A stretch of 64,000 nt of DNA from a bacterium (GTDB lineage Bacteria; Verrucomicrobiota; Verrucomicrobiia; Verrucomicrobiales; V1-33): NCBI GenBank assembly GCA_031411255.1, contig JANOAS010000011.1, positions 36,376 through 100,375 of the forward strand. Direction: 5' to 3'. The translations under genes were made by a program, and so were the position numbers. The notes below the pieces were generated by a model that saw nothing but the letters and a program-made list of their open reading frames with translations, was not told the origin of the DNA and made no database searches. Below are positions 1 through 64,000 of the stretch, piece after piece; the first letter of the stretch is position 1, and every line of letters begins with the position of its first letter.

Positions 1-1
1 G

Positions 2-142
2 GCACTGGAGATTGGCAAATCCAACAGCGGTGGAGGCGGTGATGTGGACGCCATGATGAAGGACGTGCAGAGGTTGGAAAAGATTCAAAGCCAGATCGAG
101 AAGCTCCAGTCTGAGATCGAAAAACTGGAGGCAGGCCAGTGA
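2..142 (+). CDS. 3' end of a gene continuing from upstream of the window. The C-terminal 46 aa is a coiled-coil-like tail (ALEIGKSNSGGGGDVDAMMKDVQRLEKIQSQIEKLQSEIEKLEAGQ).
   Basis: Open frame from the window edge to TGA at 140-142. Heptad-like charged/hydrophobic pattern. No start codon within the window. Confidence 0.3.
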   Translation, partial: ALEIGKSNSGGGGDVDAMMKDVQRLEKIQSQIEKLQSEIEKLEAGQ

Positions 143-242
143 GCGGTTTCGTTCACTCCGGCCAGTGGCGCAAAATGCCTTGAGATCCACAAGCGCAGGC
201 GCGTTGTGTCAGTAGGGCTGGGGCGATTGACGGAAGGTGAAT

Positions 243-1148
243 TTACCTAGCCGCCAGCAGGCACATGACGGCCTTCTGCGCGTGGAGGCGGTTTTCGGCC
301 TCCTGAAAAATGGTGGCCGCGTGGGCCTCGAGGACGTCCTCGGTGATTTCCTTGCCCCGGTAGGCGGGCAGGCAGTGCATGACTTTTACCCCGGGCGCTG
401 CGTGGGTGAGAAGTGCGCGATTGATCTGGTAGCCCTTCAGCTCCTCCAGCCTCAGCGCGCCTTCCGCCTCCTGGCCCATGCTGACAAAGACGTCCGTGTA
501 AACCATGTGCGCTCCGGCTGCGGCCTTCACCGGGTCCTCCTCGCAGCTGACGTGGCCGGACTTCAACCGGGCCAGGTAGTCTGGTGAGGGCTGGTATTTT
601 TTTGGCGCGGCGATGACGAGCTGAAAGCCGAGGCGCTCGGCCGCCCACATCCACGAGCGGGACATGTTGTTGTCCCCGTCCCCCATGAAGACGACCTTCC
701 GGTCCTTCCATCCACCGCAGAGTTCCTGCATGGTGAGCAGGTCGGCGAGGACCTGGCAGGGGTGCTCGTCGTCGGTGAGGGCGTTGATGGTCGGGATGCC
801 GCTGAATTTGGCGAACTGCTCAACGTCGTCCTGGGCGTAGGTGCGGATGATGGCCCCGTGCACCATGCGGCCCATCACGCGGGCCGTGTCCTTGATCGGC
901 TCCCCGCGGCCCAGCTGTGACTCCGCCGGGGAGAGGAAAAACACGCCGCCGCCCAGCTCGCGGACGCCCACCTCAAAGCTGACACGCGTGCGGGTGGAGG
1001 ACTTCGTGAAAATCATCGCCCACGTCTGGCCGGCCAGCGGCCTCGGGGCATCAGGTTGACCGCGACCGGCTTTCAGTTCGGCGGCCAGGCGCACAATTTC
1101 CCCAATCTCTCCGGCGGAGAGTTGTTCGAGGGACAGGAGGTGTTTCAT
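243..1148 (-). CDS. argF: ornithine carbamoyltransferase
   Basis: 301-aa ORF with the STRTR carbamoyl-phosphate motif, the HCLP motif and an overall OTCase/ATCase fold signature. ATG confirmed at 1148. Confidence 0.9.
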   Translation of the reverse strand: MKHLLSLEQLSAGEIGEIVRLAAELKAGRGQPDAPRPLAGQTWAMIFTKSSTRTRVSFEVGVRELGGGVFFLSPAESQLGRGEPIKDTARVMGRMVHGAIIRTYAQDDVEQFAKFSGIPTINALTDDEHPCQVLADLLTMQELCGGWKDRKVVFMGDGDNNMSRSWMWAAERLGFQLVIAAPKKYQPSPDYLARLKSGHVSCEEDPVKAAAGAHMVYTDVFVSMGQEAEGALRLEELKGYQINRALLTHAAPGVKVMHCLPAYRGKEITEDVLEAHAATIFQEAENRLHAQKAVMCLLAAR

Positions 1149-1217
1149 GACTTGAGGGAGAAAAAGGAAAGGAGCCGCCCTGTCAGAGGCGGCTCCCGGG
1201 GAAAAGAAGGGGTCAAT

Positions 1218-2108
1218 CTAGCACACAATTTCGGTGCCGATGCCGTCTTTCGTAAAAATTTCCAGAAGGAGGGAGTGGCGTAGGCGCCCGTCGATCATGT
1301 GCACCTTGCCCGCCCCGGCATCGAGGGCGGCGAGGGCGGACTCGACCTTCGGAATCATGCCGCCCTTGATCGTGCCGTCGGCCAGGAGCGCATGCACCTG
1401 GGCGCGGTCGAGGTGGGAAAAGAGTGTCTTCGGATCCTTCGGGTCCTTCATGACGCCCAGCACATCGCTCAGGTAAATGAACTTCGCCGCCTTCAGCCGG
1501 CCGGCCAGCGCGGCGGCGGCCACGTCGGCATTGCAGTTCAGCGCATGGCCGGAGTGGGCCTCGGCGGCGATGGGGGAGACCACGGGAACGATCTCGCTGC
1601 GGATGGCGGCCAGAATTTCCTCCAGCTGAAAGTCGACCACCTCGCCCACCCAGCCGAGATCGGCAGGCTGGCCGGTTTCCTGGTCGGTGACGGGCGCTTT
1701 TTTCTTTCCGAGGAAAACGCGCTTGCCGTCCAGCCCTGAGGCAGTGCCGCCGAATTCGTTCATGGCCTTCACGAGGCGCGGGTTGATCTCGTGGCTGAGC
1801 ACGCGCTCGACGATGTCGATGGTGGCGTCGTCCGTGACACGGAGGCCGTTGATGAAATTCGCGGACAGGCCTGCGTCCGCCATGCCCTTGGAGATGGCCT
1901 TGCCGCCACCATGCACGAGGACCGGATTGACGCCGATGCACTCGAGCCAGACCACGTCGCGCAGCAGCCCCTCAATGAGGGACCAGTCGTCCATGGCGCT
2001 GCCGCCCACCTTGATGACAAAGGTCTGACCGCGGAACTGCTGCATGTAGGGCAGCGCCTCGATGAGCACGCCAGCCTTGGCGATTTGTTCGTGAAACTGT
2101 GTCGTCAT
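1218..2108 (-). CDS. argB: acetylglutamate kinase
   Basis: 296-aa ORF with the amino-acid kinase family N-terminus (VIKVGGS) and NAGK-like length and motifs. Lies between argJ and argF. Confidence 0.9.
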   Translation of the reverse strand: MTTQFHEQIAKAGVLIEALPYMQQFRGQTFVIKVGGSAMDDWSLIEGLLRDVVWLECIGVNPVLVHGGGKAISKGMADAGLSANFINGLRVTDDATIDIVERVLSHEINPRLVKAMNEFGGTASGLDGKRVFLGKKKAPVTDQETGQPADLGWVGEVVDFQLEEILAAIRSEIVPVVSPIAAEAHSGHALNCNADVAAAALAGRLKAAKFIYLSDVLGVMKDPKDPKTLFSHLDRAQVHALLADGTIKGGMIPKVESALAALDAGAGKVHMIDGRLRHSLLLEIFTKDGIGTEIVC

Positions 2109-2114
2109 GAAAAC

Positions 2115-3371
2115 CTACTTCGCCACTCGCACGGCGTATTCCTGGGAATTGAAGCTCACGTATTCCTGGGAGAGGTCGCTCGTCAGGACGTAGTGGTCGG
2201 CGTCTCCAATGTTGAGGTCGATGGTGACTGTGAACTCGCGCTTGGCGGTCACCTTTTTCAGCTCCTCGATGGGCGTGCCGGAGTAGACCCCGCCCTGCGC
2301 GGCCAGCAGCCCGTCAAAGTAGATGTCCACCATTTCCTCCCGGAAGCGGCGGGCGCGGGAGTAGCCTGCGGCATGCATGACGCGGCCCCAGTTCGGGTCG
2401 CTGCCATTCCAGGAGCACTTCACGAGCATCGAATTCGCCACGGACTCGGCCACGCGCCGTGCATCCAGGTAGTCGGCCGCGCCGCGCACGTGGATCTCGA
2501 CAAACTTGGTCACGCGCTCGCCGTCGTTGACCAGCATCTTGGCGATCCGCAGCATGAGGCTGGTGAGAACGCAGCGGAATCTCTCCGCCTGCGGGGTGCC
2601 GGCCGTGATAAGTTCGTTGCCGGCCTGTCCGTTGGCCAGGACGATCACCGTGTCGTTTGTGCTCGTGTCGCCGTCGATGGAGATGCGGTTGAAGGACCGG
2701 TCCACGGCGAAGAGCGTGGCCTTCTTGAGTTCCTCGGGATCGATGGCCGCATCCGTCGTGATGAAGGCGAACATCGTGCCCATGCTGGGGCAGATCATGC
2801 CCGCCCCCTTGGCCGTGGCCCCGAAGCGGACGGGAATGCCGTCGATCATGACTTCGATGGCGAGGGACTTGTGGTGGGTGTCGCTCGTCATGATCGCCCG
2901 GGCGACGCACTCGCCGTCCTCGCTTTGCAGGCCGGCGACCAGCTCGGGGATGCGGGGCTCGATGCGCTCAATGGCCAGCGGCAGACCGATGATGCCGGTG
3001 GAGCAGACCACAACCTGCGTCTGCCGCAGCCCGAGGGCTTTGGCCGCCCCCTTGGTCATCTTCTTCGCGTCCTCGATGCCGCGCGGGCCTGTGCAGGCAT
3101 TGGCATTGCCGCTGTTCGCGATGATGGCGCGCACCGCGCCGCGCCTCAGGTGGTCCATGCTCACACGCACGGGCGCTGCCTTGACTTTGTTCGACGTAAA
3201 GGTGCCGGCCGCGGCGCATTCGAAATCGGAAACAATGAGCGTGAGGTCCAGCCTCGGATTCGCCGGATCTTTAATGCCGCAGCCGAGGGCATGGCACCGG
3301 AAGCCCTTGGGGGCAACTACGCCCCCGGGAATGTCGGTGAAATCATCAGTTGTGCAGAACCTTTTTGGCAT
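2115..3371 (-). CDS. argJ: bifunctional glutamate N-acetyltransferase / amino-acid acetyltransferase
   Basis: 418-aa ORF matching the ArgJ family (ATxKGAGMI.P.MGTM self-cleavage region). Operon context with argB and argF. Confidence 0.9.
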   Translation of the reverse strand: MPKRFCTTDDFTDIPGGVVAPKGFRCHALGCGIKDPANPRLDLTLIVSDFECAAAGTFTSNKVKAAPVRVSMDHLRRGAVRAIIANSGNANACTGPRGIEDAKKMTKGAAKALGLRQTQVVVCSTGIIGLPLAIERIEPRIPELVAGLQSEDGECVARAIMTSDTHHKSLAIEVMIDGIPVRFGATAKGAGMICPSMGTMFAFITTDAAIDPEELKKATLFAVDRSFNRISIDGDTSTNDTVIVLANGQAGNELITAGTPQAERFRCVLTSLMLRIAKMLVNDGERVTKFVEIHVRGAADYLDARRVAESVANSMLVKCSWNGSDPNWGRVMHAAGYSRARRFREEMVDIYFDGLLAAQGGVYSGTPIEELKKVTAKREFTVTIDLNIGDADHYVLTSDLSQEYVSFNSQEYAVRVAK

Positions 3372-3966
3372 GGGCGGGCGGGGTGAAGGGCGCTACTTAG
3401 AGACGTTTTCGACAGGGTACGCAAGCCTCGTTTCAAAAATCCCCGCACCGCCACCCCAGCATGGGCAAGGCCTTGAGAATATCAGAGATTCCTGACAATC
3501 ATTCAGCCTGCCAGGGTTTTTCCCACTGCCTCGTTTGGGGGGGCTGCGAGCGCAACCGGGTGGCGGGGAGCCGGGGCTTGCACGGGCGCAGTCCGGTGTC
3601 GTCTTTTGGCTCATGCAGGGGAACCCGTTTCCAGGAATGAACCCCTGCCTTGAGGAGCGCTGGCACAGCGTGCATGGCAGCCTCATCACCCATGCCCGGG
3701 ATCAAATCCTACGCCGAGGGCCGGGCCAGGTATGTGGAGATCGACCTCCTGCGGGATGGGCAGCGCGTGAGCGTACCGCGCGAGGCAGTTTCTCCCTGGG
3801 AATTCGCGCTCTACTTCGCCGTGGTGGTGTGCGGTGGCGTCATTGACGCGCGGGAGGACTACTCGTTTCCCCTGGATCAACTACGAGGAGGACCCGCTCC
3901 CTTCTTTCACGGCGGAACAGCGGGTGTGGATGGATGTGCTCCTGAAGAAGCAGGGGTTGCGGTTAG

Positions 3967-6315
3967 TCAAAGACTCCGCACCACCACCCAGGTCTCCAGC
4001 GTTTCCCCGGTAGCCTCATCCGTGGCGGCGAGGCGGTGGCGGCCGGTACGAAGGCGGGCGATGGAGCTGCCATTCTCGCTGGTGACCTCCAGGCTGTCGC
4101 TGTGCCAGTCGACGGTGCCGCGGCCGCGGGCGCGGAGTGGGAGGCGGCTGCCGTGGTCGGGCAGGTCGGGGTCGAGGAGGACGGTGGTGCCGGGTACGGG
4201 GGAAATGATGTGGAGCGCGGTGCGGGCATCCTCTCCGGCTAGGTCACCAGCCACTGCGGCGGTGCCCAGCCAGTTGTCCGGACCGAGCAGCCAGCGCTGG
4301 TAGAGGCGGGGCAGGACCACGCGGCCGAGCGCATCGTAGCGATCCCCGGGCGCGGGTGATGGCACGTGATCGACGAGGAATTTCTCCCGCACCACGGGCC
4401 TGCGCCCGGCCATTTCAGCAGGCAGCGGGCGGCCGGTCAGGGGATCGACATCCGCCTCGGTGATGTCCTCCGGCGTGGCATACCACGTGACGCCGCGGTG
4501 CTTTTCCAGCCAGGTGAAAACCTCCCGCCACACGGGCGCCGCGCCGGTCACACCTGAGACGTGGGCCATCGGGCGGCGGTCGAAATTTCCCACCCACACG
4601 GCCACGGTGAACTCCGGGGTGAAGCCCACGGTCCAGTTGTCGCGGTAGTCGGTGCTCGTACCGGTCTTGACTGCGGCGGGAAAGGGCAGGCGCAGGCTGG
4701 AGTTGAGCCCGAAGCTGCGGACGCGCGCCTGGTTGTCGCACAGCATGTCCGCCAGCAGCCAGCAGGGGCCTGGCTCGAAGCGCCGCACCGGTGCGGGCAG
4801 AGGTGCGTCCTCCGTGAGGGCCACGGGCAGCCACTCCCCGAGGCGGGCCAGCGTGGCGTAGGCATTGGCCAGCTCCAGCAGGCGCACTTCGGCATTCCCG
4901 ATCGTCAGCCCCAGCCCGTAGTGCTCCGGGTCCTCCGTGAGCGTGGTGATGCCCGCCGCCTCCAGCGCTCCGGCCAGCACGGACGGGCCGCCGACGCGCT
5001 GGAGCACGCGCACAGCCGCGAGGTTCAGGCTGTTCGCCAGTGCCTCCCGGCAGCTGACGGGACCGTGGCTCTTGTGGTCGTAGTTTTCCGGCCGGTAGAG
5101 CCCGTCCGGCGTCATGTACTCGACCGGCAGGTCATCAATGATCGTCGCAGGCGTGTCCCCGTGCTGCAGCGCCATGAGGTAGGTGAACGCCTTGAGCGTG
5201 GAGCCCGCAGAGCGCGGTGCCGTGGCCCCGTTGATCTGCCCGCCCTCCGGGTCAAAGTAGTCTGGCGACCCCACAAGGGCCCGCACCCGCCCCGTGGCAT
5301 TCTCCAGCACGACCACCGCGCCGTCGTGCACCTGGTGCTCGCGCAGGCGTCCGATTTTTGTCCGCAGCGTCTGCTCGCAGAAGTGCTGCAGCTCCAGATC
5401 CAGGGTGGTTTTCACCGCCTCATGCCGCTCCTCCAGGCCGGCCCACTGAGGGGACTGAAAGAGGAGATCCAGAAAATGCGGCGCCTCAAACCCTCCAGTG
5501 AACTTCACCAGCTTCAGCTTCTCCTCCATCGCGTGCGCCGCCTCCTCGTCCGTGATCCGCCCGTCATCCTTCATGCGGGAAAGGATCCACTCCTGGCGCT
5601 TTTTAGCCCCCTCGAAATTCTTGTACGGGTTCAGCCGTGTGGGCGCCTGCGGGAGCCCCGCCAGGAACGCGCTCTCAGCCAGGCTCAGGTCCTTCAGCGG
5701 TTTTTGGAAATAGCCCATCGCGGCAGCCGCGCAGCCCATCCTTTGATTTCCGTACTCCACACGCTGGAGGTATTCGGTGATGATGCGCTCCTTGCTCCAG
5801 CTCATCTCCAGCTTTCTCCCGATGAAAATTTCGTCCACCTTGTCCCGCCACGTCCGGCCCGTGTAGCGGCCGCGCGCCACCTTCACCAGCTGCTGGGTGA
5901 TGGTGCTCGCACCGGAAACCGCCCTCTTCGCCTGAAGCGAATCAATCACCGCGCGCACCAGCCCGAGAAAGTCCACCCCGCCGTGGCTCCAGAAGCGCTG
6001 GTCCTCCGCGGACACCGTGGCCGCCACGAGAGAGGCTGGCACATCGTGAAACAGGAGCGGACGTTCCACCCTCTGCCCCTCGACCTGCAGCTGGCGGAGC
6101 GGTTTGCCATCCTTGTCCGCCAGTTCCACGGAGGGCTCCGGCGGGCGCAGCAGCTCCGGTGGCAGCTTCACAAACCTCGGCGCCACGTGATAAAGCAGCA
6201 GTCCGGCCACCATCCCGAGGAGGACAAGCTTCAAAAACCAGCGCCGGCGCACAGGCTCCCGCTCCGGCAGTTCTGCCAGAGTGCTCGGAGCGGAGGTGGA
6301 AAGGCGGGCTGCCAT
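3967..6315 (-). CDS. pbpC: penicillin-binding protein 1C (transglycosylase plus transpeptidase)
   Basis: 782 aa. N-terminal TM helix, GT51 motif EDQRFWSHGGVD, transpeptidase motifs STLK and KTGTS, and a C-terminal PbpC-type domain. Confidence 0.85.
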   Translation of the reverse strand: MAARLSTSAPSTLAELPEREPVRRRWFLKLVLLGMVAGLLLYHVAPRFVKLPPELLRPPEPSVELADKDGKPLRQLQVEGQRVERPLLFHDVPASLVAATVSAEDQRFWSHGGVDFLGLVRAVIDSLQAKRAVSGASTITQQLVKVARGRYTGRTWRDKVDEIFIGRKLEMSWSKERIITEYLQRVEYGNQRMGCAAAAMGYFQKPLKDLSLAESAFLAGLPQAPTRLNPYKNFEGAKKRQEWILSRMKDDGRITDEEAAHAMEEKLKLVKFTGGFEAPHFLDLLFQSPQWAGLEERHEAVKTTLDLELQHFCEQTLRTKIGRLREHQVHDGAVVVLENATGRVRALVGSPDYFDPEGGQINGATAPRSAGSTLKAFTYLMALQHGDTPATIIDDLPVEYMTPDGLYRPENYDHKSHGPVSCREALANSLNLAAVRVLQRVGGPSVLAGALEAAGITTLTEDPEHYGLGLTIGNAEVRLLELANAYATLARLGEWLPVALTEDAPLPAPVRRFEPGPCWLLADMLCDNQARVRSFGLNSSLRLPFPAAVKTGTSTDYRDNWTVGFTPEFTVAVWVGNFDRRPMAHVSGVTGAAPVWREVFTWLEKHRGVTWYATPEDITEADVDPLTGRPLPAEMAGRRPVVREKFLVDHVPSPAPGDRYDALGRVVLPRLYQRWLLGPDNWLGTAAVAGDLAGEDARTALHIISPVPGTTVLLDPDLPDHGSRLPLRARGRGTVDWHSDSLEVTSENGSSIARLRTGRHRLAATDEATGETLETWVVVRSL

Positions 6316-6630
6316 CGGAGGAAGGGGAATCTAGGCCACGCAGGCCCTGCGGACAAGGTGCAGGGAGCGCGAATCACGCTCAATACGCGCCGGCGGCGCC
6401 GGGCCTTTCACCGGCGTGTGGAATCACTCCCGTCCGGGAGGAGTTTTTTCTTCCCGACTAGCGGGTTCCGTCCAGAAAAGTGACAGGAGGGACACTTTCC
6501 GCCTGCCGGCATTTCAGGTCGACAGTTCACCGCTTCATGGTGAAAATTTCACCACTTCGCGGGGAAATTGCAACAACCTATTGGGACCTGTCCGGCGGTC
6601 CGGCGGCAGTCAGGGAGGTGTGCAAGTCAA

Positions 6631-7098
6631 TCACCGCCACGAAGCCGCGCGGTTTTTCCGGCTGGAAAAGAAGGTGTCCAGCGCGAGCCGCCCGGAACCG
6701 AGCAGGACCAGAAGGGCGCAGACGGTGGCGTAGACGAGGCCGAGTTCGCGAATCACGTCATTCTGCCCAAAGACCATGAGGAGAGCGGCCAGGACGCCCA
6801 GGCCCAGGGCGCTCACGCGGGTCAGCAGGCCGGTGACGAGCCCCAGGGAGCAGAGCAGGGCGATGACGGTGAATGCCGCCGTGAGCTGCCACGGGTAGGG
6901 CAGCCCGGTTGCGGCGATCAAGTCCTTCAGCGGCCAAGGGTTCTGCATTTGGGACCAGACGTGGCTCCAGCCGGCGCGGGCCTCGTCGATGCCGTGGCGG
7001 AACGTGACCGACCCGGCAATGGCGAGCCGGGCGGCGAGGAGGGCGAAATCTTTCAGCGGGCTGTCCCCGGTGGCGGCAGCAGGATAGGCGGGTGGCAT
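6631..7098 (-). CDS. DoxX family membrane protein
   Basis: 155 aa with 3-4 predicted TM helices and a DoxX-like hydrophobic profile. Confidence 0.6.
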   Translation of the reverse strand: MPPAYPAAATGDSPLKDFALLAARLAIAGSVTFRHGIDEARAGWSHVWSQMQNPWPLKDLIAATGLPYPWQLTAAFTVIALLCSLGLVTGLLTRVSALGLGVLAALLMVFGQNDVIRELGLVYATVCALLVLLGSGRLALDTFFSSRKNRAASWR

Positions 7099-7126
7099 GG
7101 AGTGGACGGGCCTTGGTTCGAAAAAA

Positions 7127-8146
7127 TCAGCCCTTCTTATCTGAAGCCGCAGAATTCACCGGCGCAAGGTGTTTGGCAAAGAACGCGTCCATCAGGCACT
7201 GCAGCCGGTCATTGACCGGTTTGGCCATGTCCATGACGTGGGGCCAGCCCTCCAGACGGTCATAGAAATACGGCACCTCACACTCCTTGAGTTTCGCGGC
7301 CAGGGCGTCGGACTGGGCGATGAGCACCGTGTCGTCGATGGTCCCGTGGAGGATGAGCGTCGGCGGATCTCCCTTGGAAACATGAAAGAGGGGCGAGGCA
7401 TTGGCGAACGCGGCCTTGTCCTGCGGCCATTTTTTTGCCAGCACGCGCTCGATGAGGCTCTGGGCGGAGGCGGGACCGCTCGTCAAGTCCGTCACCCCGT
7501 AGATATCCACCACTGCGCACACCCCGCTGCTGCATTCCGGGCATCCGCCGCTGCCTTCAAATTCCTTGTTCCCGCAGGTATACCCGGCCATGAGCGCGAG
7601 GTGACCACCCGCAGAGCCGCCCACCAGCGCGATCCGCTCCGGGTCGATCCCGTTTTCCGCTGCGTGGGTTCTCATCCAGCGCACCGCGCACTTCACGTCC
7701 TCCAGACAGGCCGGAAAGGGCGCCTCACCAGCCAGCCGGTAGGTGATGGTCGCCGCCGCATAACCCTTTTTTGCGTAGCTGACGCAGTAGTTTTTGTACA
7801 TGTCCCGCGTCCCGCCGATCCATGCGCCGCCATGGATGAAAATCAGCCCGGCCCGTGGTTTCCCCGCCTCTTTCGGCAGGTAAAGGTCGAGCTTCAGCTC
7901 TTTTTGAGCCGTCTTTCCGTAAACGACATCCGCTTTTTCCACCACCTCCGGCGGAGTGAGGGTCTGGAGCGGCATGAGCGGCACCCTTTGGGTGAAAAGC
8001 GCCGTCTTCATTTCCGCAGGCGTCTTGAACCCGGCAGGCGGGGGCCCGGGATCCGGCAGCTTGATCGTGCCACTGGTCTCCCCGCGGCTCAGCACAGTCA
8101 GGGCCAGGAAAAGACAAAAAGTCGGGAGTTTCATCGTCTCCACCAT
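7127..8146 (-). CDS. secreted alpha/beta-hydrolase (carboxylesterase/lipase, Aes-like)
   Basis: HGGAW oxyanion motif and GGSAGG nucleophile elbow, with a signal peptide MKLPTFCLFLALTVLS. Start ambiguous (GTG at 8149, ATG at 8146, or ATG at 8134). Confidence 0.75.
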   Translation of the reverse strand: MVETMKLPTFCLFLALTVLSRGETSGTIKLPDPGPPPAGFKTPAEMKTALFTQRVPLMPLQTLTPPEVVEKADVVYGKTAQKELKLDLYLPKEAGKPRAGLIFIHGGAWIGGTRDMYKNYCVSYAKKGYAAATITYRLAGEAPFPACLEDVKCAVRWMRTHAAENGIDPERIALVGGSAGGHLALMAGYTCGNKEFEGSGGCPECSSGVCAVVDIYGVTDLTSGPASAQSLIERVLAKKWPQDKAAFANASPLFHVSKGDPPTLILHGTIDDTVLIAQSDALAAKLKECEVPYFYDRLEGWPHVMDMAKPVNDRLQCLMDAFFAKHLAPVNSAASDKKG

Positions 8147-8227
8147 CACCCGTCAGGCACGGCGGTGCAAGGGTGGGGTTGGACGGAAAATCAAGCTCCT
8201 CTTGCCCAATGGCAGCCTGCCAGTAAG

Positions 8228-8779
8228 ATGGACACCATGAGCGTCTCCCTGTCGCACCGTCTCGGCCAGCCGATGCACACCTCCCTTCTTCTAAGGCGGG
8301 CGGAGCGGTTCGGTCTTCATGGAGAAGAGGACTTCTTGAACCTCGCCTACGCCCGCGGGTGCCGGTATTACGCTCCGCCAGGTTGGAACCAGCCGCCGGA
8401 TTCCCGCAGTTTTGCCTGCCCCGGCGAGGTGCTCGCCATCGCCCTGCTCCACCCTCACTTGCCATATAACCCACAGCGTCTGCGTATTGGCGCAGCCATG
8501 CTGGCTTTTCCGGGGTTGAATGCCTCAACCATAGCCAGGCTCGCCAGGCAGGAGCGGGCGACCCCCATCGTGCGCTACATCACCCAAGCCGCAGCGCATT
8601 GCGAGCCCGCGACGCCCTTCTGGAAATCGCTCTTGGACGAACTTCCCACTGAACGGCAGCCGATTCCTGAGGGGGTTATGCCACATCCCAGCCGGTTCAT
8701 GGCCGTTACAGGCCGCCAGGGACCGGGCAGCAGGACAGTTCAACACACTTGGATCAGGCCGAGTCCGGCCGCCGCATGA
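8228..8779 (+). CDS. hypothetical protein (about 183 aa) in the divergent intergenic region
   Basis: ATG-initiated in-frame segment of the longer antisense ORF 7169-8779, downstream of the esterase gene. GC3-rich codon usage consistent with coding. No recognisable domain. Confidence 0.3.
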   Translation: MDTMSVSLSHRLGQPMHTSLLLRRAERFGLHGEEDFLNLAYARGCRYYAPPGWNQPPDSRSFACPGEVLAIALLHPHLPYNPQRLRIGAAMLAFPGLNASTIARLARQERATPIVRYITQAAAHCEPATPFWKSLLDELPTERQPIPEGVMPHPSRFMAVTGRQGPGSRTVQHTWIRPSPAAA

Positions 8780-9010
8780 ACCACGCGAGCACCATCCTGA
8801 CGGCCTTGGACCACCATTTGGTTCACCAGATGGATTTGATTTGATGAGGCTGGCTTCCGGAGGCTGAGAGTTGAGCCGACCACTCCTCCCTTCCCCCCTG
8901 CTTCCTCACCCACCAGGGTTCTCCCCGACCTTCCCGTCAGGCGCTCCTGACCCTCTGAGCGGGCCGCGCGGGTTTGCTTTCCTGCCCAGCCTGCTACCCT
9001 TGCGGCTCCG

Positions 9011-11953
9011 ATGCTTTTCCTCAACATAGCCCTCACCGCCGGTCTGGCCGCGGTCAGCATTCCGATCATCCTGCACCTGCTGAACCGCCGGTCCAGCAAG
9101 ATCATCGAGTGGGGGGCCATGCGCTTTTTGCTCGACTCTGTGGAATCCAGGAAGCGCCGCATCCAGCTGGAGGAGGCGCTGCTCATGGCCGCGCGCTGCC
9201 TGCTCCTGGCCCTGCTGGCCCTGGCGGTGGCCAGGCCGTTCATCCCGCCGGGGTCAAATGTCCCGTGGGTCGTGGTGCTGCCCTGCTTTCTCCTGGGCGT
9301 GGCCACGCTGGCCGTGGCGGTGGTCATGTGGCACGAGAAGCACCTGCGCAAGTGGCTCTTCGGCGCGACGGCCCTTCTGCTGGGCATCGCGGCGGCTTCC
9401 GTGGCGATGGAGAAATACCTGAATCTGAAACGCTTTGGCACGGCAGGCCGGCGGGACATCGCCATCATCATCGACGGCTCCGCCAGCATGGCGCTCAAGC
9501 AGGGAACGGGCGGCACCACAAACTTCGACCTCGCCCTGAAGGAGGCGGAAAAAATCATCGCCGATGCAGGCAGCGGCACCGCTTTCAGCCTGATCCTGGG
9601 CGCCCCCGTGCCCCAGGCGAAAATCCCGAGCCCCGTGGTGAACCGGGCGGACTTGCGCGAGGCGCTGAATTCCCTGCGGCCGGTGAACGGGCGCATGGCT
9701 TCGTTTGACTGCCTCTCGCTCGCCGCGCAGTCCCTCCTCCAGGGCTCGAATCCTGGCAAGCAGATCATCGTGCTCACCGATGCGCAGGACGTCGGCTGGG
9801 ACCTCGACCGGACCGCCCGCTGGGAGGCGCTGAAGCAGGGGTTCGACACCAATTTTAAATCGAAGCCCGAACTCATCATCCGCCAGTTTTCCCTGCCCAC
9901 CTCGGTGCGGAATGCCGGGATCGCCGGGGTGAAATACTCGCGCAACGTCATCGGGACGGACCGTCCGGTCACCATCGAGGTAACGGTGCAAAACACTGGC
10001 AACGAAGGCGTCACGCCGAGCGCCGTCGAGCTGAAGATCGATGACGAGACGCTGACCGACTCCTCCATTTCCCAGCTCCTGCCCGGCTCCTCGGAGACGG
10101 TACGCTTCCTCCACCAGTTTAAAAAACCCGGAGCCCACGTGCTGACGGCGAAGCTGGCCGTGGAGGACGACCTGGCTGCGGACAACAGCTGGGACACCAT
10201 CGCCGAGGTGACGAACAAGCTGAAGGTCCTCATCATAGACGGCAACCCGTCCGTGCCCTTCATGCAGCGGGCCGGGTCGTTCACGGCGCTGGCCCTGGCC
10301 CCCGGGAGCCTGGCGCGCTCCGTGGTGAAGGTGGACGATCAAAAGGGCGGCTTCGCCCGCGACATGGTGGACCCGGAGGTCATGCCCGTCACCCGGCTCC
10401 AGACGCTCGACAGCTTTGGCCCTTACGACGTGGTCGTTCTCTGCGATGTGGCGCGGCTGGCTCCGTCGAATGCGCGCATGCTGGCCGGATTCGTCGAGGC
10501 GGGCGGCGGCCTGCTCATCGCCCCGGGGCGGCAGGCGGCTGCGGATTTCTACAACGACTGGCGCGCCGGTGATGGCCACGCCGTGCTCCCAGTCCGCCTG
10601 CTGAAGCAGACCCTCCTGCCGGAAACTGCGGACCCGGTGAAGGCCAGCCTGACCACCTTTTCCCACGAGGCGCTGCGGCTCGTCGCGGACGCGAAACAGA
10701 GCGACCTCTCCGGGCTCATCTTCACCCGTTTCTGGAAACTGGCCGACACCGTGGCCGGCGATCCCGGTGTCTATGTCGGCGGCCGACTCACCAGCGGAGA
10801 TCCCTTCCTCGCCTCGCGGAAACTCGGCCAGGGCACCGTCCTCCTCTCCGCCGCCTCGCTGGATGGCGACGGGTCAAACCTCGTCACCCGGCAGGCCTTC
10901 CTGCCGCTCGTGCACGAGATCATCTACCACCTCGCCGCGCCCGGCGGCCAGCGGCTGAACCAGGAGCCCGCCTACGTGCTCAACGTCCCGCTTTCCCGCG
11001 CCCGCCTCGCCAGCGGACTGAAGGGCGAGTACTTCCCCTCGGACAAGATCACCAGCCCCATCCTCGTCCGGAACGACCCCCGCATCGAATTCAACTGGAA
11101 CGACCAGCCCGCCGCCCCGGGCGGACCGGCGGACAATTTCTGCGTGCGCTGGACCGGCTCCCTCGTCCCGAAATACACGGAGGAGTACACCTTCCAGGCC
11201 GAGGCGGACGACGGCTTGGAGCTGTGGATCGGAGATGAGCAAATCCTCGGCCCGAAGCGCCGCCGGGACCGCATCGACCTCGTCGGCGGCCAGCCCGTGC
11301 CGGTGCGCGCCGTTTATCACGAAGGGGGTGGCAATGCCTCCGTCAAGCTCTACTGGCAGAGCCAGAGCCAGCGCCGCCAGATCATTCCGGGCGACTGTCT
11401 GCTGCCCTTTGCGCCTGGTTCAGAGGAGGGGTTTGAAAACGCAGGCGGCACCTTCGACGCCATCGGCCCGGACCAGCAGGCGCGCAGTGTGGACCTCGTC
11501 TACACCCGCACAGGCACCCTCGCCCGCCTCACGGACACCGTCGTGCCCGGCCTCTACCAGATCACCCTGCCGGAGGCGCGGCGCGCGGAGTTTGCCGGGC
11601 TGCTCACGCCCGCCGGCACCCTGCCCTTCACCGTCATTCCAGATGCCTCGGAGGGCCGTCTCAAGCCGCTGGCCGATGACGCCTTTGCCCTCATCAACAA
11701 ATACCTGCCCACCTCGCGCCCCCGCAGCGTGGAGGATGTGCTCGCCATCCTCCAAGGCCGCCAGTTTGGTGAGGAACTCTGGAAATACCTGGCCGTCGGC
11801 GCCCTTTTCCTCCTCTTGGCCGAGATCGCCCTCAGCCGCTGGATTGCCCTCCAGCGGCAGTCCTCCGGCGGTGCCGCCCTCGACTTCGAGTCCCGCTACC
11901 AGCCCGATCAGAAATTCCAGGCCGCCGTCGACCGCCTGAGCCGGGTGGGGTGA
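9011..11953 (+). CDS. BatA-like N-terminal double-TM protein with vWA and PA14 domains
   Basis: 980 aa. N-terminal double-TM aerotolerance-type anchor (TIGR02226-like), a vWA segment (IIDGSASM), a PA14 domain (FCVRWTGSL...YTFQAEADDGLELWIGDEQIL...LYWQSQ) and a C-terminal TM helix. Confidence 0.8.
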   Translation: MLFLNIALTAGLAAVSIPIILHLLNRRSSKIIEWGAMRFLLDSVESRKRRIQLEEALLMAARCLLLALLALAVARPFIPPGSNVPWVVVLPCFLLGVATLAVAVVMWHEKHLRKWLFGATALLLGIAAASVAMEKYLNLKRFGTAGRRDIAIIIDGSASMALKQGTGGTTNFDLALKEAEKIIADAGSGTAFSLILGAPVPQAKIPSPVVNRADLREALNSLRPVNGRMASFDCLSLAAQSLLQGSNPGKQIIVLTDAQDVGWDLDRTARWEALKQGFDTNFKSKPELIIRQFSLPTSVRNAGIAGVKYSRNVIGTDRPVTIEVTVQNTGNEGVTPSAVELKIDDETLTDSSISQLLPGSSETVRFLHQFKKPGAHVLTAKLAVEDDLAADNSWDTIAEVTNKLKVLIIDGNPSVPFMQRAGSFTALALAPGSLARSVVKVDDQKGGFARDMVDPEVMPVTRLQTLDSFGPYDVVVLCDVARLAPSNARMLAGFVEAGGGLLIAPGRQAAADFYNDWRAGDGHAVLPVRLLKQTLLPETADPVKASLTTFSHEALRLVADAKQSDLSGLIFTRFWKLADTVAGDPGVYVGGRLTSGDPFLASRKLGQGTVLLSAASLDGDGSNLVTRQAFLPLVHEIIYHLAAPGGQRLNQEPAYVLNVPLSRARLASGLKGEYFPSDKITSPILVRNDPRIEFNWNDQPAAPGGPADNFCVRWTGSLVPKYTEEYTFQAEADDGLELWIGDEQILGPKRRRDRIDLVGGQPVPVRAVYHEGGGNASVKLYWQSQSQRRQIIPGDCLLPFAPGSEEGFENAGGTFDAIGPDQQARSVDLVYTRTGTLARLTDTVVPGLYQITLPEARRAEFAGLLTPAGTLPFTVIPDASEGRLKPLADDAFALINKYLPTSRPRSVEDVLAILQGRQFGEELWKYLAVGALFLLLAEIALSRWIALQRQSSGGAALDFESRYQPDQKFQAAVDRLSRVG

Positions 11954-12020
11954 AAACTACTGACCGGCAGCCGGCATCCTCCGGCCCCAGGGAGGGCGGC
12001 CAAAGCCCCCGCGATGGAAT

Positions 12021-12054
12021 TTGCCCCCGCCTCCGGGCTCGGTAGGGTCGCCGG
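12021..12054 (+). repeat. 34-nt element ttgcccccgcNtccgggctcggtagggtcgccgg, copy A, 44 nt upstream of the ATG at 12098
   Basis: Identical except 1 nt to copy B at 12831-12864. Seen directly in the sequence. Confidence 0.8.
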
Positions 12055-12097
12055 AGTGAGGCGATGGCAGCCAAAACGCCGATCATTCCGAAACGGC

Positions 12098-12802
12098 ATG
12101 AAACAACACCACGCTCTGATCTGGATTGTGCTGCTGGGGATGGCAGCTCTCGCCTTCATTGGGGACTGGGGCCTCCGCGCCGAGAAGGCCAGGCGCGTCA
12201 TCGCGCGGGAGACAGGCAAGGATGATCTGGAATGCCTTTGGCGGGTCGATGGCCGGGACGACGTGAAGGAGACTCCGTCCTGGTGGAAGATTGTGCGCGG
12301 GGCCAGGCCCAGATTCATCCGCGTCGACTGGCCTGCGTTCCAGAGCGACCCCCGGGCTGCGGTGGAATTTGCGCAGGCAATTCGCCTCTTTGGCAGCCTT
12401 GAAAAATTCGTAGCTGACACCCGCTCCCCAGAGGTCATGACCCTGCTTCGCGAGTTCGGGCATCAGCCCTCGCTTCTTTACATGAATATCTTCAATGCTT
12501 CGGTGACCGAGGAGTTCTCTCAAATTCTTGGGAACTTTCCGCACTTGCGGGGGCTGTCCGTTGTGCCCGGACTTTTCACCGGGGAGGGATTTGCTCACAT
12601 GCCGGACCTGGAGGACGCGGATTTTCGCTACGGTGCGATCACGGCTCAAGGATTGCGGGACATCGTGGCCGCTTCACCCAAATTAACCGGGATTGCCCTC
12701 TCAGATCAGTCCAGCCCGGCTCCGGAGCTGGCCGCTGCCATCAAAGAACTTCGCGCCAGCCACCCGGGATTGGATATTAGTTGGAATCCTCCGGAAGAAT
12801 GA
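12098..12802 (+). CDS. hypothetical membrane-anchored protein
   Basis: ATG followed by a TM helix (ALIWIVLLGMAALAFIG). No known domain. The upstream in-frame extension to 12014 overlaps the repeat element and is probably non-coding. Confidence 0.5.
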   Translation: MKQHHALIWIVLLGMAALAFIGDWGLRAEKARRVIARETGKDDLECLWRVDGRDDVKETPSWWKIVRGARPRFIRVDWPAFQSDPRAAVEFAQAIRLFGSLEKFVADTRSPEVMTLLREFGHQPSLLYMNIFNASVTEEFSQILGNFPHLRGLSVVPGLFTGEGFAHMPDLEDADFRYGAITAQGLRDIVAASPKLTGIALSDQSSPAPELAAAIKELRASHPGLDISWNPPEE

Positions 12803-12830
12803 CCTGTCCGCACGCAAAGCGCAGGTGGGC

Positions 12831-12864
12831 TTGCCCCCGCGTCCGGGCTCGGTAGGGTCGCCGG
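12831..12864 (+). repeat. 34-nt element, copy B, immediately abutting the ATG of the MFS gene at 12865
   Basis: 33/34 identity with copy A. Confidence 0.8.
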
Positions 12865-14148
12865 ATGCCAGCCCCAGACGAGGCCCAGCCCGAGCCCCAG
12901 CCGCAGTTGCCTCCCCAGCCGAGCCCGCGCACGCCGCGCTGGCAGCTGGGGTTTCTCTTTTTCTGGCAGGGGGCGGTGCCGGCGCTGTGGATGCTGGCCA
13001 TCGGGAACATCCTGCGGGAAAAACACCTCTCGCACTGGCTGATGTGGGCGAATGCGGCGCCGCCGCTGGCCTCGCTGATCTCGCCGATGTTCACCGGGGT
13101 GCTGGCGGACCGGGGGATGGCGCCGAACCGGTTGCTGGGCGGCCTTTTTGCCGGGGCGGGGGTGCTGCTGTGGGCGGGGTTTTACCTGCTGGGGCATGGC
13201 GGGGGCGGGGGAATGATCGCGGGTTTTCTCATCGCGCAGGCGCTGTTTTTCCAGCCGACGTGGTCGCTGATGGCGAGTGTGATCCTCGGGCAGCTGGACA
13301 ATGCGCCGAGGGAATACCCGCTGATCCGCCTCTGGGCCACGCTGGGCTGGATGCTGGGGGGCTGCGCGGTGAGCTTCGGCCTGCACGCGGACTCCTCGCC
13401 GCTGGCGGGCATGGCGGCGGGGGCGACGGCGCTCTGCCTGGCCCTGCCGACTTACCTCTGGCTGCCGCACACGGGCCATGTGGCGGCGGTGACGGGGCCG
13501 CGCACGTGGTCCCACTGGCTGGGGCGCGAGGCGTGGGGGCTGCTGCGGGACCGGGACCACCGGATGGTTTTTGTCCTCTCGTTTCTGTTCTCGGCGCCGA
13601 TGATCGCCTTTTACCCCTACACGCAGCAGCTGCTGACGGCGCTGGGGGATGTGCAGCCGGCGGCGTCGCTGAGTGCGGCGCAGATCACGGAGGTGGTGAT
13701 GATGTTTCTCATGCCGCGGCTGCTGGTCTCGGTCCGGCTGAAATGGATGGTGCTGATCGGGCTCGGGTGCGGGGCGTTGCGTTACGGGCTCTTCGCGCTG
13801 GGGGCGCAGACGGGGTCGCGGACGCTGGTGATGGCGGGCATCATGCTGCACGGGGTGCTGTTCGCGTCGTTTTACATTTCCACGCAGATCTACCTGGAGC
13901 AGCGGGTGCCGCGCGGGGTGCGGGCGCAGGCGCAGGCCTTTCAGACGTTCCTGACGGCGGGTGCGGGCGCGCTGGCCGGGGTGGGCCTGTGCTGGCTGTG
14001 GGAGCGGCTGTCCACGGCGGGGGCGGGCGGGCTGGACTGGGTGAAATTCTGGTCCGGTCTGGCGCTGGTGCCGGCCCTGCTGATGGGGTGGGTCTGCCTG
14101 GGGTGGAAGGGGCGCGGTCCCGCCCAGGGCTCGGGGGAGAATGCCTGA
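12865..14148 (+). CDS. MFS transporter, nucleoside:H+ symporter-like
   Basis: 427 aa with 12 predicted TM helices and NHS/MFS-like topology. Pro-rich N-terminal tail. Confidence 0.7.
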   Translation: MPAPDEAQPEPQPQLPPQPSPRTPRWQLGFLFFWQGAVPALWMLAIGNILREKHLSHWLMWANAAPPLASLISPMFTGVLADRGMAPNRLLGGLFAGAGVLLWAGFYLLGHGGGGGMIAGFLIAQALFFQPTWSLMASVILGQLDNAPREYPLIRLWATLGWMLGGCAVSFGLHADSSPLAGMAAGATALCLALPTYLWLPHTGHVAAVTGPRTWSHWLGREAWGLLRDRDHRMVFVLSFLFSAPMIAFYPYTQQLLTALGDVQPAASLSAAQITEVVMMFLMPRLLVSVRLKWMVLIGLGCGALRYGLFALGAQTGSRTLVMAGIMLHGVLFASFYISTQIYLEQRVPRGVRAQAQAFQTFLTAGAGALAGVGLCWLWERLSTAGAGGLDWVKFWSGLALVPALLMGWVCLGWKGRGPAQGSGENA

Positions 14149-14225
14149 GGCAGGGCGGATTTTTTTGCTACTTTAGGGTACGCCCGGAGCCGCTCCCGGA
14201 CGATGAGTGTGAAAGGCCCTGCGAG

Positions 14226-15344
14226 ATGACGACCGAATTTCCATGCCCGTGGTGCGAACGCCGCTTCCAGCTGACGCCGGAGGTGGCCGGCCGCCGCGTG
14301 AGCTGCACGGACTGCGGGCACCACTTCGACGCGCCGGTGCTCGACTGGCCGGTGGAGCCGCCGCGCCGCTGGTACCTGCGCCTGGTTTCGGGCCGCCTCT
14401 TTGGCCCGGTGGACCGGGAAACGGTGGAGCAGTGGATCCGCGAGGAGCGCGCCGGGCCGGGCTGTCTGGTCGCGCACGAGGGCGCGGGGTCGTGGATGCC
14501 GCTGGAGAGGGAATTCGCCGCCCTGTGCGAGGCGCTCGGCCACGCGCACGACGGTGACGCCTGCGCCCCGGGCCCCACCGCGCTGGACGACCTGCCGGAC
14601 CACGGCTGGCTGGACCGTCTGGTGGACGAGCGGGCACTGCTGCCGTCCGAGGAGCGCCGCCGCCACGCCTCTCTGGAGGCCCGGCTGGTGAAGGAATGCC
14701 AGCGCTCCGCCTTTGGCCTCGCCTGGGGCGGGGCGAAGTCCATCCGCCTCCGCACCCGGCCGGAATACGACGCCCCCACCCGCGGCCTCATCCGGCTGGA
14801 GGCGAGGTCCGCCCTGGTGGCCAGCCTGCGGTGGATGGAGCAGGACTTCGGCATCGTCGTGCCCTGGTCCCCCCTGGGGGTGATGGCGCACGAGTTTTTC
14901 TCCATCCTGCCCGGCGCCCTGCCGGACGCGCTCGCGCTGCGGCGGCTGGAGGCGGATAAATTCGGAGGCGGTCTCTGGCTGGGGCCCACCGGCACTGCGG
15001 TGGACCCGCTGGCCACCGCCGCGCGTGCCGCCCAGGACAGCCTGGCGAACGGCCTGAACTGGCGCTGGATCACAGCGGACGGAAACTATGAAATGACCCT
15101 CGTCTGGGGCCTCCAGGCGGTGCCGCTCGGCCCCCGGCGGCATCTGCACATCCTCCAGACCTCCCCGCTCGGCACTCTGCGCCGCAGTTTCGGCCTGGAC
15201 TGGTACCTCCAGCGCCAGCAGGCCTTCACCGCCTTCCGGGACGGCCTCAGCCTCCCTGGCGCCCACGGCCCCCATTTTCTCTTTTCCTGCTCCACCGGCC
15301 GTGTCATCGACCAGGTGCTCTCCGGCGGCGGCGGCCTGGCCTGA
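14226..15344 (+). CDS. zinc-ribbon plus GYF-like (DUF4339-type) domain protein
   Basis: N-terminal CPWC...CTDCGHHF zinc ribbon followed by WYLRLVSGRLFGPVDRETVEQWIRE, a DUF4339/GYF-like module common in PVC bacteria. The 5' extension of the ORF track (12693..) is an antisense/GC artefact. Confidence 0.55.
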   Translation: MTTEFPCPWCERRFQLTPEVAGRRVSCTDCGHHFDAPVLDWPVEPPRRWYLRLVSGRLFGPVDRETVEQWIREERAGPGCLVAHEGAGSWMPLEREFAALCEALGHAHDGDACAPGPTALDDLPDHGWLDRLVDERALLPSEERRRHASLEARLVKECQRSAFGLAWGGAKSIRLRTRPEYDAPTRGLIRLEARSALVASLRWMEQDFGIVVPWSPLGVMAHEFFSILPGALPDALALRRLEADKFGGGLWLGPTGTAVDPLATAARAAQDSLANGLNWRWITADGNYEMTLVWGLQAVPLGPRRHLHILQTSPLGTLRRSFGLDWYLQRQQAFTAFRDGLSLPGAHGPHFLFSCSTGRVIDQVLSGGGGLA

Positions 15345-15417
15345 GGTGAAATGCGCATTGGCCGCGCGGGGGAATCTCGCTACAGGTGGCGGTCTCATTT
15401 TTTCCCGCATGTCGCGC

Positions 15418-17472
15418 ACCTACACCCTCCACTCCACCCCCGCCGCCGATGCGCCGGACATCGACTTCAAGGCCAGCCTGAACGCTGCGCAGTACGAGGC
15501 CGTGTCCTCGCCTCCCGGGCAGGCGCTCGTCATCGCCGGGGCGGGCTCGGGAAAAACGCGCACCCTCACCTACCGCGTGGCCTGGCTGCTCCAGAACGGC
15601 ATCGCTGCGGAGAACATCCTCCTCCTCACCTTTACCAACAAGGCGGCGCGGGAAATGATGGAGCGCGTGAACGCCCTCGTTCCCGGCCAGGCCGGCGGGC
15701 TCTGGAGCGGGACCTTCCACTCCATTGGCAACCGCATCCTCCGCCGCCACGCAGACTCCATCGGCTTCACGAAGCAGTTCTCCATCCTCGACTCCGACGA
15801 CCAGAAATCTATGATGACGAAAGTCATCGACGAGTCCGGCGAGGCCAAGCTGGCGGGCGGTTCCGCCAAGGGGCGGGGAAAAAAGAAGGAGGATGGATTT
15901 CCGAAAGCGCAGGTCATCAGCGGCATGATCAGCCTGGCCACGAACACCTGTGAATCCCTCGCCACCGTCATCGAGCAGCGCTACCCGTATTTCGAGGAGT
16001 ACTCCGCCGGGCTGAAAAAAGTGGCCGCGCTCTACCAGTCGAAGAAGCAGAAGGCGAACAGCATGGACTTTGACGACCTGCTGGCCCTCACCGTGGAGCT
16101 GCTCTCGGACAACGACGCCGTGCGCAAGCACTACCAGCGGCAGTTCCAGTTCATCCTCGTGGACGAGTACCAGGACACGAACGCCCTCCAGAGCGAAATG
16201 ATCGACCTCCTGGCCGGGGAGCATGGGAACATCATGGTCGTCGGCGACGACGCGCAGTCCATCTACTCGTGGCGCGGGGCGGATTTCGAAAACATCCTCC
16301 GCTTTCTGGAGAAGTACCCGAAGGGGAAAAAGTACGTCATCGAGACGAACTACCGCAGCGTGCCCGAGGTGCTGGAGCTGGCCAACGAGGCCATCGCGAA
16401 CAACGTGCGGCAATTCAAAAAGAACCTCGTCGCCGCCCGGCCCTCGCAGCAGATGAAGCCCGCGCTCATCGAGGTGAACACGCCCTCCCAGCAGGCGCAG
16501 TTCGTCAGCCAGCGGATGCGGGAGCTGCACGAGCAGGAGGGGATCGAGTATTCCCAGATGGCCGTGCTTTACCGCGCCCATTTCCAGAGCATGGAGGTGC
16601 AGATGCAGCTCACGCAGGACCGCGTGCCGTTCGTCATCACCAGCGGGCTCCGGTTTTTCGAGCAGCAGCATGTGAAGGACGTCTGCGCCTTCCTGAAATG
16701 GGCCGCCAACCCGCTGGACGAGGTCTCCTTTGACCGCCTCATCCGCCTCCTGCCCGGCGTGGGGCCCGGCGCAGCGGCCAAGATCTGGCTGGAGTGGATC
16801 GCCACCCCGGCCTCCCGCCTGGAGCAGCCGCCCGCCTCGTATTCCATGATCCTCGGCGCGTTTAAAAAAGTGCCCACGCGCGCCGCCGGAGCCTGGGAGC
16901 AGGTCGGGCACATCTTTGACGAGTTTCTCGACGGCACCGGCGCCTTTCACCCGCCCGCCGCCCTGCTCACCAGCATCATCGAGGGCATCTACGACGACTA
17001 CGCCCGCTCCGAGTTCGACAACTACGACTCCCGCAAGCAGGACCTCGACCAGCTGCGGAATTTCTCCGAGCGCTTCACCGACCTGAACGAAATGCTCGCC
17101 GACCTGGCCCTCCTGACCAACGCCGACGACTCCAGCCCGAAGGACCGCAAGCCCAAGCCCGGCGAGGACGCCGCCGTCCTCACCAGCATCCACCAGGCCA
17201 AGGGGCTGGAGTGGAAAGTCGTCTTCATCATCTGGCTCGCCCAGGGCATGTTCCCGAACAAGCGCGTCATCGACGAGGGCGGCCCCGAGGCCCTGGAGGA
17301 GGAGCGCCGCCTCTTCTACGTCGCCGTCACCCGCGCCATGGACCAGCTCCACCTCCTCTGGCCCCGCTTCTGGCCCAAGGCCTACTCCGGCGACACCTTC
17401 CAGGAGCCCTCCCAGTTCCTCGGCGAATTCGACCCGGAGCGGGTGGAGGAGTGGAATATTGGCGGGTTTTGA
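15418..17472 (+). CDS. uvrD: ATP-dependent DNA helicase UvrD/PcrA
   Basis: Walker A GAGSGKT, UvrD helicase motifs (TFTNKAAREM, VDEYQDTN, YRS) and a C-terminal UvrD_C domain. Confidence 0.9.
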   Translation, partial: TYTLHSTPAADAPDIDFKASLNAAQYEAVSSPPGQALVIAGAGSGKTRTLTYRVAWLLQNGIAAENILLLTFTNKAAREMMERVNALVPGQAGGLWSGTFHSIGNRILRRHADSIGFTKQFSILDSDDQKSMMTKVIDESGEAKLAGGSAKGRGKKKEDGFPKAQVISGMISLATNTCESLATVIEQRYPYFEEYSAGLKKVAALYQSKKQKANSMDFDDLLALTVELLSDNDAVRKHYQRQFQFILVDEYQDTNALQSEMIDLLAGEHGNIMVVGDDAQSIYSWRGADFENILRFLEKYPKGKKYVIETNYRSVPEVLELANEAIANNVRQFKKNLVAARPSQQMKPALIEVNTPSQQAQFVSQRMRELHEQEGIEYSQMAVLYRAHFQSMEVQMQLTQDRVPFVITSGLRFFEQQHVKDVCAFLKWAANPLDEVSFDRLIRLLPGVGPGAAAKIWLEWIATPASRLEQPPASYSMILGAFKKVPTRAAGAWEQVGHIFDEFLDGTGAFHPPAALLTSIIEGIYDDYARSEFDNYDSRKQDLDQLRNFSERFTDLNEMLADLALLTNADDSSPKDRKPKPGEDAAVLTSIHQAKGLEWKVVFIIWLAQGMFPNKRVIDEGGPEALEEERRLFYVAVTRAMDQLHLLWPRFWPKAYSGDTFQEPSQFLGEFDPERVEEWNIGGF

Positions 17473-17573
17473 TTTCGAGGCGGTAAAGGCCCTGACTGGC
17501 CGAAAATCCCTCCCGTTCCCTCTCCGGCGGTTGCATGGGGGCTCAAATCGGGCAAAGTGCCCCCCTTTCCCCG

Positions 17574-18311
17574 ATGTCCGAGACGCCCGCCACCGAGCCG
17601 CCAGCCGCCAATCGTCCACCCCGCCACGTCGCCGTCATCATGGACGGGAACGGGCGGTGGGCGAAGGAGCGCGGCCTGCCCCGCACGGAGGGGCACCGGG
17701 CCGGGGCGGACTCCGTGGAGCGTTGTGTGGACTCGTGCCACGAGGCCGGGGTCGAGTTCCTCACCCTGTACGCCTTTTCCTCTGAAAACTGGAAACGCCC
17801 CGCAGCCGAGGTGGCTGCCCTGATGGCGCTGCTGGAGCTTTTTCTGAGGGAAAAGACCCCGTACATGCTGCGGAAGAACGTGCGCCTCCAGGCCATCGGC
17901 CGCCTGTCGGACCTGCCCCAGCGCTGCCAGGACGAGCTGAACCGCTCCATCGCCGCCACGGCGGGGAACACCGGCATCACGCTCATCCTCGCCCTCAGCT
18001 ATGGCGGGCGGGAGGAAATCATTGACGGCGTCCAGAGCATTGTGCGCGACGTACAGTCGGGAAAGCTCGACCCCGCCGGCATCACCGCCTCCGTTTTCAG
18101 CAGCCACCTTTACACCCGGCCGTTTCCGGATCCCGACCTCCTCATCCGCACCTCCGGGGAGATGCGCGTCTCGAATTTCCTCCTCTGGCAGATCAGCTAC
18201 GCGGAAATCTGGGTGACGAAGAAGCTCTGGCCCGACTTTAACAAGGCGGACCTCGACGAGGCCATCGCCGACTATCAGCGCCGCCACCGGAGATTCGGCG
18301 GGCTCACCTGA
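17574..18311 (+). CDS. uppS: isoprenyl transferase (undecaprenyl-diphosphate synthase)
   Basis: HVAVIMDGNGRWA and FSSENWKRP motifs characteristic of cis-prenyltransferases. Confidence 0.9.
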   Translation: MSETPATEPPAANRPPRHVAVIMDGNGRWAKERGLPRTEGHRAGADSVERCVDSCHEAGVEFLTLYAFSSENWKRPAAEVAALMALLELFLREKTPYMLRKNVRLQAIGRLSDLPQRCQDELNRSIAATAGNTGITLILALSYGGREEIIDGVQSIVRDVQSGKLDPAGITASVFSSHLYTRPFPDPDLLIRTSGEMRVSNFLLWQISYAEIWVTKKLWPDFNKADLDEAIADYQRRHRRFGGLT

Positions 18312-18332
18312 GCCGCCTCCCGCCCCAGCCCC

Positions 18333-19763
<1,431 letters not shown>

Positions 19764-19784
19764 GTTCGCAGAACTCGCAGGCTC

Positions 19785-20112
19785 ATGGCAACCAAGGACA
19801 GTCGGTATGATGCGGTGGTGATCGGCGCGGGCCCGAACGGCCTGGCGGCGGCCATCACGCTGGCTCGGATGGGGCTCGGGGTGCTCGTCGTGGAGGCGCG
19901 GGAGACGGTGGGTGGTGGCACGCGCTCGGCGGAGTTGACCCTGCCGGGGTTTGTCCACGACGTCTGCTCGGCCATCCACCCGCTGGCGTCGTCATCGCCG
20001 TTTTTCCGGATGCTGCCGCTGGAGGGCTTTGGGCTGGAGTGGATCCACCCGGAGGTGCCGCTGGCGCATCCGCTGGAGGATGGACGCGGGGCGGCACTGC
20101 ATCGCAGTGTGC
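19785..20112 (+). repeat. left 328-bp imperfect direct repeat flanking the island
   Basis: Aligns with 23536-23863. About 17 mismatches over 316 aligned nt (about 95%), mostly synonymous third-position changes. Confidence 0.85.
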
Positions 20113-20138
20113 CGATCCTGAGCACTGCGGGCGCCTGA
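19785..20138 (+). pseudogene. truncated 5' fragment (107 conserved aa plus 10 unrelated aa) of a FAD-dependent oxidoreductase, duplicate of 23536-25008
   Basis: [24 protein letters not shown]...AALHR is about 97% identical at protein level to the N-terminus of the intact gene at 23536. Reading frame diverges at 20113 and stops at 20138. Confidence 0.75.
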
Positions 20139-20381
20139 AGCTTCCGTTTCCGCATAACGAGCAGGGAGAAACGCTTTCAACATTCATCTTTCAACGCTCG
20201 GCAGAATTGTTCGCCACAAGCAGGTCCAGACGGCCGATAAAACCGCGTGCGCCGTTCGAAACCGCCGGAGCGGAGAGGCAGGGCGGCCCGTTATGTCAAA
20301 AATGCACACCGCCCTGATTTCAATTGCTATTTCCACCCTACCGCCCCAGCTTTTAACAGCCGACTTGAGCTTCCAATCTTG

Positions 20382-22730
20382 TTATTCGGCGGCTGGATCG
20401 GGACCCGTTCGTATTTCACACTTACAAGAAAGCTTCATGGCGACTGCTTTTGAAACCCGGTCGAGAAGGCCTGTCATTCTATGCTTGGCCCCAGGCCACA
20501 CAAAGATTAAGATCCGGTTCCTCGTGGCCGCTAGTCGCTCTGCCGATGTGGCCTCATCGCACAAATTGAGAAAATGAACTTCGAATGCTTTAGCGCCCTT
20601 GGAGGCGAAGAGCACAGTAAATCGATCTTCGTGCGGAATTTGAAGGGCTTCCGAAATTTCGGCATCTGGCAGTTTTACGGCTGAGTCGTACACTACCTCC
20701 CCTAAGTAATCGTACAATCGTCTGTACTTAACCAAGTATGCCATCTCGCGGACGAGCGGATTGCCGAATTTCTCTAGTTCTGCGAACAATTCGACATCGG
20801 TCAATCTCAGAATCTCGTTGAACGTGTACTTTCCAGACTGGCGCAGCTCGCCAATAGCAATACTCATCATTGCTTGGGCACAAAGATTTTCAGGGCAAAA
20901 ATAGACGTTATCGTAAAGCCAGACGTAAAGCTTGGCGGCCACAGTCAATATGTCTCGTTTTTCGAGTTTGTAGGCCGCGACGTATCGCTTGCCTAGGGCA
21001 CGTATATGCATGGCACGCATTAATACGTCTTTTTCTGAGGCAAGTTTATCAGATGATTTTCGCATTTTTGCCCAACCTTGGCATTTGGTTTGCACGCAGG
21101 GTATTGTATGATAGGAGTCCCTCAGCATGTAGTCCAATCGATCTAGGTCTAAGCCATCGTTAGACAGAATGCAGCCGAGGGGGTGGGTTTTTCGAAGTAT
21201 TGCGGCAATGTTGTCACTCGCGGCAACGGCCCCTCTATATGCGAAATCAAGATCAGCGTATGCTCTGCCTTGTTCCACTGCATTTAAAAACAGCTCAATG
21301 CTGTCCCTCTCATGGTCGCCGGCCACCATTAGTTTGTCCCGAACCAGATCGATTGTATGGCCTAGTGGCCCATGGCCAATGTCGTGCAAAATACAACTAA
21401 GCACGAAGTGCAGGTGATCGCTGGCCAGTGCGGCGAGGTCATAATCAGGCGGAAGCCGATACCGTTGATCACCTCCGTTGGCGAAGGAAGAGCAAAACTG
21501 ATCAGCTAGATGCGCGACCCCCAATGTGTGGGAAAAGCGGTCGTGTGAGGCACTCTGCGCTTTTAGATTGACGAAGGAAAGCTGCTTAATATTTCTCAAA
21601 CGCTGTACTTCCCCCGAATCTATGAAATCTCGCACTTTTGGAGCGATGGATTTGGAGAAGCAAAATTCGCCGTGAATGATATCTGCAAATTTCGGCAAGC
21701 CAACCGGTAGTAGGCGCCCTTCGCACTTCGGGATGAATTCCGGACCATGCCTCAGCAAACGTTTTTCGTCTTTTGGCAGTTCAACTCCGAGTGGATTTTT
21801 GCTAGTAAGCGAGTTGACCACGGAACGCAAGAAAACATCCGCTTTTTCACCAACTGGGTGAAGTCGAATATTATCAGAACTGCACTTTTCTTTAAGGCGT
21901 TGAACTCCTTGCGGCATTCCACTTCGGTTAACCACGAAAACTTGTGTTGGATGCTTTCTGCGACTGGCCGTTTGCGCGAGAACCTCCACCAAATCGAAGT
22001 CCAAAAAAGCATAACCCAAGAAAATCCAAACGGAGCAGGATTCCATAGCTTTGGAGAGGGCTAGATATGGCTCGAAGTTTGATTTTCGTCGTTGTGAGGC
22101 TTTGAATCTTGTTTTTCTTTTGTATCCTCCGATCAATGTCCATGGCTGACTAAGGCTGCCATGGATTTTCATAACAACCTTGCTAAGGTCCGTCCCACCG
22201 TGATATTCGAAGCCCTCAGGATTGCTGGCGACATGGTAGTCCCGACCAAGCAGCTTGTTCATGCTTTCCGCGACAGCGTGAAAAGCGTGATCTAGCTTTT
22301 CGTCGAAATTTGTTGTTGCAAAACCTCCAAATTTCGAATCCGAAAAAAACCAGCGAGCCAGAAGGTAGTATGCCGCTGGGACCGGCTGCTCTGGGGGGAA
22401 CAGCTCGGCAAGGAGCGTTGAATAGTCTAAAGTTTGGTCCCTCTTTTCGATTATATGCTCCCAGACCTGGTCCGGAGATGCCGGATCACTGAACTCGGCT
22501 TCGAACTTGCCGACCAGGTCCTTGTCCAATTCTGCCGAATCTAGGGTGGACGGTTCAACGCAGTAGTACTTCCGCAGCATCGCTCGCCGTAAATCAGCGC
22601 CGAGCGGAAGTTGAAGCCGCGCGTCTACGTCGGAATCTACACCAGCGCCGGCGCCAGCAAAAACAAAGATTTTTTGTCCAGTGCCGAGAGTGGTGAATAC
22701 GTTAACCGCGTTTACTAAAGTTGAATTCAT
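20382..22730 (-). CDS. SIR2-like (DHS-like NAD-binding) domain fused to a SAMHD1/dGTPase-like HD dNTP triphosphohydrolase domain. Candidate anti-phage defence protein.
   Basis: N-terminus has SIR2_2-type motifs: FVFAGAGAGVDS (GAGxS), TTNFD (TTNYD-like, putative catalytic Asn141), KIHGS (His190) and IFLGYAFLDFD. C-terminus aligns with human SAMHD1: VQRLRNIKQLSFV...ASHDRFSHTLGV (SAMHD1 FQRLRYIKQL...ASHNRFEHSLGV), LHDIGHGPLGH (CHDLGHGPFSH), DGLDLDRLDYMLRD (NGIDVDKWDYFARD) and LTDVELFAELEKFGNPLVREMAYLVKYRRLYDYLGEV ([39 protein letters not shown]). Confidence 0.85.
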   Translation of the reverse strand: MNSTLVNAVNVFTTLGTGQKIFVFAGAGAGVDSDVDARLQLPLGADLRRAMLRKYYCVEPSTLDSAELDKDLVGKFEAEFSDPASPDQVWEHIIEKRDQTLDYSTLLAELFPPEQPVPAAYYLLARWFFSDSKFGGFATTNFDEKLDHAFHAVAESMNKLLGRDYHVASNPEGFEYHGGTDLSKVVMKIHGSLSQPWTLIGGYKRKTRFKASQRRKSNFEPYLALSKAMESCSVWIFLGYAFLDFDLVEVLAQTASRRKHPTQVFVVNRSGMPQGVQRLKEKCSSDNIRLHPVGEKADVFLRSVVNSLTSKNPLGVELPKDEKRLLRHGPEFIPKCEGRLLPVGLPKFADIIHGEFCFSKSIAPKVRDFIDSGEVQRLRNIKQLSFVNLKAQSASHDRFSHTLGVAHLADQFCSSFANGGDQRYRLPPDYDLAALASDHLHFVLSCILHDIGHGPLGHTIDLVRDKLMVAGDHERDSIELFLNAVEQGRAYADLDFAYRGAVAASDNIAAILRKTHPLGCILSNDGLDLDRLDYMLRDSYHTIPCVQTKCQGWAKMRKSSDKLASEKDVLMRAMHIRALGKRYVAAYKLEKRDILTVAAKLYVWLYDNVYFCPENLCAQAMMSIAIGELRQSGKYTFNEILRLTDVELFAELEKFGNPLVREMAYLVKYRRLYDYLGEVVYDSAVKLPDAEISEALQIPHEDRFTVLFASKGAKAFEVHFLNLCDEATSAERLAATRNRILIFVWPGAKHRMTGLLDRVSKAVAMKLSCKCEIRTGPDPAAE

Positions 22731-22964
22731 GTTGTCTTCGGGGTGCTTAGTCTATAGATGGCGCTGGCGAAAAATCAATCTCAATATGCTCAAATGAACA
22801 GGTTTTGTGCCTTTTCCGGCCTGTCTTGTGACTTATTGTGTCTGATCCTAGAACGCCTGCTTGGAGCCATGGAGGCTGTATTGCGGTGGAGCGAGGGTGC
22901 TATGTGAAAATTCGAGTTCCTTCCACGATATCTTAGGGTGACCAAAGTCTAGGCGAATGTCGAG

Positions 22965-22990
22965 ATCTGGTCACGGTCAATCTGGTCACG
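22965..22990 (+). repeat. tandem 11-nt direct repeat atctggtcacg(gtca)atctggtcacg in the putative promoter region of the SIR2-HD gene
   Basis: Exact 11-mer repeated with a 4-nt spacer, about 240 bp upstream of the gene start on the coding strand. Confidence 0.6.
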
Positions 22991-23535
22991 CTCACAGTGT
23001 AGTTATTTGTTAATTGTCAGTGGCGTGAATGCCTCAGGGGTCATTCCCAAGAGGTGTTTCACCGCGCCCACTGCTCCCGCCCATTTCGACGAGGACGCGG
23101 ACGCATTTCCAAGCTTGTTGGAAGCGGCGGGCGAGGTCGTTGGATTTCCTGAAGTGGTTGGCCAAGGCGCGGGCCGTGAGGTGGGCGGTGTCCTCATGAG
23201 CGGCCTCGGCCTGGGGGCGGCCCCAAGGGCGGGGGGGGCGGCGGGGCGCTGAGCCAGGTGAGCGATGAAATCGGGGCGTCGGCAGACCGGCTGCGCGGGG
23301 GCTGTGGTCGGGGCTCTGTACGGCGGGAGGCACGTGCGGATCATTTTGCTGTGCTTTCGGGGGCTCGAATTCATTGGAGGTAACGCTACGCCGATTATAG
23401 GCGGGTCAAGCGGCAAATGGTGGGCAGGGATCGCTGAGAGGCGGACTGGGGGCGGTTGGGGGAAGCAATGGGGCGGCTGAAAAATCGCCCGCATTCCCCG
23501 TCGCGGAGTACGGCGGGGCCTGCTAGGGGAGGGGG

Positions 23536-23863
23536 ATGGCGGAAAAGGACACTCGGTATGATGCGGTGGTGATCGGCGCGGGCCCGAACGGGCTGGCGGC
23601 GGCCATCACGCTGGCGCGGATGGGGCTCGGGGTGCTCGTCGTGGAGGCGCGGGAGACGGTGGGCGGCGGCACGCGCTCGGCGGAGTTGACGCTCCCCGGG
23701 TTTGTCCACGACGTCTGCTCGGCCATCCATCCGCTGGCCTCCTCATCGCCGTTTTTCCGGATGCTGCCGCTGGAGGGTTTCGGGCTGGAATGGATCCACC
23801 CGGAGGTGCCGCTCGCGCATCCGCTGGAGGATGGACGCGGGGCGGCGCTGCATCGCTGTGTGC
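23536..23863 (+). repeat. right 328-bp imperfect direct repeat (5' end of the intact oxidoreductase gene)
   Basis: See left repeat. Confidence 0.85.
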
Positions 23864-25008
23864 GGGAAACGGCGGCGGGGCTGGGCGCGGACGGGGCGGC
23901 GTACGAGGATCTTTTCAGCGGACTGGCGGAGAAGGCGGGTGACCTTTTCGAGGAACTCCTCGGCCCGATGCCCATGCCGCCGCAGCACCCCTTCACCCTC
24001 GCAGGATTCGGCCTGAAGGCGGTCTGGTCCGCGCGCGGACTGGCGCGGCGGCGGTTTAAAGCAGAAGAAGCGCGGGCGCTTTTCATGGGAAACGCGGCGC
24101 ACTCGTTCCTGCCGCTCACGCGTCCGCTCACCGCGGCGGTGGGCATCATGCTGCACCTGAGCGCGCACTGGGCGGGCTGGCCGGTGGCGCGGGGCGGGTC
24201 GCAGAAAATCGCCGACGCCATGGTCGCCTACCTGCGCAGCCTGGGCGGGGAAATCCAGTGCGGCCGGTCGGTCGCCTCGCTGGCCGAGCTGCCGGACGCG
24301 CGCGCCTACCTTTTCGACACGAGTCCGCAGGCGATGGCCCGCATCGCCGGGGATGAGCTGCCCGCCGGCTACCAGCGGCGACTCGGCCGCTACCGGTTCG
24401 GCCCCGCCGCTTACAAGCTGGACCTCGCGCTCTCCGGTCCCATCCCGTGGAAAAATGAAGCCTGCCGCCGCGCCGGCACCGTGCATGTGGGCGGGACGGC
24501 GGACGAGATCGTGGCGGCGGAGGCGGCCACCTGGCGGGGCGAGGCTCCGGAGCGGCCCTTCATCCTCGTCGGCCAGCAGAGCCTCTGCGATTCCACCCGC
24601 GCGCCCGCCGGCCAGCACACCGGCTGGGTCTACGCCCACGTGAACCACGCCTGCCGGGAGGACATGACGGAGCGCATCATCTCCCGCATCGAACACTTCG
24701 CCCCCGGCTTCCGGGACGTCATCCTCGCCCGCCACGTGACGACGCCGGCCGACTTCGAGGCGTACAACCCCAACTACGTGGGCGGCGACATCGTGGGTGG
24801 CGTGCAGGACCTGACGCAAATGTTCACCCGCCCCGTGGCAAGGTGGAACCCCTACACCACACCCTCCCGCCGCCTTTTTCTTTGCTCCGCCTCCACCCCG
24901 CCCGGCGCCGGCGTCCACGGCATGGCCGGCTGGCACGCCGCCCGCGCCGCGCTGGCCGGAGGGCTGGACCGCTTCACGTTTCCGAACGGGGACCCGGGGA
25001 GGGGCTGA
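23536..25008 (+). CDS. NAD(P)/FAD-dependent oxidoreductase (phytoene desaturase-related family, COG1233-like)
   Basis: 490 aa with an N-terminal Rossmann dinucleotide motif [15 protein letters not shown] and amine-oxidase/CrtI-like length. Confidence 0.85.
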   Translation: MAEKDTRYDAVVIGAGPNGLAAAITLARMGLGVLVVEARETVGGGTRSAELTLPGFVHDVCSAIHPLASSSPFFRMLPLEGFGLEWIHPEVPLAHPLEDGRGAALHRCVRETAAGLGADGAAYEDLFSGLAEKAGDLFEELLGPMPMPPQHPFTLAGFGLKAVWSARGLARRRFKAEEARALFMGNAAHSFLPLTRPLTAAVGIMLHLSAHWAGWPVARGGSQKIADAMVAYLRSLGGEIQCGRSVASLAELPDARAYLFDTSPQAMARIAGDELPAGYQRRLGRYRFGPAAYKLDLALSGPIPWKNEACRRAGTVHVGGTADEIVAAEAATWRGEAPERPFILVGQQSLCDSTRAPAGQHTGWVYAHVNHACREDMTERIISRIEHFAPGFRDVILARHVTTPADFEAYNPNYVGGDIVGGVQDLTQMFTRPVARWNPYTTPSRRLFLCSASTPPGAGVHGMAGWHAARAALAGGLDRFTFPNGDPGRG

Positions 25009-25056
25009 GACGCCTGCCCTGCATTTGACGCGGGGCCGCGAGGGCGGCGCGGCCTC

Positions 25057-25626
25057 TCACAAAAACGGCGCGATCTCCACGAGCAGCGTCCGCAGTTTTT
25101 CGAGCGTGCCGTGCGCCTCGCACCAGCGCTTGACGTACTCCATGTCCAGCCGGGCTGGAGTTTGGACCGCGAGCACATCGCGCGCGTCCTCGATGTCCTT
25201 CGCCCGGCCCCAGCGCAGTTTCTGCACGATCACGTCCTCGGCGGTGGGGAGGGAGACTTCCATTTCCAGGACAGGCACCCAAACCCGCACACGGCGGCTG
25301 AATCGCTCCACCACAAAGGGGTCATCGCCAAGCAGGAAAAACTCCACTTGGAGGGACCGGTTCCGCACAGCGCGGAGGATGTACCGCAAGCTGCCTGTGA
25401 TGGTTTCGAAAGTCACCTGAGGATCAAACTCAAGAACCGGAGCAAGCTCACTCACGACTGGGTCGAGGTCGGCGGGCGTCTGCAAGGAGAGCACGACATC
25501 GACGTCCTTCGTGCTCCGGGGAATCGCGTAGACGCCGGAGGAATAGGCGCCGACCAGCATGTAAGGCACCGCGCATTTTTCAAGCGCCCGCAGGACCCGG
25601 CATGCCATGTGGTCAACCGTCGTCAT
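25057..25626 (-). CDS. minimal nucleotidyltransferase-fold protein (AbiEii/DUF6036-like)
   Basis: About 189 aa with a GS...DVDV NTase motif (VGAYSSGVYAIPRSTKDVDVVL). Start ATG at 25626 overlaps the stop of the upstream small ORF (ATGA). The longer ORF-track N-terminus is rejected. Confidence 0.55.
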   Translation of the reverse strand: MTTVDHMACRVLRALEKCAVPYMLVGAYSSGVYAIPRSTKDVDVVLSLQTPADLDPVVSELAPVLEFDPQVTFETITGSLRYILRAVRNRSLQVEFFLLGDDPFVVERFSRRVRVWVPVLEMEVSLPTAEDVIVQKLRWGRAKDIEDARDVLAVQTPARLDMEYVKRWCEAHGTLEKLRTLLVEIAPFL

Positions 25627-25937
25627 GAGGCCGCCAGCGGCGGCAGTGGTTTGAACCGCCCCTCCTCGTGCAGACGGCGGCCCAGGTCGATGCGCCGCGC
25701 CACCTCGTTCCAGCCATCGCTGGAGCTGGCGAAATTGAACTGGTTCATCGCGCCAGCGAACATCAATTGCAGGCTCATGTTCGAGCACTCGAACGCCTCC
25801 GACAGCCGCTGCTCCGGCGTCATGGCGCGGGCACGCTCCACCTTGCCGCGATAAATCGCGTCCTGGAGGGCTTTCAGGGCAACTGGATCGTCTTCCACCG
25901 GCATGGGGCAGGATGCCACCATTCGGCCCGGGTGCAA
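25623..25937 (-). CDS. small hypothetical protein (about 93-104 aa), translationally coupled upstream partner of the NTase
   Basis: 4-nt ATGA overlap with the NTase gene. No recognisable domain. Start uncertain. Confidence 0.4.
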   Translation of the reverse strand: MHPGRMVASCPMPVEDDPVALKALQDAIYRGKVERARAMTPEQRLSEAFECSNMSLQLMFAGAMNQFNFASSSDGWNEVARRIDLGRRLHEEGRFKPLPPLAAS

Positions 25938-26020
25938 TGGCGGGGTGGGCGGCTCGATCCTGCGCCAATCCCTGGGAATTTTTCCAGGGCATTGCGGGAT
26001 TTTGCGCCAAAGTGGGCACG

Positions 26021-27289
26021 ATGAAAACCGACTCTCAAGAAATCCGGCGTGTGCGCGACCTGAGCCCGCAGCAGTGGCGCTCCGGCGTCGCGGCGTGGCT
26101 GGGCTGGATGTTCGACGGACTGGACATGCACATCTACACGCTGGTGTCCGTGCCCTTTGTCGCCTCCCTCATGCACCTGGCCACGACCGACCCGCAGGTG
26201 GGCCGCCACGGGGCCATCATCAATGCCGCGTTCCTCATCGGCTGGGCGCTGGGCGGGGCGTTTTTTGGCCGGGTGGGGGATCTGCTGGGCCGGAGCAAGA
26301 CGCTCTGCCTGACCATTCTCACCTACGCCGCGTTCACGGGGCTCTCGTTTTTTGCCACAGAGTGGTGGCACCTCATGGGCTGCCGGTTTCTCTCCGCGCT
26401 GGGCATCGGCGGGGAGTGGGCGGTGGGCGCGTCCCTGCTCTCCGAAACGTGGCCGAAGCGCTGGCGCCCGTGGATCGCGGCCACGCTCCAGTGCGCCATC
26501 AACATCGGCGTGCTCCTGGCCTGCCTCTCCGGCTGGCTGCTGGAGCGGGCGGAGCCGCGCTGGATCTTCCTCGTCGGCGTGTTGCCGGCGTTCATCGTGC
26601 TCTGGATCCGCCACGCCGTGCCGGAGACGGAGGAGTGGCACGCCGCCCGCAATGAAGCCGGGACGAAGCCGCCCGGCGTGATCGATCTTTTCCGCGGCGC
26701 TGTCTTCTCCGTCACGTGGCGCGTGCTCGCCATCTGCGGCGTCTCCCTCACCGCGCACTGGACCTTCATGTACTGGTTCCTCACCCACGTGCGGAAACAC
26801 CCGGAGGTCATCAGCCTCGATCCCGCCGGGCAAAACCACCAGGCCGTCCTGGGCATGGTCTGCCTCATGGGGGGCTCGCTGATGGGCAATTTTTTCTCCG
26901 GCTGGATGGCCAGTCTCTGGGGCTACCGCCGCACCCTGGTGGCGATGATGCTCGGCTATTTCGCCGTCATGTTCGGCACGTATTCGTTTGATCTCGGGCT
27001 CAGCGCGCTCTTCGGCATGTTCACGGTCATCGGGTTTTTCCAGGGCCTCTTCGGCCTTTTCACCATGGCCCTCCCGCCCGTCTTCCCCACGCTGCTGCGC
27101 ACCACGGGCGCCGGATTTTGCTACAATTTCGGCCGCATCGCCGCCGCCGCCGGCACGGTTTTCTTCGGCTTTTCCACGCCCATGAAATCCGCCGGCGACT
27201 ACCGTCTCGCCCTCGTCTACGCCTCCTTCCTCTTCATCCCCGCTGCCCTGCTGGCCATGATGCTGCCGCAGGAAAAAGAGGAGGCGTGA
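26021..27289 (+). CDS. MFS transporter
   Basis: About 422 aa with 12 TM helices and an MFS-like repeat pattern. The ORF-track 5' extension (25913) overlaps the divergent gene, so the start is placed at ATG 26021. Confidence 0.8.
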   Translation: MKTDSQEIRRVRDLSPQQWRSGVAAWLGWMFDGLDMHIYTLVSVPFVASLMHLATTDPQVGRHGAIINAAFLIGWALGGAFFGRVGDLLGRSKTLCLTILTYAAFTGLSFFATEWWHLMGCRFLSALGIGGEWAVGASLLSETWPKRWRPWIAATLQCAINIGVLLACLSGWLLERAEPRWIFLVGVLPAFIVLWIRHAVPETEEWHAARNEAGTKPPGVIDLFRGAVFSVTWRVLAICGVSLTAHWTFMYWFLTHVRKHPEVISLDPAGQNHQAVLGMVCLMGGSLMGNFFSGWMASLWGYRRTLVAMMLGYFAVMFGTYSFDLGLSALFGMFTVIGFFQGLFGLFTMALPPVFPTLLRTTGAGFCYNFGRIAAAAGTVFFGFSTPMKSAGDYRLALVYASFLFIPAALLAMMLPQEKEEA

Positions 27290-27305
27290 GGGCCCCGCCC
27301 CCCGC

Positions 27306-29060
27306 CTACAGATGTGGCTTGGGCGGCATCGCCGGGGCGTCGGCGCTGCGGTAGCCTTTCACTTTCATTTTGCGTTTGAAGACCTTGTCCCCGGCGGTCA
27401 CGTAGAGTTCGTCGAAATTCGCGCCGCCGAAGTCCACGTTGCTTAAGTGTGAGGCCTGGGGTTTGGGCAGGATGGCGTTCACGCGACCGGGCTGGTCACA
27501 GATCTGCACGCCGAGGGCGGTGGCCACGTAGAGCCGGCCGTCCTTGTCCACGGCCATGCCGTCCGCACGGCTGGTGCCGGCGGCGGGCAGGTGGAGGTGG
27601 AAATACGGCTGGCGGTATTTCAGCGATCCGTCCGCCTGCACCTGGAAGCTGTAGACGAACTGTCCCGGCGTGTCCGCCACGTAGAGCAGCGTCTGGTCCG
27701 GGCTGAGGACGACGCCATTCGGCTTCTCGATGCCCACATCCACCACGCGCTTTTCTCCGCCCTTGGGGATGAACCAGACTGTCTTCGTGTTGAACTCGGT
27801 CACGTACACCCCGCCAGAGTTCGTCACGCACAGATCGTTTCCGGCGAAGCCGTCCGCGATGACCGCCGGCGCGCCCGCCTCGTCATAGGCCACGATGGTT
27901 TTCTTCTGGTTCGTCGCGTAGAGCCGCCCGTCCGGGCCAAACATGAGGCCGTCCGCCCCTCCCGTGTTCTCGGCAAAGACGGTCACCTTCCCGTCCAGCC
28001 CCACCTTGTGGATGCGCTGGTTCGGCCCGTCGGTGAAAAAGACTTCGCCCTTCGCATTCGCGCACGGGCCCTCGGTGTTTTTGTGGCCCTCGCTCACCAG
28101 CGTCCAGCCCTGCGCCGTGTCCACCCACTCCTGGAGCGGCTGTTTGGATTTCCCCTCAGGGTTCGCCTTCAGCGGCTGGCCGTAGTCCCGCCAGAGCCAG
28201 CGCAGCGCATCCGGCATCACGGAGCCGCCCTGCTTGCCATCGTGGCCGCCGTCACCCCAGGCGTGGCTCACATCATAGCCGGAGAAAATGAGCGCGCGTT
28301 CCATCTCCTGGTTCGCCATCCACCAGTCGCCGCCGTAGATGTTCAGGTCGTTCGATCCATCCTGGAGAAAGACCCGCAGCGGCTTCGGCTCGGTCTTGCG
28401 AATGAGCGTCGGGTACACATTTCCCCCGCGCAGCCCCACATAGGTGCCGATGGTCGAAAAGACGCGCCGGAAGGCATCCGGCCGCTCCCACGCTGCCGTG
28501 AAGGCGGCTATCGCCCCCGAACTCGATCCCGCGATCCCGCGGTCGTCCGGGTTGTCGCTGATGTTCCACTTTTTCTTCACCGCCGGCAGCACCTCCTCCA
28601 GGAGGAACTTCGCATACCGGTCGCCCAGCCCGTCGTACTCAAAGCTCCGGTTGAATCTCGGCTGCGCGTCCTTGTTCGGTGCGGCGAGGATGCCCGGATT
28701 GACGAAGATGCCGATGGTGACCGGCATCTCTTTTTTCGCGATCAGGTTGTCAAAAACCACCGGCACCCGCCAGCCGCCCTTGCGGTTCACGTAGCCGCCG
28801 CCGTCCTGGAAAATCATCACGCAGGCTGGCTTTGCCGCGTCGTACTGCGCCGGGATGTAGACCGAGCAGTCGTGCGTCGAGCCGGGAAAAATCGTGCTCA
28901 CCCCCAGGTCCAGCTTTTCCTCCTTCCCCTCCGGCACCCCGGCCTGCGGCTGGGAGTCCGGTCCGAGGGTGTAGTCATTGGCGGCAGTGAGGGCAGGCGC
29001 GGTCGCCAGCGCCGCAAGGGCGAATCCGGCGCGGAGGAGTGAGGCAGGGGTGCGGTTCAT
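27306..29060 (-). CDS. secreted esterase (PF00756-like) fused to an SMP-30/gluconolactonase/LRE-like beta-propeller
   Basis: Signal peptide. N-terminal esterase-D-like segment (GSSSGAIAAF nucleophile elbow) and C-terminal SGL-type repeats. Confidence 0.7.
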   Translation of the reverse strand: MNRTPASLLRAGFALAALATAPALTAANDYTLGPDSQPQAGVPEGKEEKLDLGVSTIFPGSTHDCSVYIPAQYDAAKPACVMIFQDGGGYVNRKGGWRVPVVFDNLIAKKEMPVTIGIFVNPGILAAPNKDAQPRFNRSFEYDGLGDRYAKFLLEEVLPAVKKKWNISDNPDDRGIAGSSSGAIAAFTAAWERPDAFRRVFSTIGTYVGLRGGNVYPTLIRKTEPKPLRVFLQDGSNDLNIYGGDWWMANQEMERALIFSGYDVSHAWGDGGHDGKQGGSVMPDALRWLWRDYGQPLKANPEGKSKQPLQEWVDTAQGWTLVSEGHKNTEGPCANAKGEVFFTDGPNQRIHKVGLDGKVTVFAENTGGADGLMFGPDGRLYATNQKKTIVAYDEAGAPAVIADGFAGNDLCVTNSGGVYVTEFNTKTVWFIPKGGEKRVVDVGIEKPNGVVLSPDQTLLYVADTPGQFVYSFQVQADGSLKYRQPYFHLHLPAAGTSRADGMAVDKDGRLYVATALGVQICDQPGRVNAILPKPQASHLSNVDFGGANFDELYVTAGDKVFKRKMKVKGYRSADAPAMPPKPHL

Positions 29061-29184
29061 GAGATGGGGTCAACAGGTTGAAGTGAGCCCCACCCTGGCC
29101 CCAGGCCCGCCCCGGAAAAAGAGAAATTCACGCCTGATGCCGCGTCGGGGAATGGATGAAGGGCGGGATTCTCCGCTGCTCCGT

Positions 29185-29391
29185 TTACAATTCGTCCAGG
29201 GAAACAGGGATCAATTTCATCAGGTTCCGTTGCAAGCCAAGCTTGAGCGTCTGGTTTCCGTGAATGGGAATAACCAGCCTTTCGATTCTGCCGGGCATCG
29301 TATAAATGTGGTGGCTGCCATTGACCCGGGAAAGCTTCCAGCCCTTGTCAGCGGCCAGTTTGGCCAGCCTCTTGCCTGAAACAGCCTTCAT
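29185..29391 (-). CDS. hicA: HicA family mRNA interferase toxin
   Basis: 68 aa. KRLAKLAADKGWKLSRVNGSHHIYT matches the HicA/YcfA signature. 4-nt overlap with upstream hicB. Confidence 0.85.
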   Translation of the reverse strand: MKAVSGKRLAKLAADKGWKLSRVNGSHHIYTMPGRIERLVIPIHGNQTLKLGLQRNLMKLIPVSLDEL

Positions 29392-29588
29392 ACGGCCACT
29401 TCCAGCAACACCCCGCCTGAAATGCCGTCGTCCGGCTCAGCAGCCAGCAGCCAGCCTTCTATGGCCTCGTGAAGGTTCAGTTTCAATTCCTCCATGGTTT
29501 CACCTTGGGTGACGCAGCCCGGGAGTGCCGGCACCTCCGCCCAGAATCCGCCCTCTTCAGCCGCGTGGACGATTGCTTTGAGTGTCAT
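29388..29588 (-). CDS. hicB: HicB family antitoxin
   Basis: 66 aa from ATG 29588. UPF0150/HicB N-domain signature (KAIVHAAEEGGFWAEVPALPGCVTQGETMEE). Confidence 0.8.
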   Translation of the reverse strand: MTLKAIVHAAEEGGFWAEVPALPGCVTQGETMEELKLNLHEAIEGWLLAAEPDDGISGGVLLEVAV

Positions 29589-29613
29589 GTCGCGACAATA
29601 GCCGAAACCGAAA

Positions 29614-30045
29614 ATGGCGCAATTTTTCTTTGGCATCCGGAATGTTTCAGCCCCTCACAACTGGGACGCTCTCGCCTCCAGCACCGGATTGCTCGACGGC
29701 GAAGTTGACCCTCTCAATTGGTGGTATTTCAGCCTTTCCCGCCAGCTCGTGCAGCCCAACCTCGCACGGTACACCATCGACAACCAAACCCGCCTCGACC
29801 AGACCCGGCTGGCCCTCGCGCTGGAATCCCAAAAACGTGCCACCGGGGATTACCCTGATCGTCTGGATGCCCTGGCGCCTGCATTCCCTGGTGGCAGTCC
29901 GCACGATGTGGCGACCGGGCAGCCGTATTTCTACGAGAAAACTCCTGACGGCTCCTTCCGACTCTGGGGCACCGGCATGGACCGCTGGAACCATGATGGC
30001 AATGCGAAGCTGGATCTCGTTTGGAGGCCTGCGGAGCTGCGCTGA
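29614..30045 (+). CDS. hypothetical protein (possible remnant)
   Basis: 143-aa ORF in a lower-GC stretch next to hicAB. No recognisable domain. Confidence 0.3.
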   Translation: MAQFFFGIRNVSAPHNWDALASSTGLLDGEVDPLNWWYFSLSRQLVQPNLARYTIDNQTRLDQTRLALALESQKRATGDYPDRLDALAPAFPGGSPHDVATGQPYFYEKTPDGSFRLWGTGMDRWNHDGNAKLDLVWRPAELR

Positions 30046-30085
30046 GAGGATGCGACCAGATACCAAGCTCCGCCAATTCGCGTGC

Positions 30086-30517
30086 TCACGCCTCAAACGG
30101 TTCATCCGTCACGAGCCGTTTTGCCAGGCTCGTGACCGGATCCACGGAAAAGCCGAGGCGCTGGTAAAAAGCGATGACTTGAGTGTTGGTGGAGCGGACC
30201 TGGAGGTTGATCTTGGGACAGCCGAGGGCGCGCAGCAGGGATTCGGCGTGATCCATGATCTGCCGGCCAAAGCCCGTTTTCTGGTGTTCGGGCGCGACGG
30301 CAAGGTAGTTGATCCACCCGCGATGCCCCTCGTAGCCCGCTATGACGCTGGCGATGATTTCCGAACCCGCCACGCCGACGAGGAACAGGTCAGGCGAGTC
30401 TGCAAGTTTCCGCGCGATGTCGGCCTGCGGGTTGTTCTGGAGTGCGATCAGCCCGCACCGGCTCCAGAGGCTGATGACGGCAGTTTCATCGGCTGGAGCG
30501 TAAGGACGGATGTTCAC
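30086..30517 (-). CDS. GNAT family N-acetyltransferase
   Basis: 143 aa with a GNAT core motif (QKTGFGRQIMDHAE...AFYQRLGF). Confidence 0.8.
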   Translation of the reverse strand: MNIRPYAPADETAVISLWSRCGLIALQNNPQADIARKLADSPDLFLVGVAGSEIIASVIAGYEGHRGWINYLAVAPEHQKTGFGRQIMDHAESLLRALGCPKINLQVRSTNTQVIAFYQRLGFSVDPVTSLAKRLVTDEPFEA

Positions 30518-30534
30518 TGAAGCGCGAGCTGGTG

Positions 30535-30957
30535 TCAGATTTCCCCAAGAATGCGCCGCCGCTGCTCGGCGTACTCGGCGTCGTCAATGAGCCCCTTCTG
30601 CCGGAGGCCCTCGAGTTTTTGCAACCGGGTCTCGGTTGATTCCCCGCCCGCATCCGGCCGCGTTTGCGAACCAAAGCGGAGGTTCAGCGGATCCGGCTCT
30701 TCGTCTGGTCCGGTGATGTCGACGATGGAGTTCCGATTTTGGCTTGCGGCGTTGCGCAGATTGTAGACCAGCCCCGCGATGGCCATGATGACGAACAGCA
30801 CACCAAACATGGGAAAGAACAGGCCCACGCCGGGGAACGGCGAGTGGCTGGTAAAGTTCGTCGCCATCACCGTCCACCCAATGCCAATCAAGATGGCAGC
30901 GACGCTGCCCACCACCCCCATGGCTGATGGGCCTCTCCCTGGTTTGATGCTGTGCAT
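30535..30957 (-). CDS. membrane protein with C-terminal SHOCT domain
   Basis: Two TM helices plus a C-terminal RLQKLEGLRQKGLIDDAEYAEQRRRIL (SHOCT). Confidence 0.65.
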   Translation of the reverse strand: MHSIKPGRGPSAMGVVGSVAAILIGIGWTVMATNFTSHSPFPGVGLFFPMFGVLFVIMAIAGLVYNLRNAASQNRNSIVDITGPDEEPDPLNLRFGSQTRPDAGGESTETRLQKLEGLRQKGLIDDAEYAEQRRRILGEI

Positions 30958-31049
30958 GTGGGGATGTTCGCCGGGCAGGCTTTCTTTTCAATGCTGAATC
31001 CAACCGGCCCCAGCAGAGCACCTCTCCGCCGGGGCGCAGACTGGCAGGA

Positions 31050-32951
31050 TCACGCGTCGGGTGTTGTTTTCTTTCCGCCCAGCTCCTCCATGAGGCGCAG
31101 GCCGAGCAGGCCGGAGAGGGCGCCGCCGCCGTCGCCTGATCCCCCGGTGATCAGGATGTCAGGGATGATCTTGACCTTGTCGCGGCCGATGGTTTCCGCG
31201 ATCTTGGTGCGGGTGAAGTTGTCTCCGCCCATGGCTCTGACCTGGAGTTCGTAGGCTTCGGCGTTGGATTTCCCGATGGCGAGGATCTTGCCGGCCTCGG
31301 CGTCACCGGTCATGGTGATGCGCTCGGCCTCGGCGGCGGCGACGAGGCGGGTGCGCTCGGCTTCCGCAGCGGCGTTCAGACGCACGCCGGCGGCGTCACC
31401 CTCGGCTTTTTTCACGGCGGCATTGGCCACGCGCTCGGCGATGCCCACGCCCTGGTCCGCGGCCACCAGCTCCTGCTGCATGTTGGCCAGCGCGGTTTCC
31501 TTTTCCAGCTTCTGCCTGGTCTCCTGGGCCATGCGCTGGGTCTCGTAGGTCACTTTTTGCTCCTCGGCGATCTTCCGGTCCGTGAGTGTTTTCATCAGGC
31601 TGTCGGGCGGGGCGATGTCGCCGATCAGGGTGTCCACACCGTGCACGTTGTACTGCTCCAGCACTTCATTGATGTGTGTGCGGGCGCTGGCCTGGCGCTC
31701 TTTCCGGGTGCTGAGGAAGGCGATGACGTCGCTGTCCTGGGCGCTGTTGCGGAAATAGTTGCCGATGGTGGGTTCGAGCACCTGGGAGACGAGGTTGTTC
31801 ATGTTGCCGAACCGCGCAATGACCTTGCTGGCCTCGGTCATGGGGATGTGGATGATCTGGGCCACGTCGAGGTTGAACGGGAAGCCGTCCTTTGACCGGA
31901 CAGTGATGGTGGAAAGGTGCTTGTCGAGGGCATGGGCCTCGCTGCGGGCGTTGGCCCAGTTGAGCACGAGGTTCGTGGTGGGCACGTGCTCGACGTTCAG
32001 GATGTAAGTATTGAGCGGGTATTTTCCCGGGCCGAGCGGCTCGGACCAGACGCCCTTGCACCCCTTGCGCACGATGTTGCCGTGCTTGAACTCATGGCCG
32101 CTCACGTCCTCGCCCTCCTCACCGTAGTAGCTGATGACCACTCCGACGCTGCCGATCTGAATTTCCGTCATCGGGATTTCCTCCACGCGCACAAACCACA
32201 CGTTCAAGAAATAGGAACCCGCCAGCACGACCTGCGGCTGGAGACCGCGGTTGCCCCCCAGTTCAAGGAATGCGTCCGCGTCCTGGAAGTTGCGGTGCCC
32301 CTCGATGACCTGGCCCGCGATGGCTCCCTCGGGCAGCGGCTGGCCGTCGAGCGTGGTGATGATGCCCACCATGTTCTCCCGGATCTGGGTCATCTTGGTG
32401 AGGGAAACATCGAAGAGCAGCGTGTTGATGCGGTAGGTACCGGGCGTGAGGAAGGACGCCTGGCGGCCTTTTTGCCCGCGGTTGCGGAGAAAGGCCTCCG
32501 CGTTTTGAAACATGTCGCAGTCCACCTTGCGCCCGATCACGGCGCCGGCGCGGAGTTCGATGCCGTCCTTGGCCATGACGAGGCCGATCATGCCTTCCGG
32601 TACGACGACGAAGGGCTGGAGGCGGATCTCAAACTGCCAGATCCAGCGGCCAAAGTAGATGCCCGGCGCCAGCGTTTGCGCCTGGTAGCCGGCCTCGCCC
32701 TCGGTGGAGATGATGCGGCCGTTGGGCATTTCCTTTTTCGCCCCGACGAGGACGAATTTTTTGGTGACGAGGCCGATTTTGTCCTCCGGCACGACGACCA
32801 CGCCGAGGATCTGGAACAGCCACCGGTGAAACACGATGACCAGAAGCAGTCCGACAAGGCCGCCCGCCCAGAGGAGCGTGCTCTTACCGACGAGATTGAG
32901 AAACGGATTGGCCGTGTCTCCCGACAACGCAAGAATCAGGTTTGCAGTCAT
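31050..32951 (-). CDS. SPFH/Band-7 flotillin-like protein (YqiK family)
   Basis: N-terminal TM, an SPFH domain and a long Ala/Glu-rich coiled-coil flotillin tail. Start chosen at ATG 32951 preceding the TM helix. Confidence 0.85.
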   Translation of the reverse strand: MTANLILALSGDTANPFLNLVGKSTLLWAGGLVGLLLVIVFHRWLFQILGVVVVPEDKIGLVTKKFVLVGAKKEMPNGRIISTEGEAGYQAQTLAPGIYFGRWIWQFEIRLQPFVVVPEGMIGLVMAKDGIELRAGAVIGRKVDCDMFQNAEAFLRNRGQKGRQASFLTPGTYRINTLLFDVSLTKMTQIRENMVGIITTLDGQPLPEGAIAGQVIEGHRNFQDADAFLELGGNRGLQPQVVLAGSYFLNVWFVRVEEIPMTEIQIGSVGVVISYYGEEGEDVSGHEFKHGNIVRKGCKGVWSEPLGPGKYPLNTYILNVEHVPTTNLVLNWANARSEAHALDKHLSTITVRSKDGFPFNLDVAQIIHIPMTEASKVIARFGNMNNLVSQVLEPTIGNYFRNSAQDSDVIAFLSTRKERQASARTHINEVLEQYNVHGVDTLIGDIAPPDSLMKTLTDRKIAEEQKVTYETQRMAQETRQKLEKETALANMQQELVAADQGVGIAERVANAAVKKAEGDAAGVRLNAAAEAERTRLVAAAEAERITMTGDAEAGKILAIGKSNAEAYELQVRAMGGDNFTRTKIAETIGRDKVKIIPDILITGGSGDGGGALSGLLGLRLMEELGGKKTTPDA

Positions 32952-33169
32952 GCACGCGAATGTGGCACGGGCCTGGCGGGCGGGGCAATTATTCTCGCGG
33001 CGAAAAAGTGGAGTCATCAAGCGTGCCGCAGCGGGGAAAATACGACCAGTTCATTTGCCCAGGCAGGGTTGCGCGGGGCCGGGGGGTGGCTAAGGTGAGG
33101 TTTGTGACGTGTCCTTCGTTGATTGTGACCACCAGCTTTGATCCGCCCCATGCCGGCGCTCAGAAGCAG

Positions 33170-33829
33170 ATGGCCAAAATATTAGTTTCCAGTTTTCTGA
33201 GAACGTTTTTTGGCGGCCAGGTGCTCGTTTTTCGGAACGGGACGCCGCTGTTTTTGGTTCCCCGCGTCGCTGTAACGGAGCTGGAGGTTGACGAGTCCGC
33301 CCTGCCCACCACGGATGGCGACTGGCTGGGGCCTGCGCTTTTTGTCCTCGCGGGGGCAATTCCGGCGGCTGAGCATGACAAGGTTTTGCTGCTCCCCCCG
33401 GGCGCGATGGCGGTGAGGAATGTGGACCACCTCCTGGAGGGAGACTGGGACCTCGGCTTCGCCAAAGTTGGCGGGTCACACGGCACCGACCAGCCCCTGG
33501 GCGGGGTCTACGCCATCCGGGGCTCGTGTTTTTCCGCTGTCATGGCGCGCTGGTCCGAGCTGCACTGGGCGGCAGCACCGGGACTGCGACTTGAGGAGGC
33601 ATGGTTCTCCCTGCTGCGCAGCGGAGAATTCAAGACCCGGGCCTTCGAGCGGGGCGAGGTGATGCACCCGGTGACGGCGACTCCAAATTTTCTGGACTAT
33701 CGCGAAGCCGCGCTGCTCAGCGTGAATGCCGGAAGTGACACAGCGCGGGCGGAACTGATGTTCGGCCTCTTCATGCGCACGTTTTTCTGGGAGCCGACCG
33801 GCAGCTTCTTTCACGCCTTGGAAATCTGA
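33170..33829 (+). CDS. hypothetical protein
   Basis: ATG-initiated 219-aa segment of ORF 32942-33829, upstream of the GT25 gene. Possibly LPS-biosynthesis related by context. Alternative GTG starts at 33086 and 33095. Confidence 0.4.
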   Translation: MAKILVSSFLRTFFGGQVLVFRNGTPLFLVPRVAVTELEVDESALPTTDGDWLGPALFVLAGAIPAAEHDKVLLLPPGAMAVRNVDHLLEGDWDLGFAKVGGSHGTDQPLGGVYAIRGSCFSAVMARWSELHWAAAPGLRLEEAWFSLLRSGEFKTRAFERGEVMHPVTATPNFLDYREAALLSVNAGSDTARAELMFGLFMRTFFWEPTGSFFHALEI

Positions 33830-33839
33830 CATCCCTTTC

Positions 33840-35333
33840 ATGGACTTCGCCAAGACATTTCCAATGTGCGTCTGCATCAATCTGGCCCGCCGGCAGGACC
33901 GGAGGTTCGAGGCGTGGGCTGGTTTCGAGGACGCCGGACTGGCAGTGGAGAGGTTCGGCGCGGTGGACCAGCGCTGGGTGCGCGATGCGCGCGGGTATGA
34001 GTCCGCCGGGCGGTATGCGCTGGCTCTCACAGACAGGCTTATCCTGCGCGAGGCGGAGCGCCGCCGGGCTCCCGCCGTGATGTTGCTGGAGGATGACGTC
34101 GTTCTGCACCGGGATCTGGCCGCCCGGCTGGCCGGACTGGAAATGCCGGATGACTGGGGTCTCTTTTACCTCGGCTGCCAGCATGTGCGACGGCCGGTGC
34201 CGTGCGGGTCGGGGCTGGTGCGGGTGACGGGGGCGCTGGACACGCAGGCCTTCGCCGTCAGTGCGCGCTGGTACAGGCGGGTGCGGGAGGCGCTGCGCGG
34301 CACGCCGCGCGGTGCGCCCGGCTCCACGGAGGCTTCAGACCAGATCCTGCTGCGCCTGCAGAGCGAGATCCCGACCTACGCCGCCTGGCCAAACCTCGCG
34401 TGGCAGGCAGTTTCGCCCTCGGACCTGCTGGGCGTGGACTACAGCAACTACCACCCCACCGGAGACCAGCGTGCGAACTGGCATGTCCTGGAAGGATTTC
34501 CCGCCGAAATGCTCGGCGCCCAGTCCTGGCACCACACCAGCCGGCGGACCCGGCCCACTGCGCCTGTGCCCTCGGCGCCACCGGGCCGGGTGGCGCTGCT
34601 CTTCGCAGGCGCGGGGGACCTCCAGCACGGGGACATCTGGCGGGAATTCCTCGCCGCTGCCCCGGGGCGCAGCCTGGTTCTCTCCGCCCACTCGCATGGG
34701 ACGCACGTGCAGGACCCGTTGCTGCGGGAGAGTCTTGTCCCGGGCCTGGCCCCGTTCCGGCCCGGCCACATCTCGACCGTGCGCGCCAGACTGGCACTGC
34801 TGCGCCGCGCGCTGGAAGACAAGGACACCGCCCTCTTCGCCCTGCTCACACCTGACACGGTGCCGGTGAAACCCTTCCGCCATCTGCTCCGCCTCATGCA
34901 GAGTGGTGTGGGGCTCTTTGAAAGCGAGCCTGCGGATGAAGTGGCCGCGCGCGCCCCCGAACGCGGCGACCGTTTTCCCCGCCATCCTCGCATTTCCCTG
35001 AAATACGGACGCTTTCACAGCGATGTGCTGCTCATCAACCGCACGACGGCGGAGGCGCTGGTCGAGGACGACCTCACCTCGCTCTTTGAAAACGCCCGCC
35101 ACCCGGAGGAAATTTACGAAGGCTCCCTGCTCAGCCTGAAAGGATTTCCGCTCGAACTCCACGCCGCCTCGCTGCCGGCGGTCTTCGAGCAGCAGGGTGC
35201 CGCAGGGCAGGTGCTCCCGGTCGCTGCGCTCACTCCGCCCGTGCTGGCCTCCCTGACTCACGGCCCGGCTCCTTTTGCCCGCAGTGTCAGATCCGCAGCA
35301 CGGCTGGCCGACTGGCGGCTGCATGTGGATTGA
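33840..35333 (+). CDS. glycosyltransferase family 25 (LPS biosynthesis) domain protein with a C-terminal uncharacterised domain
   Basis: N-terminus MCVCINLARRQDRR...LLEDDVVLHRD...FYLGCQH matches the GT25 fold. C-terminal about 250 aa is unassigned. Confidence 0.7.
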   Translation: MDFAKTFPMCVCINLARRQDRRFEAWAGFEDAGLAVERFGAVDQRWVRDARGYESAGRYALALTDRLILREAERRRAPAVMLLEDDVVLHRDLAARLAGLEMPDDWGLFYLGCQHVRRPVPCGSGLVRVTGALDTQAFAVSARWYRRVREALRGTPRGAPGSTEASDQILLRLQSEIPTYAAWPNLAWQAVSPSDLLGVDYSNYHPTGDQRANWHVLEGFPAEMLGAQSWHHTSRRTRPTAPVPSAPPGRVALLFAGAGDLQHGDIWREFLAAAPGRSLVLSAHSHGTHVQDPLLRESLVPGLAPFRPGHISTVRARLALLRRALEDKDTALFALLTPDTVPVKPFRHLLRLMQSGVGLFESEPADEVAARAPERGDRFPRHPRISLKYGRFHSDVLLINRTTAEALVEDDLTSLFENARHPEEIYEGSLLSLKGFPLELHAASLPAVFEQQGAAGQVLPVAALTPPVLASLTHGPAPFARSVRSAARLADWRLHVD

Positions 35334-35402
35334 GTGCTTGGCCGAACTTTGCCATTTTCCCTTTGGCACTCCGGGCACCCGGCCTAAGCTCCGGCACCGG
35401 CC

Positions 35403-35936
35403 ATGCTCCCGACCAACCACAACATAGTCCTCATCGGTTTCATGGGCTGCGGCAAGACGACCGTGGGCCAGCTGGTCGCCGTAAAGACGGGACTGCCCTT
35501 TGCCGACACAGACGCCCTCGTCGTCGAGGCCGCCGGGTGCTCGGTTCCGGAAATCTTCCAGCGGGAGGGCGAGCCCGGTTTCCGCCGCCGGGAGACGGCT
35601 GTGCTGCGGGAGCTGGCCAGTGGCGGCCCGCGCGTCATCTCCACCGGCGGCGGCATCGTCACCCAGCCTGAAAATGAAGCACTCCTGCGCGGTCTGGGCT
35701 TTGTTGTCTGGCTCAATGCAGCGGAGGCCACCATTTTCGAGCGCGTCGCCCGCAACCGGAACCGGCCGCTCCTCCAGACGCCCAATCCCCGCCAGACCGT
35801 GCACGACCTCCTCGAGCTGCGCCGTCCGCTTTACGCCCAGTTCGCCCACGAGACCATCGACACCAGCGGCCTCGTTCCGGACGAAATCGCCTACGGCATC
35901 GGCGAGAGTGCCCGTCACTTTTTCGGCAACGCATGA
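35403..35936 (+). CDS. aroK: shikimate kinase
   Basis: P-loop GFMGCGKTTVG and an AroK-like length of 177 aa. Confidence 0.9.
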   Translation: MLPTNHNIVLIGFMGCGKTTVGQLVAVKTGLPFADTDALVVEAAGCSVPEIFQREGEPGFRRRETAVLRELASGGPRVISTGGGIVTQPENEALLRGLGFVVWLNAAEATIFERVARNRNRPLLQTPNPRQTVHDLLELRRPLYAQFAHETIDTSGLVPDEIAYGIGESARHFFGNA

Positions 35937-36970
35937 GCCCGGAGCCCTCCATGCTCGGCGACAACGTCAAATTCATCGCCCGCTCGCTCGGATTTGACGA
36001 CTGCCGCATCGCCCCCGTCCACCGGGCCACCCATGCCGCCGCCTACGAGCAGTGGATCGCCGAGGGGAAACACGGAGACATGGCCTGGCTGGCGCGCAAT
36101 GTGGAACGCCGCACGGACCCCGCCCTCGTCCTTCCCGGCGCGCAGGCCGTCATTGTCGTCGCGCTCAATTATTTCCAGAGTGGTGCGGAGTCCGGCATCG
36201 CCCGCTACGCGTGGGGGGATGACTACCACGACCTCATGGAGGAAAAATTGAGCGACCTGGACGAGAGCCTCTCCGCCCTTGGCGGCACCCAGCGCGTTTA
36301 TGTCGACACCGGTCCCGTGCTGGAGAGGGACTTCGCCACCGATGCCGGCCTCGGCTGGAGTGGTAAGAGCACCATTCAGATCCACCCGAATCTGGGCAAT
36401 TATTTTTTCCTCGGCGAGGTCCTCACCACCCTGGCCCTCCCGCCGGATCCCCCGCTGCGCGACCACTGCGGGAAATGCGTCCGCTGCATGGAAGCCTGCC
36501 CCACCCAGGCCATCACCAGTCCGCACCACCTCGATGCCCGCCGCTGCCTGAGCTACCTCACCATCGAGCAAAAGGGGCCCATCCCCCTCGAGTTCCGCCG
36601 CGCCCTCGGGCACCGCATCTACGGCTGCGATGACTGCCTGGCCGCCTGCCCGTGGAACCGCTTCGCCCGCGAAAGCCAGGAGGCCGCCTTCGCCGCGCGC
36701 CCGTTCGTCCACGCCCCGCTTCGGGATTTTCTCGACCTCACCGACGAAAGTTTCCGCGAGGCATTTCACCACTCCCCGATCAAACGGATCAAGCGTCCCG
36801 CCTTCCTCCGCAACGTCTGCGTCGCCCTCGGCAACACCGGCACCCCAGAAGACCTGCCGGCCCTCGTCAGGGCCTCCGACGACCCCAATCCCCTCATTGC
36901 CGAACACGCCGTCTGGGCCATTTCGGAAATCCACCGACGCCATCCCGCCCCCAGCCCGCAGCAGGGTTGA
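35933..36970 (+). CDS. queG: epoxyqueuosine reductase
   Basis: CxxCxxCxxxCP 4Fe-4S motifs (CGKCVRCMEACP, CDDCLAACPW) with QueG family length and conservation. 4-nt overlap with aroK. Confidence 0.9.
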   Translation: MSPEPSMLGDNVKFIARSLGFDDCRIAPVHRATHAAAYEQWIAEGKHGDMAWLARNVERRTDPALVLPGAQAVIVVALNYFQSGAESGIARYAWGDDYHDLMEEKLSDLDESLSALGGTQRVYVDTGPVLERDFATDAGLGWSGKSTIQIHPNLGNYFFLGEVLTTLALPPDPPLRDHCGKCVRCMEACPTQAITSPHHLDARRCLSYLTIEQKGPIPLEFRRALGHRIYGCDDCLAACPWNRFARESQEAAFAARPFVHAPLRDFLDLTDESFREAFHHSPIKRIKRPAFLRNVCVALGNTGTPEDLPALVRASDDPNPLIAEHAVWAISEIHRRHPAPSPQQG

Positions 36971-37169
36971 CTCCTGCCCCGCCCGCCCTGTGAAAAAAAG
37001 TGTCGTTCAGGTCATCTTTTCATTGTTCAGTTTGTCAGGATGTCTTAGGAATGCGCCACAGTAGTGAGAGGCGGCCATTTTTCCCGGGGATGCGCGTAAG
37101 AATCCCGCAAAGGCGGCCGGTCTCTCGTCCTGAAGCGTCCCGCACAGCCGCCAACAGCACACTTCACCA

Positions 37170-38459
37170 ATGTCATCCGAATCCAACTCCTCTCTCGTCC
37201 CTCCCCAGCTCATGTGGGGCGGCCTCATTGTCCTCCTCGTTGGACTGGGCATCTCCTTGAATACCAACGGAGATCTCAACGCCAACATCAGGAGCAAGGC
37301 CGGCGAGATCAAGCATTGGATGGGCATTTCAGAGAAGCAGGAGAAGACCATCGAGAGCCAGCTTGGCCAGATCAAGGACAAGGAAACCCTCATCACGGGT
37401 TTGGAGGGCGAGAAGAAGTCCCTCACCCTCAATCTCGATGAGACGGTCACCAAGCTTCGCCAGACCGGCGAGGCCCTGACGAAGGAAAAGGACCGCTCCG
37501 CCGGGCTTGAGCGCCAGCTGCGCGGCGTGGAGGGGGAACTCGCCACGGCGAAGAAAAACAACGACATGCTGACCACGCAGGTCGCCTCCCTGACGAAGGC
37601 GGGCGAGGAGTTGAAGGCAAACGTGGCCGGGCTGACCGGCACCGTCGGCCAGCAGAAGGAAAAGCTCGCCCAGTTTGAAAAAGAACACGCCGCGCTCAAA
37701 GCGGACATCCTTGCCCTGCATCAGCAGGCCGAGGGCCAGAAAACGAAGATCACCGAGCTGGAGGCCGTGCGCGAGGCAGTGAAGCAGGATCTCGTCCTCG
37801 TGGCGAAGAAGGGCGAGGACCAGAGTTCCCACATCGGGATGCTGCAGACCACCATCGACTCGATGACCCGCACACTTTCCGACCTGCGTGAACAGAGCCA
37901 GACCAGCATCAAGGCCAAGGACCTCCTCGCCGCCGAGACCATGAGCCTCAAAAAGCAGCTCGAAGCCGCCGCAGCCGAGGGCGCCAAAAAGGACGCCACC
38001 ATCAAGAGCCAGCAGACCTCCCTCGCCACTCTTGAGCAGGAGAAAAAGGACCTGACTGCCACCAAGGACAAGCTCACCGCCCAGGTCGTTGAGCTGACGA
38101 AGAAAATCGCCGACATGATGCAAAGCGGCCAGAAGCAGGACTCCGCCCTGAATGAAGCAGGCAAGGAAAAGGCCGGCTTGAAGACTTCCAACGACAAGCT
38201 CGTTGGCGAACTTTCCGAGATGACCCGCCGCCTCACCCAGCTGACCATGGAGAGCGACACCCAGCAGAAGCGCGTCGCCCAGATCATGGACGAGCGCAAC
38301 ATGGCCAATGGCCAGCGCGACGCACTCAAACAGCAGTACAATGAGCTGGCCAAACAGCTTGAAGCTCTGAACCGCCAGCTCGCCCAGCTCGAAGGCCGCA
38401 CCGGCCCCCAGCAGCCTGGTTCACGGAACATCCCTTCCGTTGAGCGCGCCCTGCCCTGA
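37170..38459 (+). CDS. membrane-anchored long coiled-coil protein
   Basis: N-terminal TM helix followed by about 380 aa of heptad-rich K/E/Q/L sequence. Confidence 0.6.
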   Translation: MSSESNSSLVPPQLMWGGLIVLLVGLGISLNTNGDLNANIRSKAGEIKHWMGISEKQEKTIESQLGQIKDKETLITGLEGEKKSLTLNLDETVTKLRQTGEALTKEKDRSAGLERQLRGVEGELATAKKNNDMLTTQVASLTKAGEELKANVAGLTGTVGQQKEKLAQFEKEHAALKADILALHQQAEGQKTKITELEAVREAVKQDLVLVAKKGEDQSSHIGMLQTTIDSMTRTLSDLREQSQTSIKAKDLLAAETMSLKKQLEAAAAEGAKKDATIKSQQTSLATLEQEKKDLTATKDKLTAQVVELTKKIADMMQSGQKQDSALNEAGKEKAGLKTSNDKLVGELSEMTRRLTQLTMESDTQQKRVAQIMDERNMANGQRDALKQQYNELAKQLEALNRQLAQLEGRTGPQQPGSRNIPSVERALP

Positions 38460-38603
38460 GGGATTCCCCCCGGTCAACCGGGCGGCGCCAGCGCCCCCCG
38501 GCCTCCCCGTGCGTGAAGGCGGCCGCCCGCATTGATGAATCGCCCCTTGTCAGAGTGGTGGGATGAGTCCAGTGTGCCCGCCCACCCGATTCTTGAGAAT
38601 AGC

Positions 38604-39419
38604 ATGAGCCGCACGGTTTCTTTTTGGAAAATGAACGGAGCCGGGAACGACTTTGTCGTTCTCGACAACCGCACGAATGCCTGGCAGTTGAGCCGGGAGG
38701 ACATCGCGCGCCTGTGTGACCGTCACCGCGGTGTGGGGTCAGACGGTCTGCTGGCCGTGGAGCCTGCGGAGGCCGGTGCGGACTACCGCATGCGCTACTA
38801 CAATGCCGACGGCGGCGAGGCCGAAATGTGCGGCAATGGCGCGCGCTGCTTTGCCCGGTTCGTCAACAAGCTCAATAATTTCACCCTCCCCTCCGTCAGT
38901 TTCGAGACGATGGCCGGGGTCATCGGTGCCGAGTTCCACGGGGACCACGTCCGCCTCGCCATGAGCGAGCCCCACAGCCTGGCGCTGAACGAAACCCTCG
39001 AGGTCAACGGACAAACCCTCATCGTTCACTCGGTCAACACCGGCGTGCCGCACGCCGTCGTTTTTGTGGATGATCTGGACGCCGTGGATGTGCGCGGCCT
39101 CGGGGCCGGGTTGCGCTACCACCCGCGATTCGCGCCCAAGGGGACTAATGCCAACTTTGTCAAAGTGACCGGGCCCAACTCCATCACCATCCGCACCTAC
39201 GAGCGCGGGGTTGAGGACGAGACCCTCGCCTGCGGCACCGGCATGTGCGCCTGCGCCCTGGTTCACTCCCTGCTCAACGGAGCCAGCTCGCCCGTCGCCG
39301 TCCTGGTGAAGGGTGGGGACACGCTCAGCATCGGATTTCAGAAAGAGGGGGACACCCTCTCCGCAGTCACCCTGACCGGTCCGGCCGACCTCGTTTACGA
39401 GGGCCGGATCACGATCTAA
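38604..39419 (+). CDS. dapF: diaminopimelate epimerase
   Basis: MNGAGNDF N-terminus, catalytic Cys motifs (CGNGARC, ACGTGMCA) and an adjacent dapA. Confidence 0.9.
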   Translation: MSRTVSFWKMNGAGNDFVVLDNRTNAWQLSREDIARLCDRHRGVGSDGLLAVEPAEAGADYRMRYYNADGGEAEMCGNGARCFARFVNKLNNFTLPSVSFETMAGVIGAEFHGDHVRLAMSEPHSLALNETLEVNGQTLIVHSVNTGVPHAVVFVDDLDAVDVRGLGAGLRYHPRFAPKGTNANFVKVTGPNSITIRTYERGVEDETLACGTGMCACALVHSLLNGASSPVAVLVKGGDTLSIGFQKEGDTLSAVTLTGPADLVYEGRITI

Positions 39420-39439
39420 CCCAAGCCACCAACACGACC

Positions 39440-40324
39440 ATGCCCTCGTTCGCCGGAACCCACACTGCCCTCGTCACTCCGTTCAAAAAGAACAAGATCG
39501 ACAAGGCGGCCTTCAAGCGGCTGGTGGACGCCCAGTTCACCGGCGGAGTCACCGGCGTCGTCCCGTGCGGCACCACGGGAGAGTCCCCCACGCTCACCCA
39601 CGAGGAGCACAGTGAGGTCATCGCCCTCGCCATTGAGTACACGAAAGGCCGCGGCCCCGTCATTGCCGGCACCGGATCAAATTCGACCGCCGAAGCTATT
39701 TCCCTGACCAAGGCCGCCGAAAAAGCCGGTGCCAACGCCTCGCTCCAGGTCTGCCCGTATTATAACAAGCCCTCCCAGGAAGGCCTTTATCAGCATTTCA
39801 AGGCCGTCGCGAAAGCCACCAAGCTCCCGATCATCCTCTACAGCATCCCGGGCCGCAGCGGTATCGAGATCGCCGTGGACACCTGCGCCCGCCTCGCGGC
39901 GGACTGCAAGAACATCGTCGCCGTCAAGGAGGCCGGCGGCTCCGTCGAGCGCGTCAGCCAGATCCTCGCCGCCTGCCCGGCCGGCTTCGAGGTCCTGTCC
40001 GGGGATGACAGCCTGACCCTGCCCTTCATGTCCGTCGGTGCCGTCGGCGTCATCAGCGTCGCGTCGAACCTCATCCCCAAAGAGATGAGCGACCTCGTCC
40101 GCGCCATGCTGGAAAACCGCTGGCACGACTCCCTGGCCATCCAGCGGAAGTTCTACAAGCTCTTCGCCGCCTTCCTGAAGCTGGATACGAATCCGGTGCC
40201 GATCAAGACCGCCCTCGGTCTGGCCGGCCGCATGGATCCCGCCCTGCGCCTGCCCATGGTCGCCATGGCTCCGGAAAAAGCCGCCGAGCTGAAGAAAACC
40301 ATGGAGAGCCTCGGCCTCCTTTGA
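39440..40324 (+). CDS. dapA: 4-hydroxy-tetrahydrodipicolinate synthase
   Basis: DHDPS motifs (GTTGES, active-site Lys in IVAVKEAGG) in a 294-aa protein. Confidence 0.9.
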   Translation: MPSFAGTHTALVTPFKKNKIDKAAFKRLVDAQFTGGVTGVVPCGTTGESPTLTHEEHSEVIALAIEYTKGRGPVIAGTGSNSTAEAISLTKAAEKAGANASLQVCPYYNKPSQEGLYQHFKAVAKATKLPIILYSIPGRSGIEIAVDTCARLAADCKNIVAVKEAGGSVERVSQILAACPAGFEVLSGDDSLTLPFMSVGAVGVISVASNLIPKEMSDLVRAMLENRWHDSLAIQRKFYKLFAAFLKLDTNPVPIKTALGLAGRMDPALRLPMVAMAPEKAAELKKTMESLGLL

Positions 40325-40359
40325 ACCGGCCTCCCCTCGATGAAGGGGAGACCGCCACC

Positions 40360-40689
40360 ATGACCGAGCCCGAGGCCAGTTCGTGGAGTTCACGCGCCTA
40401 CGAGCGCGAGCTGGTTGATCGTGTCTGGCAGTGCGCCCAGTCCATCCCCGGCAACGACCCCGAACTCTGGCGCAAAGACGAGTGCGGTGCCTGGATGCAC
40501 CGGCTCGACTACGCCAACCGCCGCTCCCAGTTCGGCTGGGAAGTCTGCGACGCCTCCCTCGGTCGCGGCTCCAGCGGCGTCGCCGCCCTCCGCCCCCTCC
40601 AGTGGCAGAACTACCTCGACCAGGTCGCCGCAGACACCCAGTCCCGAGTCACCGCCGACGGCCTGCGCAACGTCCGCCGGCTGATTTGA
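40360..40689 (+). CDS. small HNH-nuclease-like protein (degenerate motif)
   Basis: WRKDECGAWMHRLDYANRRSQFGWEVCDASLGRGSSGVAALRPLQWQN resembles the YajD-type HNH signature (WEVDHIxP..GG...NL.PLHW.NN), but the canonical His of DH is absent. Confidence 0.45.
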   Translation: MTEPEASSWSSRAYERELVDRVWQCAQSIPGNDPELWRKDECGAWMHRLDYANRRSQFGWEVCDASLGRGSSGVAALRPLQWQNYLDQVAADTQSRVTADGLRNVRRLI

Positions 40690-40768
40690 GCGGGGTGGCC
40701 ACCGGGCATGGGACGAGGAAGGGAGACTGAGTTCTCGCCCCATTCTGCAAGCTCCCTCGTGTGCCAGG

Positions 40769-42286
40769 TCATTCTTCCTCCTCCCCGGTCCCATCTTCGG
40801 GCAAAGTGCAGCGCACCCTGCCCTCAGTGTCGTGCACGGTGATCAGCCCGCCGAACGGCCCCGCTGCGGCCGAGACTCCGTCCTGACCGGTGTGATTGAG
40901 AAGGAGGACTGAAGATTCATCAAACGTCCCCAGCCGTGCCCGGGGAAATCCGAGATCGTTGTTCAGCGTGAGCTGGCCGCCATGGTCGCTGCCACCGAGC
41001 GCGGCCAGCGTCGTGCCATCCGCCGAGCCCAGCACGACCGAACCCGCCGCCGTGCCTCCGTTGATTGAGGCGGTGCCCGCACTTTCCACCTGGCCCAGCG
41101 CCGTGACCACCCCGCCATGTTCCGCATGACCGAGGTGGACGAGCGTGTGCGAGTCCCGGACAAGGCCCACGCTGACGCTCTCCTGTTTGGCCAGGAGGCA
41201 GACCTGGCTGTCCTTGTTGCCGGGCTGAAACACCGAAAAGGCGTTCAGCATTGGAGTGGCGAGGGCGCGGATTCCCTCCGTTTTCCCCGCCGAGGTGAGG
41301 GAGAACGAGGCGTTCCGCAAGTCGTCGAAGTAACCCAGGCTGGCGACTTTTACCCCTGCTTGATCCAGCAGCTCGATGCTGGCGGCGTTCGCGGTCACCT
41401 GGAGGTCGATCCCGCGCGTGCCGTCCGGCCGGTCCAGCGTGAGGCTGGGCCCGAGAGCCGCATGACTGCTCAGCGCGGCCTGCCCCCCACTCGCCGGATC
41501 CTCGCCCCGGTAGGTGAAGAGCTGGGCCAGCTCCTCAGTCGCCACCATGGCCGCCGTCGTTCCGTGCCCCTGTTCCGGGCTGCGGATGAGCATCGCCGTG
41601 GCGCCGGCACGTGCCGTGATGACCGCGCAGTCCCGCCGCTCCGGCGTGCCTGCTGCGATCATGCTGCCGCCCTCATCCACGCGCAGCGCCATCAGTGTGC
41701 GTCCCGAGGGCTGGGCAAAGAGCAGCTCCGTCGCGCCGAAGCTGCCTTCTTCCGAGGAGGGGTCGCCCTGTTTGTGGATCAGCACCGCTCGGGCTTTCCC
41801 GTCTGGCTGCGTCACCCCCATGGATCCACCGCCGGGCTGCGCCTTCATCACCGCGCCGGGCTTGTGGCCCGGTGCGAACACCGCCGCCACCCCGTGGTCA
41901 TTCTGCACCGTCAGCTGGACTCTCGGTTTGTAGTCCGCCCCCTGCAGCCTGAGATCCACGTCATCACTTCCGTCATACCCGATAAAGACTCCGACGTGCG
42001 TTTCGTCCCGGGTGCAGTTGATCATGTGCAGGAAGGGCCGCTTTTCACTCGTGCCGAGGTGCACTGCGATGAAACGCTGATCCTCCGCCGGTCGCACCAC
42101 CAGCCCCGTGCATTCCACCTCCGCATACCGGACGCCATCCTCCTCATAAATGGAGATCACCTTCTCCAGCCCCCGCAGTTGCTTCTTCGCCTCGTCCAGT
42201 TCAGATCTGAGCGTTTCAACGACAGCGGCAAGTTCTTCAAGCGTGGGCGTGGACATGGCGACGACGGGGGTTGTTGACTGGATCAA
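40769..42286 (-). CDS. hypothetical protein with an N-terminal coiled coil
   Basis: 505-aa ORF with a leucine-zipper-like N-terminus, a Gly/Ala/Thr-rich beta-like body and an acidic C-terminus. No known domain recognised. Confidence 0.5.
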   Translation of the reverse strand: MIQSTTPVVAMSTPTLEELAAVVETLRSELDEAKKQLRGLEKVISIYEEDGVRYAEVECTGLVVRPAEDQRFIAVHLGTSEKRPFLHMINCTRDETHVGVFIGYDGSDDVDLRLQGADYKPRVQLTVQNDHGVAAVFAPGHKPGAVMKAQPGGGSMGVTQPDGKARAVLIHKQGDPSSEEGSFGATELLFAQPSGRTLMALRVDEGGSMIAAGTPERRDCAVITARAGATAMLIRSPEQGHGTTAAMVATEELAQLFTYRGEDPASGGQAALSSHAALGPSLTLDRPDGTRGIDLQVTANAASIELLDQAGVKVASLGYFDDLRNASFSLTSAGKTEGIRALATPMLNAFSVFQPGNKDSQVCLLAKQESVSVGLVRDSHTLVHLGHAEHGGVVTALGQVESAGTASINGGTAAGSVVLGSADGTTLAALGGSDHGGQLTLNNDLGFPRARLGTFDESSVLLLNHTGQDGVSAAAGPFGGLITVHDTEGRVRCTLPEDGTGEEEE

Positions 42287-42484
42287 TCATACCCCCGCCA
42301 GCCGCCTCACGCAAAAGCAGAATGCCAGGAAGTCGCCAGCGGGGGCCCTGGAAAGTGCTGGTTGGGACGTGGCAATTGCGAAGAGACCTGGCCATAAACG
42401 GGCCGGGGAAGAGCAGGCACCGGAGGCCTGTTCCTCTAAACCCGGCATGGCTTCCGCCGGTGGTGAGTGAGACAGGAAAAGGGG

Positions 42485-43500
42485 CTACAAACCATCCAGA
42501 TCCAGCCGGCCAAGCCGCGCCAGAACCGCTGCGAATTCCCAGCCGTTAACTAGCACAATGGGCTTTTTCGCCTTTTCCGCAGCCTCAGCCATGGCAGCTT
42601 TGGTGAAAAAGGAGGTCGTAACCACCGCCCCGTGGGCGTGTGGTTGAAGGCTGCCTCGAAGTTCTGCGACCTCCCTTCTGCCGACAGTGTGGAGCCAGCG
42701 TTTCGCCTGCACTTGGACCAGCCCGCCACGATACGGCCAGAGTGTCTGACCGGCGAAGGCGTTGACATCCACTCCTCCGTCTCCGGAAAAACGGGTTGCA
42801 GACACACGTTCGAAGCCGCTTGCCGCCAGAGCATCTCTTACAATGTGTTCGAACCTTTCTGGCGTCACCGCCAGCAATGACCGCCGAATGCGCTCCGCTA
42901 CAGCGGCGTCCAGCGGTTTGTCCTCGGCGAGCCCCACGGACGGGGAAACCACCACTTCACGTTCTCCATCGTCGAGGGAGCCAGGATCGATCCGTGTGCG
43001 GGAAAAAAGCTCTCTGTCCTCGTCGGGGGTCACGGTTGCGGGATCATCGTGGATGAACATTTCGAAAACCAGGGCCTCCCGTTCTTCACCACGGATGTCG
43101 ACCTGTTTTTCCATGTAGTGCCTGAGGTATTGCAGGAGGCCGAGAAACCTCCAGCGCCGCGTCCCCAGTGCCGCGTTCCGGCGGCTGCCGATGTTGCAAA
43201 AGCCGTACACTGGAAACATCCTCTCGTCCTGTTCCAACAGCCTTCGGTTGATGCCGGATATGAGCTGCCTCCCCTCCCGCCCCGCGGCCGTGTAGACGAG
43301 CACGCTACCTTCCACCCGGTCACATGGTAGGGATTCTCTCGCAGTATGCGAGCCGAGGGCTCGGAGGTCATCACGACGAGGCGACGAATGTCCCCCTCTG
43401 GGGAAACGCTGGGGCGAATGCCGCCCGCGTTGCCAACCTTCAGGCTGCGGTAGACCTCTTCGTGGGTGTAGTTCTCGCCAACTTGAAAGACCTTTGCCAT
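42485..43500 (-). pseudogene. Mrr-type (Mrr_cat, PD-(D/E)xK) restriction endonuclease gene with an apparent frameshift
   Basis: C-terminal Mrr_cat signature (FEHIVRDALAASGFERV...DGGVDVNA...LVQVQAKRW...VVTTSFFTKAA). The sensible N-terminal 63 aa (MAKVFQVGENYTHEEVYRSLKVGNAGGIRPSVSPEGDIRRLVVMTS...) are in the +1 frame and end exactly where the main ORF begins (about 43311-43315, near a ccc/ggg run). Confidence 0.6.
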
Positions 43501-43590
43501 GTTGACATGTGGACTACCCGATGTGCGTCGTCATCATTTTGTTGAAGCGGTCGAGGAAATTCTCAAGCTGCCCCCGGGTGCACCGCTCCC

Positions 43591-45666
43591 TCACCGGAAC
43601 AACCCCCGAATCGCATCCCACAAAGAGCGTGAGGGGGCGCTGGAGCCGCCGGGGCTGCGCTTGCGGTCTTCGCGCCAGCCGGGGTGTTCGGGGCAGGGGG
43701 AGTTGGGGATGAGGTCGACGGGGATGTCGAGTTCGACGGCTTTGCCGGCGTTGCGGCAGCCGGTGGTGGCGAGTCGGCTGGTCCAGGCGCAGACTTCCAC
43801 GCGCTCGGTGGGGACGTCGGGCAGGGGGCTTTCCTCCGGGTAGCCGAGTTTCTGGGCGGTCTTCATGACGTCGACCCAGACGGGCAGGGCGAGCTTGCTG
43901 CCGTAGCCCTGGGAGGCGATTTTCTCCGGCTGGTCCATGCCGACCCAGACGCCGCAGGTGAGGCGGCGGTTGAAGCCGACGAACCAGGCGTCCTTGTAGG
44001 CGTCGGTGGTGCCGGTTTTCCCGGCGGCAGGCCCCTTGTAGCCGAGGGAGCGGGCGTAGGCGCCGGTGCCGGACGGGGTGAGGACCTTTTCCATCATCTT
44101 TGTCGTCAGGTAGCTGGCTCCGGGGGAGAGTGCGCGGTAGCCGGCGGGTTCGTTCAGGAAAAGGACTTCGCCGGCGGCGTTTTCGATGCGCTGGATGGTG
44201 AACGGACGGTTCCGGATTCCGGCGTTGGGAAAGACGCTGTAGGCGCTGGTGAGGTCGCGCAGTTTCGCGCCGAGGTTCCCAATGAATACCTGCGGGCTGC
44301 GGCTCTCGATTTCGCCCAAGCCCACCTGCCGGGCCACGGCGAGAACTTTGTCGATGCCGGCGTAGTCGCCGACGCGGGCGGTCATGGTGTTCCGGGATTT
44401 GTAGAGGCCGTACTCGATGGGCTGGAGGCCGCCGAAGCCTCCATCGGAATTCTTCGGCGACCATCCGGCCAGGGTGATGGGGCCGTCATCCACCAGAGTG
44501 GTGGGGAACATGCCCTGCTCGATGGCGGCGGCGTAGACGAAGGGCTTGAAGGTGGAGCCCACCTGGCGCTCACTCTGCATCGCCCGGCTGTAGCGGCTCT
44601 GGTGAAAGTCCCGCCCGCCCACGATGGCGACGATGCCGCCGCTGGCATTGTCGATGACGGTGACGGCTCCCTGAAGGTAGTCCGGGGATTTCCCGGCGGT
44701 GCGGCCTGCGGCGGCCTCGGCGTCCCAGTGCGCCTTGGTCGGGTGGTCGTAGCCGCCGGTTTTTTCGACGTCCAGCAGCCGGGAGGCGAGGGATTTCTCC
44801 GCAGCGGCCTGGAGGTCGAGGTCGAGCGTGGTGTGGATGCGCAGTCCGCCGTCCTCCTGGTCCTCCGTGTCGAGCACGCGGTCGAGATCCCGCCGGACGG
44901 CATCCAGTGCGTAGGACTCCTGGGTGGAGGTGTCAGGCGGGGGCTGAATTTTCGTTTTCACCGCCTTCGCTTTAGCCGCATCTGCGCTGGTCAGCCGTCC
45001 TTTCGAAACCATGCGGTCCAGCACCACATCGCGCTCGCCCCGGGCCTCGTCCGGGTGGGCAAAGGGGGAGAACTTGTTCGGCCCGCGAATGATGCCCGCC
45101 AGCAGGGCGCTTTCATCCAGGGTCATCTTCGCCGCAGGCTTGCCGAAGTACGCCTGCGAGGCGCGCTCGACGCCGTAGATGCCGTTGCCGAAAAAGATGC
45201 GGTTCACGTAGTGGCCCAGGAGCTGCTCCTTGGTGAAGTGGCTCTCCAGCCGCCGGGCCAGGGCGATCTCCACGAGCTTGCGGTGGAGGGATTTCGCCTT
45301 CAGGTCGGGAAAGCTGTTCCTTGCGAGCTGCATGGTGATCGTGCTCGCGCCTTGCGTAAACCGGCGGTCCTTCAGGTTCCGCACCATGGCCCGGCCTATG
45401 CCGATGAAGTCAACGCCGCCGTGCTTGTAAAACCGGTCGTCCTCCCGTGCGAGGAGTGCGGCCACGAAGTTCGGCGACACCTGGTCGAACTCGACCACGA
45501 TCCGGTTTTCCCCAAAGAGCCGCCCCATCGTCCGCCCGCGCACGTCCAGCACGGTGGACCGCTCGGGCATTTTCCCCAGCTCGTTCAGGTCAAAACCGCG
45601 AGCGATGCTGCTGTAGACGATCCAGAGCAAAATGGAGCCCGCCAGCCCCGCCACCGCAGCCAGCAT
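43591..45666 (-). CDS. mrcA: class A penicillin-binding protein (PBP1A-type transglycosylase/transpeptidase)
   Basis: GT51 motif REDDRFYKHGGVD, transpeptidase STFKPF and KTGTT. Start set at ATG 45666 before the TM helix. The ORF-track Pro-rich 5' extension overlaps the neighbouring giant gene and is rejected. Confidence 0.75.
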   Translation of the reverse strand: MLAAVAGLAGSILLWIVYSSIARGFDLNELGKMPERSTVLDVRGRTMGRLFGENRIVVEFDQVSPNFVAALLAREDDRFYKHGGVDFIGIGRAMVRNLKDRRFTQGASTITMQLARNSFPDLKAKSLHRKLVEIALARRLESHFTKEQLLGHYVNRIFFGNGIYGVERASQAYFGKPAAKMTLDESALLAGIIRGPNKFSPFAHPDEARGERDVVLDRMVSKGRLTSADAAKAKAVKTKIQPPPDTSTQESYALDAVRRDLDRVLDTEDQEDGGLRIHTTLDLDLQAAAEKSLASRLLDVEKTGGYDHPTKAHWDAEAAAGRTAGKSPDYLQGAVTVIDNASGGIVAIVGGRDFHQSRYSRAMQSERQVGSTFKPFVYAAAIEQGMFPTTLVDDGPITLAGWSPKNSDGGFGGLQPIEYGLYKSRNTMTARVGDYAGIDKVLAVARQVGLGEIESRSPQVFIGNLGAKLRDLTSAYSVFPNAGIRNRPFTIQRIENAAGEVLFLNEPAGYRALSPGASYLTTKMMEKVLTPSGTGAYARSLGYKGPAAGKTGTTDAYKDAWFVGFNRRLTCGVWVGMDQPEKIASQGYGSKLALPVWVDVMKTAQKLGYPEESPLPDVPTERVEVCAWTSRLATTGCRNAGKAVELDIPVDLIPNSPCPEHPGWREDRKRSPGGSSAPSRSLWDAIRGLFR

Positions 45667-45922
45667 GGCCAGCCGCGCAGGCCAGCGCAGCCACCAAGCC
45701 CAGTCGGCCGGGCGGCGCCAGAGGGCGAGAACGTATCCGCTCAGCCCGCGCGGTGGCGGGCTGTCTGGTGAGCTGCTGGAGGAGGAGGGCACGGGAAAAG
45801 TGGGAGGCGGGCTGGAGTGAAATGAACGGGGGGACTGAGCGGGAACATAGCACAGAGTGAGGCGCAGGGCAGGGGCGGGGATTTGGATCGCGCGATGGCC
45901 AAAAACAAACCGTGGCGGCGAA

Positions 45923-48900
45923 TCACGGCAGCAGCGTGACGCGGAAAAACGACCTCTGTGCCGTGGCAGGGGCGGTGGTGTGGGTGCCGGTGGCGCTGGT
46001 GGTGTTGACGACAGCGAGGGAGTGCCAGCCTGTGGCCAGCGTGTCGCTTGTTTCCACCACGAAGGAGAGGCCGGGGGCGGCGGGCCACGTGAGGGTGAGG
46101 GCACCGTTGCCGGCCACGGTGGCCGCGGCGGCGAAGGACTGTGCTCCGTTGGAGGGATCGAGGCCGAGGCGGTATTCCACGGCGTTGCTGGAGCCGTCGC
46201 CATCGCGGTCGGCAGCGCCGTCGGCGGGGTCCCAGTAGGCGAAGCCGTGGGTCATTTCCCAGGCGTCCTTCATGCCGTCGCTGTCTGTATCGGGGTCGGG
46301 TGGGGCGGTGGGGCGGGCGCCTGTGAGTTCGAGATTGAAGCTGACGTCGCTGCTGTCGGCGGCCTGCTGGTGGATCTCCACGGCGAGAATGTTCTCACCC
46401 TCGACGAGGCTGGCCGGGCTCAGTGTTTTCGTGAGCTGGGCTGCCTCTGCGGCACCGCTGATGCTGGTGAGCGCCGGCGTGGTCGGGCCGGCTCCGGCGG
46501 CGAGGTTGTCCCGCCAGATTTCCCCGCCGTTCAGGTAAACGGCCACGCCGTCATCCCGGAGCAGGCGGCCGGAAAGTCCGGTGACCTGGGCGGCGCCCGT
46601 CAAGGTGAAGCGCCGGCGAAACCACGTGGTGATGTAGCGGTTCGTGACGCCGGTCTGGTAGCCGGGGGTTGGGTTGTCCTCGACCACGGTGGTTTCATCC
46701 CCGTCGCCGTAGCCGAGTTCCGCCGGGCCGGATTTCCAGGTGGTGTCGGCAAAAGTGAGCTGCGTCCACGTGGAGGCGGGGGCCGTGCCGGTATCCAGGT
46801 AGCGCCAGGTGGCTCCCCACGGGCTGATGACGAATGGCGTGGTGCCGAGGCCGGTGGTGAGGACTGGGATGGACGTGGTGGTGGCGAAGGCATCGTCCAC
46901 GGCCACGGCGGTGAGCAGGTGGCTGCCAGCGGCCAGGCTGGTGAGGGCGAGTTCGTAGGGGGCGGTGGCGTCCTCGCCCAGCTTGAGGGAGCCGTCGTAG
47001 AATTCGACGCGCACGATCCCCCCGTCCGCATCGCCTGCCGTCGCAGTCACGGTGAAGGTGCCCGGCGGGCTGAAGGTGGAGAGATGCAGTGGCGAGGTGA
47101 TGGTGACGGCGGGCAGGGCGTTCGTGGCATTCGCTGCGCCGGGAGTGAGGCCCTGACCCTGCCAGTTTGCCGGCTCCAGGGCGAGTGCAGACGCGCTCAC
47201 GCGCTGAAGCGAGGGGCCTGAACCGTCTGCCGTGGCGGGCCAGGGGGGCTTGTCATTGTAGCGCAGGCTTTCCAAGCTGACGAAGCCGCCCGGGACAGCC
47301 GTGCTGGGCCGGTCCAGGGAAAGCGATTCGCCGCCATCGTCGAGCGTACCAGTGACCGGGCCGAAAATCGGAACGTTTGCCGGCACAGAATGGCGCGTGC
47401 GAAACGCCTCAGGATCGTCCGCGACGACGAGAAGGTACTGCCCGCCGTCAATGGCCGCACCGGCAGGAAAGGTGTAGCCGAACCCGTCGAGCCGCCAGCC
47501 TTCGAGGGACACGGCGGATGCGCCGAGGTTGCGCAGCTCGATCATTTCCGCAAAGCCCGCCGGAGGATGGTACCAGACCTCGTTGATGACAACGGGACCG
47601 ATGCGCGGCGTGGCAGCGACTGCGCCTGGTGTGGGGCTGGTGAGTGGCGTGAGGTGCTCTTCCCCGGTGGAGTCCACGATGCGGCCCAGGGAAAAGGTGT
47701 CGGTCCCGCCGAATTTCCACGCCTGGCTGAAGCCGGTGAGCGCTCCGCCGTTCGTGGCGAAAAGGAAGACGCTGCCGCCCGCTTCGTTGAGCGCGAAACC
47801 GAGCGCCGCTGCACTGAAGGACGCCGCGCCTCCGGGTGGGATGACGGTGGGTGCGGCGATGACCGCACGGGCCGGGATGAGCAGATCATCCGTGAGCAGC
47901 CATCCGCCGACATCGACAGGCGTGGTGCCCGTGTTTTGCAGCTCGATGAAGCCGGCGGCGCCTGCGCGAAGCTCACCGATCACGATGCGCGGGAGCACCG
48001 GCTCGGGATCCGCAGCGCCGGGCGAGCCGTAGAGCACACTGCTGGCACGCCAGCGGCGGCCCTCGTCCGGGGCCTGGGTGGTGGCGGGGGAAAGGTTGAC
48101 CAGGCTGAACCCGAGTCCGGCTGCGGCGGCGGGCCACGGAGGGGTGCTGTCGTAGAGGAGCGACAGAATTTTCGTGCCGCCGGGGGCGGAGAGCGTGATT
48201 CTCTCACCGGTGTTGTCGAGTTTCCCCGTGTGGGCCAGTGCGACCGGCACGCCGGGATACCGCAGGGCAAAGGCCGCCGGAGTGCGCGCCACCACGACGT
48301 AGCCGCCGGGCGCGAGAGTCGTGCCGGAGGCAAAAGTCCCGCCGATGCCCGCCGTGAAACCCAGCCCGCCGAGGTCGAGCGTGCGGGTGCCAGTGTTCGT
48401 CAGCTCGATGAACTCGAACTCCGAGCCCTCGATGCCTCCGCTGCCGGGTGCATTGAACATGACCTCGCTGATGGCCAGTTTCGTCAGGTCCTGGGCCAGG
48501 TAGTAGTCCGCCTCGACGAGCGGACTCCAGATCGCGCCGTTCTTCACTCGGGCGCGAAGCCGTGTGCCGTTCAGCAGGGTGAGGGGGCCGGACCAGACTT
48601 CTGCCGCAGGGTTCAGCCCGCCGCCGAAGAGCCGCGGGTCCGTGCCATCCCGGCTGAAATAAATCACCCCGGCCGGCACCGCCTGCGTCAGCGTGACCTG
48701 CGTGCCTGGCGCCACCGCGCCCGCCGGCGGAGAGAGGGCCGGGGCCTCGAGTGCGGGGAAATACCCGGCCTGCCTGAGCTGGGTGATGACGATGCCCGTG
48801 CGCGCGGGGAACCAGGAGTTCAGGAAATACTGGATGCGCGGCAGCCAGTGGTCGTCGCGGGTTAGCGGGGCGGCACGGGAGGCGTCGCCCCAGCGGGCGG

Positions 48901-51877
48901 ATTCGCCGATCACAGCCAGGTCGATCTCTGCGGCGCGCTGCTGCCAGACGGCAGCCTGGCTGGCCGGGGTGAGGGCTCCCCCCGCAAAGCAGTGCTTCTG
49001 CACGCGGTCGGCGAAGAGCGAGCGAAACTCGGCATTGGCCATGCACTTTTCCCACATGCGCCGCGGGTTCGACGAGGTGAGTGTGGCCCCGATGCTGGTA
49101 GGCGGCCAGGTCACGTTCTGGTTCACGTCGAACATCGAGTACTCCGAGTCGTGGCAGAAAAACTTCCACCCGGCCCGTCCGTCGCGCGGTCGCACGCCGA
49201 AGAAGTTGTTCGGGGTGCCGCCGTCGAGAAAGACGGGGCCGTCGCGATTGTCGATGATGAAATTCATCAGCATGTAGTCGCAGAGGTTCACCGCGTCGAG
49301 GTGGACGGGGAGCGCCGGATTGCGCGTACCGTCCGGGTTGTTTCCCAGGAGGGCCTGGAGCGCCGCATCACTGGCCACGCCGGCCTCGGTAAGGGTCCAG
49401 AGCTGTGTCCACGCAGTGAGGGAGCCGGCGGCCAGCTGGGTGGTAAAGCTGTCGACCTTCACGATGTCGTAGTCCTCATCCGCGCCGCCGAGCCAGGTGA
49501 CGGCCAGGCTTGGGTTGACGCGCTCCTCGGTGTTGTAGAGGCCCCAGTACTGGCCATTGATGAATAGGTGGTAGAAATTTCCCCGGGTGGTGGGCTGGCC
49601 CATCGCGCCCATGAGATCCCGGGCGAACGAATCCGTGACGAAGGTGGCGTCCGTGCTGGCAAGGTAGGCCCAGGAGAAATCCTGAGAGGTGCGCAGATCG
49701 ACGACGTCCTGCCTGTCCGCGCCGCCCGGACCGAAGAGCGGGTAGTCCAGCTTTCCCGCGCCGTAGCGCTCGCGGAAGAAGATGCGGAAGGAGTGCTTCG
49801 GGTTGTTCGCGTCGCGGGAAAAATTTCCGCGGATGCGCAGGCCGCCGTCCTCCTGAAACCCTGGCGAGCCGTCTGGATTGAGCAGTTCCAATGAGGCGGG
49901 GCGCTCCCAGGCATCGCCATTCTGAGCGGCGTTCGAGTAGATGCCGGTGCTGCTGTCGAAGAGGTCCGCCAGTTTCACGACGAGGCTGAGGGCGGGGATG
50001 GCACGCATGGCTCCGGGCGCCCTGCTTTCGTAAGGTGCTCCCGGCCCGATGACCTCCGGGTCCATGCCGTAGTCGACCCGGTTTGATCCCCACGTGAACG
50101 GCCAGCCGGGTGGCACGGCGCCGGTGGGTGACTGCGTGAGCACGTCAGCCAGGAAAAGATATGTGCGTGTGGTGACGTCGCTGGTGGCCAGCCCCGGGGC
50201 GAAGGCGGCGGCGCGGAGAACCGTGGTGGAGGTGAAGGTGAGCGGCGGTGTGTAGGGCGGGCTGGAAGCGGTGGGCGGGGTGCCGTCCGTGGTGTAGCGG
50301 ATGATGGCGCCCGGCGTGGTGCTCGTGAGGGCGGGGGAGACTGGCTGCGCGTAATAGCCTGCGGGGACGCCCACGGCTGGCGCAGCGGTGATCCCGGCGT
50401 ATTCCGCGCCGGCATTTGCCGCGCCCGGTGTGGGGGTGGCAAAGAAGCGTGCCTGGCCGCTGGAGCCGGCGCCGTAGCTGAGGCCGGGCTGTTGTGCGGG
50501 CAGCGGGGAAAAGGCGGACACCAGCTGCCGGGGGGCTGCGGCATTAAAGAGGTGCAGGCTGCCGCCGCTGAGGTTCAGATTGAAATTGGCATGCAGCTCG
50601 CCGGTGAGTGGAGTCCGGTTTTTTCCGGACAAAAAGACCGTGAGAAACCCGCCCGCGGCCAGACTGCGCGCGGGCAGGATCCATTTGTCAGGCACGGCGG
50701 GATCATCCGTGAGCGACCATCCGTCGAGATTCACGGCACTGGGGCCGGTATTGAGCAGCTCGACCCAGTCCTCTGCATCGCCATCCGCATCCAGGAGTCC
50801 GCCTGGCACACCGGCGGCGACGACTTCGTTCAGCCGCACCTGTTCCAGCGGGGCGCTGGCATCAACCGTGACGGACCACGATGCTCCGGCGAAGGGAACT
50901 GGCGGCGTCTCTCCGTCCACGATGCCATGACCCGATGTGAAGGCGAGGCTGACCACGCCGGCAGGCTGCGCGGGGAAGGTCCAGCGGTACGAGTTGTTCC
51001 CCAGCGCCGCCACGGCGGCGGCTGGCACTCCGGCAACGAGGAGGTCCGCTGCATCCACCCCGGTCACGGGCTCGCTGAACTGCACATCCACCTGCGTGAG
51101 TGATCGCGTCTGCGCACCCTGCGGAGGGGCGGTGGCGGTGATGACCGGCGCCGTCGGGCCGGAGACGATGGGGGTGTCCCGGTCTGTGGCGATTTCCAAC
51201 GTCGTCAGCGCGCGGTTGTACAGCCGGATTTCATCGATGCGCCCCTGCCACCATTCGCTCCAGATGGAGTTTCCGCCGATCCGGAGGGGGCTGGCGGACT
51301 GCTCGAAGGCTCCGGTCCTGGCCACGCTGGAGACCAGATCACCGTTGCGATAGACGCGAATGGTGGAGCCGTCGTAGGTCATTGCGACGTGGGTCCACTG
51401 GTTGAGCGGAAGCGCCGCCCCGCCGCTCGTCTCCACGTACGTGCCGGTGAAGCGGCCTCCTCCGTTCACCACGTCGCCGGGGCCGGAGTACAAATAATAG
51501 CAGGCCTCCCCCGGAGCTTCCTTCAGCACTACGGTCCGGTAGCTGGACAGCGCGACCGGGTAGACCCAGGCCATGACCGTGGCGGTGGACGAGAGGTCCA
51601 GCTGGGGGTGGTCCGGGATGGTGACCCAGTCATTCACCCCGTCAAAGCTGAGCCCGCTGCCGTATTTCCCGGAGGGCGTCCACACTGCGCCGGAGAGCGT
51701 TCCCTCGTGGTGTGCCGGCGTTGCGTCCGTGATCGTGCCGCCTGTTCCTTCATTGCAGTGAAAGGCCGCGACCAGACCCGACTGCCCTTGGGCGGAGAGG
51801 GGGACGACGAGAAAGAGGAGGGCGAGGGCGCGCGATTTCATGGAGCGTGTGGCTGCAGGCTGGCAGGGTGCCAACAT
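45923..51877 (-). CDS. giant secreted multidomain protein: LamG-like, lamin-tail domains, CotH kinase-like, CHB_HEX_C-like, Ig-like, Ca-binding thrombospondin-type repeats
   Basis: 1984 aa with a signal peptide, a ConA/LamG-like N-domain, repeated LTD signatures (VINEV...NTG...LDGW.L), a CotH core (GLRIRGNFSRDANNPKHSFRIFFRERYG) and DPDTDSDG Ca-binding repeats. Confidence 0.8.
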   Translation of the reverse strand: MLAPCQPAATRSMKSRALALLFLVVPLSAQGQSGLVAAFHCNEGTGGTITDATPAHHEGTLSGAVWTPSGKYGSGLSFDGVNDWVTIPDHPQLDLSSTATVMAWVYPVALSSYRTVVLKEAPGEACYYLYSGPGDVVNGGGRFTGTYVETSGGAALPLNQWTHVAMTYDGSTIRVYRNGDLVSSVARTGAFEQSASPLRIGGNSIWSEWWQGRIDEIRLYNRALTTLEIATDRDTPIVSGPTAPVITATAPPQGAQTRSLTQVDVQFSEPVTGVDAADLLVAGVPAAAVAALGNNSYRWTFPAQPAGVVSLAFTSGHGIVDGETPPVPFAGASWSVTVDASAPLEQVRLNEVVAAGVPGGLLDADGDAEDWVELLNTGPSAVNLDGWSLTDDPAVPDKWILPARSLAAGGFLTVFLSGKNRTPLTGELHANFNLNLSGGSLHLFNAAAPRQLVSAFSPLPAQQPGLSYGAGSSGQARFFATPTPGAANAGAEYAGITAAPAVGVPAGYYAQPVSPALTSTTPGAIIRYTTDGTPPTASSPPYTPPLTFTSTTVLRAAAFAPGLATSDVTTRTYLFLADVLTQSPTGAVPPGWPFTWGSNRVDYGMDPEVIGPGAPYESRAPGAMRAIPALSLVVKLADLFDSSTGIYSNAAQNGDAWERPASLELLNPDGSPGFQEDGGLRIRGNFSRDANNPKHSFRIFFRERYGAGKLDYPLFGPGGADRQDVVDLRTSQDFSWAYLASTDATFVTDSFARDLMGAMGQPTTRGNFYHLFINGQYWGLYNTEERVNPSLAVTWLGGADEDYDIVKVDSFTTQLAAGSLTAWTQLWTLTEAGVASDAALQALLGNNPDGTRNPALPVHLDAVNLCDYMLMNFIIDNRDGPVFLDGGTPNNFFGVRPRDGRAGWKFFCHDSEYSMFDVNQNVTWPPTSIGATLTSSNPRRMWEKCMANAEFRSLFADRVQKHCFAGGALTPASQAAVWQQRAAEIDLAVIGESARWGDASRAAPLTRDDHWLPRIQYFLNSWFPARTGIVITQLRQAGYFPALEAPALSPPAGAVAPGTQVTLTQAVPAGVIYFSRDGTDPRLFGGGLNPAAEVWSGPLTLLNGTRLRARVKNGAIWSPLVEADYYLAQDLTKLAISEVMFNAPGSGGIEGSEFEFIELTNTGTRTLDLGGLGFTAGIGGTFASGTTLAPGGYVVVARTPAAFALRYPGVPVALAHTGKLDNTGERITLSAPGGTKILSLLYDSTPPWPAAAAGLGFSLVNLSPATTQAPDEGRRWRASSVLYGSPGAADPEPVLPRIVIGELRAGAAGFIELQNTGTTPVDVGGWLLTDDLLIPARAVIAAPTVIPPGGAASFSAAALGFALNEAGGSVFLFATNGGALTGFSQAWKFGGTDTFSLGRIVDSTGEEHLTPLTSPTPGAVAATPRIGPVVINEVWYHPPAGFAEMIELRNLGASAVSLEGWRLDGFGYTFPAGAAIDGGQYLLVVADDPEAFRTRHSVPANVPIFGPVTGTLDDGGESLSLDRPSTAVPGGFVSLESLRYNDKPPWPATADGSGPSLQRVSASALALEPANWQGQGLTPGAANATNALPAVTITSPLHLSTFSPPGTFTVTATAGDADGGIVRVEFYDGSLKLGEDATAPYELALTSLAAGSHLLTAVAVDDAFATTTSIPVLTTGLGTTPFVISPWGATWRYLDTGTAPASTWTQLTFADTTWKSGPAELGYGDGDETTVVEDNPTPGYQTGVTNRYITTWFRRRFTLTGAAQVTGLSGRLLRDDGVAVYLNGGEIWRDNLAAGAGPTTPALTSISGAAEAAQLTKTLSPASLVEGENILAVEIHQQAADSSDVSFNLELTGARPTAPPDPDTDSDGMKDAWEMTHGFAYWDPADGAADRDGDGSSNAVEYRLGLDPSNGAQSFAAAATVAGNGALTLTWPAAPGLSFVVETSDTLATGWHSLAVVNTTSATGTHTTAPATAQRSFFRVTLLP

Positions 51878-51958
51878 GCCTCACGTTCCGGGTTTAGACA
51901 AAGGATCTTTGGCTGCAGGGGAGGGCGAATGGGCGCGGATTTGTCCGCCCCGCCTGCG

Positions 51959-53356
51959 TCACTTTCGGGCCTTCTTTTTCCCGGGCTTCCCGACTGGGGG
52001 CGTCCAGTCTGCTGGAGCAGGGCTGGCCACGGTGAGAGGTGCCTTGTCGGCGTGCGAGGTCATCTCCTTTTGCAGCAGGGCTGTCATCTCCGAGAGCTTC
52101 GCGGCGTGCTCCGGCAGGGTGGCGAGGTTTTTCAGCTCGCGAGGGTCGGCGGTGAGGTCGAAGAGCTGGGTGCGGTCGACGAGCGGGTAGCGGATGAGCT
52201 TCCACCGGTCGTCGCGAACGGCTCGCTGGCAGTTGCGGTAGGCGGTGTAGAGCACGTCGCGGACTTTGGTTTCCTTTCCGCTGAGCAGCGGCGCGAGGTT
52301 TTTCCCCTCCACGCCTTCCGGCAGCGCGGCTCCGGCGATCCCGGCGATGGTGGGGAAGAGGTCCATCAGGTAGACGAGCGCCCCGCTGCGTCCCTTAGTG
52401 ATGCCCGGTCCAGCGATGACGAACGGGACGTGGAAGCCGCCAAATTCATAGAGGTTCTGCTTTCCGAAGAGGCCGTGCTCGCCCAGGGAAAGACCGTTGT
52501 CGCCGGTGAAGATGATGATCGTGTTCTCCCACTGGCCGCTGGATTTCAGCTCGTCAAAAATGCGGCCCATGTGGTGGTCGAGGCCGGTGACGCAGGCGTA
52601 GTAGTCGGCCAGCTGGCTGCGGGTGTCCCCGGGTGTGCGGGGCCAGGGCGCGAGCTGCTCGTCCCGGACAGTCATCTCGCCATTGTCCCACTGGTGCTGG
52701 GGCAGGAAGGCTTCCGGTAGCGGGATTTTTTCCGGATCATAGAGCTGGCGGAAGCGGGGTTCTGCGGAGCGCGGGTCGTGGGGGACGGGCGGGGCGAGGT
52801 AAATGTAGAAGGGCTTTTCTGCTGCGGCCGTCTGGCGGGATTTGAGAAAAGCGATGGTGCGGGTGGCGAGGCGCTCGCTGGAGTGGGCGCGGTCACTTTC
52901 CGGGGTGGGGCCGCCGGCATCATCGAGAATGCTGGTCTCAAACTCGCGGAGCCCGGCGGGAAAGCCGTTGCCCCTTTTTCCCATGTGCCACGTCTGGTAG
53001 CCGGCGGCGGCCACGATGCGCGGGAGAAAGGTGGCGGGATCTGCGGCATTGGGCGCGGCGCCGGGTGCGCCAGGGATGCGTTGCCAGGAGCGCCCGGTGA
53101 GCATCATGGTGCGGCTGGGCGTGCAGACCGCGCCGATCATGGACCCCATGGTGTAGCAGCGGGTGAAGGTAATGCCGCGCTCCACGAGGGTGTCCAGATG
53201 CGGCGTCTGCAGAACGGCGGTGCCGAGGGCGTGCAGGCCGTCGGCCCGGTGATCGTCCGCGTGGATGTGCAGGATGTTCGGCCGGGCTGCCGCAGCGGGT
53301 GCAGGGAGCGCGGCACTGGCGAGAAGGATAAGGGCAAAGAGGATGGCTGTTTTCAT
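51959..53356 (-). CDS. sulfatase (formylglycine-dependent, arylsulfatase family)
   Basis: Signal peptide and a CTPSR formylglycine motif with downstream GRSWQR. Start at ATG 53356 overlaps the upstream sulfatase stop. Confidence 0.85.
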   Translation of the reverse strand: MKTAILFALILLASAALPAPAAAARPNILHIHADDHRADGLHALGTAVLQTPHLDTLVERGITFTRCYTMGSMIGAVCTPSRTMMLTGRSWQRIPGAPGAAPNAADPATFLPRIVAAAGYQTWHMGKRGNGFPAGLREFETSILDDAGGPTPESDRAHSSERLATRTIAFLKSRQTAAAEKPFYIYLAPPVPHDPRSAEPRFRQLYDPEKIPLPEAFLPQHQWDNGEMTVRDEQLAPWPRTPGDTRSQLADYYACVTGLDHHMGRIFDELKSSGQWENTIIIFTGDNGLSLGEHGLFGKQNLYEFGGFHVPFVIAGPGITKGRSGALVYLMDLFPTIAGIAGAALPEGVEGKNLAPLLSGKETKVRDVLYTAYRNCQRAVRDDRWKLIRYPLVDRTQLFDLTADPRELKNLATLPEHAAKLSEMTALLQKEMTSHADKAPLTVASPAPADWTPPVGKPGKKKARK

Positions 53357-54783
53357 GGTTTTGTTTCGGGGCCGGGTTTGGAGGTGGCTTTGCCGGGCTT
53401 GCTTGGTTTCGCGTTTTTCTGGTTGGCTCCGCCGGGGCCCCAGTCCTCGTTCTTGACCGTGGAGCCGGGGAAGGCGGGCGCGATGAGCTCCTTGTCCCAA
53501 GCGTCCACCACTGCGGTGAGCCGGGCGGCAATGTCAGGTTTCTCGGCGGCGAGATCCTTCGTTTCGCCAAGGTCGGCGGCCAGGTCGTAGAGTTCGGCGG
53601 AGGTATTCTGACGGCGGACCAGCTTCCACTGTCCCTCGCGCACGGCGTGGGCGGCGCCGGCTCCGCTGCGCCAGAAGAGCCTGTCATGCGGCGGTTCCTT
53701 TTTTTCCCCGGCCAGGTGCGGAATGAGGTTCACACTGTCGTATTTTTTATCCGCAGGCATGGGCAGCCCGGCAGCGGCCAGCGTGGTGGCGAAGACGTCC
53801 AGCGATGAGACCGGGGCTTCAGACGTGGAGCCAGCAGGCAGTTTTCCCGGCCAGCTGACGAGGAAGGGAACGCGCACACCGCCCTCGTAGAGATCGCCCT
53901 TTCCGCCGTGGAGCGGGCCGTTGGTGGAGCCGTTGCCTCCGCCTTTTTTCACGGGGCCGCCATTGTCGGAGAAAAAGAAAATCAGCGTCCGCTGTGCCTG
54001 CCGGGTGGAGGAGAGAGAGTCCGTCACCACGCCCACTGCGTCGTCCAGCAGGCTGACCTGTGCGGCGTATTTCCGGCGCGCCGGGTCCTGGATGGAGGAG
54101 AATTTTTCCAGCTTTTCCGGCGTCGGCTCCTGCGGGCTGTGCGGGGCATTGAAGGCGAGGTAGAGGAACCACGGGGCGTCTGTGTGGCGCTTCACGAAGG
54201 CCGCTGCCTCGTCGCCGAAGCGGGTGGTGAGGTGCCCAGGCACATCGGCGGGTTCGCCATTTTTCATGACGGGCAGGGTGTATTGCCGTTCATTCGGCTG
54301 CCAGCCGAGGAACCGATGGCCGCCTCCGATGAAGCCAAAGGTCTCTGCGAAGCCGCGCTGCGCCGGCGTGTGCGAGGGTGAGGCACCGAGGTGCCACTTG
54401 CCCACCCAGCCGGTGGCGTAGCCTGCGGCGCGCAGTGGTTCGGGGAGCAGCTTTTCAGTCAGGGGCAGGCCCTCGGCTTCGTCGAGTGGATCGTAGACCG
54501 GGTTGTTCGCATGACCGAACCGCTGCTGGTGGCGCCCGGTGAGGAGGCCGGCGCGCGTGGGGCTGCAGAAGGGGTGGGAGACGTAGCCGCTGGTGCAGCG
54601 CACGCCGGATTTCGCCAGGGCATCAAGGTGCGGCGTCGGGATGTCCCCGCAGCCCTGAAAGCCGGTGTCAGCGTAGCCCTGGTCATCGCTCACGATGACG
54701 AGGATGTTCGGTTTGTCAGGCACTGCGGCGGCAATGGCCGCGAGCATCATGGCGGCAAGGAATGAGGCGGCGGGGCGGATCAT
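53353..54783 (-). CDS. sulfatase (formylglycine-dependent)
   Basis: Signal peptide, CSPTR motif and the VSDDQGY N-terminal metal-binding motif. Confidence 0.85.
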   Translation of the reverse strand: MIRPAASFLAAMMLAAIAAAVPDKPNILVIVSDDQGYADTGFQGCGDIPTPHLDALAKSGVRCTSGYVSHPFCSPTRAGLLTGRHQQRFGHANNPVYDPLDEAEGLPLTEKLLPEPLRAAGYATGWVGKWHLGASPSHTPAQRGFAETFGFIGGGHRFLGWQPNERQYTLPVMKNGEPADVPGHLTTRFGDEAAAFVKRHTDAPWFLYLAFNAPHSPQEPTPEKLEKFSSIQDPARRKYAAQVSLLDDAVGVVTDSLSSTRQAQRTLIFFFSDNGGPVKKGGGNGSTNGPLHGGKGDLYEGGVRVPFLVSWPGKLPAGSTSEAPVSSLDVFATTLAAAGLPMPADKKYDSVNLIPHLAGEKKEPPHDRLFWRSGAGAAHAVREGQWKLVRRQNTSAELYDLAADLGETKDLAAEKPDIAARLTAVVDAWDKELIAPAFPGSTVKNEDWGPGGANQKNAKPSKPGKATSKPGPETKP

Positions 54784-55745
54784 TTTGGCTTTATGGGTTG
54801 TAAAAGGGTGATGGTGAAAACGCCGATGCTGTTGTGATCCCAGCTGGCGTGCGAGGCCGCACCGAAAAAGAGCCGGCCTGCGCTGCCGGTGGCGTCCGGC
54901 AGAAAAAACGGAGTGACCTGGCCGAAGCGGTCCTCTGCTCCGCCCGAGAGTCCGGTGAGTGCTCCGCAGGGCGTCCAGGAAAGTCCGTCCCGGCTGGCGG
55001 CCACGCGGGTGCCGGTTCCGGATTCAAAGACCATGAGGTAATCCGCCCCCCGCCTCAGCACCTGCACTGCGCCCGCTCCTTCCCCGAAGACGGGTTCCTG
55101 TCGCCGCACCCAGTGCAGGCCGTCTTTCGACTCCGCATACCCCACGGCCCGGCCCTGCGCCTTCACCCGCGCCGCCGTTGCGCTGGCCGCCGCAGCTTCG
55201 GCACCCGGCTGGCCGTCATACCACATTTTGAAGATTCCCTTTTCTCGCAGGACCGATGGCCGCCCCACCTTCGCCGAGTCCCAGGCCGTGCCAGCCCCGC
55301 GCCCCAGGACGACGCCCAGCTTTTTCCACGTCATGCCGTCTGGGGATGTGGCAGCGGCAATTTCGTCGTGCTCGCCCGATTCCGCCACGGTGTAAAACAT
55401 CCACCACACGCGCTCCGCCCGCACCACGGTGGGGTCGTTCACATGGTTGGCCGTGCCGCAGTCGACCACCACGCCTCGTTTTGTCCACCTCGCGCCATCG
55501 GCGGACTGCGCGAGGTGAATCCGGTCGTGCCCGTCCGCCCCCTGCCCGCCATACCACATGAGCCACGACACTTCGTCGCGGTGCACCTCGGGGGCGTAGA
55601 CATTGCCCCCGCCATGCGGGGCGGACTCAGTCGCGCCCTCACCCCGGAGCAGAATGCTGAGTGCCGGGCCATCCGCGCAGAGCTGACCGGCGCTCATCAG
55701 CACAATCATCGCGGTGGCTCGAAAAAGTGTCGCGCGCCCTTTCAT
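54780..55745 (-). CDS. putative glycoside hydrolase with a five-bladed beta-propeller (GH43/GH32/GH117-like)
   Basis: Signal peptide and repeated W..Y.G / DP.VV propeller-like motifs. Operon with sulfatases. Confidence 0.5.
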   Translation of the reverse strand: MKGRATLFRATAMIVLMSAGQLCADGPALSILLRGEGATESAPHGGGNVYAPEVHRDEVSWLMWYGGQGADGHDRIHLAQSADGARWTKRGVVVDCGTANHVNDPTVVRAERVWWMFYTVAESGEHDEIAAATSPDGMTWKKLGVVLGRGAGTAWDSAKVGRPSVLREKGIFKMWYDGQPGAEAAAASATAARVKAQGRAVGYAESKDGLHWVRRQEPVFGEGAGAVQVLRRGADYLMVFESGTGTRVAASRDGLSWTPCGALTGLSGGAEDRFGQVTPFFLPDATGSAGRLFFGAASHASWDHNSIGVFTITLLQPIKPK

Positions 55746-57310
55746 GGCTGGCCCAGGTGTTTCACCGCTGCTGCGCGAAATTCAGCCGCAGTGGGGGCGT
55801 GGCCGGATTTTTCCCGCGTCTGCGCCACCTCGCGCCGGCCCCATTCCAGAAAGGTGGCGTGGCTCTTGTATACGGGCTGCTTCAGACCACGGTCATCGAT
55901 GAGCCAGAACCCGCGCTGCTTCCCCTCGGGTGTGACCTCGTTGTTAAAAAGCTCCCAATACAGGATGAGTGGGCAGCCCCATTCCAGCCCGGCCTGCAGG
56001 ACCTGGCGCGAGCGCTGGTCCTGCTCCGCCGGGGTATGGTAGACGGTGGGGAAGCCGTACTCGCCAATGAAGACGCGCCGTCCCGTCAGGCCCGGTTTGG
56101 CCGGAAGCTGAGTCTCGATGAACCCGAGCGCCGCCTTGAGCAGGGGGGGCTCGCCCTGCGTGTCGTAGCTGGAGTAGGAGACGAGGTCCACGTTTGCCCC
56201 GGGCAGCACTCGGTTCACCAGGGCCGGGCGGCCGAGCATGGCCAGCTTGACGTGGTTCACTTCCGTGTAGTGCCAGACCTCCACTTTCTCATGAGGCGTG
56301 TCGCGCTTTGCATCATCCACGGCCCGCTGCCGGGTGTTCAGCCAGTCGGCCATGCCCTGTGCGGCGGCGTCCGTGACCCGGGCATCATCCTCCGCGGCCA
56401 CACTGTGGCGGAGAAATCCATCGCCCTCCCAGTGGCCGAGGAGAAAGGTTTTTCCGCTGCCGGCATAGGTCCGCAGCAGATGTGTGGTGAGGTCGTACAT
56501 CTCGCGGTACTCGGCGTCCGCCGCTTCCGTGGAAAAACCCTTGTGCCACTTGTCCTCGCCATGGCAGAAGGTGTGGGACCACAGGACAAAAACCGCGAAC
56601 GGCATGTCCAGCACGCGGCGGTGGGAGGGCTCGTCCCGCGCCAGCGCGGCCAGGGACGTGATGGCTGGTACGTCCGTGGTCACATTTCTCCGCTCGCCGG
56701 CATAGCGCGGGGTCAGTTCAAACTTGATCACCGTGCTCCCCATCGTCCGGATTTCCTCCGCTGTCTCCACCAGCCGGGTCTTTCCGGTGAACTGGTAGGA
56801 GGCGCCAATGGTCTGGGTGCCGATCACGTAGTTGTACCCCGCCGCGTCCGCCGCCGCCCCGGCGAGGGAAAAGGCGGACGGCTCCGGGACGGGTACGATG
56901 CCACCTGTCGGAGCGTATTTTTTCACGAGTGCCGCTGCGGCCACCGGCTCCGCCGCTGCGTGGAGGAGGTTCGCCACGTAGCGCCCCTCGCACTGCCCGC
57001 CGGGTATGGCGTGCTTCGTCCAGTAGTCATTCCAGACGACCTTTTTCCCTGCCAGCACTGACACAGCTCTCGCCAGGTCCGGCGCTGGTTCGAAAACCCC
57101 GGCCAGCTGCATCAGCAAGCCGGCCACCTGCTCCCCATCGCACATTTTTCCCTCTACGGCCTGCTCGCCCCACCCGGCATCTGCCGGCACCACACCAGCC
57201 GCCACCAGCCCCAGCACGTCCAGCCGCAGCCGGGCTTCCGCCTCTCCACCACGACCCTCCCCCGGCAGAGCCAGCACGAAGAGAAAAAGCAATGCGGAAA
57301 ATCGGTTCAT
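55742..57310 (-). CDS. putative secreted glycosyl hydrolase (TIM-barrel-like), function uncertain
   Basis: Signal peptide MNRFSALLFLFVLALP and GH-like segments (FIGEYGFP, LILYWELFNNE). Start at ATG 57310 chosen over the ORF-track extension. Confidence 0.45.
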   Translation of the reverse strand: MNRFSALLFLFVLALPGEGRGGEAEARLRLDVLGLVAAGVVPADAGWGEQAVEGKMCDGEQVAGLLMQLAGVFEPAPDLARAVSVLAGKKVVWNDYWTKHAIPGGQCEGRYVANLLHAAAEPVAAAALVKKYAPTGGIVPVPEPSAFSLAGAAADAAGYNYVIGTQTIGASYQFTGKTRLVETAEEIRTMGSTVIKFELTPRYAGERRNVTTDVPAITSLAALARDEPSHRRVLDMPFAVFVLWSHTFCHGEDKWHKGFSTEAADAEYREMYDLTTHLLRTYAGSGKTFLLGHWEGDGFLRHSVAAEDDARVTDAAAQGMADWLNTRQRAVDDAKRDTPHEKVEVWHYTEVNHVKLAMLGRPALVNRVLPGANVDLVSYSSYDTQGEPPLLKAALGFIETQLPAKPGLTGRRVFIGEYGFPTVYHTPAEQDQRSRQVLQAGLEWGCPLILYWELFNNEVTPEGKQRGFWLIDDRGLKQPVYKSHATFLEWGRREVAQTREKSGHAPTAAEFRAAAVKHLGQP

Positions 57311-57435
57311 GGGAAAGGGGGAAGGGGCCCAACGATTAGGCCCGGCTGTCCAGCTGGTCAAGGGCGCGGCTGGCGTTTGGCCGACGGGTGCTTCACGGTC
57401 TTGCGAGAGTCGAACACCTCGGTTAGGCTCCGCCC

Positions 57436-58041
57436 ATGGGAATCTCAAAACCACAGCCCCGATTGACCGTGGACGAATATTTGCACGGCGAGCCCATGAG
57501 CGAAGTCCGCCACGAGTACGTGGACGGAAGCGTGTTCGCGATGGCGGGAAGCTCGCGAAACCACAACGCCATTGCTCTGAACATCGCGGGTGGGCTCCAG
57601 TCCCGCCTGGGTGAGGGACCATGCCAGACTTTCATTTCTGACGTCAAGGTCCGGGTGCTTGCGTATGGCAAGGATGCCTTCTACTATCCAGATGTCATGG
57701 TCGGTTGCGACCAGCGGGACACGGACCCGCACTACCTCCGCTTTCCGAGGGTCATCGTCGAGGTCCTCTCCCGGAGCACGGAGCGGCTGGACCGGAACGA
57801 AAAATTTCTGCGCTATATCACCATCCCCACTTTGGAAGAGTATTTCCTGGTCGAACAAAGCCGCCCTGCGGTCACCGTTCACCGGCGGCGTTCCGGCTGG
57901 GTGGAGGAGGTTATTGACGATCCGCAGGCCGTCATAAAGATCGAGTCGCTGGGCCTTGAGTTGCCGCTTTCCTCGTTTTACGCCGGGGTGACCCCGGTCG
58001 AGGAGCCCGGTGGGGAAACCCCCAGGGGACACTATGGTTGA
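57436..58041 (+). CDS. Uma2 family (DUF820) PD-(D/E)xK endonuclease
   Basis: 201 aa with Uma2 signatures (VDEYL...HEYVDG, PDVMV, RVIVEVLSRST, D..K). Confidence 0.75.
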   Translation: MGISKPQPRLTVDEYLHGEPMSEVRHEYVDGSVFAMAGSSRNHNAIALNIAGGLQSRLGEGPCQTFISDVKVRVLAYGKDAFYYPDVMVGCDQRDTDPHYLRFPRVIVEVLSRSTERLDRNEKFLRYITIPTLEEYFLVEQSRPAVTVHRRRSGWVEEVIDDPQAVIKIESLGLELPLSSFYAGVTPVEEPGGETPRGHYG

Positions 58042-58077
58042 CGGTTCGGCGGGGTCCCCGGAATCTGAGATACGCCG

Positions 58078-61000
58078 ATGAACCTGCTCATACCCCGACT
58101 CCTTCTCAAAGCTGCGCTCCTTTTTGCAGCCACCGTTCTCCCCTGTGCCGGGGCGGATTTCGCCAAGGACATCCACCCGGTGCTCAAGGAGTACTGCTCC
58201 GGGTGCCACTCGACGGAAAAACACAAAGGGGACCTGGATCTGGAGCGCTTCACTACCCAGGCGGAGGCAGCGAAGCACCCGAAAGTCTGGCAGGGACTGG
58301 TGGAGCAGGTGTCCCTGGGCGAGATGCCGCCGCGGGACAAGCCGCAGCCGACAGCGGAGCAAAAGAACGCGCTCATGGCGTGGTCGCGCGATCTGCTGGA
58401 CGAGATCGCCCGCACGCATGCTGGAGATCCGGGGCCGGTGGTGCTGCGGCGGCTTTCAAATGCCGAGTACAAGTACACGATTCGCGACCTGACGGGTGTG
58501 GAAACGCTGGACCCGGGGCGTGAGTTCCCCGCAGATTCGGCTTCGGGCGAGGGGTTCATGAATGTGGGCAATTCCCTCGTGATGTCGCCCGCCCTGCTTA
58601 CGAAATATCTGGACGCAGCCAAGGACGTGGCCGCGCACGCCGTGCTTCTGCCGGACGGGATGGTCTTTTCCCCCAGCACCTCGGCCCGTGACTGGACGGA
58701 GGAGCGGCTGGCCGGCATACGGGCGCTCTACGGGCAATTCACGGAAAACGGCGGAGGCGCTGCCGTGAACCTCCAGGGCATCAAGTTTGACACGAAGGAC
58801 GGCGGCGTACTGCCGCTGGAAAAATACTTCTCCGCCGTCATCGCCATGCGCGACGGAGGAAAGGCGGACCCGGCTCTGAATGCGAAATACTTCGGCCAGC
58901 TCTGGAGTGTGCTGAATGACCCCGCGCCCTCGCCTCTGCTCGATCTGGTGCGGGCGCAGTGGCGTGCGGCGAAACCCGGAGACGCCGCAGCCCTGGCGGC
59001 CACCGTTCACCAGTGGCAGGCGGCCCTGTGGCGGTTCACCACCGTCGGGCACATCGGGAAACGCGACGGCCCGACGGCCTGGCAGGTGCCGGTCACGCCC
59101 GTGGCGGAGTCGCGCGAGGTGCGGCTGAAGCTGCCCGCCCCCGCTGCGGGGAGCGACGTCACGCTTTTCCTCTCCACCACGGATGCGGGCGACGGCAGAG
59201 AGCATGACGCCGCCGTGTGGGAAAACCCGCGCCTCACTGCGCCGGGCCGGCCGGACCTGCCGCTTCGCAGCATCCGCGCCGTCGTGGCCGCCCTCACCAC
59301 GCAGCGCGGGCAGGTTTTTTCCTCCACGGCCAAAAGCCTCGCCCTCGCCGCCGGTGTCACTGGCCCGCTGAAAAAGGAGGACATCACCCCGCTGGCGGAA
59401 AAGAACGGCATCGCCCCCGCCGCACTCTCAGCATGGCTGGGCTGCCTCGGCATTGGCACGGGGGAGGCGAGGATCGAGTCCTACATCACCCAAAAGACCG
59501 AGACTGCGGAGAAGTATGATTTCATCAAGGGCTGGGCCGGAGCTGATGCGCTGAGCGTGGTGGCCAATTCATCCGACCAGGCCGTGCGCGTTCCCGGAAA
59601 CATGAAGCCCCACAGCGTGGCTGTGCATCCCTCGCCCGCGCGCAGGGTGGTCGTTGGCTGGCGGAGCCCGGTGGCGGGAAAAATGAAGGTCGAGGGCATT
59701 GTCCAGCACGCCCACACCGAGTGCGGGAACGGCGTCGCCTGGGCGCTGGAGCTGCGCCGCGGCGCCAACCGCCAGCGCCTGGCGGCCGGCTTCGCCCAGG
59801 ATGCGAGCGAGGTGAAGGCAGGCCCGCTGGAGAACATCGTTGTTCAACCCGGAGATCTGTTTTCGCTCGTGGTCAGCCCGCGCGATGGCAATCACTCGTG
59901 CGATCTCACGCTGGTGGACCTCACCTTCACAGACGGTGCTTCCACCTGGAACCTCGCGAAGGACGTGTCCCCAAGCATCCTCGCGGGCAATCCCCACGCC
60001 GATTCCCTCGGGCATGAAGGTGTCTGGCATTTCTACAGCGAGCCGGATGCCGAGACCGGCGCCGCACCCGTGCTGCCTGCGGGCTCCCTGCTGGCTCGGT
60101 GGCAGGCCGCCGGCACTGCCGGGGAAAAAGAAGCGCTCGCCCGCGAGCTGGAGCGGCTGCTTCTGGGCGGTCCCGCCTCCCTGGCGAAGGACTCACCCGA
60201 TGCGGCCCTGCACCAGCTGCTCACCTCGCTCACCGGACCGCTGCTCGGAGCGCTCCTGCGGGAGGTGGCGGCGGCACCTCCGGACACTGCCGCGTCGGAA
60301 AGCCCGTGGGGGCTGGATCCGGCGCGCTTCACGGCAGACGGGCTCTGGGTTGCCGCGCCCTCCGTTGTCGAGGTGCGTGTGCCGGCGGATCTCGCCCAGG
60401 GCTGCGAGTTTGTGGCCAATACCACGCTGCAAAAGGACGCCGGCGCGGAGGGCAGCGTCCAGATGTCCGCCTCCACCACGCCGCCCCCGGCTGCCAGCGG
60501 GCTGACGGCGGGCGGGGTGAAGGAAATCGGAGGAAAGTCCACCTGGTCCGACGGTGACCGGCCTGTCGCCTCGGACGCCCCCATCCTCGTGGCGAAGGAC
60601 AGCGCTGCGCGCAAGCGCATCGAGGCCGGCTTCGACGCCTTCCGCCAGATCTTCCCCGCCGCTCTCTGCTACACGAAGATCGTGCCCGTCGACGAGGTCG
60701 TCACCCTCACCCTGAACTACCGCGAGGACGACCACCTCCGCCGCCTCATGCTCGACGACGCGCAGACCGCGCAGCTGGAGCGCCTCTGGAGCGAGCTGCA
60801 CTACGTCAGCCAGGATGCGCTGAAGCTCGTCGACGGCTTCGAGCAGCTCTGGCAGTTCGCCACCCAGGACGCCGACCCCAGCGCCTTCACCCCGATGCGC
60901 GAGCCCATCCGCCTCCGCGCCGAGGCGTTCAAGAAGCTGCTCGTCGACACCCAGCCTGCCCACCTCGACGCCGTGCTCAAGTTTGCCGAATCCGCCTACC

Positions 61001-62211
61001 GCCGCCCGCTCGCGGACGGGGAAAAAGGGGAACTCCGCTCGCTCTACCAGAGACTGCGCGACGAGGAGCTGCCCCACGACCACGCCGTCCGCCTCACCCT
61101 GGCCCGCATCCTTGTTTCGCCCGCCTTCCTCTACCGCACGGAGCAGTCACCCCCCGGTGAAAAACAGGCCCCCGTGGCAGACTGGGAGCTGGCCACCCGC
61201 CTCAGCTACTTTCTCTGGTCCTCCGCGCCGGATGCCACGCTGCGCGCCGCCGCCGCCAATGGCACGCTGCACCAGCCCGATGTCCTCGCCGCCCAGGCCC
61301 GCCGCCTCATGGCCGACCCGCGCTCCCGCCGCCTGGCCACGGAGTTCGCCTGCGCCTGGCTTCACATCTATGAGTTCGACCAGCTCGGGGAAAAGAGCGA
61401 CCGTCATTTCCCCACCTTCACCGCCCTGCGCGGCCCCATGTATGAGGAGACCATCCGCTTCTTCACGGACCTCGTCCAGCACGACGGTTCCGTGCTCGAC
61501 ATCCTGGACGCCGACCACACCTTCCTCACCGAGGAGCTGGCAAAACACTACGGCATCCCCGGCGTCACCGGTCCCGAGTGGCGGCGTGTGGAGGGTGTGA
61601 AGAAATTCGCGCGCGGCGGCATCCTCGGCCAGGCCACCACCCTGGCCAAGCAGTCCGGCGCCTCCCGCACCAGCCCCATCCTGCGCGGAAACTGGGTGGG
61701 CGAAGTCCTCCTCGGTGAAAAACTCCCGCGCCCGCCCAAGGACGTCCCACGCCTGCCCGAGGACGAGGCTGCGGAGACGCTCACCGTGCGCCAGCTCACC
61801 GAAAAGCACTCCACCGATCCCAAGTGCTTCGGCTGCCACCGCCTCATCGACCCGTATGGATTTTCCCTGGAGGCCTTCGACGCCATCGGCCGCCTCCGCG
61901 ATCACGACCTAGGCGGCCGCGCCATCGACACCCGGACACAGGTCCTCGACGGCACCGCTCTCGACGGCCTCCCCGCCCTGCGCGACTACCTCCTCACGAA
62001 ACGCCGCGACACCTTTGTCCGCCAGTTCTGCCGCAAACTCCTCGGCTACTCCCTCGGCCGCGGCGTCCAGCTCTCAGACGCCCCGCTCATTTCAGAAATG
62101 GCCGAACAGCTCAAGTCCCGCGACTACCGCCTCAGCGCCCTCGTCGAGATGATCGTCCGCAGCCGCCAGTTTCAGGACATCCGCGGAAAAGAGATGGCGG
62201 GGGAGGAGTAG
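58078..62211 (+). CDS. PSCyt/PSD-type planctomycete cytochrome-domain protein (DUF1587/1592/1595/1588/1585 architecture)
   Basis: 1377 aa with a signal peptide and CxxCH in the N-terminal PSCyt-like segment (KEYCSGCHSTEKHKGDLDLERF). C-terminal CFGCHRLIDPYGFSLEAFD (DUF1585/1588-like). Family restricted largely to PVC bacteria. Confidence 0.8.
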   Translation: MNLLIPRLLLKAALLFAATVLPCAGADFAKDIHPVLKEYCSGCHSTEKHKGDLDLERFTTQAEAAKHPKVWQGLVEQVSLGEMPPRDKPQPTAEQKNALMAWSRDLLDEIARTHAGDPGPVVLRRLSNAEYKYTIRDLTGVETLDPGREFPADSASGEGFMNVGNSLVMSPALLTKYLDAAKDVAAHAVLLPDGMVFSPSTSARDWTEERLAGIRALYGQFTENGGGAAVNLQGIKFDTKDGGVLPLEKYFSAVIAMRDGGKADPALNAKYFGQLWSVLNDPAPSPLLDLVRAQWRAAKPGDAAALAATVHQWQAALWRFTTVGHIGKRDGPTAWQVPVTPVAESREVRLKLPAPAAGSDVTLFLSTTDAGDGREHDAAVWENPRLTAPGRPDLPLRSIRAVVAALTTQRGQVFSSTAKSLALAAGVTGPLKKEDITPLAEKNGIAPAALSAWLGCLGIGTGEARIESYITQKTETAEKYDFIKGWAGADALSVVANSSDQAVRVPGNMKPHSVAVHPSPARRVVVGWRSPVAGKMKVEGIVQHAHTECGNGVAWALELRRGANRQRLAAGFAQDASEVKAGPLENIVVQPGDLFSLVVSPRDGNHSCDLTLVDLTFTDGASTWNLAKDVSPSILAGNPHADSLGHEGVWHFYSEPDAETGAAPVLPAGSLLARWQAAGTAGEKEALARELERLLLGGPASLAKDSPDAALHQLLTSLTGPLLGALLREVAAAPPDTAASESPWGLDPARFTADGLWVAAPSVVEVRVPADLAQGCEFVANTTLQKDAGAEGSVQMSASTTPPPAASGLTAGGVKEIGGKSTWSDGDRPVASDAPILVAKDSAARKRIEAGFDAFRQIFPAALCYTKIVPVDEVVTLTLNYREDDHLRRLMLDDAQTAQLERLWSELHYVSQDALKLVDGFEQLWQFATQDADPSAFTPMREPIRLRAEAFKKLLVDTQPAHLDAVLKFAESAYRRPLADGEKGELRSLYQRLRDEELPHDHAVRLTLARILVSPAFLYRTEQSPPGEKQAPVADWELATRLSYFLWSSAPDATLRAAAANGTLHQPDVLAAQARRLMADPRSRRLATEFACAWLHIYEFDQLGEKSDRHFPTFTALRGPMYEETIRFFTDLVQHDGSVLDILDADHTFLTEELAKHYGIPGVTGPEWRRVEGVKKFARGGILGQATTLAKQSGASRTSPILRGNWVGEVLLGEKLPRPPKDVPRLPEDEAAETLTVRQLTEKHSTDPKCFGCHRLIDPYGFSLEAFDAIGRLRDHDLGGRAIDTRTQVLDGTALDGLPALRDYLLTKRRDTFVRQFCRKLLGYSLGRGVQLSDAPLISEMAEQLKSRDYRLSALVEMIVRSRQFQDIRGKEMAGEE

Positions 62212-62470
62212 AAGATTTGTATAATTAGAGGGTTAGCGAGGTCAGAGGAGGAGCCAGCGCGCCCGAAGTCGTGTGCCCCGGCTGTGCCCCGAGCCGCCTG
62301 GCCCGTGGTGGGGCACGAGGCGGAGAAGGGGGCGCGCAGAAAGTGGTCCGCACAGTCCCCTGAGCGGTGGCAGCACCGGGGAGAGCAGAGGCACCAGTTC
62401 CACCCCAATCTGCAGAAAAGTAATGGCACGGGAGGAGTGAGGGAGTAGGAAATCTTCCTCCCAAAAAACA

Positions 62471-64000
62471 ATGAACCCCGCCCCGCCCAACTGCCCGGAA
62501 TCCTCCCCCGCAACCGCGACTGACCGCCGCCACGACCTGGATGCGCTGCGGGGTGTGGCCATGCTGCTTGGCATCGTGCTTCATGGTTCGCTGGCCTACA
62601 CCACCTTTTCAGTATGGGCTGTGCACGATGTCAGGACGCATCCGTTTTTTGACACGCTGTTCACGGCCATTCACGGCTTTCGCATGCAGCTTTTCTTTGT
62701 GGTGAGTGGATTTTTCACCGCCATGCTCTGGCGGAAACGGGGGCTGGCGGCCGTCTTCAAGCAACGAGCCCTGCGCATCCTGCTTCCGCTGGCGCTTTTC
62801 GTCGTCCCGCTCCCCTGGCTGAGTGAAAAGGTCATTTCCAGCCTTTACGCGCACGAGGCCGGACAGAGTGCCGCAGTCACCCTCTGGACCGCTGCGCGGG
62901 ACAATGATCTCGCCGCCCTCCAGCGCCAGGCAGCCAGCGGAGCGGACCTGAATGAACGTGACCCGCAGTTTCAGGTCCCGCCGCTGAATTGGGCGGCGCT
63001 GAATGGCAGCCTCGAGGCGGCACAGTGGCTGATCAAGGCGGGGGCGAAAGTTGACGTCGCCTCCAGCGATGATTCCACGCCCCTGAGTCACGCCGCCTTT
63101 ACTGGTCGGGCGGACATCGCTGCGCTGCTCATCGACTGCGGAGCGGCAGTCAACAGCGTGAACCAGCATCAGTCCACTCCGCTGAACAACGCCGGGTCGG
63201 ACTGGGGCGTCGTGGAATGGGTGGCGGGCACCCTGAAACTCAAGGTGGACAAGCCGGCGGTTGAGGCCGGCCATCGTGCGATCATCGCCCTGCTGAAGGA
63301 GCATGGCGGCAAGACCAGGAGTGAGCTTGAGCCCCCGGGTGCTGGTGCAACGAAGCCGGAGGCTGCGCTCGACCCCGTCAGCCGGGCGTATCTGGGCTTC
63401 ACCCGGGCTCCGCTGTTTGGTAAATTCCAAATCTTCGGCCACCTGTGGTTCCTCTGGTTTCTTTGCCTGCTCCTCGTCCCCTTCGGCCTCTACGCCTGGC
63501 TGGTGGCAAAGCTCAACTGGCGCGCTGGTTCGCGCTCCTTGTTTAAGTCTAAGTCCCCGCTTCTGCTGCTCTGGCTTGTTCCATTGGCGATGATTCCGCA
63601 GTGGTTCCACAGCCTGTCCGGCCCGGGATTTGGCCCGGACACCTCCACGGGAGTCTTCCCGCTGCCGCACGTCCTCGCGCTCTACGCTGTTTATTTCTTT
63701 TTCGGCGTCCTCTATTTCGACACCAATGACAGCGAGGCCAGACTCTGCCGGCATTGGTGGCTCATGCTGCCTGTCGCACTGTTCATCGTCTTCCCGCTGG
63801 GAAGGTCCCTGCTCGTCGAGCCGCAGAGCGCCCGGGTCCCGTCCGGCGCGGTGCGTCCGCTCGCCGTTCTGATGCAGGTCCTCTATTCGTGGCTGATGAT
63901 CCTCGGCCTGACCGGCTTTTTCCGAAAAATGTTCACTGCTGAAAACAGGACCGCCCGCTACCTCTCGGATTCTGCCTATTTTCTCTACCTGCTGCACCTG
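62471..64000 (+). CDS. acyltransferase family 3 (OpgC/OafA-like) membrane protein with ankyrin repeats inserted in a loop. 3' end truncated by the window.
   Basis: N-terminal DLDALRGVAMLLGIVLHGSLAY (AT3 signature) with multiple TM helices. Internal ANK repeats (PLNWAALNGSLEAAQWLIKAGAKVDVASSDDSTPLSHAAFTGRADIAALLIDCGAAVN). No stop before the window end. Confidence 0.7.
   Translation, partial: MNPAPPNCPESSPATATDRRHDLDALRGVAMLLGIVLHGSLAYTTFSVWAVHDVRTHPFFDTLFTAIHGFRMQLFFVVSGFFTAMLWRKRGLAAVFKQRALRILLPLALFVVPLPWLSEKVISSLYAHEAGQSAAVTLWTAARDNDLAALQRQAASGADLNERDPQFQVPPLNWAALNGSLEAAQWLIKAGAKVDVASSDDSTPLSHAAFTGRADIAALLIDCGAAVNSVNQHQSTPLNNAGSDWGVVEWVAGTLKLKVDKPAVEAGHRAIIALLKEHGGKTRSELEPPGAGATKPEAALDPVSRAYLGFTRAPLFGKFQIFGHLWFLWFLCLLLVPFGLYAWLVAKLNWRAGSRSLFKSKSPLLLLWLVPLAMIPQWFHSLSGPGFGPDTSTGVFPLPHVLALYAVYFFFGVLYFDTNDSEARLCRHWWLMLPVALFIVFPLGRSLLVEPQSARVPSGAVRPLAVLMQVLYSWLMILGLTGFFRKMFTAENRTARYLSDSAYFLYLLHL

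What the first reader, a model, noticed from the sequence alone, without database searches (positions are those of the whole stretch)
19785..23863. Low-GC island bounded by 328-bp diverged direct repeats that duplicate the 5' end of a host oxidoreductase gene
Sequence 19785-20112 and 23536-23863 align at about 95% identity. I counted 17 mismatches over 316 aligned nt, and almost all are synonymous third-codon-position changes. Copy 2 continues into an intact 490-aa FAD-dependent oxidoreductase. Copy 1 stops being homologous at 20113, exactly where the base composition drops from the high-GC flanks to roughly 48% GC (by eye), and terminates 10 codons later. The pattern of synonymous divergence means the two copies evolved separately under selection, in different genomes. 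An in-situ duplication would not produce this. That is the signature of an integrative element that carried its own version of the target gene's 5' end, or of a homologous-recombination-mediated island swap. No integrase or transposase is present, so the element is either a remnant or was delivered by recombination between related genomes.
Basis: seen in the sequence. Interest (0 to 1): 0.7.

Follow-up and report, generated by a model that had tools for sequence, protein, structure and literature searches.

The report
Defence-gene island flanked by duplicated gene start
A 3.4-kb piece of foreign DNA carrying one probable anti-phage gene sits inside the start of a bacterial oxidoreductase gene, which stays intact because the insert brought a slightly different replacement copy of that start; this arrangement is already known from elements such as e14 in E. 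coli, so the case is a tidy example and not a new principle.

Summary
Window 19785-20112 and 23536-23863 are ungapped direct repeats. The core is 319 nt at 94.7% identity with 17 mismatches: 15 synonymous third-position changes and 2 conservative replacements (dS about 0.2, dN/dS 0.05-0.09). Copy 2 starts an intact 490-aa CrtI-like FAD oxidoreductase. Copy 1 is a 117-codon stub lying 21 nt after an NtrC-type regulator gene. The DNA between them is mostly low-GC (about 49% against 65%). The last 533 nt before copy 2 are host-like in GC, G-rich and unexplained. An independent Logan contig spans both junctions at 100% identity. No recombinase is present. The divergence pattern rejects a partial in-situ duplication followed by decay (P about 1e-4). 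It matches E. coli icd/icdC around prophage e14 (12 mismatches in 165 nt, 11 at third positions). My best reading is a decayed, integrase-less integrative element that carried a 5' mimic of its target gene. Recombination-driven import from a related genome remains a serious rival. No close relative exists in any searched collection, so no empty site could be examined. I file it as a new member of a known kind, of modest interest.

The parts
18333..19763 (+). NtrC-type sigma-54 response regulator. This is the host gene directly upstream; its stop codon lies 21 nt before the ATG of copy 1.
   Evidence: Pfam Response_reg, Sigma54_activat (E = 2e-73) and HTH_8. UppS-NtrC synteny is kept in relatives at 60-71% aa, but nothing downstream of NtrC is shared.
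19785..20112 (+). Repeat copy 1. It is the displaced, truncated 5' end (codons 1-109) of the oxidoreductase gene. The ORF reads on into island DNA and stops at 20138 (117 aa).
   Evidence: It still scores as an FAD/NAD-binding Rossmann N-terminus. GC3 is 0.844, which is host-like.
20113..20381 (.). Left arm of the insert: 269 nt of non-coding DNA downstream of the SIR2-HD stop codon, 55.8% GC.
   Evidence: The ORFs here have no Pfam hit. No terminal repeat pairs it with the right arm.
20382..22730 (-). Cargo gene of 782 aa. The N-terminal part is a SIR2_2 domain (aa 137-279; invariant TTNFD 139-143 and H190). The C-terminal part is a SAMHD1/EF1143-like HD dNTP triphosphohydrolase core (invariant H401, H449-D450, D530).
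   Evidence: Pfam SIR2_2 at 34.2 bits (cut-off 24.5) and HD at 23.5 bits (cut-off 22). PDB sequence hits to 2o6i (E = 5e-18) and SAMHD1. AlphaFold model with pLDDT 84.5. Foldseek to SAMHD1 with E about 1e-13 and TMt 0.6-0.7. GC3 is 0.511.
22731..23002 (.). Low-GC (48.9%) region upstream of SIR2-HD. It contains a cluster of three TGGTCAC heptamers (22938-22989), two of them inside a 15-nt tandem repeat at 22965-22994.
23003..23535 (.). High-GC (65.7%), G-rich (G 41.8%, C 23.8%) spacer directly upstream of copy 2, ending in GGAGG 3 nt before the ATG. Its composition is host-like. Coding periodicity is weak and no homologue was found.
   Evidence: No family hits. No homologue of the best minus-frame translation.
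23536..23863 (+). Repeat copy 2: the 5' end (codons 1-109) that is joined to the rest of the gene. I infer that it arrived with the insert.
   Evidence: GC3 is 0.862.
23536..25008 (+). Intact 490-aa CrtI/phytoene-desaturase-family FAD-dependent oxidoreductase, the target gene.

Best explanation
A foreign cassette (window 20113-23863) was inserted at codon 109/110 of a Verrucomicrobia-type host's oxidoreductase gene.

**What the cassette brought.** It carried a low-GC SIR2 plus SAMHD1-like HD defence gene, a 533-nt host-like leader, and its own 328-nt version of the target gene's 5' end with a start codon and a Shine-Dalgarno-like GGAGG.

**Result of insertion.** The gene is rebuilt as cassette 5' end plus host 3' end and stays functional. 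The host's original 5' end is left as a stub behind the NtrC gene.

**Most likely vehicle.** I think this was a site-specific integrative element of the e14/phage 21-icd kind, mirrored to the 5' end as in SXT-prfC. It has since lost its integrase and most of its body, which makes it a CIME-like remnant.

**Consequence.** RecA recombination between the two 95%-identical repeats would remove the island without a scar and leave a hybrid, functional gene next to NtrC.

**Shown and inferred.** Shown: the repeats, their selective signature, the foreign composition, the single cargo gene with intact catalytic motifs, the absence of a recombinase, and both junctions in a second assembly. Inferred: which copy came with the insert, the site-specific mechanism, the loss of an integrase, and the defence function.
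For: - The repeats are real and unique in the window.
- dS is 0.19-0.21 and dN/dS 0.05-0.09. The partial-duplication-and-decay model is rejected at P about 1e-4.
- Copy 1 keeps the conserved Ser108.
- The cargo has GC3 0.51 against 0.86-0.90 in host genes, and this is the only low-GC block in the 64 kb.
- The geometry is a mirror image of e14 in E. coli K-12. There the element-borne 3' end of icd and the displaced icdC differ at 12 of 165 nt, 11 of them at third positions (PMC13626634).
- Integration into the 5' end of a protein gene is known for SXT/R391 in prfC (PMC5812530).
- A 36%-identical SIR2-HD homologue lies beside a tyrosine integrase, an HTH_17 excisionase-like gene, RadC and a methyltransferase (L044). 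This gene family therefore does travel on integrative elements.
- Both gene starts look natural. Copy 1 begins 21 nt after the NtrC stop; copy 2 has GGAGG 3 nt before its ATG.
- A Logan contig spans both junctions.
Against: - No integrase, excisionase or transposase, and no detectable remnant of one, lies in the island or among the ORFs scanned nearby.
- The stretch of identity at the presumed crossover end is short, at most 9 and 6 nt after the last 32-nt block, so no convincing core site can be named.
- No terminal inverted repeats or arm-type repeats sit near the ends. The only repeat cluster is about 550 nt from copy 2.
- None of 42 homologous oxidoreductase loci shows a second 5' fragment, so there is no sign that this gene is a recurrent attachment site.
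- The 533-nt host-like leader fits equally well with plain chromosomal DNA from a related donor.
- No empty-site or full-element relative was found.
Confidence: 0.42

Rival explanations
1. Recombination-driven import without any site-specific recombinase. A related donor about 5% diverged had the SIR2-HD block and G-rich leader directly upstream of its oxidoreductase. There are two routes. (a) A circularised donor fragment [oxidoreductase nt 1-328 + 20113-23535] integrated by a single Campbell-type homologous crossover in the recipient's gene. (b) A linear fragment was anchored by homology in the gene and its far end joined illegitimately at 20112/20113, which is homology-facilitated illegitimate recombination (HFIR).
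For: - The absence of any recombinase or remnant is explained directly.
- The 533-nt leader has host-like GC, as expected for chromosomal DNA of a relative.
- The repeat is 328 nt long, ample for RecA. Mismatches are spread evenly with no converted tract.
- HFIR with 3-10 bp microhomology joints is documented in transformable bacteria (PMC6382021, citing de Vries and Wackernagel 2002).
- The gene downstream of the oxidoreductase (DUF6036) also looks foreign, with GC3 0.67. The locus may be a variable hotspot exchanged between relatives.
Against: - Both routes need two rare steps: circularisation and then a single crossover, or an illegitimate joint inside the very segment that should have paired homologously.
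- HFIR normally deletes recipient DNA and does not leave a duplication.
- Homology starts exactly at the start codon. That fits a selected gene mimic better than a random fragment end, unless donor and recipient happen to differ in synteny precisely there.
- Neither the donor nor competence in this lineage is known.
Confidence: 0.3
2. An old whole-gene tandem duplication of the oxidoreductase, with both paralogues kept under selection (which would explain the synonymous divergence). The low-GC cassette later replaced the 3' three-quarters of the upstream paralogue.
For: It would reproduce dN/dS of about 0.05-0.09 without any inter-genome transfer of the repeat. It also explains why both copies have natural-looking starts.
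Against: - 0 of 42 homologous loci carry a tandem paralogue or second fragment.
- A tandem unit should repeat the spacer 23003-23535 after copy 2, and it does not.
- Two paralogues with nearly identical proteins (2-4 differences in 109 aa) would have to persist to dS 0.2 without gene conversion or loss, which is unlikely.
- There is no homology upstream of the ATG.
Confidence: 0.08
3. A metagenome assembly chimera. Two co-occurring strains with 5%-diverged alleles were stitched together, and the duplication does not exist in any one genome.
For: The genome is evidently from a metagenome: the only exact matches are a Logan run contig and an NCBI contig of 175,782 nt. The repeats share exact blocks of up to 47 nt where assemblers can switch paths.
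Against: - A second assembly (Logan, k = 31) contains the island joined to 47 nt of copy-1-type sequence on one side and 47 nt of copy-2-type sequence on the other, each with its own diagnostic bases. A truncated oxidoreductase fragment therefore really does abut the island at 20112/20113.
- A strain switch inside the gene would give one hybrid gene, not a stub joined to the far end of the island.
- What remains unverified is only the link from 19785-20065 back to NtrC.
Confidence: 0.07

Closest known systems
Cryptic prophage e14 (and phage 21) integrated in icd of E. coli K-12, with the displaced fragment icdC
   Same: The element inserts inside a protein-coding gene and supplies a replacement end, so the gene stays intact. 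The original end is left as a pseudogene at the far side. The two copies differ mostly at synonymous third positions: icd/icdC has 12 of 165 nt different, 11 at third positions, 92.7% identity (PMC13626634). Here the figures are 17 of 319, 15 at third positions, 94.7% identity. Deletion between the repeats yields a functional hybrid gene.
   Different: e14 replaces the 3' end, whereas here the 5' end is replaced, together with start codon and leader. e14 is 15 kb and keeps intE and xisE. Here the insert is 3.4 kb with one gene and no recombinase. The repeat here is twice as long.
SXT/R391 integrative conjugative elements in the 5' end of prfC
   Same: Site-specific insertion into the 5' extremity of a protein-coding gene (PMC5812530). 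From my own knowledge of Hochhut and Waldor 1999, not checked here, the element provides a new promoter and N-terminal coding sequence.
   Different: SXT is about 100 kb, encodes Int and Xis, and uses a short core site (17 bp from memory). It does not carry a long near-identical copy of the target gene's start.
CIMEs (cis-mobilizable elements): islands flanked by att sites that lack recombination and transfer genes
   Same: A short island bounded by direct repeats derived from a target gene, without an integrase (the concept is listed in ICEberg 2.0, PMC6323972, and in PMC5704250).
   Different: A CIME is defined relative to a known ICE or IME that uses the same att site. No such partner element is known here, and the repeats have not been shown to be att sites.
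SIR2-dGTPase fusion proteins noted in a survey of dGTPase homologues
   Same: The paper reports dGTPase domains fused to a SIR2-like domain in Verrucomicrobiota and Candidatus Methanophagales and proposes an immune role (PMC13519002). The cargo here has that architecture and comes from a Verrucomicrobia-like genome.
   Different: That report is bioinformatic only. No activity, phage phenotype or genomic context was given. Identity with the protein here cannot be checked with these tools.

Membership tests
Site-specific integrative element carrying a target-gene mimic (e14/phage 21-icd type) | Direct repeats at both ends made of a segment of the target gene, with the gene reconstituted and the displaced fragment at the far end | tested here: met
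   19785-20112 and 23536-23863. There is an intact 490-aa gene after copy 2 and a 117-codon stub at copy 1.
Site-specific integrative element carrying a target-gene mimic (e14/phage 21-icd type) | The two copies differ mainly at synonymous sites, because the element-borne copy evolved in other hosts | tested here: met
   15 of 17 differences are synonymous and dN/dS is 0.05-0.09. icd/icdC shows the same pattern.
Site-specific integrative element carrying a target-gene mimic (e14/phage 21-icd type) | An integrase (tyrosine or serine recombinase) encoded within the element | tested here: not met
   The only recognisable gene is SIR2-HD. Other ORFs and open frames have no Pfam, NCBIfam or PHROG hit. 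tblastn with six recombinase or excisionase examples gave only noise.
Site-specific integrative element carrying a target-gene mimic (e14/phage 21-icd type) | An identical core (overlap) sequence at the crossover end of both repeats | tested here: inconclusive
   At the right end the identical runs are 32, 9 and 6 nt, separated by single mismatches at 20096 and 20106. A 6-9 nt core is possible but cannot be told from chance.
Site-specific integrative element carrying a target-gene mimic (e14/phage 21-icd type) | Excision to a circular form and an empty site in related genomes | not testable with these tools
   There is no read access. No relative is closer than 73% aa (oxidoreductase) or 71% aa (NtrC) in any collection.
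CIME (att-flanked island without recombination genes) | Flanked by attL/attR of a known ICE or IME family that could mobilise it in cis | tested here: inconclusive
   Repeats are present and no recombinase is found, but no partner element was seen. 0 of 42 homologous loci have an insertion or second fragment at this gene.
Product of homology-facilitated illegitimate recombination | A homologous anchor on one side and a 3-10 bp microhomology joint on the other, usually with deletion of recipient DNA | tested here: inconclusive
   The anchor is plausible (oxidoreductase homology). The joint lies at 20112/20113, but the parental sequences needed to score microhomology are unknown (PMC6382021).
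SIR2-family NAD+-consuming defence effectors (ThsA, DSR, SIR2-HerA type) | A SIR2 domain with conserved catalytic Asn/Asp and His | tested here: met
   Pfam SIR2_2 at 34.2 bits against a cut-off of 24.5. T139-T140-N141-F142-D143 and H190-G191 are invariant in 23 homologues.
SIR2-family NAD+-consuming defence effectors (ThsA, DSR, SIR2-HerA type) | A match to a model of a described defence system | tested here: not met
   PADLOC gave only a partial dGTPase hit (E = 1.4e-6, aa 372-468) and no SIR2-system model.
SAMHD1/dGTPase-type HD dNTP triphosphohydrolases | The H...HD...D metal-binding motif and the SAMHD1 catalytic-core fold | tested here: met
   H401, H449-D450 and D530 are invariant. Sequence hits to 2o6i (E = 5e-18) and SAMHD1. 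Foldseek to SAMHD1 with E about 1e-13 and TMt 0.6-0.7 on a model of pLDDT 84.5. NCBIfam anti-phage dGTPase models score far below their cut-offs (16 bits against 400), so this is not an equivalog of the known anti-phage dGTPase.
Anti-phage defence gene (any family) | Protection against phage when expressed | not testable with these tools
   Only context is available. The gene is foreign in composition, a single-gene island, and a homologue lies next to an integrase, RadC and a methyltransferase.

The most novel reading that the evidence does not exclude
The cassette may be a recombinase-free mobile unit. It would be a single defence gene packaged with a 328-nt mimic of a conserved host gene's start plus its own leader. 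Host RecA alone could then insert it (Campbell-type, from a circle) into any related genome and remove it again without a scar, and the target gene would never be lost. The gene mimic would act as a portable homology 'att site' for defence-gene exchange among relatives.
Probability: 0.12. Interest if true: 0.6.

Novelty: new member of a known kind. Interest (0 to 1): 0.35.

Why it matters
The locus shows how an uncultivated Verrucomicrobia-type bacterium acquired a rare two-headed defence candidate, with an NAD+-consuming SIR2 domain and a dNTP-hydrolysing SAMHD1-like domain, without damaging the gene it landed in.

The structure is a clean natural example at the 5' end of a gene of the 'element brings a spare gene end' strategy. 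That strategy is best known from e14 and phage 21 at the 3' end of icd.

It also predicts a testable behaviour. Recombination between the repeats should delete the island precisely and leave a hybrid, working oxidoreductase gene.

For defence biology, the cargo is a ready candidate for expression and phage-challenge tests of a fusion that has so far only been noted in a survey (PMC13519002).

Tried and rejected
**Search for an empty site or a full element.** All attempts failed.
- The genome-contig scan with the oxidoreductase gave 39 loci, the best at 63% aa, with no shared synteny.
- The protein search gave a best hit of 73% aa. Three contexts were fetched and none was syntenic.
- A metagenome scan with a third-position-degenerate pattern of the lineage-specific peptide [19 protein letters not shown] gave 0 hits.
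- A metagenome scan with NtrC gave a best hit of 71% aa. UppS-NtrC synteny is kept, but the downstream genes are unrelated.
- Exact look-ups of the oxidoreductase, NtrC and the 117-aa stub found nothing on record.

**Remnants of a recombinase or any gene in 22731-23535 and 20113-20381.**
- Pfam, NCBIfam, PHROGs and PADLOC at permissive E-values found nothing.
- A homology search of the best minus-frame translation found nothing.
- tblastn with integrases, excisionases, a serine recombinase and a DDE transposase gave only noise.
- My early guesses of an AraC-type HTH or an integrase C-terminus in the G-rich spacer were not supported, and I dropped them.

**Other negative searches.**
- Rfam and tRNA scans of the whole window found nothing, so this is not a tRNA-type attachment site.
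- blastn of the island against the plasmid and phage collections gave no match.
- The sigma-54 promoter consensus occurs no more often than chance and never near either gene start.
- The viral-contig scan with the SIR2-HD alignment returned only HD-domain hits, many on giant-virus (GVMAG) contigs, and no full-length fusion.
- No terminal inverted or direct repeats link the two island arms.

**Tandem paralogues or recurrent insertion at this gene.** 0 of 42 homologous loci show either.

Full report

Yes. The repeat finder reports one long direct repeat in 17000-27000, at 19785-20084 and 23536-23835 (offset 3751). An ungapped base-by-base comparison extends it to 19785-20112 against 23536-23863. 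blastn of the region against the whole window gives one hit besides self: 19794-20112 against 23545-23863, 94.67% over 319 nt, E = 2.5e-142.

Those 319 nt contain 17 mismatches. Fifteen are at third codon positions and synonymous. Two change the protein conservatively (S6T and S108C). Codons 2-3 differ at four more bases (GCA ACC against GCG GAA). Nothing upstream of the ATG aligns, and homology ends at 20112/20113.

Copy 2 opens an intact 490-aa ORF (23536-25008). It has an FAD/NAD Rossmann N-terminus and an Amino_oxidase-type body. Sources call its relatives phytoene-desaturase-family or NAD(P)/FAD-dependent oxidoreductases, and NCBIfam scores are below the equivalog cut-offs. Copy 1 reads 8 codons into unrelated DNA and stops at 20138.

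GC falls from 0.71 to 0.45-0.55 at 20113. This is the only low-GC block in the 64 kb.

**2. Is it an assembly artefact?**

The exact product of the cargo gene is on record on a Logan contig from run SRR20217193 (3517 nt). That contig equals window 20066-23582 at 100% identity. It ends 47 nt inside each repeat, just where 31-mers shared by the two copies begin. It carries the copy-1-specific bases (20096, 20106) at one end and the copy-2-specific bases (23541-23544, 23552) at the other.

So a truncated oxidoreductase fragment really does abut the island on one side, and a differently spelled start of the gene abuts it on the other. What remains unverified is the continuity from 20065 back to NtrC. 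That needs reads.

**3. What lies between the repeats?**

There is one recognisable gene: 20382-22730 on the minus strand, 782 aa, GC 0.493, GC3 0.511, against GC3 0.86-0.90 for neighbouring genes.

- Pfam finds SIR2_2 (aa 137-279, 34.2 bits, cut-off 24.5) and HD (aa 398-479).
- The C-terminal roughly 450 aa match E. faecalis EF1143 (2o6i, E = 5e-18) and SAMHD1 by sequence.
- They also match SAMHD1 by fold: model pLDDT 84.5, Foldseek E about 1e-13, TMt 0.6-0.7.
- In an alignment of 23 homologues, the SIR2 motif TTNFD (139-143) and H190 are invariant, as is the HD tetrad H401, H449-D450, D530. Both halves therefore look catalytically competent.
- The family is small. Among 5.8 billion clusters I found about 25 full-length relatives, all at 38% identity or less.
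- One relative lies beside a tyrosine integrase, an HTH_17 gene, RadC, a methyltransferase and an SMC-like ATPase (L044).
- PADLOC has no model for the fusion, only a partial dGTPase hit.
- A 2026 survey notes SIR2-dGTPase fusions in Verrucomicrobiota and Methanophagales and suggests an immune role, without experiments (PMC13519002).

I infer a defence effector that depletes NAD+, dNTPs or both. This is inference, not shown.

The island is not homogeneous. 20113-20381 (269 nt, 55.8% GC) and 22731-23002 (272 nt, 48.9% GC) flank the gene. 23003-23535 (533 nt) is 65.7% GC, like the host, and strongly G-rich (G 41.8%, C 23.8%). It has only weak codon periodicity, no family hits and no homologue. 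It ends in GGAGG 3 nt before the ATG of copy 2.

At the compositional border sit three TGGTCAC heptamers within 52 nt. Two of them lie in a 15-nt tandem repeat.

No integrase, excisionase or transposase, and no recognisable remnant of one, is present. None was found among the ORFs scanned within about 10 kb either. The window has no tRNA gene and no Rfam match.

**4. What does the divergence say?**

Nei-Gojobori counts give dS = 0.19-0.21, dN = 0.009-0.019 and dN/SdS-ratio dN/dS = 0.05-0.09.

Suppose the stub had been a drifting pseudogene since a local partial duplication. Then about 41% of differences should be synonymous. The observed 15 of 17 has P about 1e-4, and P is about 4e-7 if both copies were neutral. 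The stub has no indel or frameshift. At position 108 it keeps the Ser found in all close homologues, while the functional copy has Cys.

So copy 1 spent almost all of the divergence time as part of a working gene. The two copies are alleles from lineages about 5% apart, and they were brought together recently. The 17 differences are evenly spread and the longest identical run is 47 nt, so there has been no visible gene conversion since.

**5. How did it get there?**

The geometry is: host upstream gene, displaced host 5' end, foreign DNA, replacement 5' end, rest of the host gene. This is the mirror image of e14 in E. coli K-12.

I fetched that locus and compared the last 165 nt of icd (element-borne) with icdC (displaced). 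There are 12 mismatches, 11 at third positions, and 92.7% identity. The literature describes the same structure, and also the hybrid gene formed on excision (PMC13626634). Insertion into the 5' extremity of a protein gene is known for SXT/R391 in prfC (PMC5812530). My preferred reading is therefore a site-specific integrative element with a 5' gene mimic that has since lost its integrase and most of its body, in other words a CIME-like remnant (PMC6323972, PMC5704250).

The weak points are these:
- There is no recombinase remnant.
- No convincing core site exists. The identical runs at the crossover end are 9 and 6 nt.
- The 533-nt host-like leader could simply be chromosomal DNA of a related donor.

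That leads to the main rival, recombinase-free import from a relative that already had the SIR2-HD block upstream of its oxidoreductase. This could happen by a Campbell-type single crossover of a circularised fragment, or by homology-facilitated illegitimate recombination (PMC6382021). These routes explain the missing integrase. However, they need rarer events, and they do not naturally explain why homology begins exactly at the start codon.

A tandem whole-gene paralogue later truncated by the cassette would also give synonymous divergence. It is disfavoured because 0 of 42 homologous loci have a tandem copy, the spacer is not repeated after copy 2, and near-identical paralogues rarely persist to dS 0.2.

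An assembly chimera is unlikely, given the Logan contig.

**6. Why the choice cannot be settled here.**

No close relative is available.
- The best oxidoreductase relatives are 73% aa (protein database) and 63% aa (species genomes), with unrelated neighbours.
- A degenerate DNA pattern for a lineage-specific peptide found nothing in JGI metagenomes.
- The best NtrC relatives are 71% aa. UppS-NtrC is conserved, but what follows NtrC differs in every one.
- The island DNA matches nothing among plasmids or phages.

**7. Consequences and verdict.**

Whatever the entry route, the two 95%-identical 328-nt direct repeats lie 3.4 kb apart. This makes the island removable by RecA recombination, and removal would restore a hybrid, intact gene 21 nt after NtrC, exactly as e14 loss creates a hybrid icd. 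The downstream neighbour (a DUF6036 nucleotidyltransferase-like gene, GC3 0.67) also looks acquired, so the oxidoreductase may sit in a variable hotspot.

The finding is genuine and correctly described. Its interpretation is reasonable but not proven in its mechanism. The phenomenon belongs to a known kind. The cargo is the more unusual item, though its architecture has already been noted in print.

I score interest at 0.35.

Noticed in passing
window 22938-22989: Three TGGTCAC heptamers lie within 52 nt, one inverted and two inside the 15-nt tandem repeat ATCTGGTCACG[G/C]TCA at 22965-22994. They sit exactly at the low-GC/high-GC border, about 210-260 nt upstream of the SIR2-HD start. The whole 64 kb holds only 10 such heptamers. 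They could be an operator or recombinase arm-type sites.
   Followed up: partly
window 23003-23535: This 533-nt stretch has host-like GC (65.7%) and extreme G excess on the + strand (G 41.8%, C 23.8%; GC skew up to +0.35). It has no family hit, no homologue and only weak codon periodicity. A 163-codon proline-rich ORF on the minus strand (23003-23494) ends exactly at the compositional border. The origin of the stretch is unexplained.
   Followed up: partly
window 25057-26019 (minus strand), with a small ORF at 25623-25937: A DUF6036 nucleotidyltransferase-like gene lies directly downstream of the oxidoreductase. Its GC3 is 0.67 against 0.86-0.90 for host genes, so the oxidoreductase is flanked on both sides by foreign-looking DNA. 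PADLOC and NCBIfam gave no hit.
   Followed up: partly
window 20095-20109: A perfect 6-bp inverted repeat with a 3-nt spacer (CACTGC-ATC-GCAGTG) exists only in copy 1. It is created by the two copy-1-specific bases at 20096 and 20106, immediately before the end of homology. It may be chance or may relate to the joint.
   Followed up: no
window 20382-22730 and loci L044-L046: The SIR2 plus SAMHD1-like HD fusion family is very small: about 25 full-length relatives at 38% identity or less among 5.8 billion clusters. One member lies next to a tyrosine integrase, HTH_17, RadC, a methyltransferase and an SMC-like ATPase, and another lies next to RadC. Viral contigs gave only HD-domain hits, many on giant-virus (GVMAG) contigs.
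   Followed up: partly
window 17535-19763 and loci L047-L052: The UppS-NtrC gene pair is conserved in relatives down to 60% aa identity, but the gene after NtrC differs in each one. The 3' end of NtrC is therefore a recurrent synteny breakpoint in this group.
   Followed up: partly

Follow-up and report, generated by a model that had tools for sequence, protein, structure and literature searches.

A single gene in the 64-kb stretch of verrucomicrobial DNA analysed here (64,000 nucleotides, hereafter the window) encodes a protein in which a SIR2 domain is fused to a SAMHD1-like HD domain, and we give slightly better than even chances to the reading that this fusion is a self-contained mobile anti-phage effector, i.e. 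two enzymes in one chain that would deplete NAD+ and dNTPs and would be coupled by nucleotides. The fusion probably deprives phages of two nucleotide pools during infection. This reading builds on the domain architecture and fold, on the conservation of both active sites, on the rarity and antiquity of the protein family, on the lack of a partner gene and on a foreign base composition or a location in mobile and defence regions.

Architecture of the fusion protein

A preliminary description had placed a single 782-aa protein at 20382–22730 without naming a strand, and the list of open reading frames and the translation give exactly this span as an ATG-to-stop frame of 782 codons on the minus strand. 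The sequence motifs quoted there also lie at the residues given for them, i.e. GAGAGVDS at 26–33, TTNFD at 139–143 (with N141), KIHGS at 188–192 (with H190) and FLGYAFLDFD at 237–246 in the SIR2 half, and RFSHTLGV at 398–405, LHDIGHGPLGH at 448–458, DLDRLDYMLRD at 528–538 and LTD...KYRRLYDYLGE at 643–678 in the HD half. The Pfam search that had been proposed bears out the domain assignment: SIR2_2 (PF13289) scores 34.2 bits over aa 137–279, where 24.5 is the gathering score, and HD scores 23.5 against 22, while HD_assoc_2 stays under its Pfam threshold and the protein has no Pfam match for a SAM domain, its N-terminus being SIR2_2. Judged by these sequence matches, both domains are far above chance level. 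The gene and its parts are as follows.

20382–22730, minus strand: SIR2–HD fusion gene, 782 aa, with its ATG at 22728–22730 and its stop codon at 20382–20384
21741–22730, minus strand: SIR2_2 domain of putative defence-type NADase, aa 1–330, with G26/G28 at 22647–22655, N141 at 22308–22310 and H190 at 22161–22163
21696–21740, minus strand: inter-domain linker, aa 331–345, of lower model confidence and variable in alignment A2
20421–21695, minus strand: predicted SAMHD1/EF1143-type HD dNTP triphosphohydrolase core, aa 346–770, with H449-D450 at 21381–21386; core residues are H401, H449-D450, H453, H458, H473, D530, D538 and Y610, and those resembling allosteric site 1 are D371, Q376 and R379

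In the AF2 model the protein forms a confident single unit (pLDDT 85.5, pTM 0.87), with pLDDT falling to about 55–72 in the linker zone at residues 320–350 or so. An identical protein (P0001) is present in public data. Homologues also carry the PF13289 annotation, and there are full-length ones with E-values down to 8e-148. The second 782-aa frame of the window (3967–6315) encodes a class A penicillin-binding protein, and its equal length is coincidental.

The preliminary description could not place this architecture in any described system; in fact, SIR2–dGTPase fusions in Verrucomicrobiota had already been noted (PMC13519002, July 2026). That study (Shi et al., Nat Commun 2026) is devoted to stand-alone octameric dGTPases and mentions the fusions, in Verrucomicrobiota and archaea, in its Fig. 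1 and in one sentence, without experiments and without an analysis of their active sites, family size or context (PMC13519002). The window protein, being one polypeptide with a SIR2-like and a dGTPase/HD domain from a host that homologues of the neighbouring genes place in Verrucomicrobiota, is most probably a member of this set.

Two active sites conserved together

In the SIR2 half, the Rossmann GxG loop as well as the catalytic Asn and His are invariant among the family members with sequence at the respective position (G26 and G28 in 44 of 44, N141 in 46 of 46, H190 in 47 of 47). At the sequence level this half matches defence NADases only, with the canonical Hst2 at E=1.9, and its fold resembles defence NADases more closely than it does protein deacetylases. 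Its nearest relatives by sequence and structure are PsSIR2 of SIR2-HerA, KomC, ThsA, DSR2 and SIR2-APAZ, all of them NAD+-depleting effectors. By its sequence, the SIR2 half is thus a putative defence-type NADase that would cleave NAD+. A profile of this half returned no match from a collection of 5.8 billion proteins, and a metagenome scan gave a SIR2-TPR protein as another architecture with this SIR2 subtype.

The HD half had been described as a complete SAMHD1-like core, and this assignment holds: human SAMHD1 is matched by the family profile over residues 113–515 (E=3e-38), and the alignment of the HD half extends over the entire catalytic core of SAMHD1, C-terminal lobe included. The metal site (H401, H449-D450 and D530, corresponding to SAMHD1 H167, H206-D207 and D311) is kept in 47 of 47 members, and so is the catalytic set H453, H458 and H473-E474 (SAMHD1 H210, H215 and H233-E234), with E474 present in 46. 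The deoxyribose-selective pocket, for which SAMHD1 uses Q149, L150, R164, D319, Y374 and Y315, is represented by Q383, L384, R398 and D538 (47/47 each), Y610 (46/46) and a Tyr or Phe at position 534; SAMHD1 R366 is not conserved, the fusion protein having Y602 there. Equivalents of allosteric site 1 are largely kept (Q376 in 46 and R379 in 43 of 47 members, D371 as Asp or Asn in 41 of 47). In the family alignment the SAMHD1 allosteric-site-2 residues N119, H376 and K377 are not conserved, and therefore a SAMHD1-like two-site regulation is not to be assumed. This pattern is that of a predicted SAMHD1/EF1143-type triphosphohydrolase that would convert dNTPs to deoxynucleosides and triphosphate.

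Over 903 pairs of family members, the SIR2 and HD halves have co-diverged (r=0.96), with a mean identity of 29% and 35%, respectively. Such co-divergence implies that purifying selection has acted on both halves ever since a single old fusion event. As far as alignments can tell, the fusion is ancient and both active sites are intact in 47 members.

A rare family and its genomic surroundings

The fusion family is rare, with about 25–27 clusters at 50% identity among 1.84 billion (1.84e9) representatives, and is spread over bacteria and archaea. A profile search of genome contigs with the full-length alignment worked with HD-derived patterns and gave at least 80 loci; the matches listed, which begin only from aa 308 on, are dominated by ordinary stand-alone HD dNTPases. 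No relatives of the family were found on IMG/VR viral contigs, and matches in BFVD and PHROG cover the HD part only, so that these collections give no direct tie between the family and phages. The comparison with defence models that had been suggested came out negative: the fusion protein escapes recognition by the defence models of PADLOC and NCBIfam, and at the curated threshold there is no full-length match to the anti-phage dGTPase model of the Dgt clade (NCBIfam NF041026/PADLOC dGTPase).

In the window, the gene lies in a compositionally foreign islet with a single cargo gene, just as first described. GC content is 0.493 and GC3 is 0.51, compared with about 0.65 and 0.85 elsewhere in the window; apart from the fusion gene, the 64 kb contain no strong GC outlier and the islet has no open reading frame of coding character. 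The gene is horizontally acquired. It is framed by the following elements.

19785–20113, plus strand: left copy of a direct repeat (329 bp), in which an FAD/NAD oxidoreductase gene is truncated to a 5' fragment (open reading frame 19785–20138, 117 aa)
20114–20381, no strand: non-coding 3' flank of the cargo with a GC content of 0.556 and no Rfam match
22731–23002, no strand: low-GC (0.489) region upstream of the fusion gene, with the tandem 15-mer ATCTGGTCACGSTCA in two copies at 22965–22994
23003–23535, no strand: GC-rich (0.657) spacer without a convincing open reading frame by GC and GC3 values
23536–23864, plus strand: right copy of this repeat, formed by the 5' end of the oxidoreductase gene in its intact form (23536–25008, 490 aa)

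The two repeat copies are identical at 307 of 329 nucleotides in a DNA alignment, and 16 of the 22 differences fall on codon position 3; by BLASTP, the 117-aa frame (Pfam NAD_binding_8) shares 106 of 109 residues with the N-terminus of the 490-aa oxidoreductase. At the left copy, only 21 nt separate the end of a sigma-54 regulator gene from the start codon of the oxidoreductase, and the spacer at 23003–23535 is therefore not what ancestrally lay upstream of the oxidoreductase gene. It would rather be a donor-lineage flank brought in together with the cargo; its 163-aa frame has no Pfam match, and no further copy of the spacer occurs in the window. The region 22731–23002 presumably holds the promoter of the fusion gene; a scan for the sigma-70 consensus, which is not informative for Verrucomicrobiota, gave no match there. 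As to hallmarks of integration, there is no tRNA gene in the window and no integrase or transposase frame or Rfam family in the islet. A 3.5-kb Logan contig ends inside the flanking repeats.

As to the defence-island context of the family, the fusion gene sits in a clearly mobile or defence region in 6 of the 12 loci compared, and has no such neighbours in 4 of 12 (L084, L086, L087 and L100). The six loci are the following.

Window: the islet described above
L082: island with an integrase and a methyltransferase (MTase)
L088: serine recombinase and an extra dGTPase
L091: AbiE
L096: TIR protein, IS110 and MTase
L099: cargo region of a conjugative element, with Mrr

In six of nine loci the GC content of the fusion gene is 7–22 points below that of its flanks. 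An all-against-all BLASTP search for a conserved small partner, which in nine loci took in stop-to-stop frames of 50 aa or more up to 3.5 kb from the gene, gave one match, between receiver-domain regulators. With no neighbour conserved across loci, the fusion thus appears as a single-gene module, and there is no sign of an accompanying inhibitor or antitoxin. In L086 the fusion gene shares a 4-nt overlap with a Nudix/NrtR-type NAD regulator gene, which was considered as part of the module, as a possible tie to NAD/ADPR sensing, and rejected: the regulator gene occurs in this one locus and has host GC (0.64, with 0.41 for the fusion gene), and thus its adjacency looks like an insertion accident. 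The TIR-domain protein encoded immediately upstream of the fusion in L096 is the sole TIR neighbour among the 12 loci and has a different architecture. In L100, a HerA-like gene lies 8 kb away, beyond replication genes; no HerA ATPase gene was found in or beside the islet of the window.

A model of nucleotide-driven coupling and its alternatives

From these features we infer both enzymatic activities, a defence role, a trigger and their coupling. Defence SIR2s such as ThsA, DSR2, SIR2-HerA and SPARSA are activated through oligomerization. In an uninfected cell the fusion protein would be held quiet. Infection would then disturb a nucleotide pool, e.g. by a phage-driven rise in dNTPs, and (d)GTP or a dNTP might occupy allosteric site 1, which is SAMHD1-like and conserved, and thereby cause the HD core to oligomerize. 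Such oligomerization could both switch on dNTP hydrolysis and gather the N-terminal SIR2 domains into an active NADase assembly. Loss of dNTPs and NAD+ would block phage DNA synthesis as well as energy metabolism, i.e. lead to growth arrest or abortive infection, and phage escape would take two unrelated counter-measures. That the SAMHD1-like core is infection sensor and effector at once, sensing through its conserved allosteric site that the phage has made (d)NTPs surge or fall out of balance and licensing the SIR2 NADase by oligomerization, is a tentative proposal to which we give clearly less than even chances. There are precedents for the nucleotide input: Clover CloA, a defence dNTPase with an allosteric nucleotide site, senses phage-induced dTTP (PMC12265719), and Vdg is a defence dNTPase that is regulated via such a site, with dAMP (PMC13519002).

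Two alternatives would divide the labour differently between the two halves. In a ThsA-like logic, the SIR2 NADase would be the sole effector and the HD domain would replace SLOG as a module for oligomerization and for binding a nucleotide or signal, without physiologically relevant dNTP hydrolysis. This reading has been put forward for the fusions (PMC13519002); the layout is that of ThsA, with SIR2 at the N-terminus and a nucleotide-binding domain at the C-terminus, allosteric site 1 has a conserved motif, and the TIR gene directly upstream in L096 recalls ThsB. A pure sensor should lose its catalytic residues, however, yet the metal ligands and the counterparts of SAMHD1 H210, H215, H233 and L150 (47/47) and of Y374 (46/46) have persisted at about 35% mean identity, and a TIR or other signal-generating partner, present in one of the 12 loci, is not conserved; we thus consider a sensor-only HD domain unlikely. 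Conversely, the HD dNTPase might be the effector and the SIR2 half a regulatory binder of NAD+ or ADP-ribose, or an ADP-ribosyltransferase or deacylase acting on the HD domain or a phage target. This would be very unlikely in view of closest relatives that are all NAD+-depleting effectors (PsSIR2, KomC, ThsA, DSR2, SIR2-APAZ) and of the invariance of the Asn and His required for NAD+ cleavage.

Other alternatives concern the role rather than the mechanism. The fusion could be a housekeeping or regulatory enzyme, a governor of nucleotide pools that ties NAD+ status to dNTP levels (e.g. in replication or stationary phase) and looks foreign because it is rarely retained. Housekeeping roles are also known for SAMHD1, EF1143 and Dgt; neighbours are ordinary in four of 12 loci, with the L086 overlap among the suggestive arrangements, and in a Hydrothermarchaeota archaeon the fusion gene directly follows Cdc6, PolD-DP1 and PolD-DP2. 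A housekeeping enzyme hardly fits the extremely patchy spread of so few clusters across bacteria and archaea, a foreign composition in most hosts, a location inside integrase, recombinase or conjugative elements and beside Abi, TIR, MTase or Mrr genes, a SIR2 half that resembles defence NADases only, or the host-like GC of the L086 NrtR gene, and is in our view quite unlikely. Least probable of all seems an inter-element weapon or addiction module of mobile elements, aimed at rival plasmids or integrative and conjugative elements more than at lytic phages. Its carriage on a conjugative element (L099) and integrative islands (L082, L088) and the lack of viral copies in IMG/VR, BFVD and PHROG would agree with such a role, but there is no conserved antitoxin-like partner, nucleotide depletion is not plasmid-selective, and no mobility genes accompany the fusion gene in the window.

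Implications

Depletion of NAD+ (by SIR2 and TIR proteins) and of dNTPs (by dGTPases and SAMHD1) are among the best-established antiviral strategies of nucleotide starvation, which have been studied as separate systems. That both catalytic centres are kept together over deep divergence suggests a paired selection of the two activities. Phages rebuild NAD+ and inhibit or bypass dNTPases, and the pairing could provide redundancy against such counter-measures; alternatively, one domain may control the other. If the HD core is indeed sensor as well as effector, the fusion would be a one-protein immune module whose trigger is a primary metabolite and neither a dedicated second messenger nor a protein of the phage, with dNTP depletion wired to NAD+ depletion. 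As a prokaryotic relative of SAMHD1, it would then have an immune output which SAMHD1 lacks. A plain two-effector fusion, by comparison, would be a useful though incremental addition to defence catalogues; current PADLOC models miss it. The fusion also bears on the question of whether bacterial and archaeal relatives of SAMHD1 act in immunity. Being a small protein with no partner gene and obvious point mutants, it could serve as a compact test bed for the nucleotide-sensing control of an oligomerization-gated SIR2.

Relation to known systems

SAMHD1 (human, Caenorhabditis elegans, R. irregularis) and EF1143 of Enterococcus faecalis are tetrameric, allosterically regulated dNTP triphosphohydrolases, to which the fusion is related at about 17–21% identity, with SIR2 in place of the SAM domain and with the differences at R366 and allosteric site 2 noted above. 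The Dgt-clade anti-phage dGTPases (the dGTPase of Tal et al. 2022, Clover CloA and Vibrio Vdg) are likewise HD-superfamily dNTP triphosphohydrolases and act as nucleotide-depleting defence effectors under allosteric nucleotide control.

On the SIR2 side, ThsA of Thoeris is a SIR2-SLOG NADase, whereas the C-terminal domain of the fusion is an HD dNTPase by its sequence; a ThsB/TIR partner is missing from the window and from 11 of the 12 loci, and the PADLOC ThsA models give weak partial matches. PsSIR2 (8w9l) of the two-gene SIR2-HerA system is a stand-alone, HerA-dependent protein of 381 aa, whereas the SIR2 domain of the fusion is covalently joined to HD. The PADLOC Dsr1 model matches one of 11 members of the fusion family, and the profile reaches DSR2 at E=1.4e-6. 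Like DSR1 and DSR2, the fusion would be a one-gene system that has a regulatory region C-terminal to its SIR2 NADase; the C-terminal regions of the DSR proteins, however, are large non-enzymatic sensors of phage proteins (about 700 aa), whereas that of the fusion is predicted to be a second enzyme.

The fusion protein and its domains

The gene at positions 20382-22730 is a single ATG-to-stop open reading frame of 782 codons that fills this interval on the minus strand, and all motifs quoted in the preliminary description were found at the residues given there. Its assignment to SIR2 and HD domains also stands, since both exceed curated Pfam thresholds, i.e. SIR2_2 with 34.2 bits against 24.5 (aa 137-279) and HD with 23.5 bits against 22 (aa 398-479); an HD_assoc_2 match (aa 607-674) stays below threshold. 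Mean pLDDT (85.5) and pTM (0.87) mark the AlphaFold2 model derived from the family alignment as confident, with weak spots limited to a loop in the SIR2 half (aa 201-217) and the surroundings of the linker. Overall, the protein comprises two complete enzyme folds with intact and co-conserved active sites in one chain, without a partner gene, and is predicted to form a single confident unit. A second open reading frame of exactly 782 aa (3967-6315, minus strand) encodes an unrelated class A penicillin-binding protein (transglycosylase, transpeptidase and BiPBP_C), the equal length being a coincidence; another class A penicillin-binding protein is encoded at 43591-46203.

By sequence, the best solved relatives of the HD half are E. 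faecalis EF1143 (2o6i, E=5e-18) and then SAMHD1 (~1e-9). With a profile built from 25 family members, matches were obtained to human SAMHD1 (residues 113-515, E=3e-38) and to a fungal SAMHD1 (E = 8e-41), and the structural kinship with SAMHD1 that had been anticipated was borne out by Foldseek, where the top 50 matches of the AlphaFold2 model are all SAMHD1 chains (TM 0.64-0.72, normalised to SAMHD1). The curated anti-phage dGTPase model NF041026 (NCBIfam), which has a cut-off of 400 bits, gave a score of 16 and the PADLOC dGTPase model aligns to aa 372-468 only, so that neither accepts the protein. Thus, of the two earlier labels for the HD core, 'SAMHD1-like' is right, whereas 'Dgt-type' applies as a superfamily-level resemblance only.

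Residues of the fusion protein and SAMHD1 counterparts, as mapped through the profile alignment and chain 7ujn_A (full-length SAMHD1)
Q383/L384: Q149/L150
R398: R164
H401: H167
H449-D450: H206-D207
H453: H210
H458: H215
H473-E474: H233-E234
D530: D311
R531: K312
Y534: Y315
D538: D319
Y610: Y374
D371/Q376/R379: D137/Q142/R145 (allosteric site 1)

In this mapping, SAMHD1 R366 and the residues N119, H376 and K377 of allosteric site 2 have no conserved counterpart in the fusion protein.

A small, old and patchy family

A word-indexed search retrieved the identical protein on an NCBI contig (175,782 bp) and a Logan contig, as well as about 25 full-length homologues (749-813 aa, 25-38% identity), nearly all annotated as SIR2_2 plus HD, the nearest being just 37-38% identical to the window protein. 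When 1.84 billion representatives of 50%-identity clusters were searched exhaustively by HMM, 20,329 relatives emerged (E<=1e-3), yet both halves are covered in only about 25-27 of them; the others are stand-alone HD dNTPases of ~430-480 aa, which span the whole C-terminal half, and some large HD-containing proteins. Next-closest to the HD core after the stand-alone enzymes are the proteins P0082 and P0083 and about 40 similar representatives (1400-1650 aa), which carry the HD domain mid-chain and a C-terminal CYTH (triphosphate tunnel) domain; another relative, P0079, has beta/gamma-crystallin domains. On contig L098 (4984-6660), a 558-aa protein joins a related SIR2_2 domain to TPR repeats in place of the HD core, i.e. 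the same SIR2 subtype pairs with differing C-terminal modules.

Known hosts are Verrucomicrobiota (the window, where homologues of neighbouring genes, 56-58% identical, are named Verrucomicrobiota, Verrucomicrobiales or Prosthecobacter), Methanobacterium and a Hydrothermarchaeota archaeon; judged by flanking genes, further hosts look Bacteroidota-like and PVC group-like. The IMG/VR viral contigs searched contain no family member or relative, and viral structure and PHROG matches are restricted to the HD part.

In an alignment of 47 sequences, the catalytic residues of the two domains are kept in all sequences that cover them: N141 (46/46) and H190 (47/47) in the SIR2 half, and H401, H449, D450, H453, H458, H473, D530 and D538 (47/47 each) in the HD half. 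Averaged over sequence pairs, the SIR2 halves share 29% and the HD halves 35% identity, and these two sets of pairwise values are strongly correlated (r=0.96). This conservation and correlation indicate that the halves descend from one old fusion event and have been co-evolving, with purifying selection on both active sites.

A solitary islet, probably acquired by recombination

As previously described, the gene lies in compositionally foreign DNA, this low-GC islet being the sole strong GC outlier within 64 kb.

Features of the islet and its borders
19785-20138: truncated FAD/NAD-oxidoreductase fragment (117 aa) containing the left copy of a 329-bp direct repeat
19785-20113: left repeat copy, 5' end of an FAD/NAD oxidoreductase gene
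20382-22730, minus strand: fusion gene
22965-22994: tandem 15-mer ATCTGGTCACGGTCA / ATCTGGTCACGCTCA
23003-23535: GC-rich spacer (533 bp, GC 0.66, G8 run) upstream of the right repeat copy
23536-23864: right repeat copy, start of the intact 490-aa oxidoreductase gene

Gene calling based on GC3, combined with Pfam, places genes for a UvrD-like helicase, UppS, a sigma-54 response regulator (end 19763) and the 117-aa fragment on the left, and for the intact oxidoreductase (23536-25008), an MFS transporter and an SGL/esterase protein on the right. With housekeeping genes on both flanks, the islet is a solitary insertion rather than a multi-system defence island; a tRNA, an integrase or an Rfam family was not found in it. 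An independent read-set assembly (L001, Logan SRR20217193, 3517 bp) corresponds to window 20066-23582, is 100% identical over the islet and ends 47 nt inside each repeat, as expected of an assembler stopping at a repeat, which speaks for a genuine arrangement and against a mis-assembly.

Identity between the repeat copies is 93.3%; of the 22 differences, 16 fall on third codon positions, with just three amino-acid changes. This is the signature of divergence under purifying selection, which argues that the copies represent orthologous genes of two related lineages and not an in-situ duplication. Since, in addition, the left copy is truncated and the right one intact, we infer that the islet was acquired from a related lineage through one homologous crossover rather than site-specific integration: the cargo would have come from a related high-GC lineage, bringing part of the oxidoreductase gene present there, and a circular intermediate would have integrated by a Campbell-type crossover, with an intact gene restored on the right and the truncated copy left behind on the other side. 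The low GC of the core (~20140-23000) suggests an original donor that is further removed. Because the regulator gene runs up to the oxidoreductase start at the left copy, the spacer is not ancestral and probably came along with the cargo; it contains no credible ORF, has no Pfam or Rfam match and no second copy within the window. It parts the intact oxidoreductase gene from its presumed native upstream neighbour, and expression of this gene may now depend on imported sequence. The tandem 15-mer, ~235-265 nt upstream of the fusion start codon, sits where low GC turns to high GC and could be an operator or the remnant of a recombination junction.

Genomic contexts of the fusion gene

Context was compared in a small sample of 12 loci, including the window islet.

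Contexts of the fusion gene
Window islet: clearly mobile or defence
L082: clearly mobile or defence; tyrosine integrase, excisionase-like HTH, RadC, DNA methyltransferase, SMC-like ATPase
L088: clearly mobile or defence; large serine recombinase, DUF5131 radical-SAM protein, second HD/HD_assoc dGTPase
L091: clearly mobile or defence; AbiEi/AbiEii
L096: clearly mobile or defence; TIR-domain protein immediately upstream, IS110 transposase, 926-aa DNA methyltransferase
L099: clearly mobile or defence; TrwC relaxase, T4SS coupling protein, ImmA-like peptidase, Mrr-type nuclease
L085: weak; DUF2726
L089: weak; three LRR-Roc-COR proteins
L084, L086, L087: no mobile or defence context
L100: no mobile or defence context; directly after Cdc6 and two PolD subunits

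A clearly mobile or defence context was present in six loci, weak in two and absent from four. The fusion gene has a GC content 7-22 points below its surroundings in six of nine loci, and no neighbouring ORF is common to several of the loci compared. Within the limits of this small sample, the pattern fits a horizontally mobile single-gene module of defence type.

Some individual loci deserve mention. In L088, a stand-alone HD plus HD_assoc dGTPase gene (8229-9428) lies 2.2 kb from the fusion homologue, placing two dNTPase-type genes in one mobile region; the DUF5131 gene is also nearby and the serine recombinase gene adjoins. The 672-aa protein encoded immediately upstream of the fusion homologue in L096 (896-2914) combines TIR_2, LacI-type periplasmic-binding-protein-like and 2H/LigT (2'-5' RNA ligase-like) phosphoesterase domains, an unusual architecture that makes it a candidate sensor-effector; the transposase and methyltransferase genes are located downstream. 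In L086, a Nudix plus NrtR-type winged-helix regulator gene (3279-3965) overlaps the start of the fusion gene (3962-6304) by 4 nt. Such regulators belong to an ADP-ribose-responsive NAD regulator family, and an ADPR-sensing regulator beside a predicted NADase is suggestive, but the regulator gene has host-level GC (0.64) and the fusion gene 0.41, so that the adjacency is probably an insertion accident. In Candidatus Pyrohabitans sp. (Hydrothermarchaeota; L100, 2156-12274, WP_457554940.1), the fusion gene directly follows Cdc6/Orc1, the PolD small subunit and the intein-containing PolD large subunit, a replication-locus position that could be chance or hint at a tie to replication and dNTP supply.

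Novelty, function and relation to known systems

Each of the two modules is a textbook defence effector, and fusions between effectors are frequent; for specialists the protein is an attractive test subject rather than a startling one. Contrary to what the preliminary description had supposed, the architecture is not undescribed: Shi et al. (Nat Commun, 25 July 2026; PMC13519002) name SIR2 as one of the immune domains that occur in fusion with dGTPase domains. The literature searched, comparative-genomics work on NAD+ and conflict systems included, held no account that was earlier or more detailed, and the fusion is absent from the PADLOC-DB v2 models. Thus, the existence of SIR2-dGTPase fusions is already known and they are otherwise uncharacterised, while family size, co-evolving halves, conserved active sites, SAMHD1-clade membership, single-gene status and mode of acquisition, all worked out in the present analysis, had not been reported in the literature searched.

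We slightly favour the general view that the protein is a dual-enzyme anti-phage effector. That the HD core acts as a sensor only, a ThsA-like reading offered by Shi et al. (PMC13519002), seems rather unlikely with its catalytic machinery strictly conserved, and conservation and co-evolution speak against a degenerate, sensor-only status of either half. A housekeeping governor of nucleotide pools could draw on the PolD-adjacent archaeal locus and the loci with plain context, but is decidedly unlikely in view of the patchy distribution, foreign composition and mobile contexts of the gene. It is very unlikely that the SIR2 half is not an NADase, and a role in inter-element conflict appears the least probable of these readings.

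How might a dual-enzyme effector work? SAMHD1 and EF1143 hydrolyse dNTPs and are turned on through nucleotide-driven tetramerisation, and the defence SIR2 domains of ThsA, DSR2, SIR2-HerA and SPARSA are NADases activated by oligomerisation. Nucleotide binding in the conserved site-1-like pocket could cause the HD core to oligomerise, which would activate dNTP hydrolysis and at the same time assemble the SIR2 domains into an active NADase, with depletion of both pools as the outcome; this specific coupling we put forward as a tentative possibility. Among known systems, defence dNTPases are likewise under allosteric nucleotide control, with CloA sensing phage-induced dTTP (PMC12265719) and Vdg responding to dAMP and requiring octamers (PMC13519002).
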